In this document: piece after piece, positions 1 to 64,000 of the stretch
Position numbering within the stretch: position 1 is the first letter of the stretch
Layout: every line of letters begins with the position of its first letter
DNA from: Rickettsiales bacterium
GTDB lineage: Bacteria > Pseudomonadota > Alphaproteobacteria > Rickettsiales > UBA1997
Direction of reading: 5' to 3'
Assembly (NCBI GenBank): GCA_031289855.1
Contig: JAITOR010000075.1
Location: forward strand, 7,702 to 71,701
DNA length: 64,000 bases
Position numbers and translations under genes: made by a program
The notes under the pieces: generated by a model
Told to the model about the DNA's origin: nothing
What the model saw: the letters and a program-made list of their open reading frames with translations, nothing else
The model's database searches: none

Positions 1-420
<420 letters not shown>

Positions 421-569
421 TTATTTATTATATATTTAATAGTATAACATAAAAATTTAAAATCAAGTTAAAAAAAATAATTGAATTTAAACAAATGATA
501 TAATATTGAGAAAATAAATCCAAAATTATTATTACCATAAAATAATACTGGCAAATCGGATAAGTCTCT

Positions 570-1964
570 CTAATTTTCAAAATTTAATAAATTGTTTAAT
601 AACTTATTGTTTATTGTAACTTTATTTTTTTCCACCAAATATTTTTGTAACCTATCAAATTTTGTATCATTGTAACTCTTCCAAATTCTATTCATAAAAA
701 CATCACTTTCCACATATTTATCGTTGTCAGTTTTAATTTCCCTTATATCCTTTGTTTCTAAAAATGTTATGAGCCTTCTATCGTCACTTAAATATGCTGC
801 TGTATAACTTTTTGGTTCCCGCAATTTAAATACATTAGATAAAATTTCTTCACTATAATTTATGATATCATTCTTATATATTTCTTGATTTCTTAAAATT
901 TTAAATTTATAAGTATTTGTTGTATTTTGTTCCTGCAATTCCTTTATAACATTATTGGTCCAATTCATCGCACTATTGATGATATTTTCCTCATTTAACT
1001 TTTTTTTAATAATTGGTGTAGCCTCTTCAAGTGTTAAAATTCTTGCTCTTTGTAATTTTTCTATGTAATAAATTTTGTAATCATTTTTTTCTTTATGTAC
1101 CAAATCCGAAAAGGTTCCCTCCTCATATTGCATAAACTCATTACTTACGTCATCTGGTTTTGTTTTTGTAATTTGCTTTTTTAAACCAAATTCTTTTGCA
1201 ATTTCATCCAAATTTTTTGAAGCCAAGATTAAATCTTCCAACTCTGTTGCTGTAGTATTTGATTTATCTAAATTGATTTCAATGTATGAAATTTCCATTT
1301 CTTTCGGCATATCAAATCTGTTGGATAAATAATATTCTTTTATGTCTTCATCAGTAATAATTTTACCTTTTCCACCAGCATTTTTCACATCAATCGTGTA
1401 GACGTTTACAATGTAATATTTATTTTCATCCTCTAATAAATCTTTTGTAAGTTTATTGTTTGCAAGATTTGATGTCATTATTATTTGTCCCAAAATTTCT
1501 CTACCATTCGCAACACTTAAAATATCCAAATACATTTTTTCACTATATCCAATTTGAGAAATATTTGTTTTAAATATATCTTTATCAAATTTTCCATTAT
1601 TATTGGCAAAATTTTTGTTTACATAAATGTCTCTAAACATTATTTCTTTTGGAGATTTTAAATTTAATTTTTCAACTTGCAATTCAAATAAATTTTCATT
1701 TATAAACTCCCTTAATGCCAAAGCAATAAATTCTTGCGAATCAAAAATCGACAAATCATCAATAATATTTTGCTGCATAAGTTGGGTTCTTTTATTGTTT
1801 AAAAAAGTTAAAAAAGTATTTAAACTAATCTGTTTTTTATTGACCTTAATAAGATTAGTATCACTTATTCCATTAAAATAATTTATAATACCAAACAAAA
1901 TAAAACTTGCACTTAAAAAAATAAGCAAAGATTTTACAATAACACTCTTTAATTTTTCATTCAT
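570..1964 (-). CDS. PpiD-like periplasmic chaperone (SurA N-terminal domain type)
   Basis: ORF 570..2018. I moved the start to MNEKLKSV (1964), just ahead of a single N-terminal TM helix (SLLIFLSASFILFGIINYF). The long soluble domain has a PpiD-like layout. I saw no clear parvulin signature by eye. Confidence 0.5.
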   Translation of the reverse strand: MNEKLKSVIVKSLLIFLSASFILFGIINYFNGISDTNLIKVNKKQISLNTFLTFLNNKRTQLMQQNIIDDLSIFDSQEFIALALREFINENLFELQVEKLNLKSPKEIMFRDIYVNKNFANNNGKFDKDIFKTNISQIGYSEKMYLDILSVANGREILGQIIMTSNLANNKLTKDLLEDENKYYIVNVYTIDVKNAGGKGKIITDEDIKEYYLSNRFDMPKEMEISYIEINLDKSNTTATELEDLILASKNLDEIAKEFGLKKQITKTKPDDVSNEFMQYEEGTFSDLVHKEKNDYKIYYIEKLQRARILTLEEATPIIKKKLNEENIINSAMNWTNNVIKELQEQNTTNTYKFKILRNQEIYKNDIINYSEEILSNVFKLREPKSYTAAYLSDDRRLITFLETKDIREIKTDNDKYVESDVFMNRIWKSYNDTKFDRLQKYLVEKNKVTINNKLLNNLLNFEN

Positions 1965-2082
1965 TTCAATATTCGATAATAATTTCTTAAAGTGTATATG
2001 AATAAAATAAAAAAGCAAGCACTAAATTATTTACTTTACTTTTTAAATTTTTGTGATAATATTTGAAAAAATAGGAGTTAAT

Positions 2083-2700
2083 ATGTCTTATGAACACTTT
2101 GTCATCGTGCTTTCTTCCCCGTCTGGAACAGGTAAATCAACTTTAACTAAAAAGTTGTTGGAGAAATATAATAATATTAAATTATCAACTTCTGCAACCA
2201 CAAGGTCACCAAGAGAAGGCGAAAAGCATGGCTTCCATTATCATTTTATAACACAAGAAGAATTTGATAAAAAAGTTACAAATAATGAATTTTTAGAATA
2301 TGCCGGTGTATATGGAAAAAGTTATGGAACATTAAAAAGTGAAGTTGAAAATAGATGGATTAATAATGAAGATGTATTGCTTGATATAGACTGGCAAGGT
2401 AATTTGCTTGTATCAAAGCAATTAACCAATAAAGCACAGGTAATACGAATTTTTGTTTTACCACCTTCAATTAAAGAATTAAGACAAAGGTTGGAAGGTC
2501 GCGGCACTGATAGTCAAGAGATTATTGATAAAAGAATGGCAGACGCAAAAAATACAATCACTCATTACAATGAATATGATTATATCATTGTAAACGACAA
2601 TTTGGACAAGTGTTTTGAAAAACTTTGTATCTTAATTGAAGCAAAGAGGGTGGCAAATACAACAGTAAAACCAGTAATTGACAATCTATTAGGCGAATAA
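2083..2700 (+). CDS. gmk: guanylate kinase
   Basis: ORF 2053..2700. Start placed at MSYEHF (2083), downstream of AGGAG. It has the P-loop SSPSGTGKSTL, TTRSPREGE, and the YHF and SYGT motifs typical of Gmk. Confidence 0.9.
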   Translation: MSYEHFVIVLSSPSGTGKSTLTKKLLEKYNNIKLSTSATTRSPREGEKHGFHYHFITQEEFDKKVTNNEFLEYAGVYGKSYGTLKSEVENRWINNEDVLLDIDWQGNLLVSKQLTNKAQVIRIFVLPPSIKELRQRLEGRGTDSQEIIDKRMADAKNTITHYNEYDYIIVNDNLDKCFEKLCILIEAKRVANTTVKPVIDNLLGE

Positions 2701-2702
2701 TC

Positions 2703-3104
2703 ATGAGAATAATTAGAATAATAGAAAAACATTTTTCTTTAATATTGTTTATTCTTCTTGTGGTTTTATGTGTTTTGTTTGTGATAAGAGCCTTTATTCT
2801 TTTAATAATACATTTATTGGCATATTTGCACATTATAAACAGAGCAAAAAGGATAAAGAAGAGAAGAAATACAAGGGATGTGGCCACGATATTGAATGAA
2901 AAACTTGTGGTTAAAAAGGCGGAAGAATCTATTGTTGGATTTGCAAAACCGGTGGGCTTTTGGAGTAGTTTATTGTTGGGTGGCAAAATTACAGAGGTGT
3001 TTGATAAGGCTAAGAATGCGTCATTGAAAGATGATAGCAAAAGTTTTTGGGCCAGCGTTGCAGAGGCACAAGCAAAGGAAAATGCAAAAAATAAGAAAGG
3101 TTAA
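2703..3104 (+). CDS. hypothetical membrane protein (133 aa)
   Basis: The ATG lies 3 nt after the gmk stop. The N-terminal part is hydrophobic (LILFILLVVLCVLFVIRAFILLIIHLLAYL) and is followed by a basic, K-rich soluble tail. Preferred over the antisense ORF 2585..3040, which overlaps the gmk 3' end. Confidence 0.5.
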   Translation: MRIIRIIEKHFSLILFILLVVLCVLFVIRAFILLIIHLLAYLHIINRAKRIKKRRNTRDVATILNEKLVVKKAEESIVGFAKPVGFWSSLLLGGKITEVFDKAKNASLKDDSKSFWASVAEAQAKENAKNKKG

Positions 3105-3116
3105 TTAATTATCTAA

Positions 3117-3209
3117 TCACCATCCATTTTTGATAGCACCTCCCATCTCTTTGATATCTCCTCCTCCCAAAAAAGTTAGAGTAACTGCAATGAACAAAGA
3201 CACACTCAC
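3117..3209 (-). CDS. candidate small membrane peptide (30 aa) with an entericidin-like C-terminal motif
   Basis: Not in the ORF track (under 60 aa). A GTG-initiated ORF encodes (M)SVSLFIAVTLTFLGGGDIKEMGGAIKNGW. An internal ATG preceded by GGGAGGAGGAG would give only MGGAIKNGW. The GDIKEMGGAI segment resembles the EDIKHLGNSI core of the entericidin A/B family as I recall it, but there is no lipobox Cys. Confidence 0.25.
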   Translation of the reverse strand: MSVSLFIAVTLTFLGGGDIKEMGGAIKNGW

Positions 3210-3252
3210 TCAATTAAAAACACAATTAAAATAAAATTTATTTTTTTTTATA

Positions 3253-3284
3253 TACTTCCATACTTTACAGTTATGATATATAAT
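3253..3284 (+). promoter_or_regulatory. cassette copy A: TACTTCCAT-N17-TATAAT
   Basis: The sequence is tacTTCCATactttacagttatgataTATAAT. It is followed 6 nt later by an ATG at 3291. Confidence 0.45.
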
Positions 3285-3290
3285 ATAAAC

Positions 3291-3332
3291 ATGATTATAA
3301 TGTATATGTTGGATATGTGTTGCATATATTAA
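3291..3332 (+). other. candidate leaderless mini-ORF MIIMYMLDMCCIY
   Basis: The ATG lies 6 nt after the -10 of cassette copy A. It shares TATAATATAAACATG and the ATGTGTTG (Met-Cys-Cys) string with the luxS leader. Confidence 0.25.
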
Positions 3333-3363
3333 TTATTGATTGTTTTAAAAACAAAACTCACTT

Positions 3364-3398
3364 AATAAACAAAACCCTGTATTACTATAATACAAGGC
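3364..3398 (-). terminator. intrinsic terminator after the 340-aa gene
   Basis: The hairpin ccttgtatta/taatacagg (3376..3397, one bulge) is followed on the minus strand by gttttgtttatt. Confidence 0.55.
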
Positions 3399-3421
3399 TT
3401 TGTCAAATCACAAACAACTTC

Positions 3422-4444
3422 TCATCTGGGGGTGATGGTGGTGGTGGACGAAGATGCTGTTATTCTTGCTGCTAATGTTGCTCTATGGTCGTTTCGTGGT
3501 AAAAGCTTATCGGGTTGAATACCATCGAAAGGTTTAATACTATCAATACCATCACCACCTAAACATAAAGCCTTGATACACACAGATACATCTCTTCCCC
3601 CCTCAATATTTGCAATTACCTGATGAATCCAATCCTTATCACCACTATAATCGTCATTTTTCGCAACTTTTTTTGCATAATTGATAATTTCTTTAACTCC
3701 AATAGCCCCCTTGTTAAATTGGATATACTTTAGACGGAATTCACTAACTATGTCTTTTTTGACACTCATCTCCCCGTCATCTTTGTCGTCATCGTCACCG
3801 TCTCCTTCATCTCTAGCGGTTGTTCCATCTGCGGTTTTAGTAAAATTTCTAAGTCGTTTTAAGGTTTCCAATCTTAATACTGGGTTTACATTTATTTCCT
3901 TTATAGCAGTCATTTCTTGCGCAACTTCTTTGCTAATCTCTTCAAGTTTTTCACTTTTTTCTAAAACATTAGAATCCAATCCATCCAATAATTTTATGAA
4001 AGTATAATCTACTATTTTGTCAAAAACCTCCAGCGCTCTTAAATCAAAAACAATTTTGCCTTCCAACACCTCATCTGCCGCAGGTTGTCCGTCTGATGGC
4101 TCGCCATATTTAGCGAATGCCACTACATTCCTAAAAACTGTTTTTGCTTTTGCTACAAATTCTTTATTAATAGCATCAATCCTACCTTTTTCCTCTATTA
4201 TTTCAGGAGCAGCACCTGCTATTGCACCATCAGATCCCACTTGAACAAAAAGATTAAATTGAAAAGAATCTCTGTATCTTCCACCTCGTAAACCATTGAG
4301 AACTCCAATTTCATTATCAGTTAGTTCTTCACCCTTGGCATTTTTTTCATTAAGAATTTCTAAAAATGCCCTAAAGGGTATAAGTTTAAGTTTTCCATCA
4401 CTTGATGTCAAGTCCCTTGTTGTTTCATCTGCAGGCTCTGTCAT
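3422..4444 (-). CDS. hypothetical acidic protein (340 aa), no recognisable family
   Basis: A long ORF with no signal peptide. It has an acidic block DEGDGDDDDKDDGE and an S/T-rich C-terminus ITASSSTTTITPR. A terminator hairpin follows it. Confidence 0.6.
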   Translation of the reverse strand: MTEPADETTRDLTSSDGKLKLIPFRAFLEILNEKNAKGEELTDNEIGVLNGLRGGRYRDSFQFNLFVQVGSDGAIAGAAPEIIEEKGRIDAINKEFVAKAKTVFRNVVAFAKYGEPSDGQPAADEVLEGKIVFDLRALEVFDKIVDYTFIKLLDGLDSNVLEKSEKLEEISKEVAQEMTAIKEINVNPVLRLETLKRLRNFTKTADGTTARDEGDGDDDDKDDGEMSVKKDIVSEFRLKYIQFNKGAIGVKEIINYAKKVAKNDDYSGDKDWIHQVIANIEGGRDVSVCIKALCLGGDGIDSIKPFDGIQPDKLLPRNDHRATLAARITASSSTTTITPR

Positions 4445-4687
4445 AATTATTTCCTATAATTTATTAAACATAATCAATATTATCACAAAAAAAAAGCAAG
4501 TTTATTTGATTAATTATTAATATTATTTTTATTTATTTAATAATAATAATATTAGTGAAAGATAAACTCGTCATCTATAATGGATATAATATTAGAAAGT
4601 GTGATAATGAAAGTGATAAGGATAGGAATAACCAAAGAAGAATAGGGATAGAAGTATGATTAAAGGAATATAAAAATATTAAAATGG

Positions 4688-5488
4688 CTATTTACTCAAA
4701 TATTCATAAACCTCTTTTTTATTGTTGGCAAATCCCATTTTAACTATAAAATCACTAATATCTTTTACCCTCATAATTCCTTTTAAATTATCGTTTACAA
4801 GATTTATTTTTTCTTTATCAAAACTAACCTCACTCTCATTGTTTTTTAACAAAATAACAAATTCACCCCTAACTTTATCTTTATTTTCATTGTAATATTT
4901 CAAAACTTCACTAACCTTTCCATTTTTTATCTCTTCATACATTTTTGTAATCTCGCGACATACACAAATTTCAATGTTCCCTAAATTTTCAAAAATATCA
5001 TGCAAAGTAAATAAAATTCTTGCGGGACTTTCATATAAAATTATAGTTTCAGTTTTATACCTTAATTTCTGTAAATCTTTTTTGTTTTCTAAAAATCCCC
5101 AAAATAAAAATTTATCTGTTGGCATTCCACTCATAACCAATGAAGTTAAAACCGCGCTTGCCCCACAAATAGCAACAACTTTAATATTGTTTTTATGACA
5201 TTCGGCCACCAATTTATAACCAGGATCGCTGATTAAAGGCGTTCCTGCATCACTGACAAGTCCTACGTTTTTGCCTTCTTTTAATAATTTTATAATTCCA
5301 TTTCGCTCATTTTCATTCGAAAAATCATTGTAAACATGCAAAGATTTTTTTATTTCAAAATGTTGCAATAATTTGTCAGTAACTCTTGTATCTTCACAAA
5401 AAAGATAATCTATACCTTTTAAAATCTCTAATGCCCTTAAAGTAATGTCATTATAATTGCCAATTGGAGTTGAAATAATATGCAACAT
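4688..5488 (-). CDS. rsmI: 16S rRNA (cytidine1402-2'-O)-methyltransferase
   Basis: ORF 4688..5578. Start moved to MLHIISTPIGN (ATG 5488..5486), which overlaps the upstream stop as TAATG. It has the tetrapyrrole-methylase-type motifs TPIGNxxDITLRALEIL and CEDTRVT. Confidence 0.85.
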   Translation of the reverse strand: MLHIISTPIGNYNDITLRALEILKGIDYLFCEDTRVTDKLLQHFEIKKSLHVYNDFSNENERNGIIKLLKEGKNVGLVSDAGTPLISDPGYKLVAECHKNNIKVVAICGASAVLTSLVMSGMPTDKFLFWGFLENKKDLQKLRYKTETIILYESPARILFTLHDIFENLGNIEICVCREITKMYEEIKNGKVSEVLKYYNENKDKVRGEFVILLKNNESEVSFDKEKINLVNDNLKGIMRVKDISDFIVKMGFANNKKEVYEYLSK

Positions 5489-5796
5489 TAAAGTCCTGAA
5501 ATTAGTATTTTTTTTAAAAAAAACAAAATAGATGGAAAAATATTCATCATAAGATACGCAAGAATGGTTACGCAACAAACAAGAATCGGTAACATCATTA
5601 AAAAATTCAAAATAATTCTCAATTTTGCCAATGCTTTAGCGGCCTCTTTATTGTCGGCAGAACCTTGATCCATATTTACTGCCCTCTGTTGATCCGTTAT
5701 ATCGTCTTCAAATTTCTCCTCCACTATCTTTTCACCAAGTTTTTTCTTATTAACTTTATTCGAAAAATCAGCAAGAATATTAGTAGTGTCGTTCAT
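5488..5796 (-). CDS. hypothetical tail-anchored membrane protein (102 aa)
   Basis: The N-terminal half is soluble and acidic; the C-terminal stretch LRIILNFLMMLPILVCCVTILAYLMMNIFPSILFFL is hydrophobic. Its stop overlaps the rsmI start (TAATG). A TTGCTT-N17-TATACA promoter-like sequence lies upstream. Confidence 0.45.
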   Translation of the reverse strand: MNDTTNILADFSNKVNKKKLGEKIVEEKFEDDITDQQRAVNMDQGSADNKEAAKALAKLRIILNFLMMLPILVCCVTILAYLMMNIFPSILFFLKKILISGL

Positions 5797-5868
5797 TAAA
5801 CTTTGTATAACAAATTAAACAAAAAAAAGCAAATTTATTTAGCATAATTAAAAAACACTACAATAAAA

Positions 5869-7032
5869 CTATTCACCACATTTTAACATAACAAAAGCAT
5901 CTTCCCTTATCACATCGCCTCCAACTCTTTTCGTGGCATAAAATTTAATGTATGGTTTCGCTGTATACGGATCTCGTAAAATTCTTATATCTTCCCTATC
6001 AACTATTTGATAATATTTGAAATTTCCAAATAATATCGCAGGAATACCAGTATTCAATGCCAACATATATGATGTTTGATACACTGGGGAACCAAGTATT
6101 GTATCGTCCTTACCTCCAAGCAAAGCAGGTTGCCACAAATAATTACCACTCACACTATCCTTCAACATCCTAACTTTTGAAACAGTTTCTCTTGTCATAA
6201 CAAAACTGGCACCACTTACATATTTTTGATTTAACGAATAATATAGGTTTATTACATTTTCTTGATTAAAATCAGTTGCGGAATTTGAGATTATTTCCTC
6301 TATTGGTCTTGTTAAAATACCAGTTGGTTGGTTGACACCATCGCCCCCACCATTCAAAAATGCTTCTTCCTCTCTTTGCAAAAATTGTTCAGCCAATCTA
6401 TCAGCAATGTAATTTTCAATGTTAATAAAGCCATCATCCAATAATTTTTGCGACACCTTTGGTTGAGCCACCAATTCTTGTGCTTTAATTGTTGTTTTTG
6501 ATATGGTGGAACCACTTGTTTCCATTCTATTTTCAATTTCTCCAACCCATGCAGCAGAAAAATTTACATCATCCACAATTTCTAATGCCGAAGAACCTAC
6601 ATTCTGTACAGAACAAATTCTTCTCATAAAGCAAGAATTCTCTAACTCTCCTGCTATAATTTTTGACATATTTGGACTCAATAAATATCCACCATAGGAA
6701 CCAGATATTGCAGTTGTTAAATCAAATTTCCTTTCTAGATTCATAAGTGGAGCATCTACACCTTTTTTGATGTAATTATCTAATGCGGTTTTATATTCCA
6801 CATTTTCTCTTGATTCACATTTGCTCTCAAAACTTGGTCTTGAATTTGATATTTCAAGTTTCTCAATCTTTAACTTTTGCTCTTCAAGAGTATTGTTTAT
6901 TTTTGACAATTCATCAAGCAATAATACATCAGCACCTCCCTTTTTCTCAATTTGTTTTAATCTTTCATCATTTACTTGTTTGTAATGCTCCCATGCATTA
7001 CCGATTTTCTCTAACTTGTCGTTAATTTCCAT
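5869..7032 (-). CDS. HK97-family phage/GTA major capsid protein (387 aa)
   Basis: An N-terminal coiled-coil delta/scaffold-like segment (MEINDKLEKIGNAWEHYKQVNDERLKQIEKKG...) is followed by a region of about 280 aa with the Phage_capsid (HK97) look. GGAG lies 5 nt upstream of the ATG. No neighbouring phage genes. Confidence 0.75.
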   Translation of the reverse strand: MEINDKLEKIGNAWEHYKQVNDERLKQIEKKGGADVLLLDELSKINNTLEEQKLKIEKLEISNSRPSFESKCESRENVEYKTALDNYIKKGVDAPLMNLERKFDLTTAISGSYGGYLLSPNMSKIIAGELENSCFMRRICSVQNVGSSALEIVDDVNFSAAWVGEIENRMETSGSTISKTTIKAQELVAQPKVSQKLLDDGFINIENYIADRLAEQFLQREEEAFLNGGGDGVNQPTGILTRPIEEIISNSATDFNQENVINLYYSLNQKYVSGASFVMTRETVSKVRMLKDSVSGNYLWQPALLGGKDDTILGSPVYQTSYMLALNTGIPAILFGNFKYYQIVDREDIRILRDPYTAKPYIKFYATKRVGGDVIREDAFVMLKCGE

Positions 7033-7066
7033 AAAGTCTCCATAAAATTAAAATTGTTACAAAAAT

Positions 7067-7098
7067 ATTATTACACATTATCACAAATGAGGGAAGTA
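7067..7098 (-). promoter_or_regulatory. cassette copy B (divergent, 3 nt shorter), upstream of the capsid gene
   Basis: The minus strand reads atacTTCCCTcatttgtgataatgtgTAATAAT. It lies about 35-65 nt upstream of the capsid ATG at 7032. Confidence 0.35.
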
Positions 7099-7123
7099 TA
7101 AAAAATAAATATTTTTTTACTAC

Positions 7124-7152
7124 TTGCAAAGTGACAAATTATTTTATATAAT
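7124..7152 (+). promoter_or_regulatory. sigma70-type promoter of ftsI (TTGCAA-N17-TATAAT)
   Basis: The spacer is exactly 17 nt. The ATG at 7159 lies only 6 nt after the -10, which is leaderless geometry. Confidence 0.55.
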
Positions 7153-7158
7153 ATAAAT

Positions 7159-8781
7159 ATGAAAAGATATTCAATTAACAAAACTGATTATACATATTCA
7201 AGAAATAGGTTATTTTTTCTTGTTTTATGCGTTATTTTTTTGCTCTTTGTGTATGTGGGGAGAATTTTTTATTTATCGTGTTTTTATAAAAAAAATAATA
7301 TGGAACAAGAATATATTTTTACAAATACAAATATTATATCAAGGGATGCAATTAGAGTTGATATAGTTGATAAAAATGATGTTATTTTGGCAACTAATAT
7401 TAAATTGTATGATTTTTATTTAAATAAAGATTTAATAACAAACAATGAATCTACAATTGATATTATAGTTAAAATTTTTCCATTTTTAAATAAAGAAACT
7501 TTGTTAAAAAAAATTACAAACCATAAATCAAAGTTAATTTTGATTAAAAATGGCATAACAGAAAGTCAAAAAAATGAAATCAAAAAAACTATTTTTGGCT
7601 TTGAATTTATGGAAAGTTTAGTAAGAATATACCCACATCAAGAATTGTTTTCCCATATAATAGGTTTTACAAATAGCGATAAACATGGAATTGAAGGCCT
7701 TGAATTACAATATAACGATTATCTTGACAATAAGGATAATCCACCATTAAAACTCACTTTTGATAGTAGGATACAAGCAATTTTAAGGAAGCAATTATTG
7801 AAAGGTATGGAAAAATATAAGGCAAAGTCAATAATTGGCATTGTGGCAGAAGTAAAAACTGGAAATGTTTTGGCATTAGTGAACTTGCCAGACTTTAATC
7901 CAAATCAATTAAATGATGTAAAAAGGGATGTTATGTATAATAAAGTGACCTTTGGAGCATTTGAAATGGGCTCTATATTTAAAATATTTACAATTGCTAT
8001 GGCACTTGATGGAAACATAATTACGGAAAATGAGCAATTTGATTCTTCAAGTAAAATTGATATTGGAAAATATATAATAAAACAGGATTATTATAGCAAA
8101 AAAATGATAAATGCAAAAGAAATTTTACAAAAATCTTCAAACATTGGTGCCGCTCTTATTGGTTTAAAAGGTGGTGCAGATAATATGAAGCAATTTTATA
8201 AAAAAATAGGATTTTTTGATAAATTGCCAGTAAAATATCCATCATTGGCAATGCCACTTTATCCAAGGACTTGGCGGAAATCAAACACTATTACAACATC
8301 ATATGGATATGGAATGGCAGTTAGTCCGTTGCATATAATTATGGGTGTAAGTGGAATTGTGAATGAAGGAATTATGAATATTCCAAAGTTTGTGACGAGT
8401 GAAAAATATGAAAAAGTTGAAATCATTAGTCAAAAAACTTCAAAAATAATGCAAAACTATTTAAGAGATGTAGTGCAAAATGGAACTGGATTTAGAGCAA
8501 ATACACTCGGTTATTCTGTTGGTGGAAAAACTGGTTCTGCAAGGCTGTTAGGTAGAGGTGGGGAATATTTGGAAGGACAAATTATGGCAAATTTTGTGGG
8601 AATTTTTCCCATGAATAATCCGCATTATGTGGTGTATGTGATGGTTGAAAATCCGCAAGATAATAATTACAAAAAAAACATTGATATTGCAGCAAGTAAT
8701 GTAACTGCTCCCATTGTGTCGAAAATTATTGAAAACATAGCACCAATCCTGAATGTTGTCCCATATATTGAGGGATTGTAA
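7159..8781 (+). CDS. ftsI: peptidoglycan D,D-transpeptidase (class B PBP, FtsI/PBP2-like)
   Basis: It has an N-terminal TM anchor and the transpeptidase motifs SIFK (SxxK), SSN (SxN) and KTGS (KTG). Confidence 0.85.
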   Translation: MKRYSINKTDYTYSRNRLFFLVLCVIFLLFVYVGRIFYLSCFYKKNNMEQEYIFTNTNIISRDAIRVDIVDKNDVILATNIKLYDFYLNKDLITNNESTIDIIVKIFPFLNKETLLKKITNHKSKLILIKNGITESQKNEIKKTIFGFEFMESLVRIYPHQELFSHIIGFTNSDKHGIEGLELQYNDYLDNKDNPPLKLTFDSRIQAILRKQLLKGMEKYKAKSIIGIVAEVKTGNVLALVNLPDFNPNQLNDVKRDVMYNKVTFGAFEMGSIFKIFTIAMALDGNIITENEQFDSSSKIDIGKYIIKQDYYSKKMINAKEILQKSSNIGAALIGLKGGADNMKQFYKKIGFFDKLPVKYPSLAMPLYPRTWRKSNTITTSYGYGMAVSPLHIIMGVSGIVNEGIMNIPKFVTSEKYEKVEIISQKTSKIMQNYLRDVVQNGTGFRANTLGYSVGGKTGSARLLGRGGEYLEGQIMANFVGIFPMNNPHYVVYVMVENPQDNNYKKNIDIAASNVTAPIVSKIIENIAPILNVVPYIEGL

Positions 8782-8943
8782 ATAATGATAAAAATAAAAT
8801 TGTATATTATTAGAAAATTTGTGGAACATTAAGGATGTGATGGAAACGATTATAGGGAAAAAAAACGATTGAAAGAAATATAAAAATAGTGTGATAAATT
8901 TATTTGCTTTTTATTTTTAATATTTTAGAATGTGAAAAGAGCT

Positions 8944-9018
8944 TCCACAATAGCTCAGTGGTAGAGCAGTAGACTGTTAATCTATTGGTCGCAGGTCCGA
9001 TCCCTGCTTGTGGAGCCA
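8944..9018 (+). tRNA. tRNA-Asn (GTT)
   Basis: I folded the cloverleaf by hand. The acceptor tccacaa pairs with ttgtgga, the anticodon loop is ctGTTaa, the T arm is gcagg/cctgc, and the 3' CCA is encoded. Confidence 0.9.
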
Positions 9019-9020
9019 TT

Positions 9021-9671
9021 TTATATGCCAATCAGTTCTTCAAAACTATCGATAATATGGCCAGGTTTTGTTTTTTCCATATCTTCTTTGGTGTAATATC
9101 CCCATGACACACCAATTGTTTTGATGCCAGCATTTTTACCACCATCTATATCAGCATCTGTGTCTCCAATTATGTAAGAATTATTCTTATCAAAATTCAA
9201 TTCTTCCAAAATTTCCAAAATCAAATCAGGAGCAGGCTTTGGATTTTTGTTCCTTAATTTCACATCATCCCTTGTTTTAAATGTTGTAAAATATTTTTCT
9301 AAATCATAGTGTTTTAAAATTTGCATAGTGGAATTTTTTTCCCTTGAAGTGCAAATCGCCAATGTATTTCCATCGTTATATAACTTTTCAATGGTTTCTT
9401 TTGTTTTGTCAAATAAATTTGGCACATATTCCATATTTTTAATTTTATTTGTAATAAAAATAAATGCTTTATCCATTATTTCTCTTTGTTTGTCCTTTTC
9501 TACATTCCAACCAAAGTCATATAAATCTGGATTAGAATAGCCATAGCAAACTAAATCTACATTTGGTGTTGGCAAAGAATTATTTTTAGAATATTCGATA
9601 ATTCCTCTTTTTACGATTGTTTTTGTATCTGCAATAGTGCCATCAAAGTCAAAAATATATAAATTCTTCAT
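9021..9671 (-). CDS. HAD-superfamily hydrolase (phosphatase)
   Basis: Motif I is DFDGTIADT, with a downstream Ser/Thr motif and the GDTDADIDGGKNAG motif. Confidence 0.75.
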   Translation of the reverse strand: MKNLYIFDFDGTIADTKTIVKRGIIEYSKNNSLPTPNVDLVCYGYSNPDLYDFGWNVEKDKQREIMDKAFIFITNKIKNMEYVPNLFDKTKETIEKLYNDGNTLAICTSREKNSTMQILKHYDLEKYFTTFKTRDDVKLRNKNPKPAPDLILEILEELNFDKNNSYIIGDTDADIDGGKNAGIKTIGVSWGYYTKEDMEKTKPGHIIDSFEELIGI

Positions 9672-9769
9672 ATTGTTGTTATTGTATGATTTTGATTGTT
9701 TAAGTCAAATAATTTTGTTTTTTCTATTCAACTTTAGTATTTTTTACTTATACAATTCAACTAAAAATA

Positions 9770-10030
9770 AAATAGAGTGATTCTTTAAAATGGTTCACTC
9801 AAGACCATTCTTGCAATAACAAAATCTCTATTGAGATTAACCCGAAGGTTATGCAGCTAAAGCAAGGTCTGAATTATCTTCAGCATTTATGTTTTGAACT
9901 ATTACGGTTGTATCTTGCCGGACAAAATCATATTTTTCGATGTATGTCTAAGCTAATCATCCCCTTAAAAATGGTGGAGATGCCGAGTTCCGCCCTCGGG
10001 TCCATATCATTTATTATATATAACGTTTAT
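9770..10030 (-). ncRNA. ssrA: two-piece (circularly permuted) tmRNA; outer boundaries approximate
   Basis: On the minus strand the acceptor piece ends ...GGACCCGAGGGCGGAACTCGGCATCTCCACCA, with its 3' end at 9972. Seven nt later the coding piece starts GGGGATGATTAGCTTAGAC at 9964. GGGGATG pairs with CATCTCC and includes the G3:U70 alanine identity pair. The tag frame ends GCT GAA GAT AAT TCA GAC CTT GCT TTA GCT GCA TAA (9884..9849), giving ...AEDNSDLALAA. Confidence 0.8.
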
Positions 10031-10288
10031 CATCATAGTCATAAAGACGTACTTATTATAATATATATTACACAATAAGTCAAATTAATTCACCATAATT
10101 AAAAATAATTTTTTGATTTATTAAAATATAATAATATAAAATATTAATATTATTAATAATATGGTTATTTTGTAATTATGTTTTACCAGAAAAAAGGTTT
10201 TAGGATGAGATATGTTTTTATTGTAGTTATTGGCCTGTTACTGCTCTTTTATGTGATTGACAAAATATATTCAAATATAGGAGATTAT

Positions 10289-12076
10289 ATGACAATTAAA
10301 AAAAATACTGACAACTTAAACCATATGCCATCTTGGAATTTGGATGACCTGTATTTGTCGGTGGATGATGAAAAAATAAATAGTGATTTAATCCTTTTGA
10401 CTAAAAAAATTGCTACATTTAAATCTGTTTATAAAAATAATGTAAAAAAATTACCTGCAAACGAATTGTATAAATCATTGGAGGAATTTGAGGTTATACA
10501 AGAGATGGAATCAAAATTGAGTAGCTACGCATATTTGAAATATGCGGAAAATTTATCCGTTGATGAAAGTGTAAAATTTTATCAAAGTATTGTGGAAAAA
10601 TTAACAAAACTTGAAAGTGAATTAGTATTTTATACATTGGAAATCAATAAATTAGAACAAAAAAAGTTAGATCAATTTTACAAAGAAAGTAAAAGTTTAG
10701 CATATTATAAACAAGTTGTAGAAGATATGCGAGTTATGAAACCTTATCAACTTGAAGAAAACTTGGAAAAATTGTTGCTTGAAAAAAGTGTAAGTGGTAG
10801 AAATGCTTGGAGCAGGCTTTTTGATGAAACAATTGATAATATGGAATTTACATATAAAGATGAAAAATACAACGAAGCAAAAATGCTTGAAATGATGAAT
10901 GGTGGAAATAACAATGTAAGACGTGATACTTCAAAAATATTTGGTGAAACTTTGGGTAAAAATGCGAAACTTTTCGCATATATCACAAATACATTGGCGA
11001 AAGATAAAGAAATAAATGATACATGGAGAAAGTTTAAAACACCGATTTCCTCAAGAAATTTGAGTAATTTAATTGAAGATGATGTGGTGGAAAATTTAAG
11101 ACAAACCGTAAGAGCAAACTATGAAAAAACTGCTCATAGATACTATAAATGGAAGGCAAAACAATTTAAAAAAGAAAAATTACATTACAGTGACAGAAAT
11201 GCCCCACTTCCATTCTCTGATGACAAGTTATATACTTGGGAAGAAGCAAAAGAAATTGTTAGAGAGGCATACAATGATTTTTCACCAAAAATGAGGGAAA
11301 TTGGAGATAAATTTTTCGACAATAACTGGATAGATGTGCCAACAAGACAAGGGAAAAGGGGTGGCGGATTCATGTCTCCAACAACTCCAAAGGTTCATCC
11401 GTATATTTTGTTAAATTATACTGGCAGAACAAGAGATGTTATGACATTGGCCCATGAATTGGGACATGGAATACATCAAAGTTTGGCGGACAAACAGGGA
11501 TTTTTTATGAGTCAAACACCATTGACTTTGGCGGAAACTGCAAGTGTTTTTGGTGAACAATTGACATTTAGAAAATTATTAGCCAATGCAACTGGCAAAA
11601 ATAAAAAAGCAATTTTATCTGGTAAAATTGAGGATATGTTAAATACCGTTGTAAGGCAAACAGCATTTTTAGAATTTGAAATAAGAATTCACGATGAAAG
11701 AAAAAAAGGAGAAATTCCGTTAGAAAAAATAAACGAAATTTGGTTAGATGTGCAAAAAGAAAGTTTAGGTGCTGATAATTTCGAATGGGGTGAGGAATAT
11801 AAATATTACTGGACCTATATACCGCACTTTATACATAGCCCATTTTATGTTTACAGCTATGCTTTTGGTGATTGTTTGGTGAATTCTTTGTATAAAATCT
11901 ATCAAGAAAACCCAAATGGATTTCAAGATAAATATATTACATTGTTAAGTGCCGGTGGTTCAAAACGATACACGGAGTTATTAAAGCCACTTGGATTAAA
12001 TCCAAAAGATCCTTTATTTTGGCAAAAAGGAGTTGATGTTTTAATACAAATGATTGATGAATTGGAAAATATGTGA
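10289..12076 (+). CDS. pepF: oligoendopeptidase F (M3 family)
   Basis: The ORF opens at 10178. I prefer the ATG at 10289 (MTIKKNTDN...), which is preceded by AGGAGA. It contains the zinc motif HELGHGIH. Confidence 0.8.
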   Translation: MTIKKNTDNLNHMPSWNLDDLYLSVDDEKINSDLILLTKKIATFKSVYKNNVKKLPANELYKSLEEFEVIQEMESKLSSYAYLKYAENLSVDESVKFYQSIVEKLTKLESELVFYTLEINKLEQKKLDQFYKESKSLAYYKQVVEDMRVMKPYQLEENLEKLLLEKSVSGRNAWSRLFDETIDNMEFTYKDEKYNEAKMLEMMNGGNNNVRRDTSKIFGETLGKNAKLFAYITNTLAKDKEINDTWRKFKTPISSRNLSNLIEDDVVENLRQTVRANYEKTAHRYYKWKAKQFKKEKLHYSDRNAPLPFSDDKLYTWEEAKEIVREAYNDFSPKMREIGDKFFDNNWIDVPTRQGKRGGGFMSPTTPKVHPYILLNYTGRTRDVMTLAHELGHGIHQSLADKQGFFMSQTPLTLAETASVFGEQLTFRKLLANATGKNKKAILSGKIEDMLNTVVRQTAFLEFEIRIHDERKKGEIPLEKINEIWLDVQKESLGADNFEWGEEYKYYWTYIPHFIHSPFYVYSYAFGDCLVNSLYKIYQENPNGFQDKYITLLSAGGSKRYTELLKPLGLNPKDPLFWQKGVDVLIQMIDELENM

Positions 12077-13209
12077 TGAAAAAATATTTATTTGTTTTTT
12101 TAATATTGTTGTCTTGTAAATCAAAAAAAGAGATAGTGGGTGAGAGAATACAGATTTTTAAAGAAAATGATAAATTTGTAATAGAAAGCAAAGAAAAAAT
12201 AGAAGTTAATGGCAAATTAGAAACCTATACTTCATATTATGGCGATGGCTCAAATTTAAATGTGAATATTGAAAATTTTAAAGTTGATTTTGAGTTGCAA
12301 GATAAATATTTTTCCAACATAGTTTATGTGGATAAAACTTTGTATTATGTGGATAAAAATGGAAAATTGAATGGGAAATATAAGATTGCTGATGATATAA
12401 AATTTGCAAAATTGTCTTATGACAAGGATACTTTTTATTTAACAACTGGTAAAAATTTGGTTGTCGCATTTGAAAAAGACGGACATGTAAAATGGAGCAA
12501 GGAATTAAATGTTATACCAATTTCCGCACCCGTAATTGATGGAGACAGTTTGTATTTTATTACAAACAATAATAAAACTTTTTGTTTAAACGCAAAGAAT
12601 GGACAAATCAAATGGATACATTATGGCAACAATTCTACATCAAAAATATTAGGAGTTGCCAATCCAGTGGTTTATAATGATTATGTGATAAGCGGTTATT
12701 CCACCGGTGATTTAATCTTGATAAATCGTACGACGGGGCAAATGATTTTAAACATTAAACTATCTTACAAGGGTTTTTTTAATTCGCTGTTTGATTTAAC
12801 TGATACGGATAGCACACCAATTATAAAAAATGATGTTTTATATGCTTCGGCAAGCAGTGGGAATACAATAGCATTTAATTTAAAAAATATAAAAGTATTA
12901 TGGGAAAAAGAAATTTCAACCATTGCAAATATTTTGGTCAACAATAATACGATTTATTTGCTGGATACTAATAACACAATATTTGCCTTAAATAATAAAA
13001 ATGGTAAAGTCATTTGGTTCAAAAAACTTGAAGATAAAAAGAAGTTTAAAAGTTTAATGTTTGCAAATAGTAAAATTTATGCATTTAATGAGAATGGATA
13101 TCAAGTTATAAATAGTATGGGTGAAATTGAAAAAAAAGAGAAAGAAAGTTTAAAATTGTACGGTAAGACGATTAGTGTGGATGAAAAATTGTATGGAGTG
13201 GGAAAATAA
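12073..13209 (+). CDS. bamB: outer membrane protein assembly factor BamB-like lipoprotein
   Basis: The lipobox is FLILLSC. Repeated G-x-x-x-W propeller blades are visible (DGHVKWSKEL, NGQIKWIH, NIKVLWEKE, NGKVIWFKKL). The start overlaps the pepF stop as ATGA. Confidence 0.7.
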   Translation: MMKKYLFVFLILLSCKSKKEIVGERIQIFKENDKFVIESKEKIEVNGKLETYTSYYGDGSNLNVNIENFKVDFELQDKYFSNIVYVDKTLYYVDKNGKLNGKYKIADDIKFAKLSYDKDTFYLTTGKNLVVAFEKDGHVKWSKELNVIPISAPVIDGDSLYFITNNNKTFCLNAKNGQIKWIHYGNNSTSKILGVANPVVYNDYVISGYSTGDLILINRTTGQMILNIKLSYKGFFNSLFDLTDTDSTPIIKNDVLYASASSGNTIAFNLKNIKVLWEKEISTIANILVNNNTIYLLDTNNTIFALNNKNGKVIWFKKLEDKKKFKSLMFANSKIYAFNENGYQVINSMGEIEKKEKESLKLYGKTISVDEKLYGVGK

Positions 13210-13226
13210 AATATATTTATAAAAGG

Positions 13227-14303
13227 TCAAACATTTGCATTCGCTAATTTTCTAACTTCTTCGTCGGCTATTAATCCGTCAATAATTTCATCCAAATCAC
13301 CTTCATTTGTAATTTGGTCAATTTTATATAATGTTAAGTTTATCCTATGATCGGTTACTCTGCCCTGTGGATAATTATAGGTTCTAATCTTTTCACTTCT
13401 ATCACCGCTTCCAATTTGTTCCTTTCTATCTGCAGACCTTGCCTTATCTTTTTTGCTTCTTTCAATGTCATACAACCTTGCTCTTAAAACTTTCATTGCT
13501 TTTTCCATATTTTTATGTTGACTTCTTTCATCCTGCTGTTGAACCACAATACCTGTTGGTAAATGTGTTACCCTTACGGCACTATCTGTAGTATTTACGC
13601 ATTGCCCTCCTGGTCCACTACCTCTAAAAATATCAACCCTCAAATCTTTTTCTTCAATCCTTATATCCACATCTTCAACTTCCGGAAGTACAGCAACCGT
13701 TGTTGCTGATGTATGAACTCTACCCTTTTGCTCTGTTTCTGGCACTCTTTGAACCCTGTGAGCACCTGATTCGTATTTTAATTTTTTAAAAACATTTTGT
13801 CCTTTTATTGAAAATGTGGCATCTTTTACACCACCTAAATCTGTTTCGGCAAGTGCAATTATTTCAAATTTCCATCCTTGTTTTTCTGCATATCTTTGAT
13901 ACATTCTTAATAATACGGCACCAAAAAGTGAGGCCTCTTCACCTCCCGTTCCCGCTCTAATTTCAATGATTGCGTTTTTTTCATCATCCTCATCCTTTGA
14001 AAGTAACATAATTTCAATTCCTCTTCTTAACAATGGAACTTTTGCTCTTAATTCACCAATTTCATCTTCAACCACTTGTTTCATTTCATTATCCAAACCA
14101 CCAATCTTTATCATTTCCTCATCATCAGTAAGAGATTTATTGGCTTTTTGAAATTCTATAATTTTTTTCACCAAATCACTCAAATTTGATTGTTCTTTTG
14201 AGTATTTTACTATTTCTTCACCAGTAATTCCTTCCTGTTGTAGTTTTTGCCCCAAGTCATTATACTTGTTAACTATATCATTTAATTTATTTAAAAGAGT
14301 CAT
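13227..14303 (-). CDS. prfA: peptide chain release factor 1
   Basis: The GGQ motif ([16 protein letters not shown]) and an RF1-type PxT tripeptide ([13 protein letters not shown]) are both present. Confidence 0.95.
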
Positions 14304-14354
14304 AAAAGATTATTGAATATTTAAAATGTAAAATCAAATATTTAATTAATCTTC

Positions 14355-15308
14355 TTATTTTTGCATATCTTTTTCAATTTCCATTGCTGCAATCGCACCA
14401 TATCCAGCAGCAATTACCCCCTGTTTAAATTTTTTATTTACCACATCACCCACAGCATATACTCCATTAATATTGGTTTTTGCACCATCAGGTTGTGTTA
14501 CAATATAATCATTTTCATCCAATTGTAGATAAGTGTTTTTGAAAATTTTTGTTCCAGGTTCCCTTCCAATTGATATAAATACACCACTTAAATCGATTTG
14601 TTTTGTTTCATTGTTTTTTATATTTTTAATTTTGATACCACTAACTTTTGTGTCGCCAATTATTTCCTCTACTACATTTTCACCAACAATTTCTATATTC
14701 TTCGTATTCTTAATTTTTTCCAACATTTTGTCGCCCATTCTAAACTCATTTCGTCTATGTATTAAATACACTTTACTACATAAATGTGATAAATGTAAAG
14801 TTTCAGTGCCCGCTGAATTACCGCCGCCAACCACAGCAACATCTTTTCCTTTATGGAAATTTCCATCACAAACCGCACATGCTGAAACTCCACGACCTTT
14901 AAATTTTGTTTCACTTGCTATATTTAAATATTTTGCCTCTGCACCAGTGGCAATAACTATATAATTTGCCTCATAAATTTCATTATTTTCCGTTTTACAT
15001 TTAAAGGGTCGTTCATTAAAATTTATACTTACAATTTTTTCATAAAAAATCTCTGCACCTAATCGTTGTGTTTGTTGCATAATATTTGACATTAAATCGG
15101 CACCAAGTATACCATTTACAAACCCTGGATAATTTTCAACTTCAGTTGTAGTTATAAGTTGCCCTCCAATTTCTCCACCTGTAAAGAGGGCTACTTTTAA
15201 ATTATCTCTTGCTAAATATATTGCTGATGTATTACCAGCAGGTCCCGAACCTAATATTATAACATCATATTTATTTGTCATGTTTGAATTATGATTTGTT
15301 TTTAACAT
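14355..15308 (-). CDS. trxB: thioredoxin-disulfide reductase
   Basis: It has GSGPAG (FAD), the redox-active CAVCDG and GGGNSA (NADPH). The true start may be the internal MTNKYDVIILG at 15281. Confidence 0.9.
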   Translation of the reverse strand: MLKTNHNSNMTNKYDVIILGSGPAGNTSAIYLARDNLKVALFTGGEIGGQLITTTEVENYPGFVNGILGADLMSNIMQQTQRLGAEIFYEKIVSINFNERPFKCKTENNEIYEANYIVIATGAEAKYLNIASETKFKGRGVSACAVCDGNFHKGKDVAVVGGGNSAGTETLHLSHLCSKVYLIHRRNEFRMGDKMLEKIKNTKNIEIVGENVVEEIIGDTKVSGIKIKNIKNNETKQIDLSGVFISIGREPGTKIFKNTYLQLDENDYIVTQPDGAKTNINGVYAVGDVVNKKFKQGVIAAGYGAIAAMEIEKDMQK

Positions 15309-15321
15309 AAGTCAAAATTAT

Positions 15322-15351
15322 TTGACAAATATATATTTTACATGTTATAAT
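15322..15351 (+). promoter_or_regulatory. consensus sigma70 promoter (TTGACA-N18-TATAAT) of the luxS leader
   Basis: Both hexamers are perfect. The ATG of a 16-codon mini-ORF follows 6 nt after the -10. Confidence 0.6.
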
Positions 15352-15357
15352 ATAAAC

Positions 15358-15408
15358 ATGTTTAGTAAAAAAATAATTTCTGTTTGTATGTGTTGTGATA
15401 AGCAATGA
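15358..15408 (+). other. candidate leaderless leader peptide MFSKKIISVCMCCDKQ
   Basis: I read the ORF codon by codon from the sequence. It has three Cys and one Met in four consecutive codons (TGT ATG TGT TGT). The stop lies 31 nt before the leader terminator. Confidence 0.35.
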
Positions 15409-15438
15409 TATAGGCGGGTATGATTTTGTTTTTTGTTG

Positions 15439-15466
15439 TCATATCTTGCAAAAGATATGATTTTTT
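15439..15466 (+). terminator. intrinsic terminator/attenuator inside the luxS 5' leader
   Basis: A perfect 9-bp stem (tcatatctt/aagatatga) closes a GCAA tetraloop and is followed by a T6 run. The hairpin ends 9 nt before the luxS AAGGAG. Confidence 0.6.
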
Positions 15467-15484
15467 ATTAAAAAAAGGAGATTT

Positions 15485-15949
15485 ATGGTAAAACATATAG
15501 TAAAAAGTTTTAATTTAGACCACACAAAGGTCAAAGCACCTTTTATAAGATTGGCGGATGTAATAAAAACACCAAGTGGTAAAGATATAATCACAAAATT
15601 GGATTTGCGATTTACACAACCAAATAAGGAATTTTTGGATATGCCGTCAGCACATACTTTGGAACATTTGTTGGCAACATATTTAAGAGAAGGTAAAAAA
15701 TACAATATCATAGATTTATCTCCCATGGGTTGTCAAACTGGATTTTATATATCTTTATTTGATGAAATAAATTTAACAGAATTTAAGGAATATTTTATTT
15801 GGGGATTAAAAAAAGTATTAGAAACAATTGAAATACCGGGAGCCACTGAAATAGAATGCGGAAATTATAAAAGTCATTCATTGGAAGGGGCAAAAAAATT
15901 TGCAAAAAAAGTATTAGATAGCGAAATTGGAATAATGGAAACCTATTAA
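15485..15949 (+). CDS. luxS: S-ribosylhomocysteine lyase
   Basis: It begins SFNLDHTKVKAPFIRL, carries the metal-binding HTLEHL motif and has the expected size. AAGGAG lies 5 nt upstream of the ATG. Confidence 0.85.
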   Translation: MVKHIVKSFNLDHTKVKAPFIRLADVIKTPSGKDIITKLDLRFTQPNKEFLDMPSAHTLEHLLATYLREGKKYNIIDLSPMGCQTGFYISLFDEINLTEFKEYFIWGLKKVLETIEIPGATEIECGNYKSHSLEGAKKFAKKVLDSEIGIMETY

Positions 15950-16001
15950 GGTGCAAATATTATAAGTAATTTTCTTATTTAAATAATTATTGAATTATTT
16001 T

Positions 16002-16029
16002 TTGACAATTAAAAAATAATGTATATTAT
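16002..16029 (+). promoter_or_regulatory. sigma70-type promoter (TTGACA-N16-TATTAT) ahead of tRNA-Gly and tuf
   Basis: The hexamers and spacing were read from the sequence. It lies about 65 nt upstream of tRNA-Gly. Confidence 0.45.
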
Positions 16030-16094
16030 ATGAAATGTATATTTGTCGAACTACTCATCAATTGTGTAGGAGATAGTGTATAAACTTTATAGAA

Positions 16095-16168
<74 letters not shown>

Positions 16169-16197
16169 TTTAGTAATTATAAATTAAAGAGAAAAAT

Positions 16198-17388
16198 ATG
16201 GCAAAAGAAAATTTTGATAGGTCAAAAGTTCATGTGAATATTGGAACGATAGGACATGTTGACCATGGTAAGACTACATTAACTGCTGCGATTACGAAAG
16301 TTCTTGCAGAAAAAGGGGGTGCTGAATTTCAGGCATATGACCAAATTGATAAAGCACCAGAAGAGAAAGCAAGAGGTATTACAATTACTACGGCTCACGT
16401 TGAATATCAAACAGCAAAAAGACATTATGCTCACGTTGACTGTCCTGGACATGCCGATTATATAAAAAACATGATTACGGGTGCTGCACAAATGGATGGT
16501 GCGATTTTAGTTGTTTCTGCCGCTGATGGTCCAATGCCTCAAACAAGAGAACACATTTTATTAGCACAACAAGTTGGTGTACCATATATCGTAGTTTTCT
16601 TAAATAAATGCGACATGGTTGACGATAAAGAATTGTTAGATTTAGTTGAAATGGAAGTTAGAGAGTTATTGACTTCTTACAAATTTCCTGGTGACGTAAC
16701 ACCAATCATTAGAGGATCTGCTTTAAAAGCACTTGAAGGTGATAAAGGTGATTTGGGATACAAATCAATTGAAGCATTATTGGATGCAGTAGATTCTTAC
16801 ATTCCTGACCCAACAAGAACACTTGATAAACCATTCTTAATGCCAATTGAAGATGTATTTTCAATTTCAGGTAGAGGAACAGTTGTTACAGGTCGTGTTG
16901 AAAGAGGTATAGTAAAAGTTAACGAGGAAATTGAAATTGTGGGCTTGAAACCAACAATAAAAACTACTTGTACTGGTGTAGAAATGTTTAGAAAATTGCT
17001 TGACCAAGGGCAAGCCGGTGATAATGTTGGTGTATTATTGAGAGGAACAAAGAGAGAAGAAGTTGAAAGAGGACAAGTGCTTTGTAAACCAGGAACAATA
17101 ACTCCACATGCTAATTTTGAAGCAGAAATTTATGTGCTTACAAAAGAAGAAGGTGGACGACATACGGCATTTTTCAACAATTACAGACCACAATTTTATT
17201 TTAGAACTACGGATGTAACTGGAACTGTTACTTTGGGCGCTGATATAAAAATGGTTATGCCTGGTGATAACACTAAAATCACCGTTGAATTGATTTCACC
17301 AATTGCGATGGAAGAAGGATTGAAGTTCGCCATTAGAGAAGGTGGAAGAACAATCGGTGCTGGTGTAGTGTCAAAAATTATAAAATAG
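16198..17388 (+). CDS. tuf: elongation factor Tu
   Basis: The G motifs [14 protein letters not shown] and NKCD are present, with full-length EF-Tu similarity. Confidence 0.98.
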
Positions 17389-17400
17389 TTGTAAATTAAA

Positions 17401-17436
17401 GGAAGTTGGATTAAACTAACTTCCATTGGTTTTTGA
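17401..17436 (+). terminator. intrinsic terminator after tuf
   Basis: The stem ggaagtt/aacttcc is followed by a T-rich tract (attggttttt). Confidence 0.5.
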
Positions 17437-17447
17437 TTATTTATAGT

Positions 17448-17521
17448 AGGGGCATAGTTCAATGGTAGAATATCGGTCTCCAAAACCGCTTATGTAAGTT
17501 CGATTCCTACTGCCCCTGCCA
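17448..17521 (+). tRNA. tRNA-Trp (CCA)
   Basis: Hand-folded. The acceptor aggggca pairs with tgcccct and the anticodon loop is ctCCAaa. Its position between tuf and secE is the canonical one. Confidence 0.9.
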
Positions 17522-17542
17522 ATAAAATAAAGAGAAATAAAA

Positions 17543-17737
17543 ATGTTAGAATTAAGAAAGATAAAAAATTATATTGTAGATGTTAGAAATGAATATAGAA
17601 ATATAGAATTTCCAACAAGTCAAGATGTGACAAAAACTACAATTTCTATTGGAATTATAATTTTTATTGCAGCATGTATAGTGTGGCTCACTGACTTTTT
17701 AATTTCTTATGTTATTAAAATAATTTTTGGGATGTAA
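17543..17737 (+). CDS. secE: preprotein translocase subunit SecE
   Basis: A 64-aa protein with a single C-terminal TM helix, sitting in the conserved tRNA-Trp/secE/nusG position. Confidence 0.85.
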   Translation: MLELRKIKNYIVDVRNEYRNIEFPTSQDVTKTTISIGIIIFIAACIVWLTDFLISYVIKIIFGM

Positions 17738-17739
17738 AA

Positions 17740-18255
17740 ATGGCAAATTGGTATATATTAAATGTTATTGCGGGACAAGAAAAAAATGTTGAAGAAGAGA
17801 TAAAAGCACTTGCAAAAACATATTCGGTGATAAAAGATACATTTATTCCAGAGAAAAAAGTTGTGAGAACTATAAGAGGTAAAAAGCACGATTTATTGCA
17901 AAAATTATTTCCATGTTATGTGTTTATCAATATGGAAATGGAAAATGACGCAAGAATTGCAATTAAAAACTTGAATAGAGCATTGGATTTTCTTGGATAT
18001 GAAGGGAAACCAAAAATCGTTTCTGATGCTGAGGTTGAAACAATCAGAAGAAAAGTAGAACAAGATGATGGAAGTGCCGAGGAGAATGCTTATTCAATTG
18101 GTGATTCCGTGAAAATCACAGAAGGATCATTCGAATCATTCACTGGTATAGTGGAAGCGATAGATTTGGAAAAGAAAATTTTAAAAGTATCAATTTCTAT
18201 TTTTAGTAGACAAAATGATGTTGAGATTGAAACTAGTAAGGTTGAAAAGGTTTAA
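17740..18255 (+). CDS. nusG: transcription termination/antitermination factor NusG
   Basis: It starts WYILNVIAGQEKNV (NGN domain) and has a C-terminal KOW-like segment GDSVKITEGSFESFTGIV. Confidence 0.92.
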   Translation: MANWYILNVIAGQEKNVEEEIKALAKTYSVIKDTFIPEKKVVRTIRGKKHDLLQKLFPCYVFINMEMENDARIAIKNLNRALDFLGYEGKPKIVSDAEVETIRRKVEQDDGSAEENAYSIGDSVKITEGSFESFTGIVEAIDLEKKILKVSISIFSRQNDVEIETSKVEKV

Positions 18256-18271
18256 TTTAAAGGAGTGAAAA

Positions 18272-18712
18272 ATGGCAAAAGATAATAAAAAAGAGGTAAT
18301 TGGATTGATTAAATTACAAGTTCCATCAACCAAAGCGAATCCTGCACCACCTATAGGTCCAGCATTAGGACAAAAAGGTGTAAATATTATGGAATTTTGT
18401 AAGCAATTTAACGAAAGAAAGTTTGATTATCCTGCGGGAACTCCAATTCCTACAATAATTACGGTTTATAAGGATAAAAGTTTTACTTTTGAAACTAAAC
18501 AACCACCAGTAACTTATTTAATACAACAGGTAACAGGAATTAAAAAAGGTTCTTCTGCTGTAGGAAAAGAAATTATTGGTAAAATTACCAATAAGCAAAT
18601 TAAAGAAATTGCAGAGAAGAAAATGGTTGATATGAATGCCGATACAATAGAGCAAGCAGCGAGTATGATTGTAGGTTCGGCCACATCAATGGGTTTAGAA
18701 GTTGTTGAATAA
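18272..18712 (+). CDS. rplK: 50S ribosomal protein L11
   Basis: [34 protein letters not shown] is the L11 signature. Confidence 0.97.
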
Positions 18713-18725
18713 TTAGGAGATTAAA

Positions 18726-19400
18726 ATGGTTTTAAATAAAAAAGTAGAAGCGGATAAAACGATTAAAGCAAATGAAGCGATTGAACTACTAAAAAAAGCA
18801 TGTCAAGAAAAACAACGAAAATTCGTTGAAAACGTTGATGTTGCGATTAACTTGACTATTGACCCAAAACAAACGTCACAAAATATAAGGGGTTCAATAT
18901 CTTTACCATCTGGTACAGGTAAACAGGTTAAAGTAATTGTTTTGACAGAAGACGATTCTTTAGTAAAAGAAGCAAAAGAAGCAGGTGCTTCTGAGGCAGG
19001 TTTTACTGATTTAGTGACAAAAATTGAAGGTGGCTGGTTGGGTTTTGACTATATTGTGGCTACGCCAGATTCAATGAAAAAAATGGGTAAGTTGGCAAAA
19101 ATTTTAGGTCCAAGAGGCTTAATGCCTAACCCTAAAAATGGCAACATCACAACGGAAGTAGGAAAAGTTGTGAAAGAGATAACAAAAGGTAAAGTTAATT
19201 TTAAAAATGATAGGTTTGGTATCGTACATGTTGGAGTTGGAAAAATTAACTTCACCACTGATGATTTATTGGCAAATATCAAGGCAGTAATCTCTGCTTT
19301 GAAGGAAGCGAAACCCGAAGGTGTAAAGGGAAAATACATTAAAGATGTTTATTTGACAAGCACTATGGGACCGAGTTTTATAATTACTTTGGATAAATAA
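18726..19400 (+). CDS. rplA: 50S ribosomal protein L1
   Basis: Full-length L1 similarity (GTGKQVKVIVL, LGPRGLMPNPKNG). An intrinsic terminator follows. Confidence 0.96.
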   Translation: MVLNKKVEADKTIKANEAIELLKKACQEKQRKFVENVDVAINLTIDPKQTSQNIRGSISLPSGTGKQVKVIVLTEDDSLVKEAKEAGASEAGFTDLVTKIEGGWLGFDYIVATPDSMKKMGKLAKILGPRGLMPNPKNGNITTEVGKVVKEITKGKVNFKNDRFGIVHVGVGKINFTTDDLLANIKAVISALKEAKPEGVKGKYIKDVYLTSTMGPSFIITLDK

Positions 19401-19420
19401 TTTTTAACTTAAATACAAAA

Positions 19421-19448
19421 AAAAGAGTTAGCGATAACTCTTTTTTGT
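19421..19448 (+). terminator. intrinsic terminator after rplA
   Basis: The stem agagtta/taactct closes a GCGA loop and is followed by a T6 run. Confidence 0.65.
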
Positions 19449-19515
19449 TATTAAAGTAAAATGTATCAACATTAAAGTGATTACAATTGTTGTATTCATA
19501 TTTGATATTCATCAT

Positions 19516-19537
19516 TTCAATTAATGACTTAATTGAA
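19516..19537. promoter_or_regulatory. perfect palindrome TTCAATTAA-tgac-TTAATTGAA upstream of the giant gene
   Basis: The 9-bp arms were read directly from the sequence. It lies about 65-85 nt upstream of ATG 19600. A possible TTGTTT-N17-TACTAT promoter lies at 19548..19576. Confidence 0.35.
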
Positions 19538-19599
19538 AAATATTTATTTGTTTTTTTTAAAAAAATGTATTACTATATATCAAGTGTAAGAATTATTTT

Positions 19600-22500
19600 A
19601 TGTTTTTTAAAAAGTTTTTTTGTTCGTTATTATTGATTACCTTACTTGTCAGTTGCGAAGGTGCTAATTGCATTGATGCAAATGATTTTGGGGAGTTTGA
19701 CGTACATACAATGGCAATAGAATCACAAAAAACTTTATGTAAATGGGAAGAAACTGATACATCCGATGGAAACGGGGATTATGAAATTGAAAGATGTTTA
19801 AGAGATGCGAGTGGCGCAAGGAGTATTAGAAATCCAGATATAGATTGTACTATAACATTTAACGAGGGAACTTCTGGTTATGCAAAAGTAAAAGAAGCCT
19901 TAAAATCACAAAATATCACAAAAGGTTTTATGGAAAAATATTTTACTTTGAATAATGAAAGTCAGTGTGGAACGGATTATAAAAAATTATTGACCGCCTT
20001 TTATGCGGAAGGACTTGAGGACTGCATATCCACATGTGAAACAAAACATAAAGCATCAAATCCAGTGTCGGAAGATGTTTATGAACCTGAATGGAAGCCG
20101 GCAGATTTAATTTTAGAAGTTGGTAGAGAATTTTATATTAAAGCAACGGGTGAAATAGATTTGTTGGGAGAAAAGGAGCGAAGCGTTCAGTATCTTGCTG
20201 GTTCCATAAATATGAATAAAAAAACTACTATAAATACTATTTTTGCCATAAAAACTAATACTGATATGACGTTTTCTGGTAATTGGATTACAACAAAAAA
20301 CGGAGTTGTTGACAAAAATTATGGTGAGATTGATGGTAATCAACCAAATTTACAAAAAAGAATTGAATTTTTGAGAAGAGGTGTTATGTATTTACAACCA
20401 CTTCCCAGCGTTAAAATACAAGGTATGACCATAATTGGCGAAGTAAATGAGATAGGTTCTTATACCGGGCCAGATGTGGAATTAGATAAAACAAAAATTT
20501 CTTGTTTAGTGAATGAAAACTTACCTTATGATGGGTATCCTACCACTTGTAAAGTTGATTATGGAGTTGAAGAGTTACCTGATGATTTTTCTATAGCAGC
20601 ACTTACGGAATCTCAAAGAATAGCATTGGCAAATAATGAATTGTATAAGTTGGATCCTTTTATGTCAAAATCAAAGGCTGGATATGTATTGACGCCTGAC
20701 ATTATAGATTATATGACTAAAATGCCACTAAAAGGTTATAGTTGCGCAACAACATTTAATGCAAATTACGGAATTTATCGTAGAAATTGTGATGATGGAA
20801 AAATAGATAGAAGTATTGGATTTAATAATGGTTATTTAGTACCAAAAGCCTTTGTTTTTACAAATGAAACTCAGGGTGGAAATGATGATTATCAAATGGA
20901 TATAAATGGGTTGGTTTTTCCTGTAAAAATCATGGTAAGAGTTTATGGCGGAATAAGGGGAGAATGTAAAGTTGGTATAAAAATGCCAGCAGCATTAGGG
21001 GTAAACGATCTTGATCCTTCCAACGAAGTTGATGGATTTTACAAAGTTACTATTCCCGCTAATGATAAATGGCACTATATAAATGATATAAAAAACAAAC
21101 CAATAATATTTGGAAAAAATACATTTTTTACCATAAAAGAAACAACTGAAGGTAGAGTAAATGTAAGAAATGAAAATCAATATAATTTAGCTTTAAAAGT
21201 TGTGTCTCCAAGTTTTGATGAAGGTAATAGACCTCAGTGGACGGCTGCTCCTGGTGCTTCATTATATCCAAATACTTTTGTTGTGCCACCTATACCTTCA
21301 AAAGGCACGCCAAATGAAATTATTGACACAGAAAATCATCCAGCTCCTTGTGGCGAGGGTATGGTTGTTATGTTGATGCCACAAAATGAAATAGTGATAA
21401 AAGAAAGTGGATTTGTTTCAATCAAATCGTTTCTAAAAGACAAAATATATACTTGTAATGCCGCTGATGATGGAAGTGAAGTATTTTGTCAGGATGGTGC
21501 CAATGGTGGAGGTAATCCACCAATAAATAGAACATTTAATTTGAAATATACTATATTAAATCCAAATGTAAATGCATCCGCAACAACTTTTGCTGTTAAA
21601 TCTGAAAATTTTTATGAAAAATCAACCTCAGAAATTGTCGGCAGTTCAAATAAATATTATCCAAAGTTTAATGATTTAATGATACCAGTTTCAGCAATAG
21701 GTTCCGTGAGCACTACCACATGGAGTAGCAAATTTTTTGTTAGAAAAGGACAGGTCATTAGATTTGATGAAACCAGTTGGTTTGGCATTGAAGGATCCAA
21801 TGGAGATGGTTTTGAAGTAAAAGAAAAATTTTTAAAGTATGATAATTTTAATATCAAAAAAAACATAGGAGAAGGTTTAATAATGCATATTGAGAAAAGA
21901 CCATCTTTTTTATGCACAGGCGAAGCCGAAGAATCAATATTCAATTCATCTTGCCAAAAGATTAAAAAAGATGATGGAACTGTTGATTGCAGGGTTCCTT
22001 ATTCTCAATATTGTTCCACAATGAATTCACAGGCAGAAGTAGATAGATATTGTCCGCTCGGTTGTTATAAAGTGGAGGTTGGTGGCGGTGGAGAAGCAGA
22101 GCATAAAGTGGAAATAAATGAAGGATGGGGAATTGCTTTATTGAAAGGCGATAGTACAATCAAAAATCAATCATTTTATGTGGATAATAATGAGAAGGAA
22201 TCTAACAATTGCTCTTATCCTCCTGAGTCATTACCTGAAAGTTTTGAAGATCCAATGAGTGTACAAAAATGTATAGAATGTAGAAATTATATAGAAAGTA
22301 ATCCGGACGCTTCAATTGAATTGGTGAATAAGGTATCTTTAACTCAATGTTATGATTTAGAAAATTATACAGGAAGCATCAAGGTTTTAGAAAATAAAAA
22401 TCCCTTTATAAATAGTGAAACAGGAGAGGGTGATTATAATAAAAAGACATTTGATTTATTGGGTGTAAAAAAATTAAATAGTATATTTTCGCAAGATGCA

Positions 22501-25500
22501 AAATATGGAAACCTTGAAGGCTCATCCGTTGACTCTCAATATCAACAAAGCGATGGAACTTATACAAAGTTTATTTATAATTCACCAACTGAATTAAAAA
22601 CAGAAGAACCAAAAATAATTAAATTTTTAACTCTAAACATTGATGATAATTTGGATTTTTCTCCTTCATTTGCAGAGGATATTGGAAGATACAAAATTAC
22701 ACTTATGGAAGGTGATAAATTTATGAATGGAAAACAACTTTCTGTACTTATAGCTCACAAAGGTTGGGATAAAAAAAATTTTAGTCAACAATGTGAAACT
22801 GGTTTTTGTGTTAAACAATATGTTGTAAAATATGACACAAGTAAAGAAAGTGAAGGAGGTTTGGAACCTAATACAAATTATGGTAAAGAATTAAGCGATG
22901 TAAATGATTATGAATTTGATTCATTTGGAGATCTTGTAAGTAAAGCCAAAATAAGTGAAAAAAAACTCATTTTAACATCTATAAAAAATGGACTAACATC
23001 TTTTGATTTAGTTGAACCAAAAGAATATGAAGATTTAAGAATATATTTTAAAGTTATTGATAGATTGCAATACGCTCCAAAGGAAACATTTAATGATGAT
23101 TGTCCTTTAAATACCATAGCAGAATATGAAACACGTTATAGTTGTACAGGCGCAACATATGATGAATTAAAAACCATTACATGTGTTTCGACAATTAATA
23201 ATGTAAGTGAAACAATCAGTGCTTGCCCCATTAGTGCCACCGATACAGCCTGTTCAAAGACGAGTGCGGGTTCATATATTACACCACCATATAGCATTAA
23301 AGTAAAAGTTGGTTGTAATCATGGCTTATATTATAATAATAATGGTGGTTATTCAGTGAAAATACAATCTCCAAAAGTTTTCACAAGTTTAAATTCCGTA
23401 ACCGATATGGATAGCGCTATAAAAACCAATGTTTTGTCATGGGGGGTTACAAAAATTCAAGGTTTCACAATTAGAAGATTGCTAAATCCTTTTATGGAAG
23501 TTATGGAAGGAATAAATATGGGATTACTGAATTTTAGGGGAGGATTTGAACCTTGTGTGAAAGAAATTGGAGAAACTGTGTCTTCAAAATGCACCTATTA
23601 CAATCCAAAAACAGATATTTTCGATCCACAATTTGGTGCAGGTTGCACATACGATCAACCAAATTGCTTTATAACATGCAACCTAATAAATGAAAGCGAT
23701 CCAGGATATGCTGGTAAATGTAAAATTGTGAATGATAATGGTGGTTATATTAAAAACTTTTATTCAAGAGTTATATTGGATTCGCAATTTCATGCAGTAG
23801 TAAGAATTTTATTAACTTTAATGATGACATTTTTGGGTTTATATCATTTGATAGGTATGTCAGAAATAACAAGTAAAGAGATGCTTACAAGAATTACAAA
23901 GATTGGAATAATTTATTTATTTATAGGGGAAACTGGATGGTTTTATTACAATAGATTTATCGTTCAATTTTTTGTAAGAGGTGCCGATTATTTGTCTTAT
24001 GCAGTGGCAGGTGCATTTGAGGAGACTCCAGGACTTACAAGAGAATTCACAAAGGGAATCTTTCTTGATAAAACGGTATTATTTGGTGCCACCGATAGAA
24101 ATTTAGCATTAATATTTTCAGCTGAAGTAAATTACAAAATATTAGGTCTATTGTTTACAAGTTATCTCGGCTGGTTATATGTAATATTATTATATTCGGC
24201 TCTCATAAACTATGTTTTTGCCTCACTTAATGCTTTGGTTTTGTTTATGATGTCAAAATTTTTGCTGATGGTAATGTTGACATTTGGTCCAATATTCTTT
24301 GTGCTATTGATTTTTGAAAAAACAAAGACTGCATTTGACAAATGGGTAATGGCACTTGTGGGACATGTGGTGGAGCAAGTATCTTTAATGGTTGGATTAT
24401 CATTATTTAATATGTTGGTTTATAATTTTATAAAATTTGTATTGAATTTTAGAGTATGTTGGACCCAAGTGTGGATTGTTGAACTTCCATTATTAGGTAG
24501 TATAAAACTATTTAATTTTTGGAGAGCAACCACTGGTACCACAACCGTTACAACGGCAATGAATGCAATGCCAGGATTATTTAGAGTATTGATTATATAT
24601 ATCATTGCAGATTTAATGAAAGGATTTATAGAATTGGTGAGAAATTTTTCCAACGATATTGCAAAATCTGGTTTAAAATTAGGAGATAGGGTTGGTGGAA
24701 TTTTAGAAGAAGTTAACAGATATAAAGAGGGGGATGATGGTATAAAAGATTCTTTCACAAAAGGATTAAATGCCAAAAGAGATTCATTCTTTAAGAAGAT
24801 GGGATACCAGACAGAAGAAGAGGAAATGAAAGAACAAAGTGATGAAAAGAAAAATAATATAAAAATAAGACAGGGTGAAAATGCTGGAAAAGAGGCAAGA
24901 AATGATCTTGCCGCAAAGGCACATATAGAATCAACAAAAAAGGCAAAAGAATCTGCTGAAAAATTTGTAAATAATAAAGGAGATGCTGCTAAAAATAAAC
25001 ATCTTGAAGAAAAAGGTCAAGAGGCAAGAGAAGTGGCTGAAAATGCATTTAAATCTAAAAAAAATAACAAAAAATTGTCTCCAGAGGAACTTGAAAAAGG
25101 AGCAAGAGAAGAGGGAGATAAGGCCGAAAAAGAAGCAAAAGAAAATGCAGACAATATTAAGGAAGCAGAAAGTAAGGCAACAGAAGCAAAAGAGAAAGCA
25201 CAAAAAGATGTGACAGGTATAAAAGCAGCCGAAAAAGAAGCATATAAATCTTCATATAACGAAATGGCGAGCACAGAAAAACTTGATGAAGCTTACAAAA
25301 ATGCATTTACAGCAAAAGCCGGGGCGGATAATTGGGGCAAAGAGGCAAGCACAAAAGCTGATAGTGTATTTGGTTTCATTGCATCAAAGGCATGGCATGC
25401 CGCAAGAGATGGCAAAGCAAGCACAAAAGCTGATAGTAGCACAATAGATAAACAAAATGAGATGACAAAAGTTGTTAAAAAAGCAAAGGATAAGGACGAT

Positions 25501-26343
25501 AAAAAGGAATTTGATAAAAAACATGATGAAAAATTAAAAGAGGAAGGTCATGGATTTTTAGCAAGAAGATGGGCCATGAGAAAAAATGCTCTTACGGGTG
25601 GTAGAAAACATAGTGGAGTTGGTATAACGCCATTAGGAAAAACCACAAGTAATTATAGAGATGCAGCGCTTAAGGAACAAAATGAAAAGAAAAATAAAGA
25701 TAAAGAAATGCTTGAATACAGAAATGAAATAGCACAAGAATCAAGACAAAAGAAAATTGAATCTGACAGAGAACTTGAGAACCACAAAAAAACAGGGGAA
25801 TATAAAGAAGATTTAAGGGATGAAACAAATAAATTACAAAAAGAATGGATGAAGGAAAATAGTTTTACTTCGTATGATAAATTTATAAAAAATGGAACTG
25901 TTGAACAGAAAAAAGCATATGGAAAACTTGGAGAAAAGGCAAAAAAGAATGTTGAAAGTAAATATCTAAAAAAGAGAGCAGAGGCGAAAGCTGCTGAAGA
26001 AAAAGATGCATCTGCAACAGCATCAGAAGAGGCAACACCAAAAAAAACGGAAACAGAAGAGGCAACACTAAAATCAGAGGAGGAGGCAACATCAAAAAAA
26101 ACGGAAACAGAAGAGGCAACACCACCTGAAGCAGAAACAGGTGCTGAAGCCAATGATGCAACACAACCAGAGATACCGGAAGTTCCATCGGAAGTACTTC
26201 CTCAGCCTTTAGAGGGGGAGGCTATACCACCACCTAAAACGGAAATATCAGCAAAAAGAAGAAAAAAGGCATCACATCGCGGAAGAGCAACAATTCCGGA
26301 TGGTTCACCTGAACCAATGGATGAACCGGAGGAAACTGAATGA
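19600..26343 (+). CDS. giant (2,247 aa) lipoprotein with a VirB6/TrbL-like polytopic membrane core
   Basis: The lipobox is LLVSC, with Cys at aa 19. A Cys-rich soluble region of about 1,375 aa follows. A cluster of hydrophobic helices spans about aa 1396-1672 and contains TFGPIFFVLLIFEKTKTAFDKWVMALVGHVV. That segment parallels the VirB6 segment AIGPLILVGYIFDRTRDIAAKWIGQLITYGL of A. tumefaciens as I recall it. A K/E/A-rich low-complexity tail of about 575 aa carries short tandem repeats. Confidence 0.6.
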   Translation: MFFKKFFCSLLLITLLVSCEGANCIDANDFGEFDVHTMAIESQKTLCKWEETDTSDGNGDYEIERCLRDASGARSIRNPDIDCTITFNEGTSGYAKVKEALKSQNITKGFMEKYFTLNNESQCGTDYKKLLTAFYAEGLEDCISTCETKHKASNPVSEDVYEPEWKPADLILEVGREFYIKATGEIDLLGEKERSVQYLAGSINMNKKTTINTIFAIKTNTDMTFSGNWITTKNGVVDKNYGEIDGNQPNLQKRIEFLRRGVMYLQPLPSVKIQGMTIIGEVNEIGSYTGPDVELDKTKISCLVNENLPYDGYPTTCKVDYGVEELPDDFSIAALTESQRIALANNELYKLDPFMSKSKAGYVLTPDIIDYMTKMPLKGYSCATTFNANYGIYRRNCDDGKIDRSIGFNNGYLVPKAFVFTNETQGGNDDYQMDINGLVFPVKIMVRVYGGIRGECKVGIKMPAALGVNDLDPSNEVDGFYKVTIPANDKWHYINDIKNKPIIFGKNTFFTIKETTEGRVNVRNENQYNLALKVVSPSFDEGNRPQWTAAPGASLYPNTFVVPPIPSKGTPNEIIDTENHPAPCGEGMVVMLMPQNEIVIKESGFVSIKSFLKDKIYTCNAADDGSEVFCQDGANGGGNPPINRTFNLKYTILNPNVNASATTFAVKSENFYEKSTSEIVGSSNKYYPKFNDLMIPVSAIGSVSTTTWSSKFFVRKGQVIRFDETSWFGIEGSNGDGFEVKEKFLKYDNFNIKKNIGEGLIMHIEKRPSFLCTGEAEESIFNSSCQKIKKDDGTVDCRVPYSQYCSTMNSQAEVDRYCPLGCYKVEVGGGGEAEHKVEINEGWGIALLKGDSTIKNQSFYVDNNEKESNNCSYPPESLPESFEDPMSVQKCIECRNYIESNPDASIELVNKVSLTQCYDLENYTGSIKVLENKNPFINSETGEGDYNKKTFDLLGVKKLNSIFSQDAKYGNLEGSSVDSQYQQSDGTYTKFIYNSPTELKTEEPKIIKFLTLNIDDNLDFSPSFAEDIGRYKITLMEGDKFMNGKQLSVLIAHKGWDKKNFSQQCETGFCVKQYVVKYDTSKESEGGLEPNTNYGKELSDVNDYEFDSFGDLVSKAKISEKKLILTSIKNGLTSFDLVEPKEYEDLRIYFKVIDRLQYAPKETFNDDCPLNTIAEYETRYSCTGATYDELKTITCVSTINNVSETISACPISATDTACSKTSAGSYITPPYSIKVKVGCNHGLYYNNNGGYSVKIQSPKVFTSLNSVTDMDSAIKTNVLSWGVTKIQGFTIRRLLNPFMEVMEGINMGLLNFRGGFEPCVKEIGETVSSKCTYYNPKTDIFDPQFGAGCTYDQPNCFITCNLINESDPGYAGKCKIVNDNGGYIKNFYSRVILDSQFHAVVRILLTLMMTFLGLYHLIGMSEITSKEMLTRITKIGIIYLFIGETGWFYYNRFIVQFFVRGADYLSYAVAGAFEETPGLTREFTKGIFLDKTVLFGATDRNLALIFSAEVNYKILGLLFTSYLGWLYVILLYSALINYVFASLNALVLFMMSKFLLMVMLTFGPIFFVLLIFEKTKTAFDKWVMALVGHVVEQVSLMVGLSLFNMLVYNFIKFVLNFRVCWTQVWIVELPLLGSIKLFNFWRATTGTTTVTTAMNAMPGLFRVLIIYIIADLMKGFIELVRNFSNDIAKSGLKLGDRVGGILEEVNRYKEGDDGIKDSFTKGLNAKRDSFFKKMGYQTEEEEMKEQSDEKKNNIKIRQGENAGKEARNDLAAKAHIESTKKAKESAEKFVNNKGDAAKNKHLEEKGQEAREVAENAFKSKKNNKKLSPEELEKGAREEGDKAEKEAKENADNIKEAESKATEAKEKAQKDVTGIKAAEKEAYKSSYNEMASTEKLDEAYKNAFTAKAGADNWGKEASTKADSVFGFIASKAWHAARDGKASTKADSSTIDKQNEMTKVVKKAKDKDDKKEFDKKHDEKLKEEGHGFLARRWAMRKNALTGGRKHSGVGITPLGKTTSNYRDAALKEQNEKKNKDKEMLEYRNEIAQESRQKKIESDRELENHKKTGEYKEDLRDETNKLQKEWMKENSFTSYDKFIKNGTVEQKKAYGKLGEKAKKNVESKYLKKRAEAKAAEEKDASATASEEATPKKTETEEATLKSEEEATSKKTETEEATPPEAETGAEANDATQPEIPEVPSEVLPQPLEGEAIPPPKTEISAKRRKKASHRGRATIPDGSPEPMDEPEETE
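26026..26121 (+). repeat. intragenic imperfect tandem repeats (EEAT modules) in the tail of the giant gene
   Basis: GAAGAGGCAACA or GAGGAGGCAACA occurs at 26026, 26056, 26080 and 26110. AAAAAAAACGGAAACAGAAGAGGCAACA occurs twice. Confidence 0.8.
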
Positions 26344-26378
26344 AAGTAATAGAAAATAAAATAATTTTATAAATTTGT

Positions 26379-26906
26379 ATGACAGAAATTTTACAGACAG
26401 ATAGATTAATTGTTAGAACATTTGCAAAAAATGACTTTAGAAATTTCTTGTCATTAAATCAAGATAAGGAATTAATGCAATATTTTGATGAAGGTGTAAA
26501 ATCGCTTGAAAAATTAAGAATGAGATTTAATGAAATCATAGAACATCAGAGTAAATATGATTTTAGTTATTACAATTTTTTTTTAAAAGATACCAATGAA
26601 TATGTAGGACAAGGGGGTTGCTATTACAACTTTGACATGTCAATAAATGTTTGTTATGGTTTTTTAAAAAAATTTCATGGACAGGGATATGCGAGCGAGG
26701 CTGTGGGAAATGTATTGAAATATGAATTCAGTAAAAGAAATTTTAAAGAAGTTGTGATAAGAAGTGCAAAAGAAAATATTGCATCAATAAAATTAGCAGA
26801 AAGATTGGGTGGTGTAAAATTTAAGGAAGCAAAAACTTTGAGAGGAATGGAGGTTGTTTATTTCAAAATAGAAAAAGAAATTTTATTAAAAAAGTATGAT
26901 AAATAA
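26379..26906 (+). CDS. GNAT family N-acetyltransferase (RimJ/RimL-like)
   Basis: It starts TDRLIVRTF... and has the acetyl-CoA motif FHGQGYASEAV. The size is typical of the family. Confidence 0.65.
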   Translation: MTEILQTDRLIVRTFAKNDFRNFLSLNQDKELMQYFDEGVKSLEKLRMRFNEIIEHQSKYDFSYYNFFLKDTNEYVGQGGCYYNFDMSINVCYGFLKKFHGQGYASEAVGNVLKYEFSKRNFKEVVIRSAKENIASIKLAERLGGVKFKEAKTLRGMEVVYFKIEKEILLKKYDK

Positions 26907-27360
26907 AAAAGAAATAAGAACCATATATAAAAAAACAAAGTATAGCAAAAAAATTACAATAAATAGTCCTGATTTTGGTATGTCTCAAAAGATTATTTTA
27001 GGTGGATATAAAATTATTGATAATAGGGAAATAGAAATTCATTCCACTATACATAAAATACTTATTCCAAAGATTATAAGTGATACTGAAATGGTGTATG
27101 AAATTGATGGTAAAAAAACATTTCCATCAATTATATTTGTACCTTGCAGGGGATTAGATTTGTTTGGAAATAGAGTGGGTAGCGGAAAGGGATATTTTGA
27201 TAGGTATTTTGCATCCGTGCCACATAAAGATATAATAAAAATCGGTATTGTTAGAAATGAATTTTTGCAAAAATTTGATGAAATTGAAAATGAAAAACAT
27301 GATGTAAAAATGAATTATATTTTAAGTGAAGATGGGCTTTTACAAAAAGTTATAACATAA
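26896..27360 (+). CDS. 5-formyltetrahydrofolate cyclo-ligase
   Basis: It carries the signature GNRVGSGKGYFDRYF. It overlaps the GNAT gene by 11 nt. Confidence 0.7.
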   Translation: MINKKEIRTIYKKTKYSKKITINSPDFGMSQKIILGGYKIIDNREIEIHSTIHKILIPKIISDTEMVYEIDGKKTFPSIIFVPCRGLDLFGNRVGSGKGYFDRYFASVPHKDIIKIGIVRNEFLQKFDEIENEKHDVKMNYILSEDGLLQKVIT

Positions 27361-27404
27361 CATTAAATTTGCTTTTATAACAAAAAAACAATATCATTTC
27401 AAAT

Positions 27405-28259
27405 ATGTTGAAAGAGCAAAATTTAGCAAAATATACTTGGCTTCGTGTTGGTGGTAATGCAGAATACTTATATGAACCACAAAATAAGGAAGAGTTACAG
27501 AATTTTTTAAAAACCAATAAATTACCAATTACAATTATAGGTGGTGGCAGTAATTTACTTATTCGAGATGGCGGTATCAAGGGTGTAACCATAATAGTGA
27601 AATTTGAAGGAATTGAATTTGATGGTGATATTTTAAAAGTTAAGGCTGGAACTTTAAATTCTAAAATTTATAATTTTTGCAAAAATAATAACATTGGTGG
27701 CTATGAATTTTTAGGAACTATTCCCGGAACAATTGGTGGCGCAGTAAGAGGAAATGCTGGTTGTTATAAGAGTGAAATAAAAGATTTTACAATTGATGTT
27801 GAAACTATAAATTTTGATGGAAATATTAAAAAATATAGTAATGCCGATTGTAATTTTGAATACAGAAAAAATAATTTATCAAATGATTTGATTTTTACGG
27901 AAATTAGTTTAAATGCTGGCATAAAATCCACAAAAAATGAAATTGAAAACAAATTTAATGAATATATGCAAAAGCGAAAAGAAACACAGCCAGTGGGCGA
28001 AAAAACTGCTGGCTCTACTTTTAAAAATCCAATTGAAATGCCAGCATGGAAAGTAATACAAGAATTGGGGTGGCAAAACAAAGAAATTGATGGAACAAAA
28101 ATGAGTGAAAAACATGCAAATTTTCTAATAAACACTGGAAAAGCAAGAGCAAAAAGTGTTGAAAATTTGATAAACAGCATCATAAAAGATGCGAAAGAAA
28201 AATTAAAAATTGATTTAGAATTGGAAATTAAAATAGTTGGAGAAAAAAATAATGGATAA
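27405..28259 (+). CDS. murB: UDP-N-acetylenolpyruvoylglucosamine reductase
   Basis: The FAD-binding N-terminus reads TWLRVGGNAEYLYEPQ...IIGGGSNLLIRDGG, and AGSTFKNP lies further downstream. Confidence 0.9.
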   Translation: MLKEQNLAKYTWLRVGGNAEYLYEPQNKEELQNFLKTNKLPITIIGGGSNLLIRDGGIKGVTIIVKFEGIEFDGDILKVKAGTLNSKIYNFCKNNNIGGYEFLGTIPGTIGGAVRGNAGCYKSEIKDFTIDVETINFDGNIKKYSNADCNFEYRKNNLSNDLIFTEISLNAGIKSTKNEIENKFNEYMQKRKETQPVGEKTAGSTFKNPIEMPAWKVIQELGWQNKEIDGTKMSEKHANFLINTGKARAKSVENLINSIIKDAKEKLKIDLELEIKIVGEKNNG

Positions 28260-28794
28260 AATAAAAGAATATATAGAATTTTTATTAAAATGTAATGAAA
28301 AAATGAACTTAATAGGGTCATCCACCATCGCTGATATCGAGAACAGGCACATAAAAGATTGCTTGCAAATTATGAAATTTATACAGAATAAAGATATAAA
28401 ACTCGCAGATTTAGGAAGTGGTGCTGGCCTACCAGGCATTTTGTTATCAATAATGGGAGTTAAAGAGGTTCATTTGTTTGAAAAAAGTGCAAAAAAATGT
28501 GATTTTTTGGAAAAAGCAAAAAAATTTTCTAATAATAAAATTGTAGTTCAAAATGTAAATTTATATGATTATAAAGACAATACTTTTGACATCATAACAT
28601 CAAGAGCGCTTGGAAGTTTAAATATGCTTTTAGAGTTATCAAAAAATTTAAAAAAAAATGATAGCGAATTGATTTTTTTAAAAGGCAAAAAAGTGTACGA
28701 GGAAATTGAAGATGCAAAGACAAAACATAAATTTGAATATAAATTACATGATAGTGAAACCAGTGAAGAAGGAAAAATAATTATTATTAATTGA
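28237..28794 (+). CDS. rsmG: 16S rRNA (guanine527-N7)-methyltransferase
   Basis: The SAM motif is LADLGSGAGLPGILLSI, followed by TSRA. It overlaps the murB 3' end. Confidence 0.85.
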   Translation: MEKKIMDKIKEYIEFLLKCNEKMNLIGSSTIADIENRHIKDCLQIMKFIQNKDIKLADLGSGAGLPGILLSIMGVKEVHLFEKSAKKCDFLEKAKKFSNNKIVVQNVNLYDYKDNTFDIITSRALGSLNMLLELSKNLKKNDSELIFLKGKKVYEEIEDAKTKHKFEYKLHDSETSEEGKIIIIN

Positions 28795-28847
28795 ATTATT
28801 TTCAAAGTTATCTCTTATTTTTCCTAGACTTTTATCAAAAAATTAAT

Positions 28848-29282
28848 TTATTGATTTTCATACCTATTGAAAGTTTCAAATTCCGAAAAGAAAAAATTAA
28901 TTTCTCTTTGAACACTGATAATTGAATCAGAACCATGCACACAATTTCTTTGCACTGATTCACCAAACAATGCTCTAATTGTTCCTATTGAAGCTTCATG
29001 TGGATTAGTTTTTCCCATCAAAGCCCTGTTTTTATGTATCGCGTTCTCACCTTGTAATACTTGCACCACAATTGGACCAGATGTCATATAATCAACCAAT
29101 TCTTCAAAAAATACCTTTTCACTATGTTCCATATAAAAAAGTCTTGCATGATATTTTGTTAAATAAATCATTTTTTGAGCAGCAATTTTTAATCCTGATT
29201 CCTCAAAAATTGCATTTATTTTGCCAATTAAACTTCTTTCTACGGCATCTGGTTTAATAATGGATAAAGTTTTTTCAATCAT
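28848..29282 (-). CDS. ndk: nucleoside-diphosphate kinase
   Basis: ORF 28848..29336. Start trimmed to [14 protein letters not shown] (29282). The active-site region is NCVHGSDS. Confidence 0.92.
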
Positions 29283-29369
29283 AAATAATAAAATAATTAT
29301 ATAAATAAATAATATTGACAAAATAAAAAAAATCAAATAATATTGATTTAATAACTAAGATTTTGAAAA

Positions 29370-29798
29370 ATGAAAAATGCTACAATAGAGGATTGCTTAA
29401 AGTTAATCCCAAACAAGTTTGAATTAATACTTGAAACAAGTTACAGAGCTAAAACTCTTATCAATGGTTTTTCCCCATTATATGAAACTGACAAACTAAG
29501 CAATGTAGTTATTTCATTGAATGAAATTGGAAATAATTTATTAGATGTGGTGGAATTAAAAAAGATAACTGAAAATGATATTAAAAACAAAGAAAAGTTC
29601 TTTGATAACGAAAAAAACACAGAAGAAGTTGAAATTGTAAATGTTAAAAAAATAGAAAATGTTGATGGCGAAGAATTGAGTGTTGATGGGCAAGCAGATG
29701 AAATTGATATTGAAATAGATGAAGAAGAGGAAGATGACGAGATTAATTTAGGGCTTGATAACGTTGAAGATGAAATTGATGATGATGAAGAAAAATAA
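29370..29798 (+). CDS. rpoZ: DNA-directed RNA polymerase subunit omega with a long acidic C-terminal extension
   Basis: The N-terminus TIEDCLKLIPNKFELILETSYRAKTL matches the RpoZ core. The C-terminal 50 or so residues are mostly D/E. Confidence 0.8.
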   Translation: MKNATIEDCLKLIPNKFELILETSYRAKTLINGFSPLYETDKLSNVVISLNEIGNNLLDVVELKKITENDIKNKEKFFDNEKNTEEVEIVNVKKIENVDGEELSVDGQADEIDIEIDEEEEDDEINLGLDNVEDEIDDDEEK

Positions 29799-29809
29799 AG
29801 TAAATAAAA

Positions 29810-30940
29810 TTGTTTGTAGATGAAAAAAATAAACAAAATATATATTACTCAATAAATAAAAATGCAGATATTATTTATGAGTTGCGAGATGTGGGAGACT
29901 CGTGTCTGAAACAAAACTTTGTATCTGTAACTGAATTTAAAAAACCAAATGGAGTGAATCTGCATGAATATTGCAGTTTTGGTTATTACTGGCATCCAGA
30001 CCCTACGAAGCCCAATGGACTTCCATACATAAAAAAAGATGGTATAATAAATGTAGAGGCTAATAAAGGTTGTAAAGTGGCATTAAAAAATATGGCAGAA
30101 AGTGTTTTTCATCTTGCGGTGGCTGGACATTATTTGCAAAACAAGATTTATACAGATTATGCGATAAATCTTTTATATACTTGGTTTGTTGACAAGGATA
30201 CATATATGAATCCAAATTTAAAGTTCGCACAAATAATTCCAGGTATTGATATGATTAGAGGCATTGGAATTATAGATGGACTACCATTTATAACAATTTG
30301 TCATGCTCTTGAATATATTAATAATCCAATAATTGATGATATGAAAAAATGGTTTAGTGAGTATTTGCATTGGTTGAATAGTAGTGAATATGGAAGAATG
30401 TTGACTAAAAATAACAAAAATAATCATATATCCTATTACAATGCACAACTCATGTGTTATGCGATTTTCACAGACAATGAAAAAATCATCCAAGAGTGTG
30501 TTGAAAGATATAAAATAATTTTACAAACCCAAACAAATGATGAGTGTGCTTTTACTGCGGAATTAACGAGAACTAGAAGTTTACATTATTGTTTGTTTAT
30601 GTTGGAAAGTCTTGTTATTACCTGCGAATTAGCATTTCAAAGAGGCATAGATTTATGGAAATACACAACTAATTGTGGGAAGAATATAGAAAAATGTATA
30701 GATTTTATGTTTCCATACATTAAAAAGCCTTTTAGATGGCCATTTCCACAAATAATTGATGAATATATTGCGCCGCAATCTGGATTGCAACTTGGGGCAA
30801 TTAGGTTGGGAAGAGATGATTATAGAATATTGGATGAAAAAATGAGAGATGAAATGAAAACAATTTATCCTTTTCTTCATATCGATGAATTAAAGGTGCC
30901 TTGTATGGGTGAATTGTGTTTTTTGGAAGGATATTTCTAA
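29810..30940 (+). CDS. alginate lyase family protein (PF05426-like polysaccharide lyase)
   Basis: It has NNKNNHISYYNAQL (the NNHxYW-type motif) and AELTRTRSLHYCLFMLESLVITCELAFQRGIDLW, which resembles the AlgL-type core. It uses a TTG start and I saw no obvious signal peptide. Confidence 0.55.
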   Translation: MFVDEKNKQNIYYSINKNADIIYELRDVGDSCLKQNFVSVTEFKKPNGVNLHEYCSFGYYWHPDPTKPNGLPYIKKDGIINVEANKGCKVALKNMAESVFHLAVAGHYLQNKIYTDYAINLLYTWFVDKDTYMNPNLKFAQIIPGIDMIRGIGIIDGLPFITICHALEYINNPIIDDMKKWFSEYLHWLNSSEYGRMLTKNNKNNHISYYNAQLMCYAIFTDNEKIIQECVERYKIILQTQTNDECAFTAELTRTRSLHYCLFMLESLVITCELAFQRGIDLWKYTTNCGKNIEKCIDFMFPYIKKPFRWPFPQIIDEYIAPQSGLQLGAIRLGRDDYRILDEKMRDEMKTIYPFLHIDELKVPCMGELCFLEGYF

Positions 30941-30944
30941 CATA

Positions 30945-31814
30945 CTATCCTCTTGGGTGTATTTTTTTATAGACATCTAACAATCTTTTTTTATCAACCT
31001 TTGTGTATATTTGTGTTGTGGAAAGACTGCTATGTCCTAATAATTCCTGCAAACTTCTTAAATCAGCTCCGTTTTCCAATAAATGAGTCGCAAAAGAATG
31101 TCGTAGGGCATGTGGCGTAGTTGTTACGCTTAAATCAAGCATAGTTCTTGTTTTTTGTATAACCCGCTCAAACAAAGTTGCCGAATACTGCAAATTTCTT
31201 TTACTTCTAAACAAGTAATCGGTTGGCAGAATGGCAAATGGGCACTTTTTTACATAAATGTTTATTTTTTCAATAACAATCGGCAGCACAGGTAAATTTC
31301 GCATCTTGCCACCCTTTCCTTTGATAATAATCGTATTGTTAATATCACCCTTTTTTAAATTCAAAGCTTCGCTAATTCTCAAGCCGCATCCGTAAATCAA
31401 GGTGCAGATTGCAATATCACGAGCCACCTGCCATTCATCATTATGTATTTCGACCATCATTTCCATTATTTTTTCAATATTCATTACGTCAATTGCTTTT
31501 GGAATTCCCTTCTTTACCTTTGGATTTTTCACTACACTAATTATTGGATTATCAATCTTTTTGTGCTTTTTTAGGTATTTAAAGAAACTTTTCACACTGG
31601 ATAGATTTCTCGATAATGTGGCATTTTGCAAATTTAAATTCTTCTTACTGACCAACCAATTTCTAAAATCACTGTGTCGTAAGGTTTTTATATCTTTTGC
31701 ACCAATATAGTTAAAAAAATCGGTTAAATCCTCCCTATAGGCGGATACGGTGTGTTTTGAGTAATTTTTTTCACTTGCAATATACAACAAAAACTCATTT
31801 ATAAGTTTATTCAT
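30945..31814 (-). CDS. tyrosine recombinase, XerC/XerD family
   Basis: It has the ARDIAICTLIYGCGLRISEAL (Arg box) and HALRHSFATHLLENGADLRSLQELLGHSSLSTTQIYT (HxxR...Y) motifs. Confidence 0.88.
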   Translation of the reverse strand: MNKLINEFLLYIASEKNYSKHTVSAYREDLTDFFNYIGAKDIKTLRHSDFRNWLVSKKNLNLQNATLSRNLSSVKSFFKYLKKHKKIDNPIISVVKNPKVKKGIPKAIDVMNIEKIMEMMVEIHNDEWQVARDIAICTLIYGCGLRISEALNLKKGDINNTIIIKGKGGKMRNLPVLPIVIEKINIYVKKCPFAILPTDYLFRSKRNLQYSATLFERVIQKTRTMLDLSVTTTPHALRHSFATHLLENGADLRSLQELLGHSSLSTTQIYTKVDKKRLLDVYKKIHPRG

Positions 31815-31975
31815 TATATTAATGAAAATATGTCTTTAATTGGGTTGATGACATAATCGAACACATTTTCACTTAAAAAATCCCAATTATACCACAACAT
31901 AAAAATAAAGATAAAAAACATCAAAGCCCATTTTCCACCTATTTTTTCATAAAATTTTGCTAATTTTTCTTTCAT
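31814..31975 (-). CDS. candidate small membrane protein (53 aa)
   Basis: Not in the ORF track. It encodes MKEKLAKFYEKIGGKWALMFFIFIFMLWYNWDFLSENVFDYVINPIKDIFSLI. It has one TM helix, fills the yebC-xer gap exactly, and its stop overlaps the xer ATG as TAATG. Confidence 0.35.
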   Translation of the reverse strand: MKEKLAKFYEKIGGKWALMFFIFIFMLWYNWDFLSENVFDYVINPIKDIFSLI

Positions 31976-31977
31976 AA

Positions 31978-32727
31978 TTATCCTAATTTTTCTGCGATTT
32001 CATCGCTAAATTCAAAGTTATAATAAACATTTTGCACATCCTCATTATCTTCCAATATTTCAATAAATTTATTGATTTTTTCAGCCTTTTCCAAGTCATC
32101 AATCACAACAGACTCATTTGCCACCCATTTTAATGCCGCCTCACTTGGTTCTCCAAATTTTGCCATCAAAACATCTCTAACCTTTATAAAATTTTCAATA
32201 CTTGTTGTAATTTCATGGTATTCTTCATCACTCTCAACATTATCTCCACCCGCATTTATCACCTCTTCAAGCATAGTATTTTCATCCGCAACTTTTCCTT
32301 CAAAACCAATAATACCAATCTTTTTAAACATAAAACTTACACTTCCAGTTTCACCCATTGCTCCCCCATACTTTGAAAATGTTGAACGAATACTTGAGGC
32401 TGAACGATTTTTATTATCAGTTAATGCTTCCACAATAAGCGCAATACCACCAAAACCTCGTCCTTCATATCTTATTTCTTCCCAATTTTCACCAGCACCC
32501 ATTCCTGTTGCTTTTTTAATGGCATTTGTAATATTATCCTTTGGCATGCTTGCCGCTTTAGCAGCAATTACTGCACTTCGTAATCGTGGATTAAAGTCAG
32601 GATTTGGGTCACCTAATTTTGTTGCTATGGTTATTTCTTTCAATAGCTTCGTAAAATTTTTACCTCTTTTGGCATCAATAATTGCTTTTTTATGCTTTGT
32701 TGTTGCCCATTTTGAATGACCTGACAT
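31978..32727 (-). CDS. yebC: YebC/PmpR family DNA-binding transcriptional regulator
   Basis: ORF 31978..32784, trimmed to the canonical N-terminus MSGHSKWATTKHKKA. Confidence 0.92.
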   Translation of the reverse strand: MSGHSKWATTKHKKAIIDAKRGKNFTKLLKEITIATKLGDPNPDFNPRLRSAVIAAKAASMPKDNITNAIKKATGMGAGENWEEIRYEGRGFGGIALIVEALTDNKNRSASSIRSTFSKYGGAMGETGSVSFMFKKIGIIGFEGKVADENTMLEEVINAGGDNVESDEEYHEITTSIENFIKVRDVLMAKFGEPSEAALKWVANESVVIDDLEKAEKINKFIEILEDNEDVQNVYYNFEFSDEIAEKLG

Positions 32728-32788
32728 ATAATATATTAAATTATTATAATAAGATGTTACATGTTTTAAATAAATTTTCAACAAAATA

Positions 32789-33451
32789 TTATATATAGTT
32801 TTTAACCTGTTTATTTTGTATTGTTATGATTTTATCCAATTTTTTTGCCAACTCTTGATTATGTGTTACCATTAATAGTGCGGAACTATATTTTTGCACC
32901 ACTTGTAGCAATAATTCAAAAACATTATTTGCATTCTCCTCATCAAGATTGCCAGTAGGTTCATCTGCCAATATAATTTTTGGATTATTTATAATAGCCC
33001 TTGCGATTGATACTCTTTGCCTCTCTCCACCCGACAATTGATTTGGTCTATTATTTATTTTATCATTCAAATTCAAATCATTCAAAATTTCAATTGCACG
33101 AGATTTTAAATTTTTATTATCGATTAAACTTGGAATTAAAACATTTTCTAACACAGAAAATTCTGGTAACAAATTATGAAATTGAAACACAAAACCTATT
33201 TCATTTTTTCTAATTGCTGTCTTTTCGTTATCATTCAATAACGAAATATTCTTATCATTTATATAAATATTACCACTGGTGGCCGTATCTAATAAACCAC
33301 ATATTTGTAAAAATGTAGTTTTTCCACAACCAGAAGTTCCCACCATGGCTATACTTTCATTTTCATGAATCGTAAGAAAAGAATTTTTTATTATTTCATT
33401 TCCATCCTTATAGGTCTTATTTACACCCTCTAACCTTAAAATTTCTCGCAT
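32789..33451 (-). CDS. lolD: ABC transporter ATP-binding protein, LolD-like
   Basis: It has Walker A GTSGCGKTT, the signature LSGGERQR and Walker B ILADEPTGNLD. The family subtype was judged by eye only. Confidence 0.55.
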   Translation of the reverse strand: MREILRLEGVNKTYKDGNEIIKNSFLTIHENESIAMVGTSGCGKTTFLQICGLLDTATSGNIYINDKNISLLNDNEKTAIRKNEIGFVFQFHNLLPEFSVLENVLIPSLIDNKNLKSRAIEILNDLNLNDKINNRPNQLSGGERQRVSIARAIINNPKIILADEPTGNLDEENANNVFELLLQVVQKYSSALLMVTHNQELAKKLDKIITIQNKQVKNYI

Positions 33452-33462
33452 ATCATTCCATT

Positions 33463-34875
33463 TTATTTACATTTTCCACATTCTTCGCAATTATTTATAA
33501 CGGTTCTTTGAATAATGGTTTTTCGTCCATCTTTTGAGTTAACAGCCAATCCACCTAATGATGTTTCACGATATTTTGATTGTATATCTCTTCCAACCTG
33601 TTTAAGTGTCAAAATTGCCTGATCTAATGTTATAAATAAACTTTTTTTCTCTTTAATTGCTAATTTCGCACAAGTTATCGCTTTTACCGCATTTATGGCA
33701 TTTCTTTCAATACAAGGAATCTGCACTAATCCACCTATTGGATCACAAATAAGTCCCAAGTTATGAACTAATCCCATTACACTCGCATTTTCAATTTGCG
33801 AATCATTTCCACCCAATAGAGCACAAAGTCCAGCACTTGCCATAGCACATGCAACGCCAATTTCCGCTTGACATCCACCCTCCGCACCTGAAATTGTAGC
33901 ATTAGTTTTGCATAATATACCAATCACACCAGCAATTAACACGAATTTTTTTAAGTTTTCTATTGTGTATTTATTTTTGTAATATACTTCAATAAATTTT
34001 ACCACCGCTGGAATTAAAGCAGCTGCACCATTGGTTGGGGCAGTTATTAATTTACCCAAACTTGCATTCTCTTCTGCTCCAGCTAAAGCCCACAAAGCAA
34101 TCCAATCGAATACATTCAATGGGTCATCCTTTTCTTTTTTTAATTTTTTTAATAATACTGGAGCTCGTCTTGACAAATCTAATGTCCCTTCCAAATTACC
34201 CTTTCTATTCAAACCATTTTGTATCATTTCCTGCATCACATCAATCACTGTTTGCACCCGCTTGTTGATTTCTTCTTCACTTCTAAAACATTTTTCATTT
34301 TCTAATACTATTTCATAAATTGATTTTTTCTCCTCTTGACAAATCTCCATCAATCCTTGAAAATCCGCAAAATTATATTTTATTTTTTGTGTGAATTTTA
34401 TGCTATTTATTTCATCTTGCGTAATTACAAAACCTCCACCAACCGAGTAATATGTTTGACTAAAAATTACCCGTTTATTCTTATCTGTGGCTGTAATTAT
34501 CATACCATTACTATGATAGGATAACACATCGTTCTTATGGACTATAAAATTTTTCTTTCTATCATAATTTATTGGTTTTTTACCACTCAAAAATAATTTT
34601 TTTTCAGATTTGATTCTTTCAATTTCAATATCAATTTTATTAGGCTTTATATTCTCTGGTTGCCAGCCTTCAAGACCCAACTCTATTGCAAGATAAGTGG
34701 CATGACCCCTACCGGTCAATGCTAACGAGCCATACAAATCCACCACAATATTTTCAATGGTATCAATTCGTTTTTCCACATCCTTTAAAAACATATTAGC
34801 AGCAACCATAGGTCCAAATGTATGGGAACTTGAAGGTCCAATGCCAATTTTAAAAATATCAAAAATGCTTATCAT
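33463..34875 (-). CDS. sdaA: L-serine ammonia-lyase (iron-sulfur dependent, single chain)
   Basis: The N-terminus MISIFDIFKIGIGPSSSHTFGPM is diagnostic. The alpha-domain Cys residues are present. Confidence 0.9.
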   Translation of the reverse strand: MISIFDIFKIGIGPSSSHTFGPMVAANMFLKDVEKRIDTIENIVVDLYGSLALTGRGHATYLAIELGLEGWQPENIKPNKIDIEIERIKSEKKLFLSGKKPINYDRKKNFIVHKNDVLSYHSNGMIITATDKNKRVIFSQTYYSVGGGFVITQDEINSIKFTQKIKYNFADFQGLMEICQEEKKSIYEIVLENEKCFRSEEEINKRVQTVIDVMQEMIQNGLNRKGNLEGTLDLSRRAPVLLKKLKKEKDDPLNVFDWIALWALAGAEENASLGKLITAPTNGAAALIPAVVKFIEVYYKNKYTIENLKKFVLIAGVIGILCKTNATISGAEGGCQAEIGVACAMASAGLCALLGGNDSQIENASVMGLVHNLGLICDPIGGLVQIPCIERNAINAVKAITCAKLAIKEKKSLFITLDQAILTLKQVGRDIQSKYRETSLGGLAVNSKDGRKTIIQRTVINNCEECGKCK

Positions 34876-34923
34876 ACTTCGTGTATATAATAAAAAAATA
34901 AAAAGTAAATATATTTTTCAATA

Positions 34924-36003
34924 TTAGAAAAAAATTCCAAGATTTGCACTAAAATTATTGTTTGTCATTATATTATTTATCAAAACTCCTATTGAAACAT
35001 TTATTGAAAATTCATCATATACATTATATGCGCCCCCAACCACAATCTCCCTTGTAACTCTTTCTTTTTCTAATGCTGAATTCTCCTGCATTTTAACTCT
35101 GCCGTTCGTTTGTTGTTTTTGATATACACCAATAGAAACATGCATTGTGTTTTCTTTTCCGCTACTTTTTGTAAGAACAATATCACCGCCAATGCTATAA
35201 GATGTTACATTTGTTTTTTCCACTAACAAATGAATATATTGCATAGAAATACTTGGTATAAATGATATAAAATTCCTTATTATACCAACGTCCCTTCTCC
35301 TTGTGCCAAAAATTTTATCCTTATTCAAATTAACTAATGGTATTTTTCTTTCATTTCCTATTATATACTTTGTTTCATTTCTAATTTCGTATTTTTCAAG
35401 ATCTATGATGGCTTCTTTGTCATACAAAACAAAATTAAAACCAATTTCACCTTTTCCATACATATATCTTGTCGAATATTCATCCTTTGTGCTACCAATT
35501 GTTCCGAATCCAGCATTGAATAAAGAATAAAAATTTTCATCATTCGTTATTATTGAAACATTTGCAATTTGTGAATTTGCTTCAAATTTTTCCTCATCCT
35601 TTTTAGCCATTACTTGATTCAAAAGAAGAGAAAAACTAAGAATAAAATCATTGGATTTTATATCATAATTAAAAACACCACCATAATAAAAAAAATTGTG
35701 GTCGTTTTTTCGATTTAAGTATCCATAATCTCCCTCAAACCAAGAATTATTTTGTGAGTATGTTTCATTCGCATACAATTCATTGTAATTGTATACATTT
35801 TCTTTCTCCACAAATGGTATATTATTATGGCCAAATTTTCCGCCATACTTGTAGCTTTCATAGTATAAAATTCTTTTATGTAAATTGTTGAATAAAATAT
35901 TTAAACTTGACATTAAAACATCTGTGGTAAAATTATTGCCCATAGCAAAAATATTACAAATTAATGTAAAAAATAAAAAAATAAAAAGTGTTTTTTTTAT
36001 CAT
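34924..36003 (-). CDS. putative outer-membrane beta-barrel protein
   Basis: It has a signal peptide (LFIFLFFTLICNIFA), alternating aromatic/polar strands, and a C-terminal ...NLGIFF ending in Phe. Confidence 0.5.
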   Translation of the reverse strand: MIKKTLFIFLFFTLICNIFAMGNNFTTDVLMSSLNILFNNLHKRILYYESYKYGGKFGHNNIPFVEKENVYNYNELYANETYSQNNSWFEGDYGYLNRKNDHNFFYYGGVFNYDIKSNDFILSFSLLLNQVMAKKDEEKFEANSQIANVSIITNDENFYSLFNAGFGTIGSTKDEYSTRYMYGKGEIGFNFVLYDKEAIIDLEKYEIRNETKYIIGNERKIPLVNLNKDKIFGTRRRDVGIIRNFISFIPSISMQYIHLLVEKTNVTSYSIGGDIVLTKSSGKENTMHVSIGVYQKQQTNGRVKMQENSALEKERVTREIVVGGAYNVYDEFSINVSIGVLINNIMTNNNFSANLGIFF

Positions 36004-36518
36004 TTTTTATCCCTCAATTCTTTTATTAATAGCAAAAAAACTCCTACACATACAACACTATCTGCAATATTAAATGCTGGCCAGTGATATTGTTTTATAT
36101 GGAAATCTAAAAAATCAAATACTCCACCATAGATAATTCTATCATATAAATTTCCAATTCCGCCTCCAATTATTGCAGAATATGTATAAATCAAAAATTT
36201 ATCACCACTTTGCCAAGATAAATAAAATAAAAATCCAATTAAAATAGATGTTATTATGGATAAAATTATTTGCCCGTAAACAATGCCATTAAACATGCCA
36301 AAACTTACACCTGTATTTATGACTTTTACTATATTGAAAAAATATGTCATTTGTATATAATCGTATATTCCACCAGTTTTTACAGAAAATTCATCCACTT
36401 TTGCAAAGGCAATTCTTTTGCTCCATATATCGATTACAAAAATTGTAAAAATAATTGCAAAACCAATAAAAAAATATTTTTTATTTTTGAAAAACTGGAT
36501 CTTCAATTTTTTTTGCAT
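36000..36518 (-). CDS. lspA: lipoprotein signal peptidase
   Basis: Four TM segments are visible, with the motifs NTGVSFGMF and FNIADS. Confidence 0.88.
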   Translation of the reverse strand: MQKKLKIQFFKNKKYFFIGFAIIFTIFVIDIWSKRIAFAKVDEFSVKTGGIYDYIQMTYFFNIVKVINTGVSFGMFNGIVYGQIILSIITSILIGFLFYLSWQSGDKFLIYTYSAIIGGGIGNLYDRIIYGGVFDFLDFHIKQYHWPAFNIADSVVCVGVFLLLIKELRDKK

Positions 36519-37197
36519 ATTCTACCGCTTTTACTTTATACAACATTTGACTTTCTAATATAAGTTTTTTATAATTCGTTCTCTTCAACACATCTCGTAC
36601 TTCCTGTGTTTGAAGTTCTGGAGTTATTTCTTGCATTTTTCTAACCTCTTCATCCAAATCATAACCCTGTAACATTTGTCTAATGGGCGTGGTTACAACA
36701 TTTCCTATTTTTTTCCCTATTAAATCTTTTGTAAAAACATCCTTTTTACTCACCATTAATGTAAAAATCATTGGCTTTTGCACAATTGTATTAAAATCAT
36801 CTCCATTGAGCACCAATACTTTAATTTTAAGCAAATCTCCAACTTTTATTTTTTTACTTTTTGCAATGGCTTTATCTGTAAATTCCTCTTTTAACTGTTT
36901 GGCATCCATTTCTTTTTTTTCTTTTTTTTGATTTTCATTCAATTCTCTTTGCACCATTCTATTCATTTCTTCTCGTTCTCTTTTTTCCACTTCAAAATGT
37001 TCCTTTAATATAGCATTTTGCGGAATAATTTGAAATTTTCCCTTTTCCTTCTTTTTATCATTAAAAAAGTTTTTAAAATTCACATCTGATTGAGTAACAA
37101 ACAAAAACACAAGAAAAATCACACCAATCGTTCTTTTAATAATTTTTTTGTTTAAAAACATCAAAATTTTTTGTAAAACACTTTTTTCGTCGTCCAT
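36481..37197 (-). CDS. hypothetical membrane-anchored protein (238 aa)
   Basis: It has one N-terminal TM helix (IGVIFLVFLFV), a K/E-rich coiled segment and an unrecognised C-terminal domain. It overlaps the lspA start by 38 nt. Confidence 0.45.
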   Translation of the reverse strand: MDDEKSVLQKILMFLNKKIIKRTIGVIFLVFLFVTQSDVNFKNFFNDKKKEKGKFQIIPQNAILKEHFEVEKREREEMNRMVQRELNENQKKEKKEMDAKQLKEEFTDKAIAKSKKIKVGDLLKIKVLVLNGDDFNTIVQKPMIFTLMVSKKDVFTKDLIGKKIGNVVTTPIRQMLQGYDLDEEVRKMQEITPELQTQEVRDVLKRTNYKKLILESQMLYKVKAVEYAKKIEDPVFQK

Positions 37198-37282
37198 ATC
37201 TTTATATGATAATACAAAATAAATATAAAGTCAATAAAATAAACTTGCTTTATTATAAAATATTTTTACTATAAACTATAAT

Positions 37283-37939
37283 ATGGAAAATGTAGAATTA
37301 GATTATATTGATATCGTGCCAGATGTGGTTAATAATGTTATGATTTTGTTGCATGGCTATGGTTCATCTGCTGATGATTTAATACCGGTGGCTTTAAGTT
37401 TGAGAAGTTTATTACCCACAACTGCCTTTATTTTTGTCAATGCTCCTATTCCATGTGAAAAAGGCACTGGCGGTTATCAATGGTTTTCATTAAAAACTAT
37501 GAATTTATTTACAATTTTAAAGGAAATTAAAAAATCATATATGACATTAAATAAATTTATTGACAAACAACTTGATAGATTTAAATTAACAAACGAGTAT
37601 TTAATAATTGGTGGATTTTCACAAGGTGCCATGATGACACTCTATACTGGCCCAAGACGATTAGAAGTTCCAATGGGGCTCATAGCTTTTTCTGGCATGA
37701 TGCCAGATACGATGGAAACTATAAGCAAAGAAATAAAAGTTCGTCCTGAAACTTGTTTGATACATGGAACGGCTGATGCCGTGGTGCCTTATGCAAGTAT
37801 GGGGCAGGCAGAAGAATTATTGAAAGAATTGGATATTCCGTATGAAGCCTTTACGGTTGAAGAAATGGGACATGAAATCAATGATGAGGCATTGGAATAT
37901 GCGAAAGAGTTTATAACAAAAATATGCAATAAATATTGA
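37283..37939 (+). CDS. alpha/beta hydrolase, phospholipase/carboxylesterase family
   Basis: It has LLHGYGSSADDL, the nucleophile elbow GFSQGA and HGTADAVVP. Confidence 0.7.
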   Translation: MENVELDYIDIVPDVVNNVMILLHGYGSSADDLIPVALSLRSLLPTTAFIFVNAPIPCEKGTGGYQWFSLKTMNLFTILKEIKKSYMTLNKFIDKQLDRFKLTNEYLIIGGFSQGAMMTLYTGPRRLEVPMGLIAFSGMMPDTMETISKEIKVRPETCLIHGTADAVVPYASMGQAEELLKELDIPYEAFTVEEMGHEINDEALEYAKEFITKICNKY

Positions 37940-37944
37940 TTTTG

Positions 37945-38919
37945 TTACAATATTAATAGTTTTCTTGATATACTTTTTATTCTTTTATCTTCACTTTTTC
38001 TTAATAAAAAATATCCCGTCAATCTTTCGGCAATCATACCAATATCTCTAAATTTTCTACTATCTTTTGGTAATTTTTCCTCTAATTTAAATAATATAGG
38101 AAATATCCAATTGGAATATTCAAAAAATAATTCTCTCTTCATTATAAATATATTATTAAAATAAATTTTGTCACCCTCAAAAAATTTTTTCACATCTTGA
38201 TATTGTGATGGGTATTTATCTTTAATAAAAGTCATGGTTTCATTAAAAATATCTATACTAACCGCTTTGTTATATGGCATCATGTATTGAAAGTAAACGC
38301 TTAAAACGTTTCTTAACTGTGTTGTTACTAAATCCATACCCTCCATAACATCTTCTATTGCTCTGTATTCCAGCAGTTTTCCATAATGATAAACTCCAAT
38401 ATATTCCGGATTTCCAATTTTATCATAGTTTTTCCATGCCCAATAAATACCAGTCATCTCATTCCAATATCTATTGTAGCGAGAAACATTGTCACCAGTA
38501 TCATCACCTATCATGTTATCATTCAACCATTTATGGGGGTGGAGCAGAGTTTTTTTATAGTGCTCTTTGAAATCAGTTGCTATTTCTTCACCTACCTTGG
38601 CAATACTTCTACCACAATGTATTGGAAGTATTACTTTGTTTTGCCAAAGTGTATAAGGTTTGTGATAACAGGCAATAATTTTGATGTTATATCTTGTTTT
38701 ATCATCTGGATTATCATATCTGTATTTTTTTATTTCAATTGGTTTTTTTAAATTAATTTGCTCCTCAAGTTGAGCCAATATTGTTCTATCAAATGTACAA
38801 TGTGAATAAAATTTTTTTAAATTAACTGCCAATTGTTCTATCAAATATACATATGAATGAAATGAAATTAAAATAAATGATATGACGATAATATTTGAAT
38901 AATATTTATTTTTTAACAT
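37945..38919 (-). CDS. DUF4422-domain putative glycosyltransferase, paralog 1
   Basis: An N-terminal TM anchor is followed by IKIIACYHKP...LPIHCGR...GDDTGDNVS...YWAWKNY...IGVYHYGK and FIMKRELFFEYSNWIFPILF. This is the DUF4422 pattern (DNTGDNIS...YWxWKN...HYRR). It is clearly homologous to 50606..51604. Confidence 0.65.
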   Translation of the reverse strand: MLKNKYYSNIIVISFILISFHSYVYLIEQLAVNLKKFYSHCTFDRTILAQLEEQINLKKPIEIKKYRYDNPDDKTRYNIKIIACYHKPYTLWQNKVILPIHCGRSIAKVGEEIATDFKEHYKKTLLHPHKWLNDNMIGDDTGDNVSRYNRYWNEMTGIYWAWKNYDKIGNPEYIGVYHYGKLLEYRAIEDVMEGMDLVTTQLRNVLSVYFQYMMPYNKAVSIDIFNETMTFIKDKYPSQYQDVKKFFEGDKIYFNNIFIMKRELFFEYSNWIFPILFKLEEKLPKDSRKFRDIGMIAERLTGYFLLRKSEDKRIKSISRKLLIL

Positions 38920-38972
38920 TTTATTATGTTATTAATTAAAAAATAAAAAACAAATTTAATTAATAAGTTTTT

Positions 38973-38987
38973 TCATGTCTTTTTCAT
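38973..38987 (-). other. mini-uORF ATG AAA AAG ACA TGA (MKKT) in the leader of DUF4422 paralog 1
   Basis: AGGAA precedes it. A homologous mini-ORF is present in the copy E leader. Confidence 0.3.
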
Positions 38988-39021
38988 AATTATATTCCTA
39001 TATTTTGTTAATATTATTTAT

Positions 39022-39053
39022 ATTATACATCATAAGTGTAAAGTGCGGAAGTA
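39022..39053 (-). promoter_or_regulatory. cassette copy C, upstream of DUF4422 paralog 1
   Basis: The minus strand reads tacTTCCGCactttacacttatgatgTATAAT. The predicted leader to ATG 38919 is about 96 nt. Confidence 0.5.
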
Positions 39054-39090
39054 TATAAATAAAAAATATTATAAAATTATTTTTCAAAAG

Positions 39091-39122
39091 TACTTCCATA
39101 CTTAAAATAAATAAGTTATACT
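39091..39122 (+). promoter_or_regulatory. cassette copy C-prime, divergent partner facing kpsF
   Basis: The sequence is tacTTCCATacttaaaataaataagtTATACT. It is in inverted orientation to copy C, 37 nt away, and lies about 90 nt upstream of kpsF. Confidence 0.4.
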
Positions 39123-39213
39123 CAAAATAACAATTACCAAAAAATTGCTAAAATTGAATATAATTTTTTGCTTTTTTATTTATTAATATTATTGTATCAG
39201 TTAGGGAGATTTT

Positions 39214-40182
39214 ATGAAATATATCAAATTTGGAGAGCATTCTTTAAATATTGAAATAAAGGCAATGCAATCACTTTTACAACATTCTTTAAACGATGTT
39301 TTTGAGAAAGTTGTGGGAACAATTTTAAATACAAAGGGACGAATTATTGTAAGTGGTATCGGTAAACCAGGTTATATAGCACACAAAATTGCAGCAACCC
39401 TTGCTTCCACTGGCACACCAGCCTATTATATACACTCTGATGAAGCCAGTCATGGAGATTTGGGAATGGTAAGTAATAACGACACAATCATTATGTTGTC
39501 AGCCTCCGGTGAGTCAAAAGAATTGAAAGATTTAATACATTATGCGAAAAGATTGGAAATTCCACTTATTGGACTCACAAGAAATAAAGATTCTTTTTTA
39601 GCCCAAATGTCTGATATTCCAGTGGTCCTTGAGGATATTGAGGAAACCAACGTGCTTAAATCACCCACAACTTCAAGTTTAATGTTCCTTGCTTATTTTG
39701 ATGCGATAATCACTGCCCTGATAAATGTAAAAGGCTTTGATGTTGAAAAATATAAATTATTGCATCCAGGCGGAAAGCTTGGGGCAAGTATGCTTAAAGT
39801 TAAAGAAGTTATGTCAACAGATGCCCCACTTTGCTATGATACTGACGACATAAAAAAGGTCGTTGATGTTATGATAAAAGTAAATAAAGGTTGTGTTGGT
39901 ATTATAAATAAAAACGATGATTTAGTTGGCATTATTGCTGATGGTGATTTTAAGAGAAATATACTTGTTTACAAAGATCTTTTGGAAGCAAAAATCGTCG
40001 ATATAATGGTTAAAAATCCACTTACCATAAATGAAAATCAATTTGCAATCGATGCTGTAAGTATTATGCAAGGAAATAATATTAAAAAAAGATATGTGCA
40101 AAATCTTTTTGTGCTAAATGATTACAAAAAAGTTGTGGGACATTTGCATATACAACAATTGCTATTGGCAGGCGTATTATGA
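39214..40182 (+). CDS. kpsF: arabinose-5-phosphate isomerase (KpsF/GutQ family)
   Basis: The SIS domain reads GIGKPGYIAHKIAATLASTGTPAYYIH...SGES, and a tandem CBS pair lies at the C-terminus. Confidence 0.88.
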   Translation: MKYIKFGEHSLNIEIKAMQSLLQHSLNDVFEKVVGTILNTKGRIIVSGIGKPGYIAHKIAATLASTGTPAYYIHSDEASHGDLGMVSNNDTIIMLSASGESKELKDLIHYAKRLEIPLIGLTRNKDSFLAQMSDIPVVLEDIEETNVLKSPTTSSLMFLAYFDAIITALINVKGFDVEKYKLLHPGGKLGASMLKVKEVMSTDAPLCYDTDDIKKVVDVMIKVNKGCVGIINKNDDLVGIIADGDFKRNILVYKDLLEAKIVDIMVKNPLTINENQFAIDAVSIMQGNNIKKRYVQNLFVLNDYKKVVGHLHIQQLLLAGVL

Positions 40183-40910
40183 AAAAGATATTAGTTTTAC
40201 TTCCATTGTTTTTGATATCTTGTGCTTCACAAGATATGGGGCAACCAAGGGTAAAATTGGTGGATTCACAGGGCAATCCTGTAAAATTGAATAAAATTGT
40301 TCCAAAATTTAATGCTGAGCAATTAGAAAAACAAAGAGAGACGGTGGATAGAACGCAAAATAGTGAGAATAGAAAAGTTGAAATAACGAAATTTAAACAA
40401 ATAAATACTAATTTTGATATTGAATCTGACGATAACATTATAAATAATGAAGCGAATGAAGGTAATGGTATAGGTAATGCTTACCCGGATGAACTTTTTG
40501 CAGATAGAATTACAAATTACAATTATAATTATACGCAACAAATGCAAAATGAATCACCAAAGAAGGAGAGTAAAGTTGTGGTGGTGAATACTGAAGAAAT
40601 AAAGGCAACACCACCACCTTCTTCCCAACCAAAAACCACACCAATACCAGCACCATCACCTACCATCAAAAACAAAAAAGGTTATTATATACAAATAGGA
40701 ATTTATAGTGAAAAGAAAAATGCACAAAATATGTATAATAAATTTAAAAAAATAAATATGGGAGAAATTAGTGAATATGTGGACAAAAATGGAAAAGTAA
40801 AATATAAAGTTGCATTAGGACCATATAATGAAAGGAAATATGCTGGCATAGATATGAATAAAATAATAAATACGGGGCATTACGATGTGTATATCGCAGA
40901 ACAAAAATAG
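40179..40910 (+). CDS. SPOR domain lipoprotein
   Basis: The lipobox is LFLISC. A P/S/T linker follows, then a C-terminal SPOR-like fold (GYYIQIGIYSEKKNAQNMYNKF...YKVALGPY). Confidence 0.7.
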   Translation: MKKILVLLPLFLISCASQDMGQPRVKLVDSQGNPVKLNKIVPKFNAEQLEKQRETVDRTQNSENRKVEITKFKQINTNFDIESDDNIINNEANEGNGIGNAYPDELFADRITNYNYNYTQQMQNESPKKESKVVVVNTEEIKATPPPSSQPKTTPIPAPSPTIKNKKGYYIQIGIYSEKKNAQNMYNKFKKINMGEISEYVDKNGKVKYKVALGPYNERKYAGIDMNKIINTGHYDVYIAEQK

Positions 40911-41496
40911 ATTATTATTAGTATTATTATTGCTTTTGACATCTTGTGAAGCATTGTTATCGTATGAACCTACGAAAAGATCTAATGATGATTTTTTAGA
41001 TACATATGGTACAAAAATTGAAAGGGCAAAGGAAAAACATTATCAAAGCATAAAGGAACAAAATTATCAAGGTGCAACTTTTGAAAATACTGCTATGGGT
41101 AGAGAAAAAGCAAGAGAAATGGAATTTTTGGTGTCAAATGAAGAAAACAAGCCATACAAGGAGTTAGAAAATGCTGGTGGTATAGGAATTAAGTATTTAT
41201 CGGATAATGTTGATAGATATAAAGAGGATGAAATTGATATTTTCAGCACCATACAACCTGAGGATGATGATTTTGTTCGTTTTAATAAGGGAACGAAAGA
41301 TTATACTGAAATTGATAACCGAGAATTACAGGAAGATTATGATAAAATTATGGAAGATGGTAGTGTGGAAAGATATGAAGCAAGATTGAAAAAACTCAAA
41401 GAAGATGAACAAAAGCAAAATGACACTGGAACTTTGAATAAAATGACGAAAGGACTTAAAAAGTTTGGAGCAACGGTTAAAGGGTTGTTGAAATAA
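40885..41496 (+). CDS. hypothetical lipoprotein (203 aa)
   Basis: The lipobox is LLLLTSC. The mature part is acidic and charged, with no recognised family. Confidence 0.5.
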   Translation: MCISQNKNRLLLVLLLLLTSCEALLSYEPTKRSNDDFLDTYGTKIERAKEKHYQSIKEQNYQGATFENTAMGREKAREMEFLVSNEENKPYKELENAGGIGIKYLSDNVDRYKEDEIDIFSTIQPEDDDFVRFNKGTKDYTEIDNRELQEDYDKIMEDGSVERYEARLKKLKEDEQKQNDTGTLNKMTKGLKKFGATVKGLLK

Positions 41497-41499
41497 TTA

Positions 41500-41871
41500 T
41501 TTACTTCAACATTTCTATGTACTTCGCCAATCCTTTTTTCACCTATATCTCCATTCTTTCTCTTTTTCGTTTACTTCATCCTGATTATTTCCATTTTTGC
41601 ATAATCTATCTACGTTGGATATAACTATTTTATCTTCTTTTTTTGTTGTTCGTTCTATTAATTCTGAAAAAACCACTTTTTGATAAAATAAAGTATTGAC
41701 AATTTCTCATAAGTTCCAATTCGAAATATAGTTCACTATCATTATTCATATCAAAATAATTAAATGAATATTTATATTTGATATATCTTTTACAAGATTT
41801 TGTAATATATTATTATTCAATCTTGCCTTCACTAAATTCATAGAACTTGAAAAGATAAATGTAATATTCAT
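41500..41871 (-). pseudogene. degraded ORF downstream of cassette copy D
   Basis: On the minus strand, an ATG at 41871 opens a 41-codon ORF (MNITFIFSSSMNLVKARLNNNILQNLVKDISNINIHLIILI). The reading then continues in two other frames (MNNDSELYFELELMRNCQYFILSKSGFFRINRTNNKKRR, then KKEDKIVISNVDRLCKNGNNQDEVNEKEKEWRYR). One frame break lies at a poly-A run. Ancestral identity unknown. Confidence 0.3.
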
Positions 41872-41875
41872 TTAT

Positions 41876-41907
41876 ATTATACATCATAAGTGTAAAGTAC
41901 GGAAGTA
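41876..41907 (-). promoter_or_regulatory. cassette copy D, upstream of the degraded ORF
   Basis: The minus strand reads tacTTCCGTactttacacttatgatgTATAAT. It is nearly identical to copy C over more than 44 nt. Confidence 0.45.
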
Positions 41908-41985
41908 CATAAAGAAAATAAATATTAATTATTATAATTGTTTTTTGTTTTTATTTCAAATTTACACGTTATATATTAATTATAT

Positions 41986-42063
41986 TTCACAATATAAATT
42001 CACAATATAGATTCACAATACAAATTTACAATACAAATCCACAACGCATCTTCACAATCTATT
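41986..42063. repeat. tandem array, 6 x 13 bp, core TTCACAATA
   Basis: Units start at 41986, 41999, 42012, 42025, 42038 and 42051. The cores read ttcacaata, ttcacaata, ttcacaata, tttacaata, tccacaacg and ttcacaatc. Confidence 0.8.
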
Positions 42064-42248
42064 TATTTATCGAACAACATATTTAATTCATTAAATATCA
42101 CCCAGTTAAATATGTTTTTTCAATTAATTATTTATATGTTTATGTTGTTATTGATAATCAATTATATAATCTTATTATATAACAATAAAACCAAATACGC
42201 AAATTAATATTACACTATGCCTATATTTTTATTTTTAAGCCACATTTT

Positions 42249-43268
42249 TTGTTTATGAGGTGTATGTTTCTGAAAAATTTGACAAAAAAAAAACAGCATC
42301 ATAATAAAGTGTTAATAAATAAAAATACAATGGTCAATGAAGACAAAAACTTTTCTTCAAATGAAGGAATTGAAAAATTTGAAACAAATATTCTTGATGA
42401 AGTAAAACAATATTTGGAAAAAGGTGAAATGCAAGAAAGCGAAAAATATTTTTTAAATGGAATTATTAGAAAATATAAACCTAAAAAATTATTGGAAGTT
42501 GGAGTTTCGGCTGGTGGTTCGAGTATAATTATGTTAAATGCAATAAAAGAGTATGATGCAAGATTATATTCGGTGGATTATAGTAAAAAATACTATCGAG
42601 ACAATACCAAAGAAACTGGCTACTTGGTTCAAGAAAATGTTCCACATTTAGCAAATAAATATAAATTATATACCGGTAATATAGCGGCAAATTTTATGGA
42701 AGAAATTGGAGGTGATATAGATTTGTGTTTGTTGGATACTGTGCACTCGATACCGGGAGAATTGCTTGATATTTTAATGATTTTGCCCTTCATGAAAAAA
42801 GATGGAATAATTGTTTTACACGACACATCTTATCATTGTTTCAAAAACACTGCTTATTCAAATGGGATATTGTTTAGTGTCATAAAGGCCAATAAATTAC
42901 AACCATTGATGAATGAAGATTCTATTCCATTGCCAAATATTGGAGCATTTCAATTAATGAATGACACCATGCAATATGCAAGTGATATATTTCTTTCGTT
43001 AAATTTGCCATGGCAATATTTGCCATCCGATGCTTGTATACAAGAGGCCATCAAGTTGTATTTAAAATATTACAAGGAAAAGGATATAAAAATTTTAGAA
43101 AAAATATTTCTTTACAATAAGAAGATATGTGAGAATAAAATAAAGTACAAAGGAATTAATGTTGCTTGTAAAAAATATAAAAAATATCCAAAATGGCTTA
43201 TATATTTTTTGTGTTGGTTCGTGGTGAAGAAAATAAATAGAAACAAAATGAGGAAAAAATATATATAA
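42249..43268 (+). CDS. class I SAM-dependent methyltransferase with a C-terminal TM segment
   Basis: Motif I is LLEVGVSAGGSSIIML, the post-I segment is acidic, and LCLLDTVHS...DGIIVLHD follows. The C-terminal hydrophobic stretch is WLIYFLCWFVV. The start is uncertain (TTG at 42249, or ATG at 42255 or 42264). Confidence 0.6.
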   Translation: MFMRCMFLKNLTKKKQHHNKVLINKNTMVNEDKNFSSNEGIEKFETNILDEVKQYLEKGEMQESEKYFLNGIIRKYKPKKLLEVGVSAGGSSIIMLNAIKEYDARLYSVDYSKKYYRDNTKETGYLVQENVPHLANKYKLYTGNIAANFMEEIGGDIDLCLLDTVHSIPGELLDILMILPFMKKDGIIVLHDTSYHCFKNTAYSNGILFSVIKANKLQPLMNEDSIPLPNIGAFQLMNDTMQYASDIFLSLNLPWQYLPSDACIQEAIKLYLKYYKEKDIKILEKIFLYNKKICENKIKYKGINVACKKYKKYPKWLIYFLCWFVVKKINRNKMRKKYI

Positions 43269-43307
43269 TACTTGATTTATTAAAAACATATGGTATTATA
43301 AAAATAT

Positions 43308-43384
43308 GCACTCATAGCTTAACTGGATAGAGCATTGGTCTTCGGAACCACAGATTGGGGGTTCAAATCCCTCTGGGTGCACCA
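43308..43384 (+). tRNA. tRNA-Arg (TCG)
   Basis: Hand-folded. The acceptor gcactca pairs with tgggtgc, the anticodon loop is ctTCGga, the T arm is ggggg/ccctc, and CCA is encoded. Confidence 0.85.
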
Positions 43385-43502
43385 TATAATTTTTGGAAAT
43401 TTTCCCTCGTATTTTCCCGTTGTGTTTATAGTGTGAGATGGTTTTCTATTTCTTTTTTTGCATGGTTAGTTCCATCAACTTTAATACCAAATTACATGTT
43501 TG

Positions 43503-44216
43503 TTAGTTGTTCTTAATCACAGTATATTCGCCTTCTCCGTTTATTACTTTTTTAAAAGAGTCTTTTTCGTCAATCTTAAAAACCAATATTGGCATCTTAT
43601 TATCCCTTGCCAATGTTAAAGCTGTTGGATCCATAACTCTAATATCTTTCTTTATGGCTTCGTTAAACGAAATTTCATCATACCTAATCGCATCAGGATA
43701 TTTCATTGGATCTTTATCATATACACCCTTTACTTTTGTTCCTTTTAATACCGCATCACATTGCATTTCACTTGCTCTCAAAACTGATGCTGTATCGGTG
43801 GTAAAAAAGGGACTTCCAAGTCCCGCCACAAATATAACCACTCGATTTTTTTCCAAATGTCTAATCGCTTTTCTCATTATATATGGTTCACAAACTTTGT
43901 TTATCTCGATGGCCGACTGCATTCTCACTTCCACACCAAGTTTTTCAATACAGGCCTGTAATGCAATGCCATTCATGGCTGTTGCCAACATACCCATATA
44001 ATCCGCACTCACTCTGTCCATCACTTCTGTTGATACCTGCACCCCTCTAAATATATTGCCACCACCCACAACTATTGCAATTTCTGCCCCCATTTTATGT
44101 ATGTCCGTAATTTCTTTACAAGTTTTTTGTAAAGCCGCCATGTCATGCCCAAAAGCATTTCCACCCATTAAAGATTCACCCGATACTTTGAATAAAATTC
44201 GTTTATATTTTAGCAT
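43503..44216 (-). CDS. pyrH: UMP kinase
   Basis: It has YKRILFKVSGESL, VVGGGNIFRG and full-length PyrH similarity. Confidence 0.95.
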   Translation of the reverse strand: MLKYKRILFKVSGESLMGGNAFGHDMAALQKTCKEITDIHKMGAEIAIVVGGGNIFRGVQVSTEVMDRVSADYMGMLATAMNGIALQACIEKLGVEVRMQSAIEINKVCEPYIMRKAIRHLEKNRVVIFVAGLGSPFFTTDTASVLRASEMQCDAVLKGTKVKGVYDKDPMKYPDAIRYDEISFNEAIKKDIRVMDPTALTLARDNKMPILVFKIDEKDSFKKVINGEGEYTVIKNN

Positions 44217-44310
44217 TTTTAAAATCCTACAAGTTATTTAAAAACTATTTTAATCATAGTATATAATTTTTAATTATGCAAATTTATATTTTTATGCAAT
44301 TTTAATTTGC

Positions 44311-44339
44311 TTGACTTATTGTTTTTTGTATGTTATAAT
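44311..44339 (+). promoter_or_regulatory. sigma70-type promoter (TTGACT-N17-TATAAT) of the HAD gene
   Basis: The hexamers are near consensus. The ATG at 44346 lies 6 nt after the -10. Confidence 0.55.
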
Positions 44340-44345
44340 ACGAGT

Positions 44346-45134
44346 ATGTTCGTTAAACCATTTATTATTTGGGATTTTGATGGCACATTGGTGGATAGTG
44401 AAAGATTTTTTAAAGATATAATTTATAGTTATTTGCAGGGTAGGGGATATGCCAAAGATCTAAGTAAGTTTAGTGATTACTTTTACTTCAAAAGTATGGC
44501 AGGCAAGCCTGATGGTAAAATGTTTGAAGTCATGGCTGATGCTGGAATAATTGAAAAAAATATCGTTAAACCTGAAATTTATGATGGAGATTTTTTTAGA
44601 TATGCGGAAGATAGATTTAAAAATATAAAACTTGGTGAATTAAAATTGACAAAAGGTATGGATAAAATATTGGATGCACTTTATCAAAAATACGATATGT
44701 GTATTGCAACATCTGCTCATAGGGATGATTTTTTGAAAAAATGTTATTCCGTAAATAATGAAATTATAAATGGTATGAGAAAATTTTCTGCCACAGAGGT
44801 GCCGGATGATTATAAATATTTAAATTTTGACAAATATAAAACAAAAACAAAGCCAAATCCATCTGTTTTTATTTATGCTTTTGAAAATTGCAAAGAAGTA
44901 GATTATCCTGATATTTTTAATAATTTTACTGGAAAAGTTGTTATTTTTGAGGATTCAAAATCTGGATGTGAAGCAGGAAGAAATTTCAAAGAGTTTTTTA
45001 AAGATACAATTGTTGTGGGATATATTGGTGGGGAGCATAGGCCAGATGGTGAAGAATTAAAAAAAAGTGGTGCTGATTACATAGTAAAGGACAGAAAGGA
45101 TGTTGTGGATTTATTTTGTAATGTTGTTCCGTGA
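44346..45134 (+). CDS. HAD-superfamily hydrolase
   Basis: The ORF opens at 44307 (TTG). I prefer the ATG at 44346 (MFVKPFIIWDFDGTLVDSE, with motif I DFDGT). That ATG lies 6 nt after a consensus -10, which suggests a leaderless mRNA. Confidence 0.7.
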   Translation: MFVKPFIIWDFDGTLVDSERFFKDIIYSYLQGRGYAKDLSKFSDYFYFKSMAGKPDGKMFEVMADAGIIEKNIVKPEIYDGDFFRYAEDRFKNIKLGELKLTKGMDKILDALYQKYDMCIATSAHRDDFLKKCYSVNNEIINGMRKFSATEVPDDYKYLNFDKYKTKTKPNPSVFIYAFENCKEVDYPDIFNNFTGKVVIFEDSKSGCEAGRNFKEFFKDTIVVGYIGGEHRPDGEELKKSGADYIVKDRKDVVDLFCNVVP

Positions 45135-45220
45135 CATTATATTAATTAAATATTCGATATTTAGTAATTATAACAAAATATAATATTGATTTTTTATTAT
45201 ATTATAATAATATACATTAT

Positions 45221-45712
45221 ATGTATAGTTCCAGTAAAGTTGAGTTTAATTTTTTAAAAAATGTAATAGTGTTTTTCGCTATTATTGTTTTTTTGGTTCT
45301 CCCATCAATCGTTAGACGATACATACCATTTTTTACAACCTTTCCAAATGTAGTTTCTTTCTTGCTTTTTACTTATTATTTTGAAGAAGAAAGAAAATAT
45401 TTTTTATATTTCATTTTTGGATTTATTTTTGATGTTTTGAATGTTTTACCATTTGGTTTTTCATCATGTATTTGGTTAATAAATCTATCTTTTACGGGAT
45501 ATTTTAAAAAATCAATAAATTTTAATAAATATTATTTTTTACTTTTTGATTTTTTGAATATGTTTTTTTCATTTTTTACTATGTTATTTTTGTATCAAAA
45601 CACTTATAGTTTTTGGTATTATTTATGGCAATATATAGTAAATGGATTTTGGTTTATTATATTTTTTAATTATATTTACACTCCATTAAATAAAAGAAGT
45701 AAAGTAAGATGA
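45221..45712 (+). CDS. hypothetical polytopic membrane protein (163 aa)
   Basis: There are four or five hydrophobic segments and many F/Y/W residues. I could not support any family assignment. Confidence 0.45.
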   Translation: MYSSSKVEFNFLKNVIVFFAIIVFLVLPSIVRRYIPFFTTFPNVVSFLLFTYYFEEERKYFLYFIFGFIFDVLNVLPFGFSSCIWLINLSFTGYFKKSINFNKYYFLLFDFLNMFFSFFTMLFLYQNTYSFWYYLWQYIVNGFWFIIFFNYIYTPLNKRSKVR

Positions 45713-46005
45713 TAAAAAATAAAAATAGTTTTATTGCAATATTGATTGGGCTTTTACCTCATTGTTTTTGTTGTGGAATTCCCTTTGCCGTAATACTAAT
45801 AAATCTTTTTTTTGGCACAAATATAGTATTTCAACTTAAATTTTTTAATGAATGGACTGAATATTTATTGTTTGCAATATCGGGTTTTTTTATAACAAAA
45901 TTATATCTAACAAAAGATAAAAGCAGGGAAGAGAGAATTATTTTATATATTACAACTGGAATTTTTATATTTAATTTAATTGGACATTTGGTATTTGATG
46001 CTTAA
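45709..46005 (+). CDS. hypothetical small membrane protein (98 aa) with an HCFCCG motif
   Basis: There are three hydrophobic segments. The start overlaps the upstream stop as ATGA. Confidence 0.4.
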   Translation: MIKNKNSFIAILIGLLPHCFCCGIPFAVILINLFFGTNIVFQLKFFNEWTEYLLFAISGFFITKLYLTKDKSREERIILYITTGIFIFNLIGHLVFDA

Positions 46006-48013
46006 ACTTTTTTTTATTTTTAGTTTGTTTTGTGGCATTGTAAATGCTACTAATGTTGAAAATTTATTTTATAACACAAACAAAGATATTAAATTGAAAA
46101 TGGAATTCACCGAAAAAGATGAAAAAATTTTCAAAAATACATTAAAAATGATTGAAAAAAAAGATTTCCCTAAAGCATTGTCTTTGGCAAATTCTATGGA
46201 AAGTGAATATTTACGAGATGGTATGATAATTTATGTTTTGTGGCAAAAATACAAAATGATTGATAACGAGGATATAGATAACAATTTTGCTGATTTAATG
46301 GCTTTTATTGAAAGATATAAATATCTGCCAGATATAGAAAATTTAAAAAGAAATTTGGAAAATATGTATTTAAAGAGTGATATTTCGAATGAATATGTGG
46401 AAAACTATTTTAAAAACAATAAACCTATTAAAATTGAAACCGCAATCAAACTATTAAAAAATGGAATTTTAACCAACCACATAAAAGTATTTAACGATTA
46501 TGAATTGTATGGTGAAAATTTGGTATATTTTATAAATCTTTTTAAAGACAAGTTAAATACAAATGGATATGTAAATAAAATTGAATCCTTAATTTTGAAT
46601 AAAAAATTTATTGATGCGAGATATATAATGAAATTTTTGAATAAAAACGATGCTTCTTTATATGAAACGATTATACAAATAAATACAACTCCAAAAAACT
46701 TTAATGAACTTTTAAAAGGAATATCATATTTTTCAAAAAGTAATGAATTGTTATTGTATACAAAATTTATGTATTATCAAAAAAAAGGAGATAATGAAGA
46801 GGCAAAAAAATTGATAATGGAAGTGCCCCGAGATTCAAAGTTTATTGATAAATGGTGGTATTATCAAAAATATTATGTTAGAGAGTATTTAAAGGACAAA
46901 GATTATGTTAAATCGTATTTTTTGGCAACAAATCAAAATTTAAAAAGAGGAACTATTGATTATGCAGAAGCAGAATGGTTAGCTGGTTGGGTTGCACTTG
47001 ATTTTTTAAATGAAAAAGGATTAGCATACAAACATTTTAAAAATTTGTTTGATAATGTATCGTATCCCGCAAGTAAAGCAAGAGCCGCATATTGGCTGGG
47101 TAGGGTGGATGAGGATATGGCAAATATAAAAAATGCTTTAAGATGGTATGAAATTGGCACACAATTCTCTTTATATTATTATGGACAATTATCTTGGTAT
47201 GCAAAAAACAGAATAACGCAAACAGCATCTTTAACTAATGAAATGCCACTTCCAAAACAACCTACATTCACTCAAAATGAAGAAAACGATGCCATAAATA
47301 ATGAAATTGCAGGATTAGCATATTTGGTGGCAAAAACCGGTGGAGAAAGAAAAATTTACATTGAACTTTTTAGAAGTGCAATAATTAGTGCAAAAAGCAC
47401 TGGTGAAAAAGTTGCGATTTTTGAAATTGTAAAAAATATAAAAGATGAAGTATTAATTACAAATATAGCAAAGTTTTTAGCGTATAGACAAATTTATTTT
47501 ATAGATAATTTATTTCCAACTCTAACCATGATAAATTTAAAAAACTCAAACTCACATTTAATACATGCAATCATAAAACAGGAAAGTGGATTTCATGTAT
47601 TGGCTTCAAGTAGGGTTGGAGCAAGTGGATTTATGCAAATTATGCCGGCAACAGCAAAAATTTTAGCCAAACAATTAAAATTAAAATACAATAAAAAGCA
47701 ATTACAAACAAATCCAATTTATAATATTTTGTTAGGTTCTCAATATATAAACTCATTAATTAGTCAGTTCGATGGATCGGAAGTCTTGGCAATTGCTTCA
47801 TATAATGCTGGCCCTGGTGCTGTAAAACGATGGATTAGTAGGTATGGGGATCCAAGAAAAATGACAGAAATTAGAGATATTGTGCGATGGATTGAAAGCA
47901 TTGAATATAACGAAACAAGAGATTATGTGCAAAAAGTGGTTGAAAATGGTGTGGTGTATCAATATATAATTGGGAGTTGGGATGGTGTAGGGGGGGGATA
48001 TCATGTGAAATAA
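45998..48013 (+). CDS. slt: soluble lytic murein transglycosylase (Slt70-like)
   Basis: The ORF opens at 45980. The start was set at MLKLFFIFSLFCGIVNA (a signal peptide). A superhelical N-domain precedes the catalytic ESGFHVLASSRVGASGFMQIMPATA and ASYNAGPGAV motifs. Confidence 0.85.
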   Translation: MLKLFFIFSLFCGIVNATNVENLFYNTNKDIKLKMEFTEKDEKIFKNTLKMIEKKDFPKALSLANSMESEYLRDGMIIYVLWQKYKMIDNEDIDNNFADLMAFIERYKYLPDIENLKRNLENMYLKSDISNEYVENYFKNNKPIKIETAIKLLKNGILTNHIKVFNDYELYGENLVYFINLFKDKLNTNGYVNKIESLILNKKFIDARYIMKFLNKNDASLYETIIQINTTPKNFNELLKGISYFSKSNELLLYTKFMYYQKKGDNEEAKKLIMEVPRDSKFIDKWWYYQKYYVREYLKDKDYVKSYFLATNQNLKRGTIDYAEAEWLAGWVALDFLNEKGLAYKHFKNLFDNVSYPASKARAAYWLGRVDEDMANIKNALRWYEIGTQFSLYYYGQLSWYAKNRITQTASLTNEMPLPKQPTFTQNEENDAINNEIAGLAYLVAKTGGERKIYIELFRSAIISAKSTGEKVAIFEIVKNIKDEVLITNIAKFLAYRQIYFIDNLFPTLTMINLKNSNSHLIHAIIKQESGFHVLASSRVGASGFMQIMPATAKILAKQLKLKYNKKQLQTNPIYNILLGSQYINSLISQFDGSEVLAIASYNAGPGAVKRWISRYGDPRKMTEIRDIVRWIESIEYNETRDYVQKVVENGVVYQYIIGSWDGVGGGYHVK

Positions 48014-48040
48014 AAAACCCTCTTAAAAGAGGATTTTTTG
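48012..48040. terminator. bidirectional terminator between slt and the SBP gene
   Basis: The sequence is aaaaaCCCTCTTaaAAGAGGattttttg, flanked by A and T runs. Confidence 0.55.
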
Positions 48041-48053
48041 TTATTGTATAAAA

Positions 48054-48812
48054 CTATAAATGGAAATTCCATTTTTTTCTAATTTTAGCCAAAGTTCCAT
48101 CTTTTTCTAAATCAACTATTGCTTGTAAAATCTTTTTTGCCAATTTTGGATTTTTCTTTGTTATGGCAGATACGCCGGATGATGAAGAGAATTCTTCTGA
48201 CAAGTTTTTCAATTGATTTGATCTTGTGCTTTTTTTCATGTAGTAAGCATTTACCACACTGTCATTCACCACAACATCAATCTTGTTTTGAATTAAAGAC
48301 TCATACATAACTTCGGCTGAATCAAAAAATGCAAGTTTATCTTCACCATACCTTTTGGCACCTTCTTCAGCAGCAAGAGTTCCTTGAACCACACCAATTT
48401 TAACATTTTTGCCATTTTTAACATCATCTTCGTTTTTTAAAGTTGTGTTATTTTTATTTATAATAGCGGTTAATCCACATTCCATAATAGGTTGAGATAA
48501 AGTAACTTTGTCTCTTTTCACGTCAGATTCATCAACCGTTACGATTAAATCAATTTTTCCTGATGTGATGCCAACCAATGCTCCAGGATATTCAAGGTTT
48601 ATAATATCTGCTTTTTCTCCAATTTTTTTTGAAATCGCATTTATCACATCTACTTCAAAGCCTTCTAACTCTCCTTTTTCATTATAAATCGCAAATGGAG
48701 GGTATGAAGCATCTACTGCCGCACTAAATGCATTAGCATAATTAGGGTTAATAAACATTGATAAGATAGCACTTACCAAACATAAAAGAACAAAAACTAC
48801 TTTTTTTTTCAT
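48054..48812 (-). CDS. amino-acid ABC transporter substrate-binding protein (family 3)
   Basis: ORF 48054..48842, trimmed to MKKKVVFVLL (signal peptide). YPPFAIYNEKGELEGFEVDVINAISKKIG is typical of the family. No permease or ATPase gene lies adjacent. Confidence 0.75.
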   Translation of the reverse strand: MKKKVVFVLLCLVSAILSMFINPNYANAFSAAVDASYPPFAIYNEKGELEGFEVDVINAISKKIGEKADIINLEYPGALVGITSGKIDLIVTVDESDVKRDKVTLSQPIMECGLTAIINKNNTTLKNEDDVKNGKNVKIGVVQGTLAAEEGAKRYGEDKLAFFDSAEVMYESLIQNKIDVVVNDSVVNAYYMKKSTRSNQLKNLSEEFSSSSGVSAITKKNPKLAKKILQAIVDLEKDGTLAKIRKKWNFHL

Positions 48813-48918
48813 TTCTTTTCCTTTACCAATAAAAATTAACAAAATAATACATTATAATTAAAATAAAATTTTAATATATGGTTATTAAAAATCATTTTTT
48901 TAATAATGCAAATTAAAA

Positions 48919-48947
48919 TTGACTTTTAATATTATTATTGTTAGAAT
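48919..48947 (+). promoter_or_regulatory. sigma70-type promoter (TTGACT-N17-TAGAAT) of the MBOAT gene
   Basis: Read from the sequence. It lies 15 nt upstream of ATG 48963. Confidence 0.5.
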
Positions 48948-48962
48948 ACGATTAATTAAATT

Positions 48963-50432
48963 ATGTTTTGTGATTTTATGTCATTTGTTATTCCCACATT
49001 TTTGTTTATTTTTTTACCATTTTTGGCAGTTTTTAATTTGTTAGTTAATGTGCGAGTCGGTAAAAATAACAATGCAATTGTAAAAAATAAGTTTTTGTAT
49101 TACTTGACATATTTTAAAATATCAGTGTCAAACACAACAAAAATTCAAAATTTTTTATTATTTGTAGCGAATTTGCTTTTTTATGCTTTTTCTGATTTAA
49201 GAATGTTAAATTTTGTAATTCCACTTGCTTTTGTAACATTTGCTGGTGGCGTTCTTATTGAAAAAATAAAATTTAAAAAAACAACAACTCTATTTTTTGT
49301 TTTGATGAATACTATAATTTTATCATTCTTTAAATATTGGAAGTTGGATGGAGTAATTGCTCCAATTGGAATTTCTTTTATTTACTTTAAATTAGTATCT
49401 TATCTTGTTGATATTTATTATAAAAAAATAAAGGCAACAAATGATTTTTATAACTTCTTGCAATATATAATGTTTTTTCCACAAGTTTTAATGGGGCCTA
49501 TTCAACGATATAATGACTTTAATAAAGAATTACAAAGTAGAAGGATTACTTTTGATGAATCTATTATTGGGGTTAAAAGATTTGTTTTTGGCCTTGCAAA
49601 AAAAATACTTATTGCTGATGTATTGGGGGAGGTTGTGAATAAAATTTTTGCTTTACAGGTCGTAGATTTTAATACACATATTGCTTGGTTGGGTGCTATT
49701 TTTTATACTTTTCAACTTTATTACGATTTTTCTGGTTTCACTGATATGTCAATTGGTGTAGCAAAAATATTTGGTTTTAATAATATACCTGAAAATTTTG
49801 ATTATCCATACTTGTCAAAATCTATAACGGAATTTTGGAGAAAGTGGCACATAACACTTGGTTCGTGGTTTAGAGATTATGTATATATACCACTTGGGGG
49901 CAACAAAGTTAGTAAATTTAGAATGTATGTAAATCTTTGGATTGTATTTTTATTGACTGGTATATGGCATGGACAAGGAATATTTTCATTAGATATTTTA
50001 CATTCTGGAATTTGGATTTTTGTTGTATGGGGAATATGGCATGGATTTTTCAATTGTATTGAAAAAGTAACAGGATGGAATAAACCGAAAGAAAGAAAAA
50101 TAATGTCCGCAATTCAACACATTTACTGCCTTCTTGTTGTAATGTTTGGTTGGGTTATTTTTAGAAGCAAAGATTTAGAATATGCTTTTGATTATTTAAA
50201 AAATATGTTTGGTGTATTAAAAATAAATTCACAGTTTGCAAACTGGTATTATATAGATAGAGTTAGTTTGTTGACATTAGCGGTGGCGATTTTATGTTCT
50301 TTTCCTGTGTTTAAAAAATGGAAAGAAGGAAGTAATTTGTTGATTAACATATGGATAGTCATACTATTGATTGTGAGTGTTGCATTTGTATCTGCGAATA
50401 CATATCAAAGTTTTTTATATTTTCAATTTTAA
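48963..50432 (+). CDS. MBOAT family O-acyltransferase (AlgI/PatA/DltB-like)
   Basis: The protein is polytopic. FWRKWHITLGSWFRDYVYIPLGGN, together with downstream WHG histidines, is the MBOAT hallmark. Confidence 0.8.
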   Translation: MFCDFMSFVIPTFLFIFLPFLAVFNLLVNVRVGKNNNAIVKNKFLYYLTYFKISVSNTTKIQNFLLFVANLLFYAFSDLRMLNFVIPLAFVTFAGGVLIEKIKFKKTTTLFFVLMNTIILSFFKYWKLDGVIAPIGISFIYFKLVSYLVDIYYKKIKATNDFYNFLQYIMFFPQVLMGPIQRYNDFNKELQSRRITFDESIIGVKRFVFGLAKKILIADVLGEVVNKIFALQVVDFNTHIAWLGAIFYTFQLYYDFSGFTDMSIGVAKIFGFNNIPENFDYPYLSKSITEFWRKWHITLGSWFRDYVYIPLGGNKVSKFRMYVNLWIVFLLTGIWHGQGIFSLDILHSGIWIFVVWGIWHGFFNCIEKVTGWNKPKERKIMSAIQHIYCLLVVMFGWVIFRSKDLEYAFDYLKNMFGVLKINSQFANWYYIDRVSLLTLAVAILCSFPVFKKWKEGSNLLINIWIVILLIVSVAFVSANTYQSFLYFQF

Positions 50433-50507
50433 TACTCATTATGTTATTTGCTTTTTTTTATTCAAACATTGTTTTATTGCGACTTGTAGAGGTAAATTCC
50501 CCCCATA

Positions 50508-50533
50508 AGAGAGAGAGAGAGAGAGAGAGAGAG
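50508..50533. repeat. (AG)13 dinucleotide microsatellite
   Basis: There are 26 nt of perfect AG alternation. A C6 run precedes it and a polypyrimidine tract (50544..50579) follows. Confidence 0.95.
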
Positions 50534-50605
50534 TAAATACACACTTTTTCCCCATCCTTTTTCTCTTCTTCCTCCTCCCATGTTTTTTAGAATAGTGGGG
50601 TATAT

Positions 50606-51604
50606 ATGAATAAAATATTGCTCAATTTATGTTCCATTTTTATAATAAAAAAGAAAAAAAGAGAGTATTTTAAAATAAGATACAAAAATAAAACTTTATT
50701 AAGTTGTTTTTGTCCAAAAAAAATTTCGAACATGATTGATAAAATAAATAGAATAGACAATATTGACACAAATAATAGATATAATCGTATAAACATACAA
50801 ACCAATAGGGATTATTCCATAGAAGGTTGGAAATATGATAATCCATTGGATAAAACGAAATATGATATAAAAATTATCATTACTTATCACAGACCAGCAT
50901 TTTTGTTTCAACATAAAGTTTTGCTTCCTATACATGGTGGTAGGGATATAAAAGACAATAATATTATAAAAAGTGGTGCTGGAGAATTTATAAAAAGCGA
51001 ACAATCGATAAAATGGCTGCAAGATAATATGATTGGTGATAACACGGGAGACAATATTTCTTATATGAATAAAAATATAAGCATTGAGTCATCCTTGTAT
51101 TGGGTTTGGAAACATTATGATGAGATTGGAAATCCAGCCTATATTGGTAATTTTCATTTTAGGAAATTATTTCCATTTAGTGCCTTACATGATTATGCAA
51201 TTTATGATTTAATCTTGCCTATTAAAAGACAAACTGGAAAAGGATGTGATCTTTTAAATGAAATAAATGAAATCACAATGAATATTATAAAAAAACACTC
51301 ACCAGAATTAGTTGAAGAGATAAGAAAATGGTATTTAAAAGAAGCGAAAGACATTTATTATGATGAGATGTATATAATGACAAAAAAATTGTTTTTTGAA
51401 TATTGTGAATGGATTTTTCCAATTATATTTGATTTATACGAAGTTACAACAAAACAAAAAATACAAATTTGCTCTTGGGATATCAAAGGAGATGTGAGGC
51501 AAGTCGCTTGGGTTGTTGAAAGATTGACGGGCTGGTGGTTGTGGAAAAAAACACAAGATAAAAATATCAAATACAAAGAAATGCCCATAGTTATTATTGA
51601 ATAG
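50606..51604 (+). CDS. DUF4422-domain putative glycosyltransferase, paralog 2
   Basis: IKIIITYHRP...LPIHGGR...GDNTGDNIS...YWVWKHY...IGNFHFRK and YIMTKKLFFEYCEWIFPIIF show homology to 37945..38919. Confidence 0.65.
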   Translation: MNKILLNLCSIFIIKKKKREYFKIRYKNKTLLSCFCPKKISNMIDKINRIDNIDTNNRYNRINIQTNRDYSIEGWKYDNPLDKTKYDIKIIITYHRPAFLFQHKVLLPIHGGRDIKDNNIIKSGAGEFIKSEQSIKWLQDNMIGDNTGDNISYMNKNISIESSLYWVWKHYDEIGNPAYIGNFHFRKLFPFSALHDYAIYDLILPIKRQTGKGCDLLNEINEITMNIIKKHSPELVEEIRKWYLKEAKDIYYDEMYIMTKKLFFEYCEWIFPIIFDLYEVTTKQKIQICSWDIKGDVRQVAWVVERLTGWWLWKKTQDKNIKYKEMPIVIIE

Positions 51605-51747
51605 TTTTGTGTTGTTTTCTTTGTGTTTCATTTATGTTAAAAATTCTTATGACTTATGTTGTATAAACATACTTTACTATTTTTTTTATTTTTAATATTA
51701 ATCACTTCTTTTTGTCAAGTTGGTAGGAATTCACACATTAACTATTG

Positions 51748-51778
51748 AATAAATTTAATATTTTTTATTAAATTTATT
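51748..51778. terminator. perfect 13-bp AT-only inverted repeat between convergent genes
   Basis: The sequence is AATAAATTTAATA-ttttt-TATTAAATTTATT. The stem is weak because it is all A:T. Confidence 0.3.
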
Positions 51779-51877
51779 GCATTGGAATACCACATCACAT
51801 ACATCACCATCATTCATTAAAATTAATTGGCTATGTTTTTGAGAAAATAAAAATCGCATTTTTAAATATATTACACC

Positions 51878-52282
51878 CTATTCTGTAATTGCAACGCTTT
51901 TTTTTCCAAGTTTTGTCAAGTCTTCTTTAATTCTGGCACTTTTTCCTGTTAAATCTCGTAAATAATAAAGTTTTGCTTTATTTACAATGCCACTCTTTAC
52001 AACTTTAATTTCTTCCACCAATGGAGAATGAAATTGAAATTTTCTTTCAACACCAATTCCAGCACTTATTTTTCTTACCACAAATGTGGCATTAAAATTT
52101 TTTGCATCCTTACTTTTTGCGAGCACTGTTCCTTCGAAATTTTGAAGTCTTGTGTTTGCTCCTTCAGTAATTCTGTATCCAACTGATATAGTGTCGCCAA
52201 CATTGAACTCTATAAATTTTTTTGCATTTTCAGCAATTTTTTGCTTTTTTGCATTGTTAAACTTTTCTACTAAATTTACCAT
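51878..52282 (-). CDS. rplS: 50S ribosomal protein L19
   Basis: ORF 51878..52366, trimmed to MVNLVEKFN (52282), which is preceded by AAGGAGA. The L19 core is FNVGDTISVGYRITEG...RLQNFEG. Confidence 0.92.
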   Translation of the reverse strand: MVNLVEKFNNAKKQKIAENAKKFIEFNVGDTISVGYRITEGANTRLQNFEGTVLAKSKDAKNFNATFVVRKISAGIGVERKFQFHSPLVEEIKVVKSGIVNKAKLYYLRDLTGKSARIKEDLTKLGKKSVAITE

Positions 52283-52298
52283 AATACATTTCTCCTTA

Positions 52299-52661
52299 TT
52301 ATTTTTCTGGTCTATCAACAAATTCAATAATTGCCATTGGGGCAGCATCACCAGTTCTAAAACCATATTTCAAAACTCTTGTATAACCACCACTTCTATT
52401 GGTAAATCTTTTGGCAATTTCAAACAATTTGTTCACCACATCATTGTCTCTCAATACAGCCAACGCTCTTCGTCTGTCTGCCAGTGTTCCTTTTTTACCC
52501 AATGTAATCAATTTTTCCACCACAGGTCTTAAATCTTTTGCCCTTGGTAAAGTTGTCTTAATTTGTTCGCTCTTGATTAAAGAAGCTGATAAATTTTGCA
52601 ACATTGATTTTCTATGTGCACTTGGCATATTAAATTTTCTACCACTCATTCCATGTCTCAT
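52299..52661 (-). CDS. rplQ: 50S ribosomal protein L17
   Basis: [24 protein letters not shown] is the canonical L17 N-terminus. Confidence 0.96.
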
Positions 52662-52670
52662 TTTTTTCTC

Positions 52671-53672
52671 CTATTTATTTTTATCTTCAATAATTTTTTC
52701 CCAGTTTGGAATTATAGTACCAAAACTCAATCCCAACGATTTTAAAGTTTCCTTTATTTCAGTTAATGATTTTTTACCAAAATTTGGTAAATTTGTCATT
52801 TCTGATTCCTGTTTTTGAATTAAATCACCAATGCAATTTATATCCATGGCTTTTAAACAATTAAAACTTCTAACCGATAAATCAATATCCTCAATCTTTT
52901 TTAAGAATGAAGGATTTATTTCATTTTTTTTATCAGTGGCTTCGACTTTTTTAACTTTCTTTTCAAAATCATTAAATTTAGTAAATATATCTAATTGAGA
53001 TTGTAAAATTTTAGCTCCGAATGAAATTGTTTCCAACGGATCAATCGTCTTTTTTGTTTTTACTTTCAATTCCAACATATCGTAATTAATTTTATTTCCT
53101 TGTCTTGCATCAGTAACTTTGTAAGATACATTTTCAACTAAATTAAATAGAGAATCAATCTTAATTACACCAGCCTCTTTTACACTATCAGTGAAAGATG
53201 CAGGTTGATAACCAATTCCATATTCTGCCACCATTTCCGCTTCAAAAGATATGCCACTTTTTTCAATATTACATATCACAAAATCCCTATTAAGAATCTC
53301 ACCACCATTTTCAATTTTAATATCCCTTGCCAATACTTCACCTTTTTCATGCACTTTAATAACTAATTTTGATGGAGTGGTTGTTTCTTTTGTAAAAAGA
53401 ATGTTTTTTATATTCATTATTATTTCATAAACATCCTCTCTAATACCTTCAATTGTATCATATTCATGAAACACACCATTGATTTTGACTGATGTTACTG
53501 CAAAACCACCAATTGAACTTAATAATACTCGTCTTAAAGCATTTCCTAATGTAATACCATATCCTTTTTCCAATGGTTTCGCTATAAAAATTGCCTCAGT
53601 ATCACTTATTTTTTTAATTTCAACTTCGGGAGTATTTATCAAATTGTTCCAATTATTTTGTAAATTAACCAT
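52671..53672 (-). CDS. rpoA: DNA-directed RNA polymerase subunit alpha
   Basis: It has the NTD (GYGITLGNALRRVLLSS) and the CTD (LSVRSFNCLKAMDINCIGDL). Confidence 0.96.
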   Translation of the reverse strand: MVNLQNNWNNLINTPEVEIKKISDTEAIFIAKPLEKGYGITLGNALRRVLLSSIGGFAVTSVKINGVFHEYDTIEGIREDVYEIIMNIKNILFTKETTTPSKLVIKVHEKGEVLARDIKIENGGEILNRDFVICNIEKSGISFEAEMVAEYGIGYQPASFTDSVKEAGVIKIDSLFNLVENVSYKVTDARQGNKINYDMLELKVKTKKTIDPLETISFGAKILQSQLDIFTKFNDFEKKVKKVEATDKKNEINPSFLKKIEDIDLSVRSFNCLKAMDINCIGDLIQKQESEMTNLPNFGKKSLTEIKETLKSLGLSFGTIIPNWEKIIEDKNK

Positions 53673-53693
53673 ACTTTAATCCTTTTAATATTA

Positions 53694-54098
53694 TTAAACC
53701 CTTCTTCTTTTTGGTGCTCTACAACCATTGTGTGGAAGATGTGTTAAATCTTCAATACTTGTAACCACAATATTGCTACCCAAAAGAATTCTCAAAGCAG
53801 ATTCTCTACCTACTCCACCACCCAACACTTGTACCTTTGCAGTTTGTAAGCCACATTCTTTTGCTTTTTCAACTGCTTCATTTGTGGCTACTTGTGCGGC
53901 ATATGGAGTTGATTTTTTTGAACCCCTAAAACCCATTTTTCCAGCAGATGACCAAGATATAACATTACCTTGTGTATCAGCAACTGAAACGATCGTATTG
54001 TTAAATGATGCTTGAATTGAAATTATTCCTGCAAGGACATTTCTTTTCTTTTTTGCAATCTTTTTAACATTCGCTTTACTATTTTTTGTATTTTCCAT
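53694..54098 (-). CDS. rpsK: 30S ribosomal protein S11
   Basis: It has [30 protein letters not shown] and [13 protein letters not shown]. Confidence 0.97.
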
Positions 54099-54106
54099 AT
54101 ATTTAC

Positions 54107-54526
54107 CTAACCTTTTTTACCAACAACAAGTTTTTTACCAGCAATTGCCACTGCCTTACCCTTTTTAGTTCTGCCATTAGAATGTGTTCTTTGACCTCTT
54201 ACAGGCAATTTCTTCACATGTCTAATACCTTTATAACAACCTAAATCGATAAGCCTCTTAATGGCTGATTGTGATTTTCTTCTTAAATCACCCTCCACGA
54301 GCAAGACTACATTTCCGTTAGAATTAGCATCGCCTTCGCCTTGTTTAACTATTAAATTTCTAACTTTCGTTAGAGTTGTTTCATCTACTTCAGGAGTTCT
54401 TAATTTTGCATCAATATTCAATTCTTTGCATATTTTTTCTGCTCTAGTCCTTCCTACACCATAAATGTATGTTAACGCTATAACAAATCTCTTGTTTAAA
54501 GGCACATTAACACCTGCTATTCTCAC
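54107..54526 (-). CDS. rpsM: 30S ribosomal protein S13 (with an internal insertion of about 13 aa)
   Basis: ORF 54107..54544. The start was set at GTG 54526, giving (M)RIAGVNVP, with GAGGTG upstream. The S13 core is GDLRRK...[15 protein letters not shown]...LPVRGQRT. Confidence 0.9.
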
Positions 54527-54533
54527 TACCAAA

Positions 54534-55208
54534 TTACACCTCACTATTGTTGTTAGTAATATTCAAGATACTCTTGATTTCTTGATTTATACTTTTTAAA
54601 TCTTTTACACTATCAATAAAAAAAGTCAAATTATTTTTTGCATAAAAATAAGTTATGTCGCAAATATTTGAATTGTAAATCTTATTTCTCTTTATAATAG
54701 AATCGATTTCACTATCATCCACCCTGCTGATTAACTTATCTCCACATACATCACACACATCACTAATCATTGGTCGTTTTGTGAGTAAATTATAAGTTGC
54801 ACCACATTTGCCGCAACTTACTCTGTTCCTAATTCTATTAATCAAAACCATTTCATCCAAATTGAATATAAAAACTTTTTTTAAATCAATTACTGGATAT
54901 TTTATTAAATATTTACTGGCCAATTCTGCTTGATTTAGCGTTCGTGGAAAGCCATCGATAATTATTTTATTTTCTGGTATTCTTTTCATTTCATTGGAAC
55001 ATAATTTTAAAATTATCTCATCGGACACTAATGAGCCTTTATCAATTAAACCTTGAATTTGTTTACCAATAGTGCTTCCTTTTTCTACTTCTTTTCTTAA
55101 CAAATGACCAGTTGAAAAAGATGTGTAACCATACTCTTTTAATAATTCCGCTTGAGTTCCTTTGCCACTTCCTGGAGGCCCTAAAAAAATTATAACTTCT
55201 TTTGTCAT
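54534..55208 (-). CDS. adk: adenylate kinase
   Basis: It has the P-loop GPPGSGKGTQA and a zinc lid CGKCGATYN...CDVCGDKL. Confidence 0.95.
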   Translation of the reverse strand: MTKEVIIFLGPPGSGKGTQAELLKEYGYTSFSTGHLLRKEVEKGSTIGKQIQGLIDKGSLVSDEIILKLCSNEMKRIPENKIIIDGFPRTLNQAELASKYLIKYPVIDLKKVFIFNLDEMVLINRIRNRVSCGKCGATYNLLTKRPMISDVCDVCGDKLISRVDDSEIDSIIKRNKIYNSNICDITYFYAKNNLTFFIDSVKDLKSINQEIKSILNITNNNSEV

Positions 55209-55211
55209 ATT

Positions 55212-56480
55212 TTACCTTACCCTTATTTTTCGTTGTTTATTTATACCATTATACTTGTTTGAAAACATGTATGATTGAATTTGTGTTAATAAGTCTGTAA
55301 TAGTATTTATAATAATCAATAATCCAGTTCCCCCTATACTTAAAGGAATATTATATTTCTTTGTTATGGTTTGAGGCACTAAACACACCACACATAAATA
55401 AATGGCACCAATAATAGTAATTCTATTTATAATTTTCTTCAAAAACTTTTGTGTCGCATCTCCTGGTCTAATACCAAGCACAAAACAATTATTTTTTTTT
55501 AAATTATCGACCACTTCTTTTGTATCAAAAACAATATCCGCATAGAAAAAAGAAAAGAAAACAATTAAAATAATAAACAAATTTATATATAATGGTGTGC
55601 CTTCCTGTAAATATTCTGCAATCATTGTGCTAGTTTCTCCTGTAAAAAGTTTAGCAATAACAAAAGGAAACATTAAAATTGAACTTGCAAAAATAGGTGG
55701 AATCACACCTGACATATTCAATTTAAGAGGAATGTATGAATTGTCATCATTCGTTTTGCTTTGTGCCATCATGCCTCTATTTGGGTATTGTATTTTAATT
55801 TTTCTAATCGCTTTTTCACAATACACGATAAGTAACATTAAAATTATAAAAATTGCAAAGATGATTATCAAAAATGGAAAAGAATATGCCCCTTTTTTTG
55901 ATAGTTCAAATATTTGTGCAAAACTTCCAGGTAATTCACTAACGATACCAAGCGCAATTAAAAGTGATATTCCGTTTCCAATTCCATTTTGTGTTATTTT
56001 ATCACCTAACCATATTAAACTCATGGTTCCAGCAGTTAAAGAAAAAATAGTTGTATATAAAAATATGTTAGAATTGGATATGAAGGCTGATTTTTCAAGA
56101 TTTGAAAATGCAAAATAAATTCCAGCTGATTGAAAAATGGCCAACACAAGAGTTAAATATTTTGTATATTGATTTAATTTCTTTTTACCATATTCTCCTT
56201 CTTTTTTTAACTCTTCAAGCCCTTTATATACGGATGTCATCAGTTGAATAATAATTGAAGCCGTAATGTAGGGCATAATATTCAAGGCAAAAATACTCAT
56301 TCTTGAAAATGCTCCACCAGAAAACATATTCAAGAGCCCAAAAATACTTCCCGTATCACTATTAAAGAATTCTTTTATAACTTCACCATCAATTCCGGGT
56401 AAAAATATAAAAGTCCCAATTCTATACAATATCAAAAGTGCTATTGTGTAGAATATTTTCTGTTTTAATTCTTCTGTCAT
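55212..56480 (-). CDS. secY: preprotein translocase subunit SecY
   Basis: A 10-TM protein of the right size with SecY blocks (NIMPYITASIIIQL, GGTGLLI). Confidence 0.95.
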   Translation of the reverse strand: MTEELKQKIFYTIALLILYRIGTFIFLPGIDGEVIKEFFNSDTGSIFGLLNMFSGGAFSRMSIFALNIMPYITASIIIQLMTSVYKGLEELKKEGEYGKKKLNQYTKYLTLVLAIFQSAGIYFAFSNLEKSAFISNSNIFLYTTIFSLTAGTMSLIWLGDKITQNGIGNGISLLIALGIVSELPGSFAQIFELSKKGAYSFPFLIIIFAIFIILMLLIVYCEKAIRKIKIQYPNRGMMAQSKTNDDNSYIPLKLNMSGVIPPIFASSILMFPFVIAKLFTGETSTMIAEYLQEGTPLYINLFIILIVFFSFFYADIVFDTKEVVDNLKKNNCFVLGIRPGDATQKFLKKIINRITIIGAIYLCVVCLVPQTITKKYNIPLSIGGTGLLIIINTITDLLTQIQSYMFSNKYNGINKQRKIRVR

Positions 56481-56636
56481 AAAAAAATAATACTAATTAC
56501 TTTCTATTAATATAATCTATTTTTAAAATGTCAATAAAATAAAATGTTATTATGTTGCATTTTAGAAAAAATTATTTAACACTTGTCTTTTTTATATTTT
56601 AAGACATATTTTTTAATTATGCAGTATAAAAAAAAA

Positions 56637-57995
56637 CTAAACTATTAACACATTGTGCAAAACTTCCAATGCTTTGTTTTTGTTTTCCTCTGCCACCACA
56701 ATTCCAATATTATTTTTTGTATTTCCAATACTTGACATTAAAACTTCGATTTTATTTTTACTCAATGCTTCAAAAGTTTTTGCCAATGCATCTCCTGATG
56801 TTATATTACCACCTATAATTGAAATTTTTGTCACATTATCGCTAATTTTGACATTAGAAATATCATTAAATTCTTTTAATGTAGATTTTGTTAATAAACT
56901 ACTTTTAATTGTAAATGAAACACTTGCTTCGCTTGTGGCAACCATATCAATTTGAATATTGTTTTTGTCGGCAATAATTCCCATTTTTGCAATAAATCCA
57001 ACATTACTAAACATATCTTCATTTTCCAAGTGAACTATTGAATATACACCATCTGCGATAAGTCCTTTTACTCCATCATCGTTATTTTCAGATTTAATCA
57101 ATGTGCCAGGATTAGATTTATCAAATACATTCCTGATAACTACTTCAATTCCATAGTATGTAGCAACTATTGTTTTTGGATGCAAAACTTTGGCACCGGC
57201 TCTTGCAATTTCACTTGCTATGCCACGACTTAAAACCTTCCAAGATACAGCATTTTTAATAATCCTTGGGTCAGCGGACATAATTCCATTGGCATCCGTC
57301 CATATTTCAACAATGCATGCATTTATGGATACACCGACTATTGAAGCGCTGAAATCGCTGGCACCTCTTCCCATTAATTGTATCTCTCTATTGGAATTTG
57401 CACCATAAAATCCACTCATTACAAAAACGATACCTTTTTCAAGTTTACTTGACAATTTTTTGAATTGTCTTTTTGTTTGTTTAAAATTAGCATCCGCTGA
57501 CAAATAGCCGCCTTCCGTTCGTATTAAATTTTTGGAATTAACTTGTTCTGCCTTAATTCCTTGTTCAATTAAACATAATTCCATTAAATATGATGAAATA
57601 AATTCCCCAGATGAAGCTACTTCGGCATGCAATTTTTCATTGTATTCGCCAATAAGTATAATTCCATTAAAAATATTATACAAATAATCAAATCTATTAT
57701 CTATAATTTTTTTATATTTTTCCTGTTGAGATATATTTGTGGTTAAAGACTCAATAATGTCGTAATGTCTTTGTTTTATAGCCTTAAAAACTTCATTAAA
57801 TTCCTTTTTCTTTTTGTTTTTTGCTAATTGTAACATATTTAACAATATGTCAGTCATTTTTGATATTGCAGACACAACAACAAAAGGTGTTTTTCCTTCT
57901 TTTACACGTTCTATAATAACGGCTGCAGAATCTTTTATGCTATCGGCAGTTCCCATTGAAGTTCCACCAAATTTTAAAACAGCAATTTTTTTCAT
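56637..57995 (-). CDS. lysC: aspartate kinase
   Basis: ORF 56637..58049, trimmed to MKKIAVLKFGGTSMG (57995). It has an amino-acid kinase fold and C-terminal ACT-like repeats. Confidence 0.85.
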   Translation of the reverse strand: MKKIAVLKFGGTSMGTADSIKDSAAVIIERVKEGKTPFVVVSAISKMTDILLNMLQLAKNKKKKEFNEVFKAIKQRHYDIIESLTTNISQQEKYKKIIDNRFDYLYNIFNGIILIGEYNEKLHAEVASSGEFISSYLMELCLIEQGIKAEQVNSKNLIRTEGGYLSADANFKQTKRQFKKLSSKLEKGIVFVMSGFYGANSNREIQLMGRGASDFSASIVGVSINACIVEIWTDANGIMSADPRIIKNAVSWKVLSRGIASEIARAGAKVLHPKTIVATYYGIEVVIRNVFDKSNPGTLIKSENNDDGVKGLIADGVYSIVHLENEDMFSNVGFIAKMGIIADKNNIQIDMVATSEASVSFTIKSSLLTKSTLKEFNDISNVKISDNVTKISIIGGNITSGDALAKTFEALSKNKIEVLMSSIGNTKNNIGIVVAEENKNKALEVLHNVLIV

Positions 57996-58067
57996 TTTAA
58001 CTCCTATAAAACCTATATATAAAATATAATTAATAGTTTTTATTGTCAATTTTATTAAAAATTAAAT

Positions 58068-58096
58068 TTGCAAAAAGATATTGTATATATTATAAT
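58068..58096 (+). promoter_or_regulatory. sigma70-type promoter (TTGCAA-N17-TATAAT) of the 387-aa hypothetical gene
   Basis: Read from the sequence. A 44-nt leader with GAGG follows before the ATG. Confidence 0.5.
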
Positions 58097-58140
58097 GAAA
58101 TAATCCCCCCTATTATTAATAAAACAAGATGAGGTAAAAG

Positions 58141-59304
58141 ATGAGTGAAATTGTATTGCAAGAAAGAAGTTTGATAGAAAGAAAAATTGAATTTTTAAAT
58201 TCAAATTTTGATGAATGTGGAAAAGTTCTTGATTTTTTAGATGAAATGGAATATTTTTATCCCGTTTCTGGTGAACACTTAACATTTGAGATAAAAAATA
58301 AAGATCTTATAATAATGTCATCGGATATTTTTGAATATACATTCGAGAGTGAAAATAGAAATAATAAAGAGTGTATAATGCTTCTTTATTTGCTTGGAAT
58401 TATAAATTTAACTGCTGATGAATTAGAAAATTTTGGTTTAGATAGAAATTTGGAGCCATTTGATATATTGAAGGCAGAAAGAGAGGAACGAGAAGCAATA
58501 GAGCGACGAAATGCACCAATTGTACATAGAACTTTGACATCAGAAGAATCAAGGGAAAGAAGGGCAAGTTTTGATGCAAAGATTGCTGCTTTTATAGGAA
58601 GAGTAAGAAAACCCAAAAAGAGAACAAAGTATAGTTGGAAAATTATTGTTGCGCTTGAAACGGCAGAATATTTCACAAAAAATATAGATTTGATTATTAA
58701 GGAGGGACTTACAAAGGGAGAAATAATTTTAAAAAATACTGATAATTACACTTCATCTCAAAAAATCGATGAAACAATGGCAAGATATTTATGTGAATTT
58801 GGCATCATTTCACCTTTTAATTTAAAAGATATATGTAAGTTAGAAGTAAAACCAATATCGTTAATACCAAATGCAACACCAGATCCAAAGCCAATTAAAC
58901 AAATAGCGGTTTCGGATGTAACAACAATAAACGAAATTTTAGAAAAATATCTCACGAAATATGATGAGGAGCGCGGATTTGAAATTTTGAAAGAAATGCT
59001 TGGTAAAGATATAATTTTGTATGTAGAAAAAAATATATTGTTAAAACTAACATTGACTGATAACGATGAAAAATTTATGCTAACAATGTATGAAAGTGAT
59101 TTTATAGAAGAAAAAAAAATCAGAGATGTATTTATTGAATGCAGAATGGGTGAAGAACTTATCGAATTGGACGTAGTTAAAGGAATATTAAAACCAAGAT
59201 TACAAGATACATATGTGGAAAGGCAAGCGCAAAGACAAGCACGAGAACAGGCACAAAGAACGCAACAAGCAAGAAGTAGGGGAATAATAGGTTTTTTACA
59301 TTGA
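58141..59304 (+). CDS. hypothetical protein (387 aa), no recognisable family
   Basis: It has a consensus promoter (58068..58096) and a GAGG ribosome-binding site. There is no signal peptide. The central segment is basic, and the C-terminus is Q/R-rich (RQAQRQAREQAQRTQQARSRGIIGFLH). Confidence 0.6.
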   Translation: MSEIVLQERSLIERKIEFLNSNFDECGKVLDFLDEMEYFYPVSGEHLTFEIKNKDLIIMSSDIFEYTFESENRNNKECIMLLYLLGIINLTADELENFGLDRNLEPFDILKAEREEREAIERRNAPIVHRTLTSEESRERRASFDAKIAAFIGRVRKPKKRTKYSWKIIVALETAEYFTKNIDLIIKEGLTKGEIILKNTDNYTSSQKIDETMARYLCEFGIISPFNLKDICKLEVKPISLIPNATPDPKPIKQIAVSDVTTINEILEKYLTKYDEERGFEILKEMLGKDIILYVEKNILLKLTLTDNDEKFMLTMYESDFIEEKKIRDVFIECRMGEELIELDVVKGILKPRLQDTYVERQAQRQAREQAQRTQQARSRGIIGFLH

Positions 59305-59351
59305 TTGCCTTAATTTACAAAAAAATAGGCAATATTATTTTGTTGCCTATT

Positions 59352-60527
59352 TTATTTTTTAAAATATTTCTTTATTGTTTCAGCCAATGCTTCCACTATC
59401 TTATCTCTGTAACTTGCACTCCTTATCATCCTTTCTTCATTATTATTTGAAATAAATCCAATTTCCAACAAAATTGATGCCGTATTCGCCCCAGTTAAAA
59501 CAGCAAAATTTGCAAATTTTCTCATATTGCTACTTAAACTTCTTACATTTCGTTTTTTAAGTTCCTGTTCCAAATATCCAGCAAATTTTTTTGAATCATT
59601 CATTGCCTTTACTCTTGATAAATCAACAAGTGTATTTATTGTGTCCTGATATTCACCATATAAATCTGCACCACTTATAATATCAGATTTATTTTCTTTT
59701 TGGGCTAATTGTGCCGTTCTTGTGTCACTTGCTGTTTGTGATAAAGTATAAATCGAAAGCCCTTTTGCATTCCTGTTTGTCGTAGCATCGGCATGTATAG
59801 AAATGAACAAATCTCCTTTTCTTTTTCTTGCAAATGCAATTCTATCCATCAATTCGATGTAAGTATCGTTATTTCTTGTTAAATACACGCTATAAAGTCC
59901 AGTTTTATCCAAAATTTCCTTCAAGGATTTTGCATAGATTAGGGTAAGAATTTTTTCTTTTGTCCCCCTTTGGCCTTGAGCCCCTGGGTCTTTCCCACCA
60001 TGTCCCGCATCTATTATGATTACGGGTTTTGTTTTGGGAATTGAGGTAAGTTTGCTTTCCTTTTTCGTTTTTGTTTTTTTTGGCTCTTCTATCCTTTTTG
60101 TATTCAAATCGTCTATTAAGGTTTCTATTTTATCTTTTTTTTCCTCCTTTTCAAATTCTAAATCTATAACTATCCTATGATATTTATTATTTTTATCTGG
60201 TTTTAAATAAAAATCTTTAATACTTTTCGGTTTTATGTTTAGGTCAAACACAATCCTTGAATCCGTATTTGAAAATTTTCCAATCCTCAAAGAATCAACG
60301 ACTTCATTTGATGCAAATGATGGAGCTTTGACATTATAGTTTTCTGTACTTTGCAAATCAATTACCAATCTATCAGGATTTTTCAATAAAAATGGATTGT
60401 AATTTATTTTCGTGCTATTGTCTATCACAATCCTTTCGGTGTATTTTCCTGTATTTAATCTAATATTTGATACAATATTTGCATACAATGTATTTACACA
60501 CAATAAAAGTAAAATTATTTTTCGCAT
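59352..60527 (-). CDS. amiC: N-acetylmuramoyl-L-alanine amidase (AMIN + Amidase_3, AmiC-like)
   Basis: A signal peptide and an AMIN-like N-domain precede the catalytic motifs IIIDAGHGGKDPGA and ISIHADA. The ATG overlaps the upstream stop as TAATG. Confidence 0.85.
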   Translation of the reverse strand: MRKIILLLLCVNTLYANIVSNIRLNTGKYTERIVIDNSTKINYNPFLLKNPDRLVIDLQSTENYNVKAPSFASNEVVDSLRIGKFSNTDSRIVFDLNIKPKSIKDFYLKPDKNNKYHRIVIDLEFEKEEKKDKIETLIDDLNTKRIEEPKKTKTKKESKLTSIPKTKPVIIIDAGHGGKDPGAQGQRGTKEKILTLIYAKSLKEILDKTGLYSVYLTRNNDTYIELMDRIAFARKRKGDLFISIHADATTNRNAKGLSIYTLSQTASDTRTAQLAQKENKSDIISGADLYGEYQDTINTLVDLSRVKAMNDSKKFAGYLEQELKKRNVRSLSSNMRKFANFAVLTGANTASILLEIGFISNNNEERMIRSASYRDKIVEALAETIKKYFKK

Positions 60528-61381
60528 TATTTTTTTGCTGATTTAAATTTATTGACAGCGGCCTTTCCCAACTGATCACTCTCTGCTTTTTGTTTTTCTT
60601 CTTTTTCCGCTATTTGTTCTCTTTCCAAGGATTGTAGTTTTACAAAAATATAGGCCAAATAAATATACATTATATCCCAAATACATAGTTTGATGAAAAA
60701 AGTAGCCTGTATTCCAAATTTAAAGTTAAATTTTATAATCGCAAGCCCCACCAATTCTTCCACACCAAAAACGACTAATGTTGTTATAATTAATGAAAAC
60801 ATAAGTTTTAACAAATTTCCCTTTGTAAGATTTCTGCTTCTATCGAGTGCTTTAATGCCCACTGGAATATATATATCGCCAGTTTTACTTGTGGCAATTT
60901 TATTATTCAAGTCTCCCACAGCACTCAAAAATATACCAAAAATATACCAAAAGGCGAACAAAATTCCGGGTATTATCCCCAACACAAATAATAATAAAAT
61001 TAATATATAATAGGTAATTAAGGTTCCAAAAACACTAAAAAATCTAGTGCAACTTAATGTTAAAAGTTCCATAATGTCATTTTTGGTCCCTTTTCTCATA
61101 ATCGTAATTGTATTGCCATATAAAATGACTTTAAAAGTTGTCAAAATCGTCAATAGTAACCCGTAATATGAGATGTAAAATAAAATACTAAAGCCAAAAT
61201 AATTATACAAAAATGTTCTATATTTAATTTGTAAAAATGGCCTATAGTAAAAAAACATTGCCACACCATTCGCAAAAAGAATATAAAAAATATGCTTTAA
61301 ATAATATCTTAACGACTTAACAACATTACTTAAATATAATGATTTCATTTTAAGTTCGTAAGATGGAGATCCCTTTGCCAT
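60527..61381 (-). CDS. hypothetical polytopic membrane protein (284 aa) with a K/E-rich C-terminal tail
   Basis: There are five or six hydrophobic segments. Cassette copy E and its leader precede the gene. Confidence 0.55.
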   Translation of the reverse strand: MAKGSPSYELKMKSLYLSNVVKSLRYYLKHIFYILFANGVAMFFYYRPFLQIKYRTFLYNYFGFSILFYISYYGLLLTILTTFKVILYGNTITIMRKGTKNDIMELLTLSCTRFFSVFGTLITYYILILLLFVLGIIPGILFAFWYIFGIFLSAVGDLNNKIATSKTGDIYIPVGIKALDRSRNLTKGNLLKLMFSLIITTLVVFGVEELVGLAIIKFNFKFGIQATFFIKLCIWDIMYIYLAYIFVKLQSLEREQIAEKEEKQKAESDQLGKAAVNKFKSAKK

Positions 61382-61443
61382 AATATTATTATAAACATTG
61401 TTTAATTAATATAATAATAGATAAAATATTAAAATCAATATTT

Positions 61444-61458
61444 TTATGTTTTTTTCAA
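61444..61458 (-). other. mini-uORF TTG AAA AAA ACA TAA (MKKT) in the leader of the 284-aa membrane protein gene
   Basis: AGGAGG lies 5 nt upstream of the TTG. Confidence 0.3.
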
Positions 61459-61490
61459 ATCGTCCTCCTAATTTTATTAATGTTATTTGT

Positions 61491-61522
61491 ATTATATATC
61501 ATAAAAGCAAATCATGGAAGTA
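61491..61522 (-). promoter_or_regulatory. cassette copy E, upstream of the 284-aa membrane protein
   Basis: The minus strand reads tacTTCCATgatttgcttttatgataTATAAT. The leader to ATG 61381 is about 105 nt and is homologous to the copy C leader. Confidence 0.5.
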
Positions 61523-61645
61523 TTTTTTGAAAATAAATTTTTAATTGTTTTAAAATTACGAAATGGTCAAATCGTGAAGCGTTTATTAATGAGTTAAGGT
61601 ATCAATATTGTTGTGGGAAAACTCTCTATTTCTTTCATCGTTATT

Positions 61646-62932
61646 TTAGAGTTCCCTTTCTCCTGTCGCTTTTACTTGCTGATTTTGTTTTCTTTTTTCA
61701 ATTCTTTTTTCTTCCGCTTCTTTACTTGCTTTTTCCTCGGCCTCCTTTTTTCTATCTATTGTTTTTTGTTCGGTCATTGATGTTCTATAATCAGTTTGCC
61801 TTGTATATCTTTGCAATCGTGAATCGGCAAATATTTGTCTATCATCTGCCATTGCAAACCTAGTTACTTTTCCCATTGCTTGAAAAACAGAAAACAATAC
61901 TCTTCCATCAAGTTTTTTCTTGCCCACAAGGTCAAAAAATTCCCCCGCTCCCTTTGCGGCTTTTTTTGCTTTTTCAATTTTATCCTTGTCTTCTTTCTCA
62001 TCAAAAATTCCTGTACTAACAAATGCTTTTGTAAAGGCCTCTTCGAAATCTTTTCCTGATAATCCCTTACTCATTCCCTTTTGCATTATTTTATCAAAAT
62101 CAAGCAATTCTGCTTTTATTTTTGGATTTATATTAAGAGCAACTTGAATTTTACTTCTTGCATTTTTTATGAAATTAAAAACTTCTTTTACATCTGCTAT
62201 TTTTGGATCAGAGAAAACTTCTCTTGCATTTTGGAAGTTAGTGTTTGCCTCTCTTATCGCTTTCTTCACATCTGGTAATGCCGCTTCAACTTTTTCTAAT
62301 GCACTCTTTTGATGTTTTCCTCCCCTCATCTCTGTATCATTTAATAATTTTCCAGTTTGTTTTCTAATTTCTTTTGCCACGCCACCCACTAAATCATCAA
62401 CTTGATCTGTAAAACTATTAGCCAATGCATTCGGTACTGATACATAAAGACTTATTACCATGCCAACAAGATTGATTGGAGGCGGTAAAAATAAATATAC
62501 AGAGGCACCTGTTACACCGCCACCCACACCTCCCACAACAGTTCCCATACAATCAATGGCATCACCATCATCATAGCCTTCTTCATTGGGCTTTTTAAAA
62601 AAAAATGTTGAACTATTTGATAGGCCACCCAATGGTAATCTTTGCACTAAATTTCCTAAGAAATTATGTTTTTTTCCAGTATCCGAAAAAACAGAAATAT
62701 TGTCCTCATAATTTGGTGCAGTGAGTGTGCCATAATTGTGGATTGTCATATCATATGCATCAAATGAAATGGCATTAGAATCGAACATTTCTGATTCCGG
62801 TGGGATTTTTGTTGTATTAATTAATTTTGCCATAAATTCTGATGGAGATTCTGATTCTATTTTTGCATCAACAAATATATCGTTCACGCTATCTAACATT
62901 TCTATTTTTGTTCTTGTCGTATCATCCGCCAT
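61646..62932 (-). CDS. hypothetical protein (428 aa) with a bilobed hydrophobic hairpin
   Basis: It has a consensus promoter (62963..62991) and GGAGG 4 nt before the ATG. There is no signal peptide. The Gly-rich bilobed hydrophobic segment is GTVVGGVGGGVTGASVYLFLPPPINLVGMVISLYVSV. The C-terminal region is helical and K/E-rich. Confidence 0.6.
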   Translation of the reverse strand: MADDTTRTKIEMLDSVNDIFVDAKIESESPSEFMAKLINTTKIPPESEMFDSNAISFDAYDMTIHNYGTLTAPNYEDNISVFSDTGKKHNFLGNLVQRLPLGGLSNSSTFFFKKPNEEGYDDGDAIDCMGTVVGGVGGGVTGASVYLFLPPPINLVGMVISLYVSVPNALANSFTDQVDDLVGGVAKEIRKQTGKLLNDTEMRGGKHQKSALEKVEAALPDVKKAIREANTNFQNAREVFSDPKIADVKEVFNFIKNARSKIQVALNINPKIKAELLDFDKIMQKGMSKGLSGKDFEEAFTKAFVSTGIFDEKEDKDKIEKAKKAAKGAGEFFDLVGKKKLDGRVLFSVFQAMGKVTRFAMADDRQIFADSRLQRYTRQTDYRTSMTEQKTIDRKKEAEEKASKEAEEKRIEKRKQNQQVKATGEREL

Positions 62933-62962
62933 TTAACCTCCATTACATTACTTTATAATATA

Positions 62963-62991
62963 ATAATAACATAAAAAATGATATTTGTCAA
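62963..62991 (-). promoter_or_regulatory. sigma70-type promoter (TTGACA-N17-TATTAT) of the 428-aa hypothetical gene
   Basis: This is the minus-strand reading. GGAGG follows 4 nt before the ATG. Confidence 0.5.
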
Positions 62992-63091
62992 CAATTATAA
63001 AAAGAGATAGAAAAAAGAAGAAGTTAGTTATAGCGATATAATGAAAATAAATTAAAATTGATTTTTTATTTTTACAGATTATAGTCGCAAA

Positions 63092-64000
63092 ATGCTTAAG
63101 GTTCAAAACTTATCAGTATCATTTGCAGGGAAAGAAGTTTTTAACGACATAAACTTCATTATAAATCCTAATGAAAAAATCGGTTTAATTGGTAGAAATG
63201 GTTGTGGAAAAACTACACTTTTTAAAATTTTAGCCGATCAAATAAAAGATTTTGATGGTAAAATTACAAAATCAGATTCATACAGGATAGGTTATTTGCA
63301 ACAACATTTAAAATTTACAGAGCAAACCGTGATAGACGAAGCCTGCACCGCTTTGCCAGATTACAAAGAAGGATTTGTGTGGGATGCGGAAAGAATATTG
63401 TCTCAATTGGAATTTAGTGAGGAGGATAAATTAAGGAATCCACAAGAGTTTAGTGGTGGATGGCAAATAAGATTAAATCTTGCAAAACTTTTGATAAGTG
63501 AACCAGATTTATTGTTACTTGATGAACCTACTAACTATCTTGATATTATATCAATTCGCTGGTTAAAGCAATTTTTAAAAAATTACAATGGAGCGATATT
63601 GATAATTACCCATGATAGGGACTTTATGGATGACATCATAAGTCACACCATGATAATACATCGAGGAACTACGATTAAGATTGATGGAAACACGAAAGAT
63701 ATGTATAGAAAGATAGAAGAAGATGAGCAAAATTATGAAAAAACAAGGTTAAATGTAAAGAAAAAACGAGAACAGGTGCAAAAATGGATTGACAGATTTG
63801 GTGCAAAGGCTACTCTGGCCAGCCAAGCGAAATCAAAGGAAAAGATGTTAAATAAAATGGATGATAGGGATGAATTGCAGGATATAAAAAGTTTAGATTT
63901 TAATTTTAAATGCAGAGAATTCACTGGAAATTCCAATATGATGGATGTCAAAAATTTGGCATTTAGATATTCTGTTGATTATGCTCCCTTATTTCAAAAA
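63092..64000 (+). CDS. ABC-F family ATPase, N-terminal 303 codons; continues past the window end
   Basis: Not in the ORF track because no stop lies in the window. It starts MLKVQNLSVSFAGKEVF and has Walker A GRNGCGKTT, the signature FSGGWQIRLNLAKLL and Walker B LLLDEPTNYLD. A linker rich in K/E/Q follows. Confidence 0.8.
   Translation, partial: MLKVQNLSVSFAGKEVFNDINFIINPNEKIGLIGRNGCGKTTLFKILADQIKDFDGKITKSDSYRIGYLQQHLKFTEQTVIDEACTALPDYKEGFVWDAERILSQLEFSEEDKLRNPQEFSGGWQIRLNLAKLLISEPDLLLLDEPTNYLDIISIRWLKQFLKNYNGAILIITHDRDFMDDIISHTMIIHRGTTIKIDGNTKDMYRKIEEDEQNYEKTRLNVKKKREQVQKWIDRFGAKATLASQAKSKEKMLNKMDDRDELQDIKSLDFNFKCREFTGNSNMMDVKNLAFRYSVDYAPLFQK

Follow-up and report, generated by a model that had tools for sequence, protein, structure and literature searches.

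In the genome of an uncultured member of the Rickettsiales, two genes that encode unrelated envelope proteins are preceded by similar leaders, each of which contains a ribosome-binding site (RBS) and an open reading frame (ORF) of only four codons. A preliminary description of this DNA took the likeness for a shared cis-regulatory leader, in which, for example, translation of the upstream ORF (uORF) would control translation or transcription termination of the gene that follows. The locus raises the question of whether the mini-ORF is a control device of this kind, or whether its presence in front of both genes has a simpler origin. Analysis of the window, meaning here the whole 64-kb stretch of DNA under study, shows that the two leaders belong to a unit of ~105 nt that is duplicated, lineage-specific and built, in sequence, like a promoter with a translation-initiation region behind it. 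This is most likely a common duplication of a promoter and not a novel regulatory switch, and the mini-ORF reads best as a passenger or vestige of the duplicated promoter unit, a reading to which we assign a probability of roughly 55%.

The shared leader and its mini-ORFs

Both leader strings quoted in the preliminary description are found on the minus strand of the window, downstream of two copies (C and E) of a short repeat. The shared leader of copy C (38973-39021) contains the sequence AGGA (38999-38996) 8 nt before the mini-ORF ATG AAA AAG ACA TGA (38987-38973), and that of copy E (61444-61490) contains an AGGAGG Shine-Dalgarno sequence (61469-61464) 5 nt before the mini-ORF TTG AAA AAA ACA TAA (61458-61444); the limits of both leaders were set by alignment and profile. 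An RBS and a four-codon ORF encoding M-K-K-T are present in each leader as had been claimed, in the arrangements AGGA-N8-ATG (C) and AGGAGG-N5-TTG (E). They are preceded by ~25 nt of A-rich 5' untranslated region (UTR) between the -10 region and the Shine-Dalgarno sequence, without predicted shared structure. TGA is a real stop codon and the standard genetic code applies, because 11 of the 53 ORFs in the window end in TGA and the tRNA-Trp has the anticodon CCA; a reading of TGA as Trp, through which mini-ORF C would become 24 codons long, is ruled out on the same grounds.

The likeness of the two leaders far exceeds chance, over a shorter span than the ~100 nt first described. Local alignment of the 110 nt following the -10 sequences of C and E gave a score of 61 (2000 shuffles, 27.5 +/- 4.7, maximum 51), with all other pairs of repeat copies scoring 16-24, at background level. 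From the end of the -10 sequence to the mini-ORF stop codon, 38 of 49 positions are identical (score 39 against 11.9 +/- 4.1; none of 5000 shuffles scored as high), whereas the score from the mini-ORF stop to the main ATG is 22 against 20.5 +/- 5.5 for shuffles and is not significant. Because similarity past the stop codon is not significant, the homologous leader comprises the 5' ~48 nt and not ~105-110 nt, and its homology ends at, or a few bases after, the stop codon of the mini-ORF. The remaining 62 nt (E) and 53 nt (C) up to the main start codon are non-homologous. In nhmmer searches, a profile of the leader scored 32-33 bits for C and E and at most 6 bits elsewhere in ~140 kb, with no further copy found in the window and ~75 kb of retrieved loci.

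Genes downstream of the leaders

Behind copy E lies a gene for a 284-aa polytopic membrane protein (60527-61381, minus strand) that has at least four hydrophobic segments and no Pfam or NCBIfam match; next after it comes an AMIN/Amidase_3 (AmiC-like) gene (59352-60527), in the same order as in the relatives L002, L003 and L004. Copy C is located in a divergent intergenic region between a KpsF-like gene and a gene for a DUF4422 glycosyltransferase-like protein (37945-38919, minus strand; PF14393, E = 7e-38), which has one N-terminal hydrophobic segment. BLASTP comparison of the two downstream proteins gave a best E of 1.7, showing that they are unrelated and not paralogous, as the preliminary description had stated. 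Its view that the same leader has been placed before two non-homologous envelope genes is upheld, and this leader includes a site at which translation could plausibly start. The window contains a second DUF4422 paralogue (50606-51604), whose upstream region is unrelated to the leader. Just upstream of this gene are a (GA)13 dinucleotide repeat (50508-50535) and a C/T-rich tract (50545-50580), which are unusual at 29% G+C and recall, by analogy, phase-variable surface-glycan genes.

A dispersed promoter-like repeat

The repeat that precedes both leaders consists of an A/T-rich block or T-tract, the sequence TACTTCC, a 19-nt spacer ending in TTATGATR, TATAAT and AYAAAT. Four clear copies (A, C, D and E) occur in the 64 kb, all with a perfect TATAAT and all pointing toward downstream ORFs or ORF remnants, a layout and orientation such as would be expected of a promoter. 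In copy C (39022-39053, minus strand; 31-nt core 39052-39022), TACTTCC (39053-39047) is followed by the 19-nt spacer and TATAAT (39027-39022) and is preceded by an A/T-rich block (39054-39077). Copy E (61491-61522, minus strand; 31-nt core 61521-61491; nhmmer E = 5.9e-13) likewise contains TACTTCC (61522-61516), a 19-nt spacer ending in TTATGATA and TATAAT (61496-61491). Its A/T-rich block AATTAAAAATTTATTTTCAAAAAA (61523-61546) occupies the position of an UP element just upstream of TACTTCC, and the ATTTATTTT motif of this block is found also in copies A and D. Read as a promoter, the copy E core would place the start site at about 61484.

Copies A and D lack a leader of the C/E type, leaving C and E as the only two of the four clear copies that share sequence past AYAAAT. 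In copy A (core 3254-3284, plus strand, with TACTTCC from 3253; whole repeat 3229-3296), a 13-codon ORF begins 6 nt past TATAAT and is followed by a terminator-like hairpin (3369-3403). Bounded by T-runs on the minus strand, this hairpin (ACAAAACCCTGTATTA/TAATACAAGGCTTTGT) probably serves as the terminator of a convergent 340-aa gene and would also end a short copy A transcript. Downstream of copy D (core 41906-41876, minus strand, with TACTTCC from 41907; whole repeat 41863-41931) there is a fragment with a weak likeness to the C-terminal part of a family 11 glycosyltransferase. The sequence concerned (41497-41875, minus strand) is interrupted by stop codons, with one frame weakly matching that family (E = 0.035), and probably represents the decayed remains of a gene cut short at the repeat.

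Assignment of the repeat to promoters is based on its sequence features, namely the perfect TATAAT, the A/T-rich upstream block and the orientation toward ORFs. Since other genes of the window (for example those of SecY, a 428-aa ORF, MBOAT and a 238-aa ORF) have canonical TTGACA/TTGACT-N17-TAnnnT sequences upstream, the repeat, whose -35 position is taken by TACTTCC, 18-19 nt ahead of TATAAT, constitutes a distinct promoter-like class, which may be read by a sigma factor variant or an activator. Looser copies are also present: one is divergent from copy C (TACTTCC-N19-TATACT; 39091-39122, plus strand) and faces the SIS/CBS (KpsF-like) gene at 39214, another lies at 7098 (minus strand) before a phage-capsid-family gene, and a third is found in the relative L002 (4135, plus strand) as TACTTCC-N18-TATAAT-N6-ATG. 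An ATG exactly 6 nt after TATAAT occurs at a PBP/transpeptidase gene (7147-7161, plus strand), the 13-codon ORF of copy A (3279-3293, plus strand) and the DUF5675 gene of L002 (4160-4174), a spacing that suggests leaderless mRNAs.

Duplication of a promoter-like unit

The cores of copies C and D are nearly identical (30/31; the two copies have 88% identity over 59 nt), while those of A and C share 27/31 positions and those of C and E 23/31. Over the whole unit, C and E are 72.5% identical in 109 alignment columns; the figure rises to 81.7% in their best 60-nt stretch and to 80% over 50 nt. When this comparison is divided by part, identity is 60% in the UP region, 74% in the core (23/31) and 78% in the leader (38/49). 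Divergence that is approximately uniform across core and leader fits the duplication of a single unit of ~105 nt, and identity at similar levels in all three parts means that flanking non-leader DNA was duplicated as well, which speaks against the leader as a device for uORF-dependent control. That the C and D cores are almost the same points to a later event of partial copying or gene conversion.

We propose that leaders C and E are paralogous and go back to a single ~105-nt promoter module, which was duplicated inside this Rickettsiales genome. Read from its 5' end, the module would comprise the A/T-rich block, TACTTCC, the 19-nt spacer, TATAAT, AYAAAT, the ~25-nt A-rich 5' UTR, the Shine-Dalgarno sequence and the four-codon ORF. 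Each copy would serve as an extra upstream promoter, from which transcripts would read into the DUF4422 gene or into the operon of the 284-aa protein and the amidase. The RBS and mini-ORF would have been carried along in the unit and may be a vestige of the translation-initiation region of the gene that the module originally served; the mini-ORF is probably translated on module transcripts, and nothing indicates that it senses a signal.

Reuse of promoters upstream of unrelated genes is a documented and common phenomenon, described for putative mobile promoters (Matus-Garcia, Nijveen and van Passel 2012; PMC3575422), and the present case would be an instance of it. As in that work, highly similar non-coding sequences of at least 50 nt stand before non-paralogous genes of one genome with no associated transposase, and both C-D (88% over 59 nt) and C-E (81.7% over 60 nt) reach the similarity used there as the operational definition. 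Unlike those promoters, the repeated unit described here extends past the -10 sequence and the 5' UTR into an RBS and a four-codon ORF, and it has TACTTCC at the -35 position where other genes of the same genome have TTGACA-like hexamers. Correia elements, ERIC, REPIN and Rickettsia palindromic elements are similar in being short dispersed intergenic repeats of compact genomes that can supply promoters; they differ from the repeat in that the latter has a directional promoter-like layout instead of a hairpin, with no terminal inverted repeats, palindrome or target-site duplication. Only imperfect A/T-rich inverted repeats were found in copies C and E, in non-equivalent positions, and inspection of the copies revealed no matching flanking direct repeats. 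A MITE-like or Correia-type element was rejected for lack of consistent terminal inverted repeats and target-site duplications.

Searches for more copies in other data yielded little. An exact-pattern scan of genome and metagenome contigs for the repeat core returned one unrelated Lachnospiraceae promoter and none of the window's own copies, so that the source genome appears to be absent from both collections. Protein-based retrieval found just short contigs identical to the window or contigs of relatives, and a search with the VirB6-like protein for paralogue-bearing contigs of the same genome found relatives only. Two short-read contigs of the same organism (the end of L009 and the start of L006) overlap by 30 nt (k-1) inside copy E, at 61507-61536. 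This resembles an assembly-graph branch and weakly suggests that the same 30-mer occurs elsewhere in the sample.

If the promoter duplication reading is true, a small endosymbiont genome rewires envelope genes, here a glycosyltransferase gene and a membrane protein gene with an amidase gene, by copying a promoter unit of ~100 nt. It also provides a warning that a uORF can be conserved between paralogous leaders because duplication has carried it along.

Comparison with relatives

Among 5.8 billion clusters, only four homologues of the 284-aa protein were found (L002, L003, L004 and L011), with 41-56% identity. The repeat, the leader and the Shine-Dalgarno sequence with its mini-ORF are absent upstream of all four, and repeat, leader and mini-ORF are also absent upstream of DUF4422 homologues in L007 and L008 (44-47% identity). 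Conservation of the mini-ORF in orthologous leaders is contradicted by its absence at all six loci tested, with the qualification that the relatives compared are distant (41-56% protein identity).

A different element is conserved at the 284-aa locus. The block ATTGATTTT (61431-61439, minus strand), in which TTGATT is -35-like, is invariant in the window, L002 (~5047-5055), L003 (~9944-9952) and L004 (~9947-9955), and lies ~55 nt upstream of the start codon of the 284-aa gene. Its invariance, though the 284-aa proteins are only 53-56% identical, is unusually strong for intergenic DNA. The block likely marks the ancestral promoter of the 284-aa gene, and it starts only 4 nt 3' of the stop codon of mini-ORF E, so that the module appears to have been added in front of a promoter that was already there. 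In the proposed scheme, copy E would have come to lie immediately before the region that formed the original promoter of the 284-aa/amidase operon. The 284-aa gene thus still has a conserved -35-like block of its own, placed between mini-ORF and start codon, and this argues against the leader as its control device.

A descent of mini-ORF E from a 69-aa lipoprotein (spanin-like) ORF that precedes the L002 orthologue was also considered and rejected: tblastn found no trace of this ORF in the intergenic region, L003 and L004 do not have it in a syntenic position, and the same four-codon ORF is present in copy C. In L002, a DUF5675 gene, a small hydrophobic ORF and two overlapping small ORFs, one of them lipoprotein-like, stand directly upstream of the 284-aa/amidase pair (4172-5052), an arrangement that resembles a phage lysis cassette (holin plus spanins).

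Selection on the mini-ORF and its possible function

Three differences separate the mini-ORFs of C and E, and all preserve the reading frame: ATG/TTG at the start, AAG/AAA as synonymous Lys codons and TGA/TAA at the stop. When neutral change was simulated to 20% divergence, 12% of trials kept the start, the stop, the open frame and the Shine-Dalgarno sequence together, and 3% kept an identical peptide along with the Shine-Dalgarno sequence. As a neutral outcome of this kind arises in 3-12% of trials, selection on the mini-ORF is not demonstrated, and the substitutions that preserve it are a weak hint of constraint from a single comparison. With 12/15 identical positions, against 38/49 for its surroundings, the mini-ORF does not stand out in conservation. 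Homology stops where the mini-ORF stops, which would be expected of an ORF that is a functional part of the unit. No long ORF in the window is preceded by a Shine-Dalgarno sequence as strong as the AGGAGG of copy E. The initiation region of copy C (ATATAGGAATATAATTATGA) is almost identical to the start of a real gene at 4444 (ATTATAGGAAATAATTATGA) and so represents ordinary gene-start sequence for this genome. Shine-Dalgarno sequences are present at 10 of the 53 ORFs of the window (~19%, against a background of 5.9%) and are hence uncommon, making their absence before the two main ORFs unremarkable; the idea that the main ORFs need the Shine-Dalgarno sequence of the mini-ORF for want of their own is weakened by the ~80% of ORFs in the window that lack one.

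Among the alternatives to a passenger mini-ORF, the one that survives best, although it is rather unlikely, is that the Shine-Dalgarno sequence and mini-ORF form a functional, constitutive part of the module, in which a ribosome sitting close to the 5' terminus of the long, A/U-rich and unstructured leader would keep RNase E, scanning from that end, away from downstream sites, or would raise expression of the downstream gene in another way. Precedents have been published for such effects. In E. coli, uORF-bound ribosomes impede scanning by RNase E in a manner graded by Shine-Dalgarno strength and nearly independent of uORF length (Richards and Belasco; PMC9943677), and the two-codon mini-ORF (minigene) of axe-txe raises txe expression in cis (PMC8708949). 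According to citations in PMC3997798, a type III secretion mRNA is protected by the RBS of a mini-ORF (Lodato et al. 2012, reference 98 therein), and the STAB-SD of Agaisse and Lereclus (1996) belongs in the same context. The leaders of C and E resemble RNase E-protective mini-ORFs and STAB-SD in having a Shine-Dalgarno sequence and a very short ORF far ahead of the main start codon, within a 5' UTR that lacks structure. Both copies have this layout, with the mini-ORF stop 62 (E) and 53 nt (C) before the main ATG, a canonical RBS-to-start spacing, no predicted consensus structure in the shared leader, substitutions that keep the mini-ORF and homology that stops at its stop codon. In the published stabilisers the effect depends on Shine-Dalgarno strength and not on the peptide, whereas the leaders considered here are known from sequence as two copies that are absent in relatives. 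With two copies only, preservation is compatible with neutrality (3-12%), and the Shine-Dalgarno sequence of copy C is merely AGGA. The mini-ORF is missing from every relative examined, and a likely native promoter lies downstream of mini-ORF E, so that many transcripts would lack the mini-ORF altogether.

Still less probable, though worth stating, is a broader version in which the ~105-nt unit is a self-contained 'expression booster' that a reduced endosymbiont genome has re-used, with the mini-ORF portable and maintained by selection. Equally doubtful is the mechanism that goes with it, in which a non-canonical TACTTCC promoter would be combined with a ribosome-occupied mini-ORF, so that envelope genes without their own Shine-Dalgarno sequence would have their long A/U-rich leaders protected or activated. 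Should the mini-ORF be under selection and TACTTCC mark a separate promoter class, an organism that has very few regulators would possess a portable element serving both transcription and translation.

Regulation by the uORF, in which its translation status would control the downstream gene by stalling or attenuation, or by termination and antitermination upon a signal, is improbable. An RBS and a short ORF are indeed present in both leaders, as in the leader peptides of attenuators (erm, cat and the leaders of amino-acid operons), and in the minimum-free-energy fold of copy E the AGGAGG region pairs with codons 5-7 of the main ORF (z = -2.2). This pairing has no counterpart in copy C, the full leader of which folds no better than shuffles (z = -1.2), and the two structures are non-equivalent. 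No consensus base pairs were predicted for the shared leader of C and E, and neither leader contains a terminator-like site. Matches to Rfam at gathering thresholds were not obtained, with chance-level matches appearing only at E up to 10, and a riboswitch or other known RNA family was discarded for this reason. Unlike the erm, cat and amino-acid operon attenuators, the leaders show no alternative hairpins, terminator, conserved sequestered RBS of the main ORF or regulatory codons (in our own assessment, M-K-K-T holds no evident sensing or stalling codons), and the 53 and 62 nt between mini-ORF and main ATG are neither homologous nor conserved. Together with the lack of conservation in relatives, these findings leave uORF-dependent translational or termination control, as the preliminary description had suggested it, unsupported by structure or by comparison.

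Slightly less probable again is that the module forms an independent tiny transcription unit, for a small RNA or a four-residue peptide, that merely neighbours both genes. Copy A likewise drives no long ORF, just the 13-codon ORF and then the hairpin, and copy E lies upstream of a separate promoter-like block; these points are countered by the absence of a terminator behind the mini-ORF and of RNA structure, with ~48 transcribed homologous nt giving no signal of a structured small RNA. A likeness that arose by chance between A/T-rich intergenic sequences, or by convergence of translation-initiation regions with no common origin, can be dismissed: the genome has 29% G+C, ATGAAAAAA-type gene starts are common in it and a real gene start weakly matches the leader profile (E = 3.8), but no shuffle attained the score of the C-E alignment, the profile scores of C and E (32-33 bits) stand far from the at most 6 bits found elsewhere and other pairs of repeat copies remain at background.

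Genome context of the repeat

The promoter duplication proposed for copies C and E is set in DNA with a G+C content of 27-33% (29% given for the genome). The window encodes SecY, RpoA, ribosomal proteins, a VirB6-like protein of 2247 aa and many cell-envelope functions, as well as four tRNAs and a tmRNA whose gene is permuted (two-piece; 9771-10087, minus strand), as expected for an alphaproteobacterium. The VirB6/TrbL-like protein (19600-26343, plus strand), for which a protein database search gave only two homologues, is encoded directly after rplK-rplA, and its gene contains 24-30-nt tandem repeats near the part encoding the C-terminus (25996-26140).
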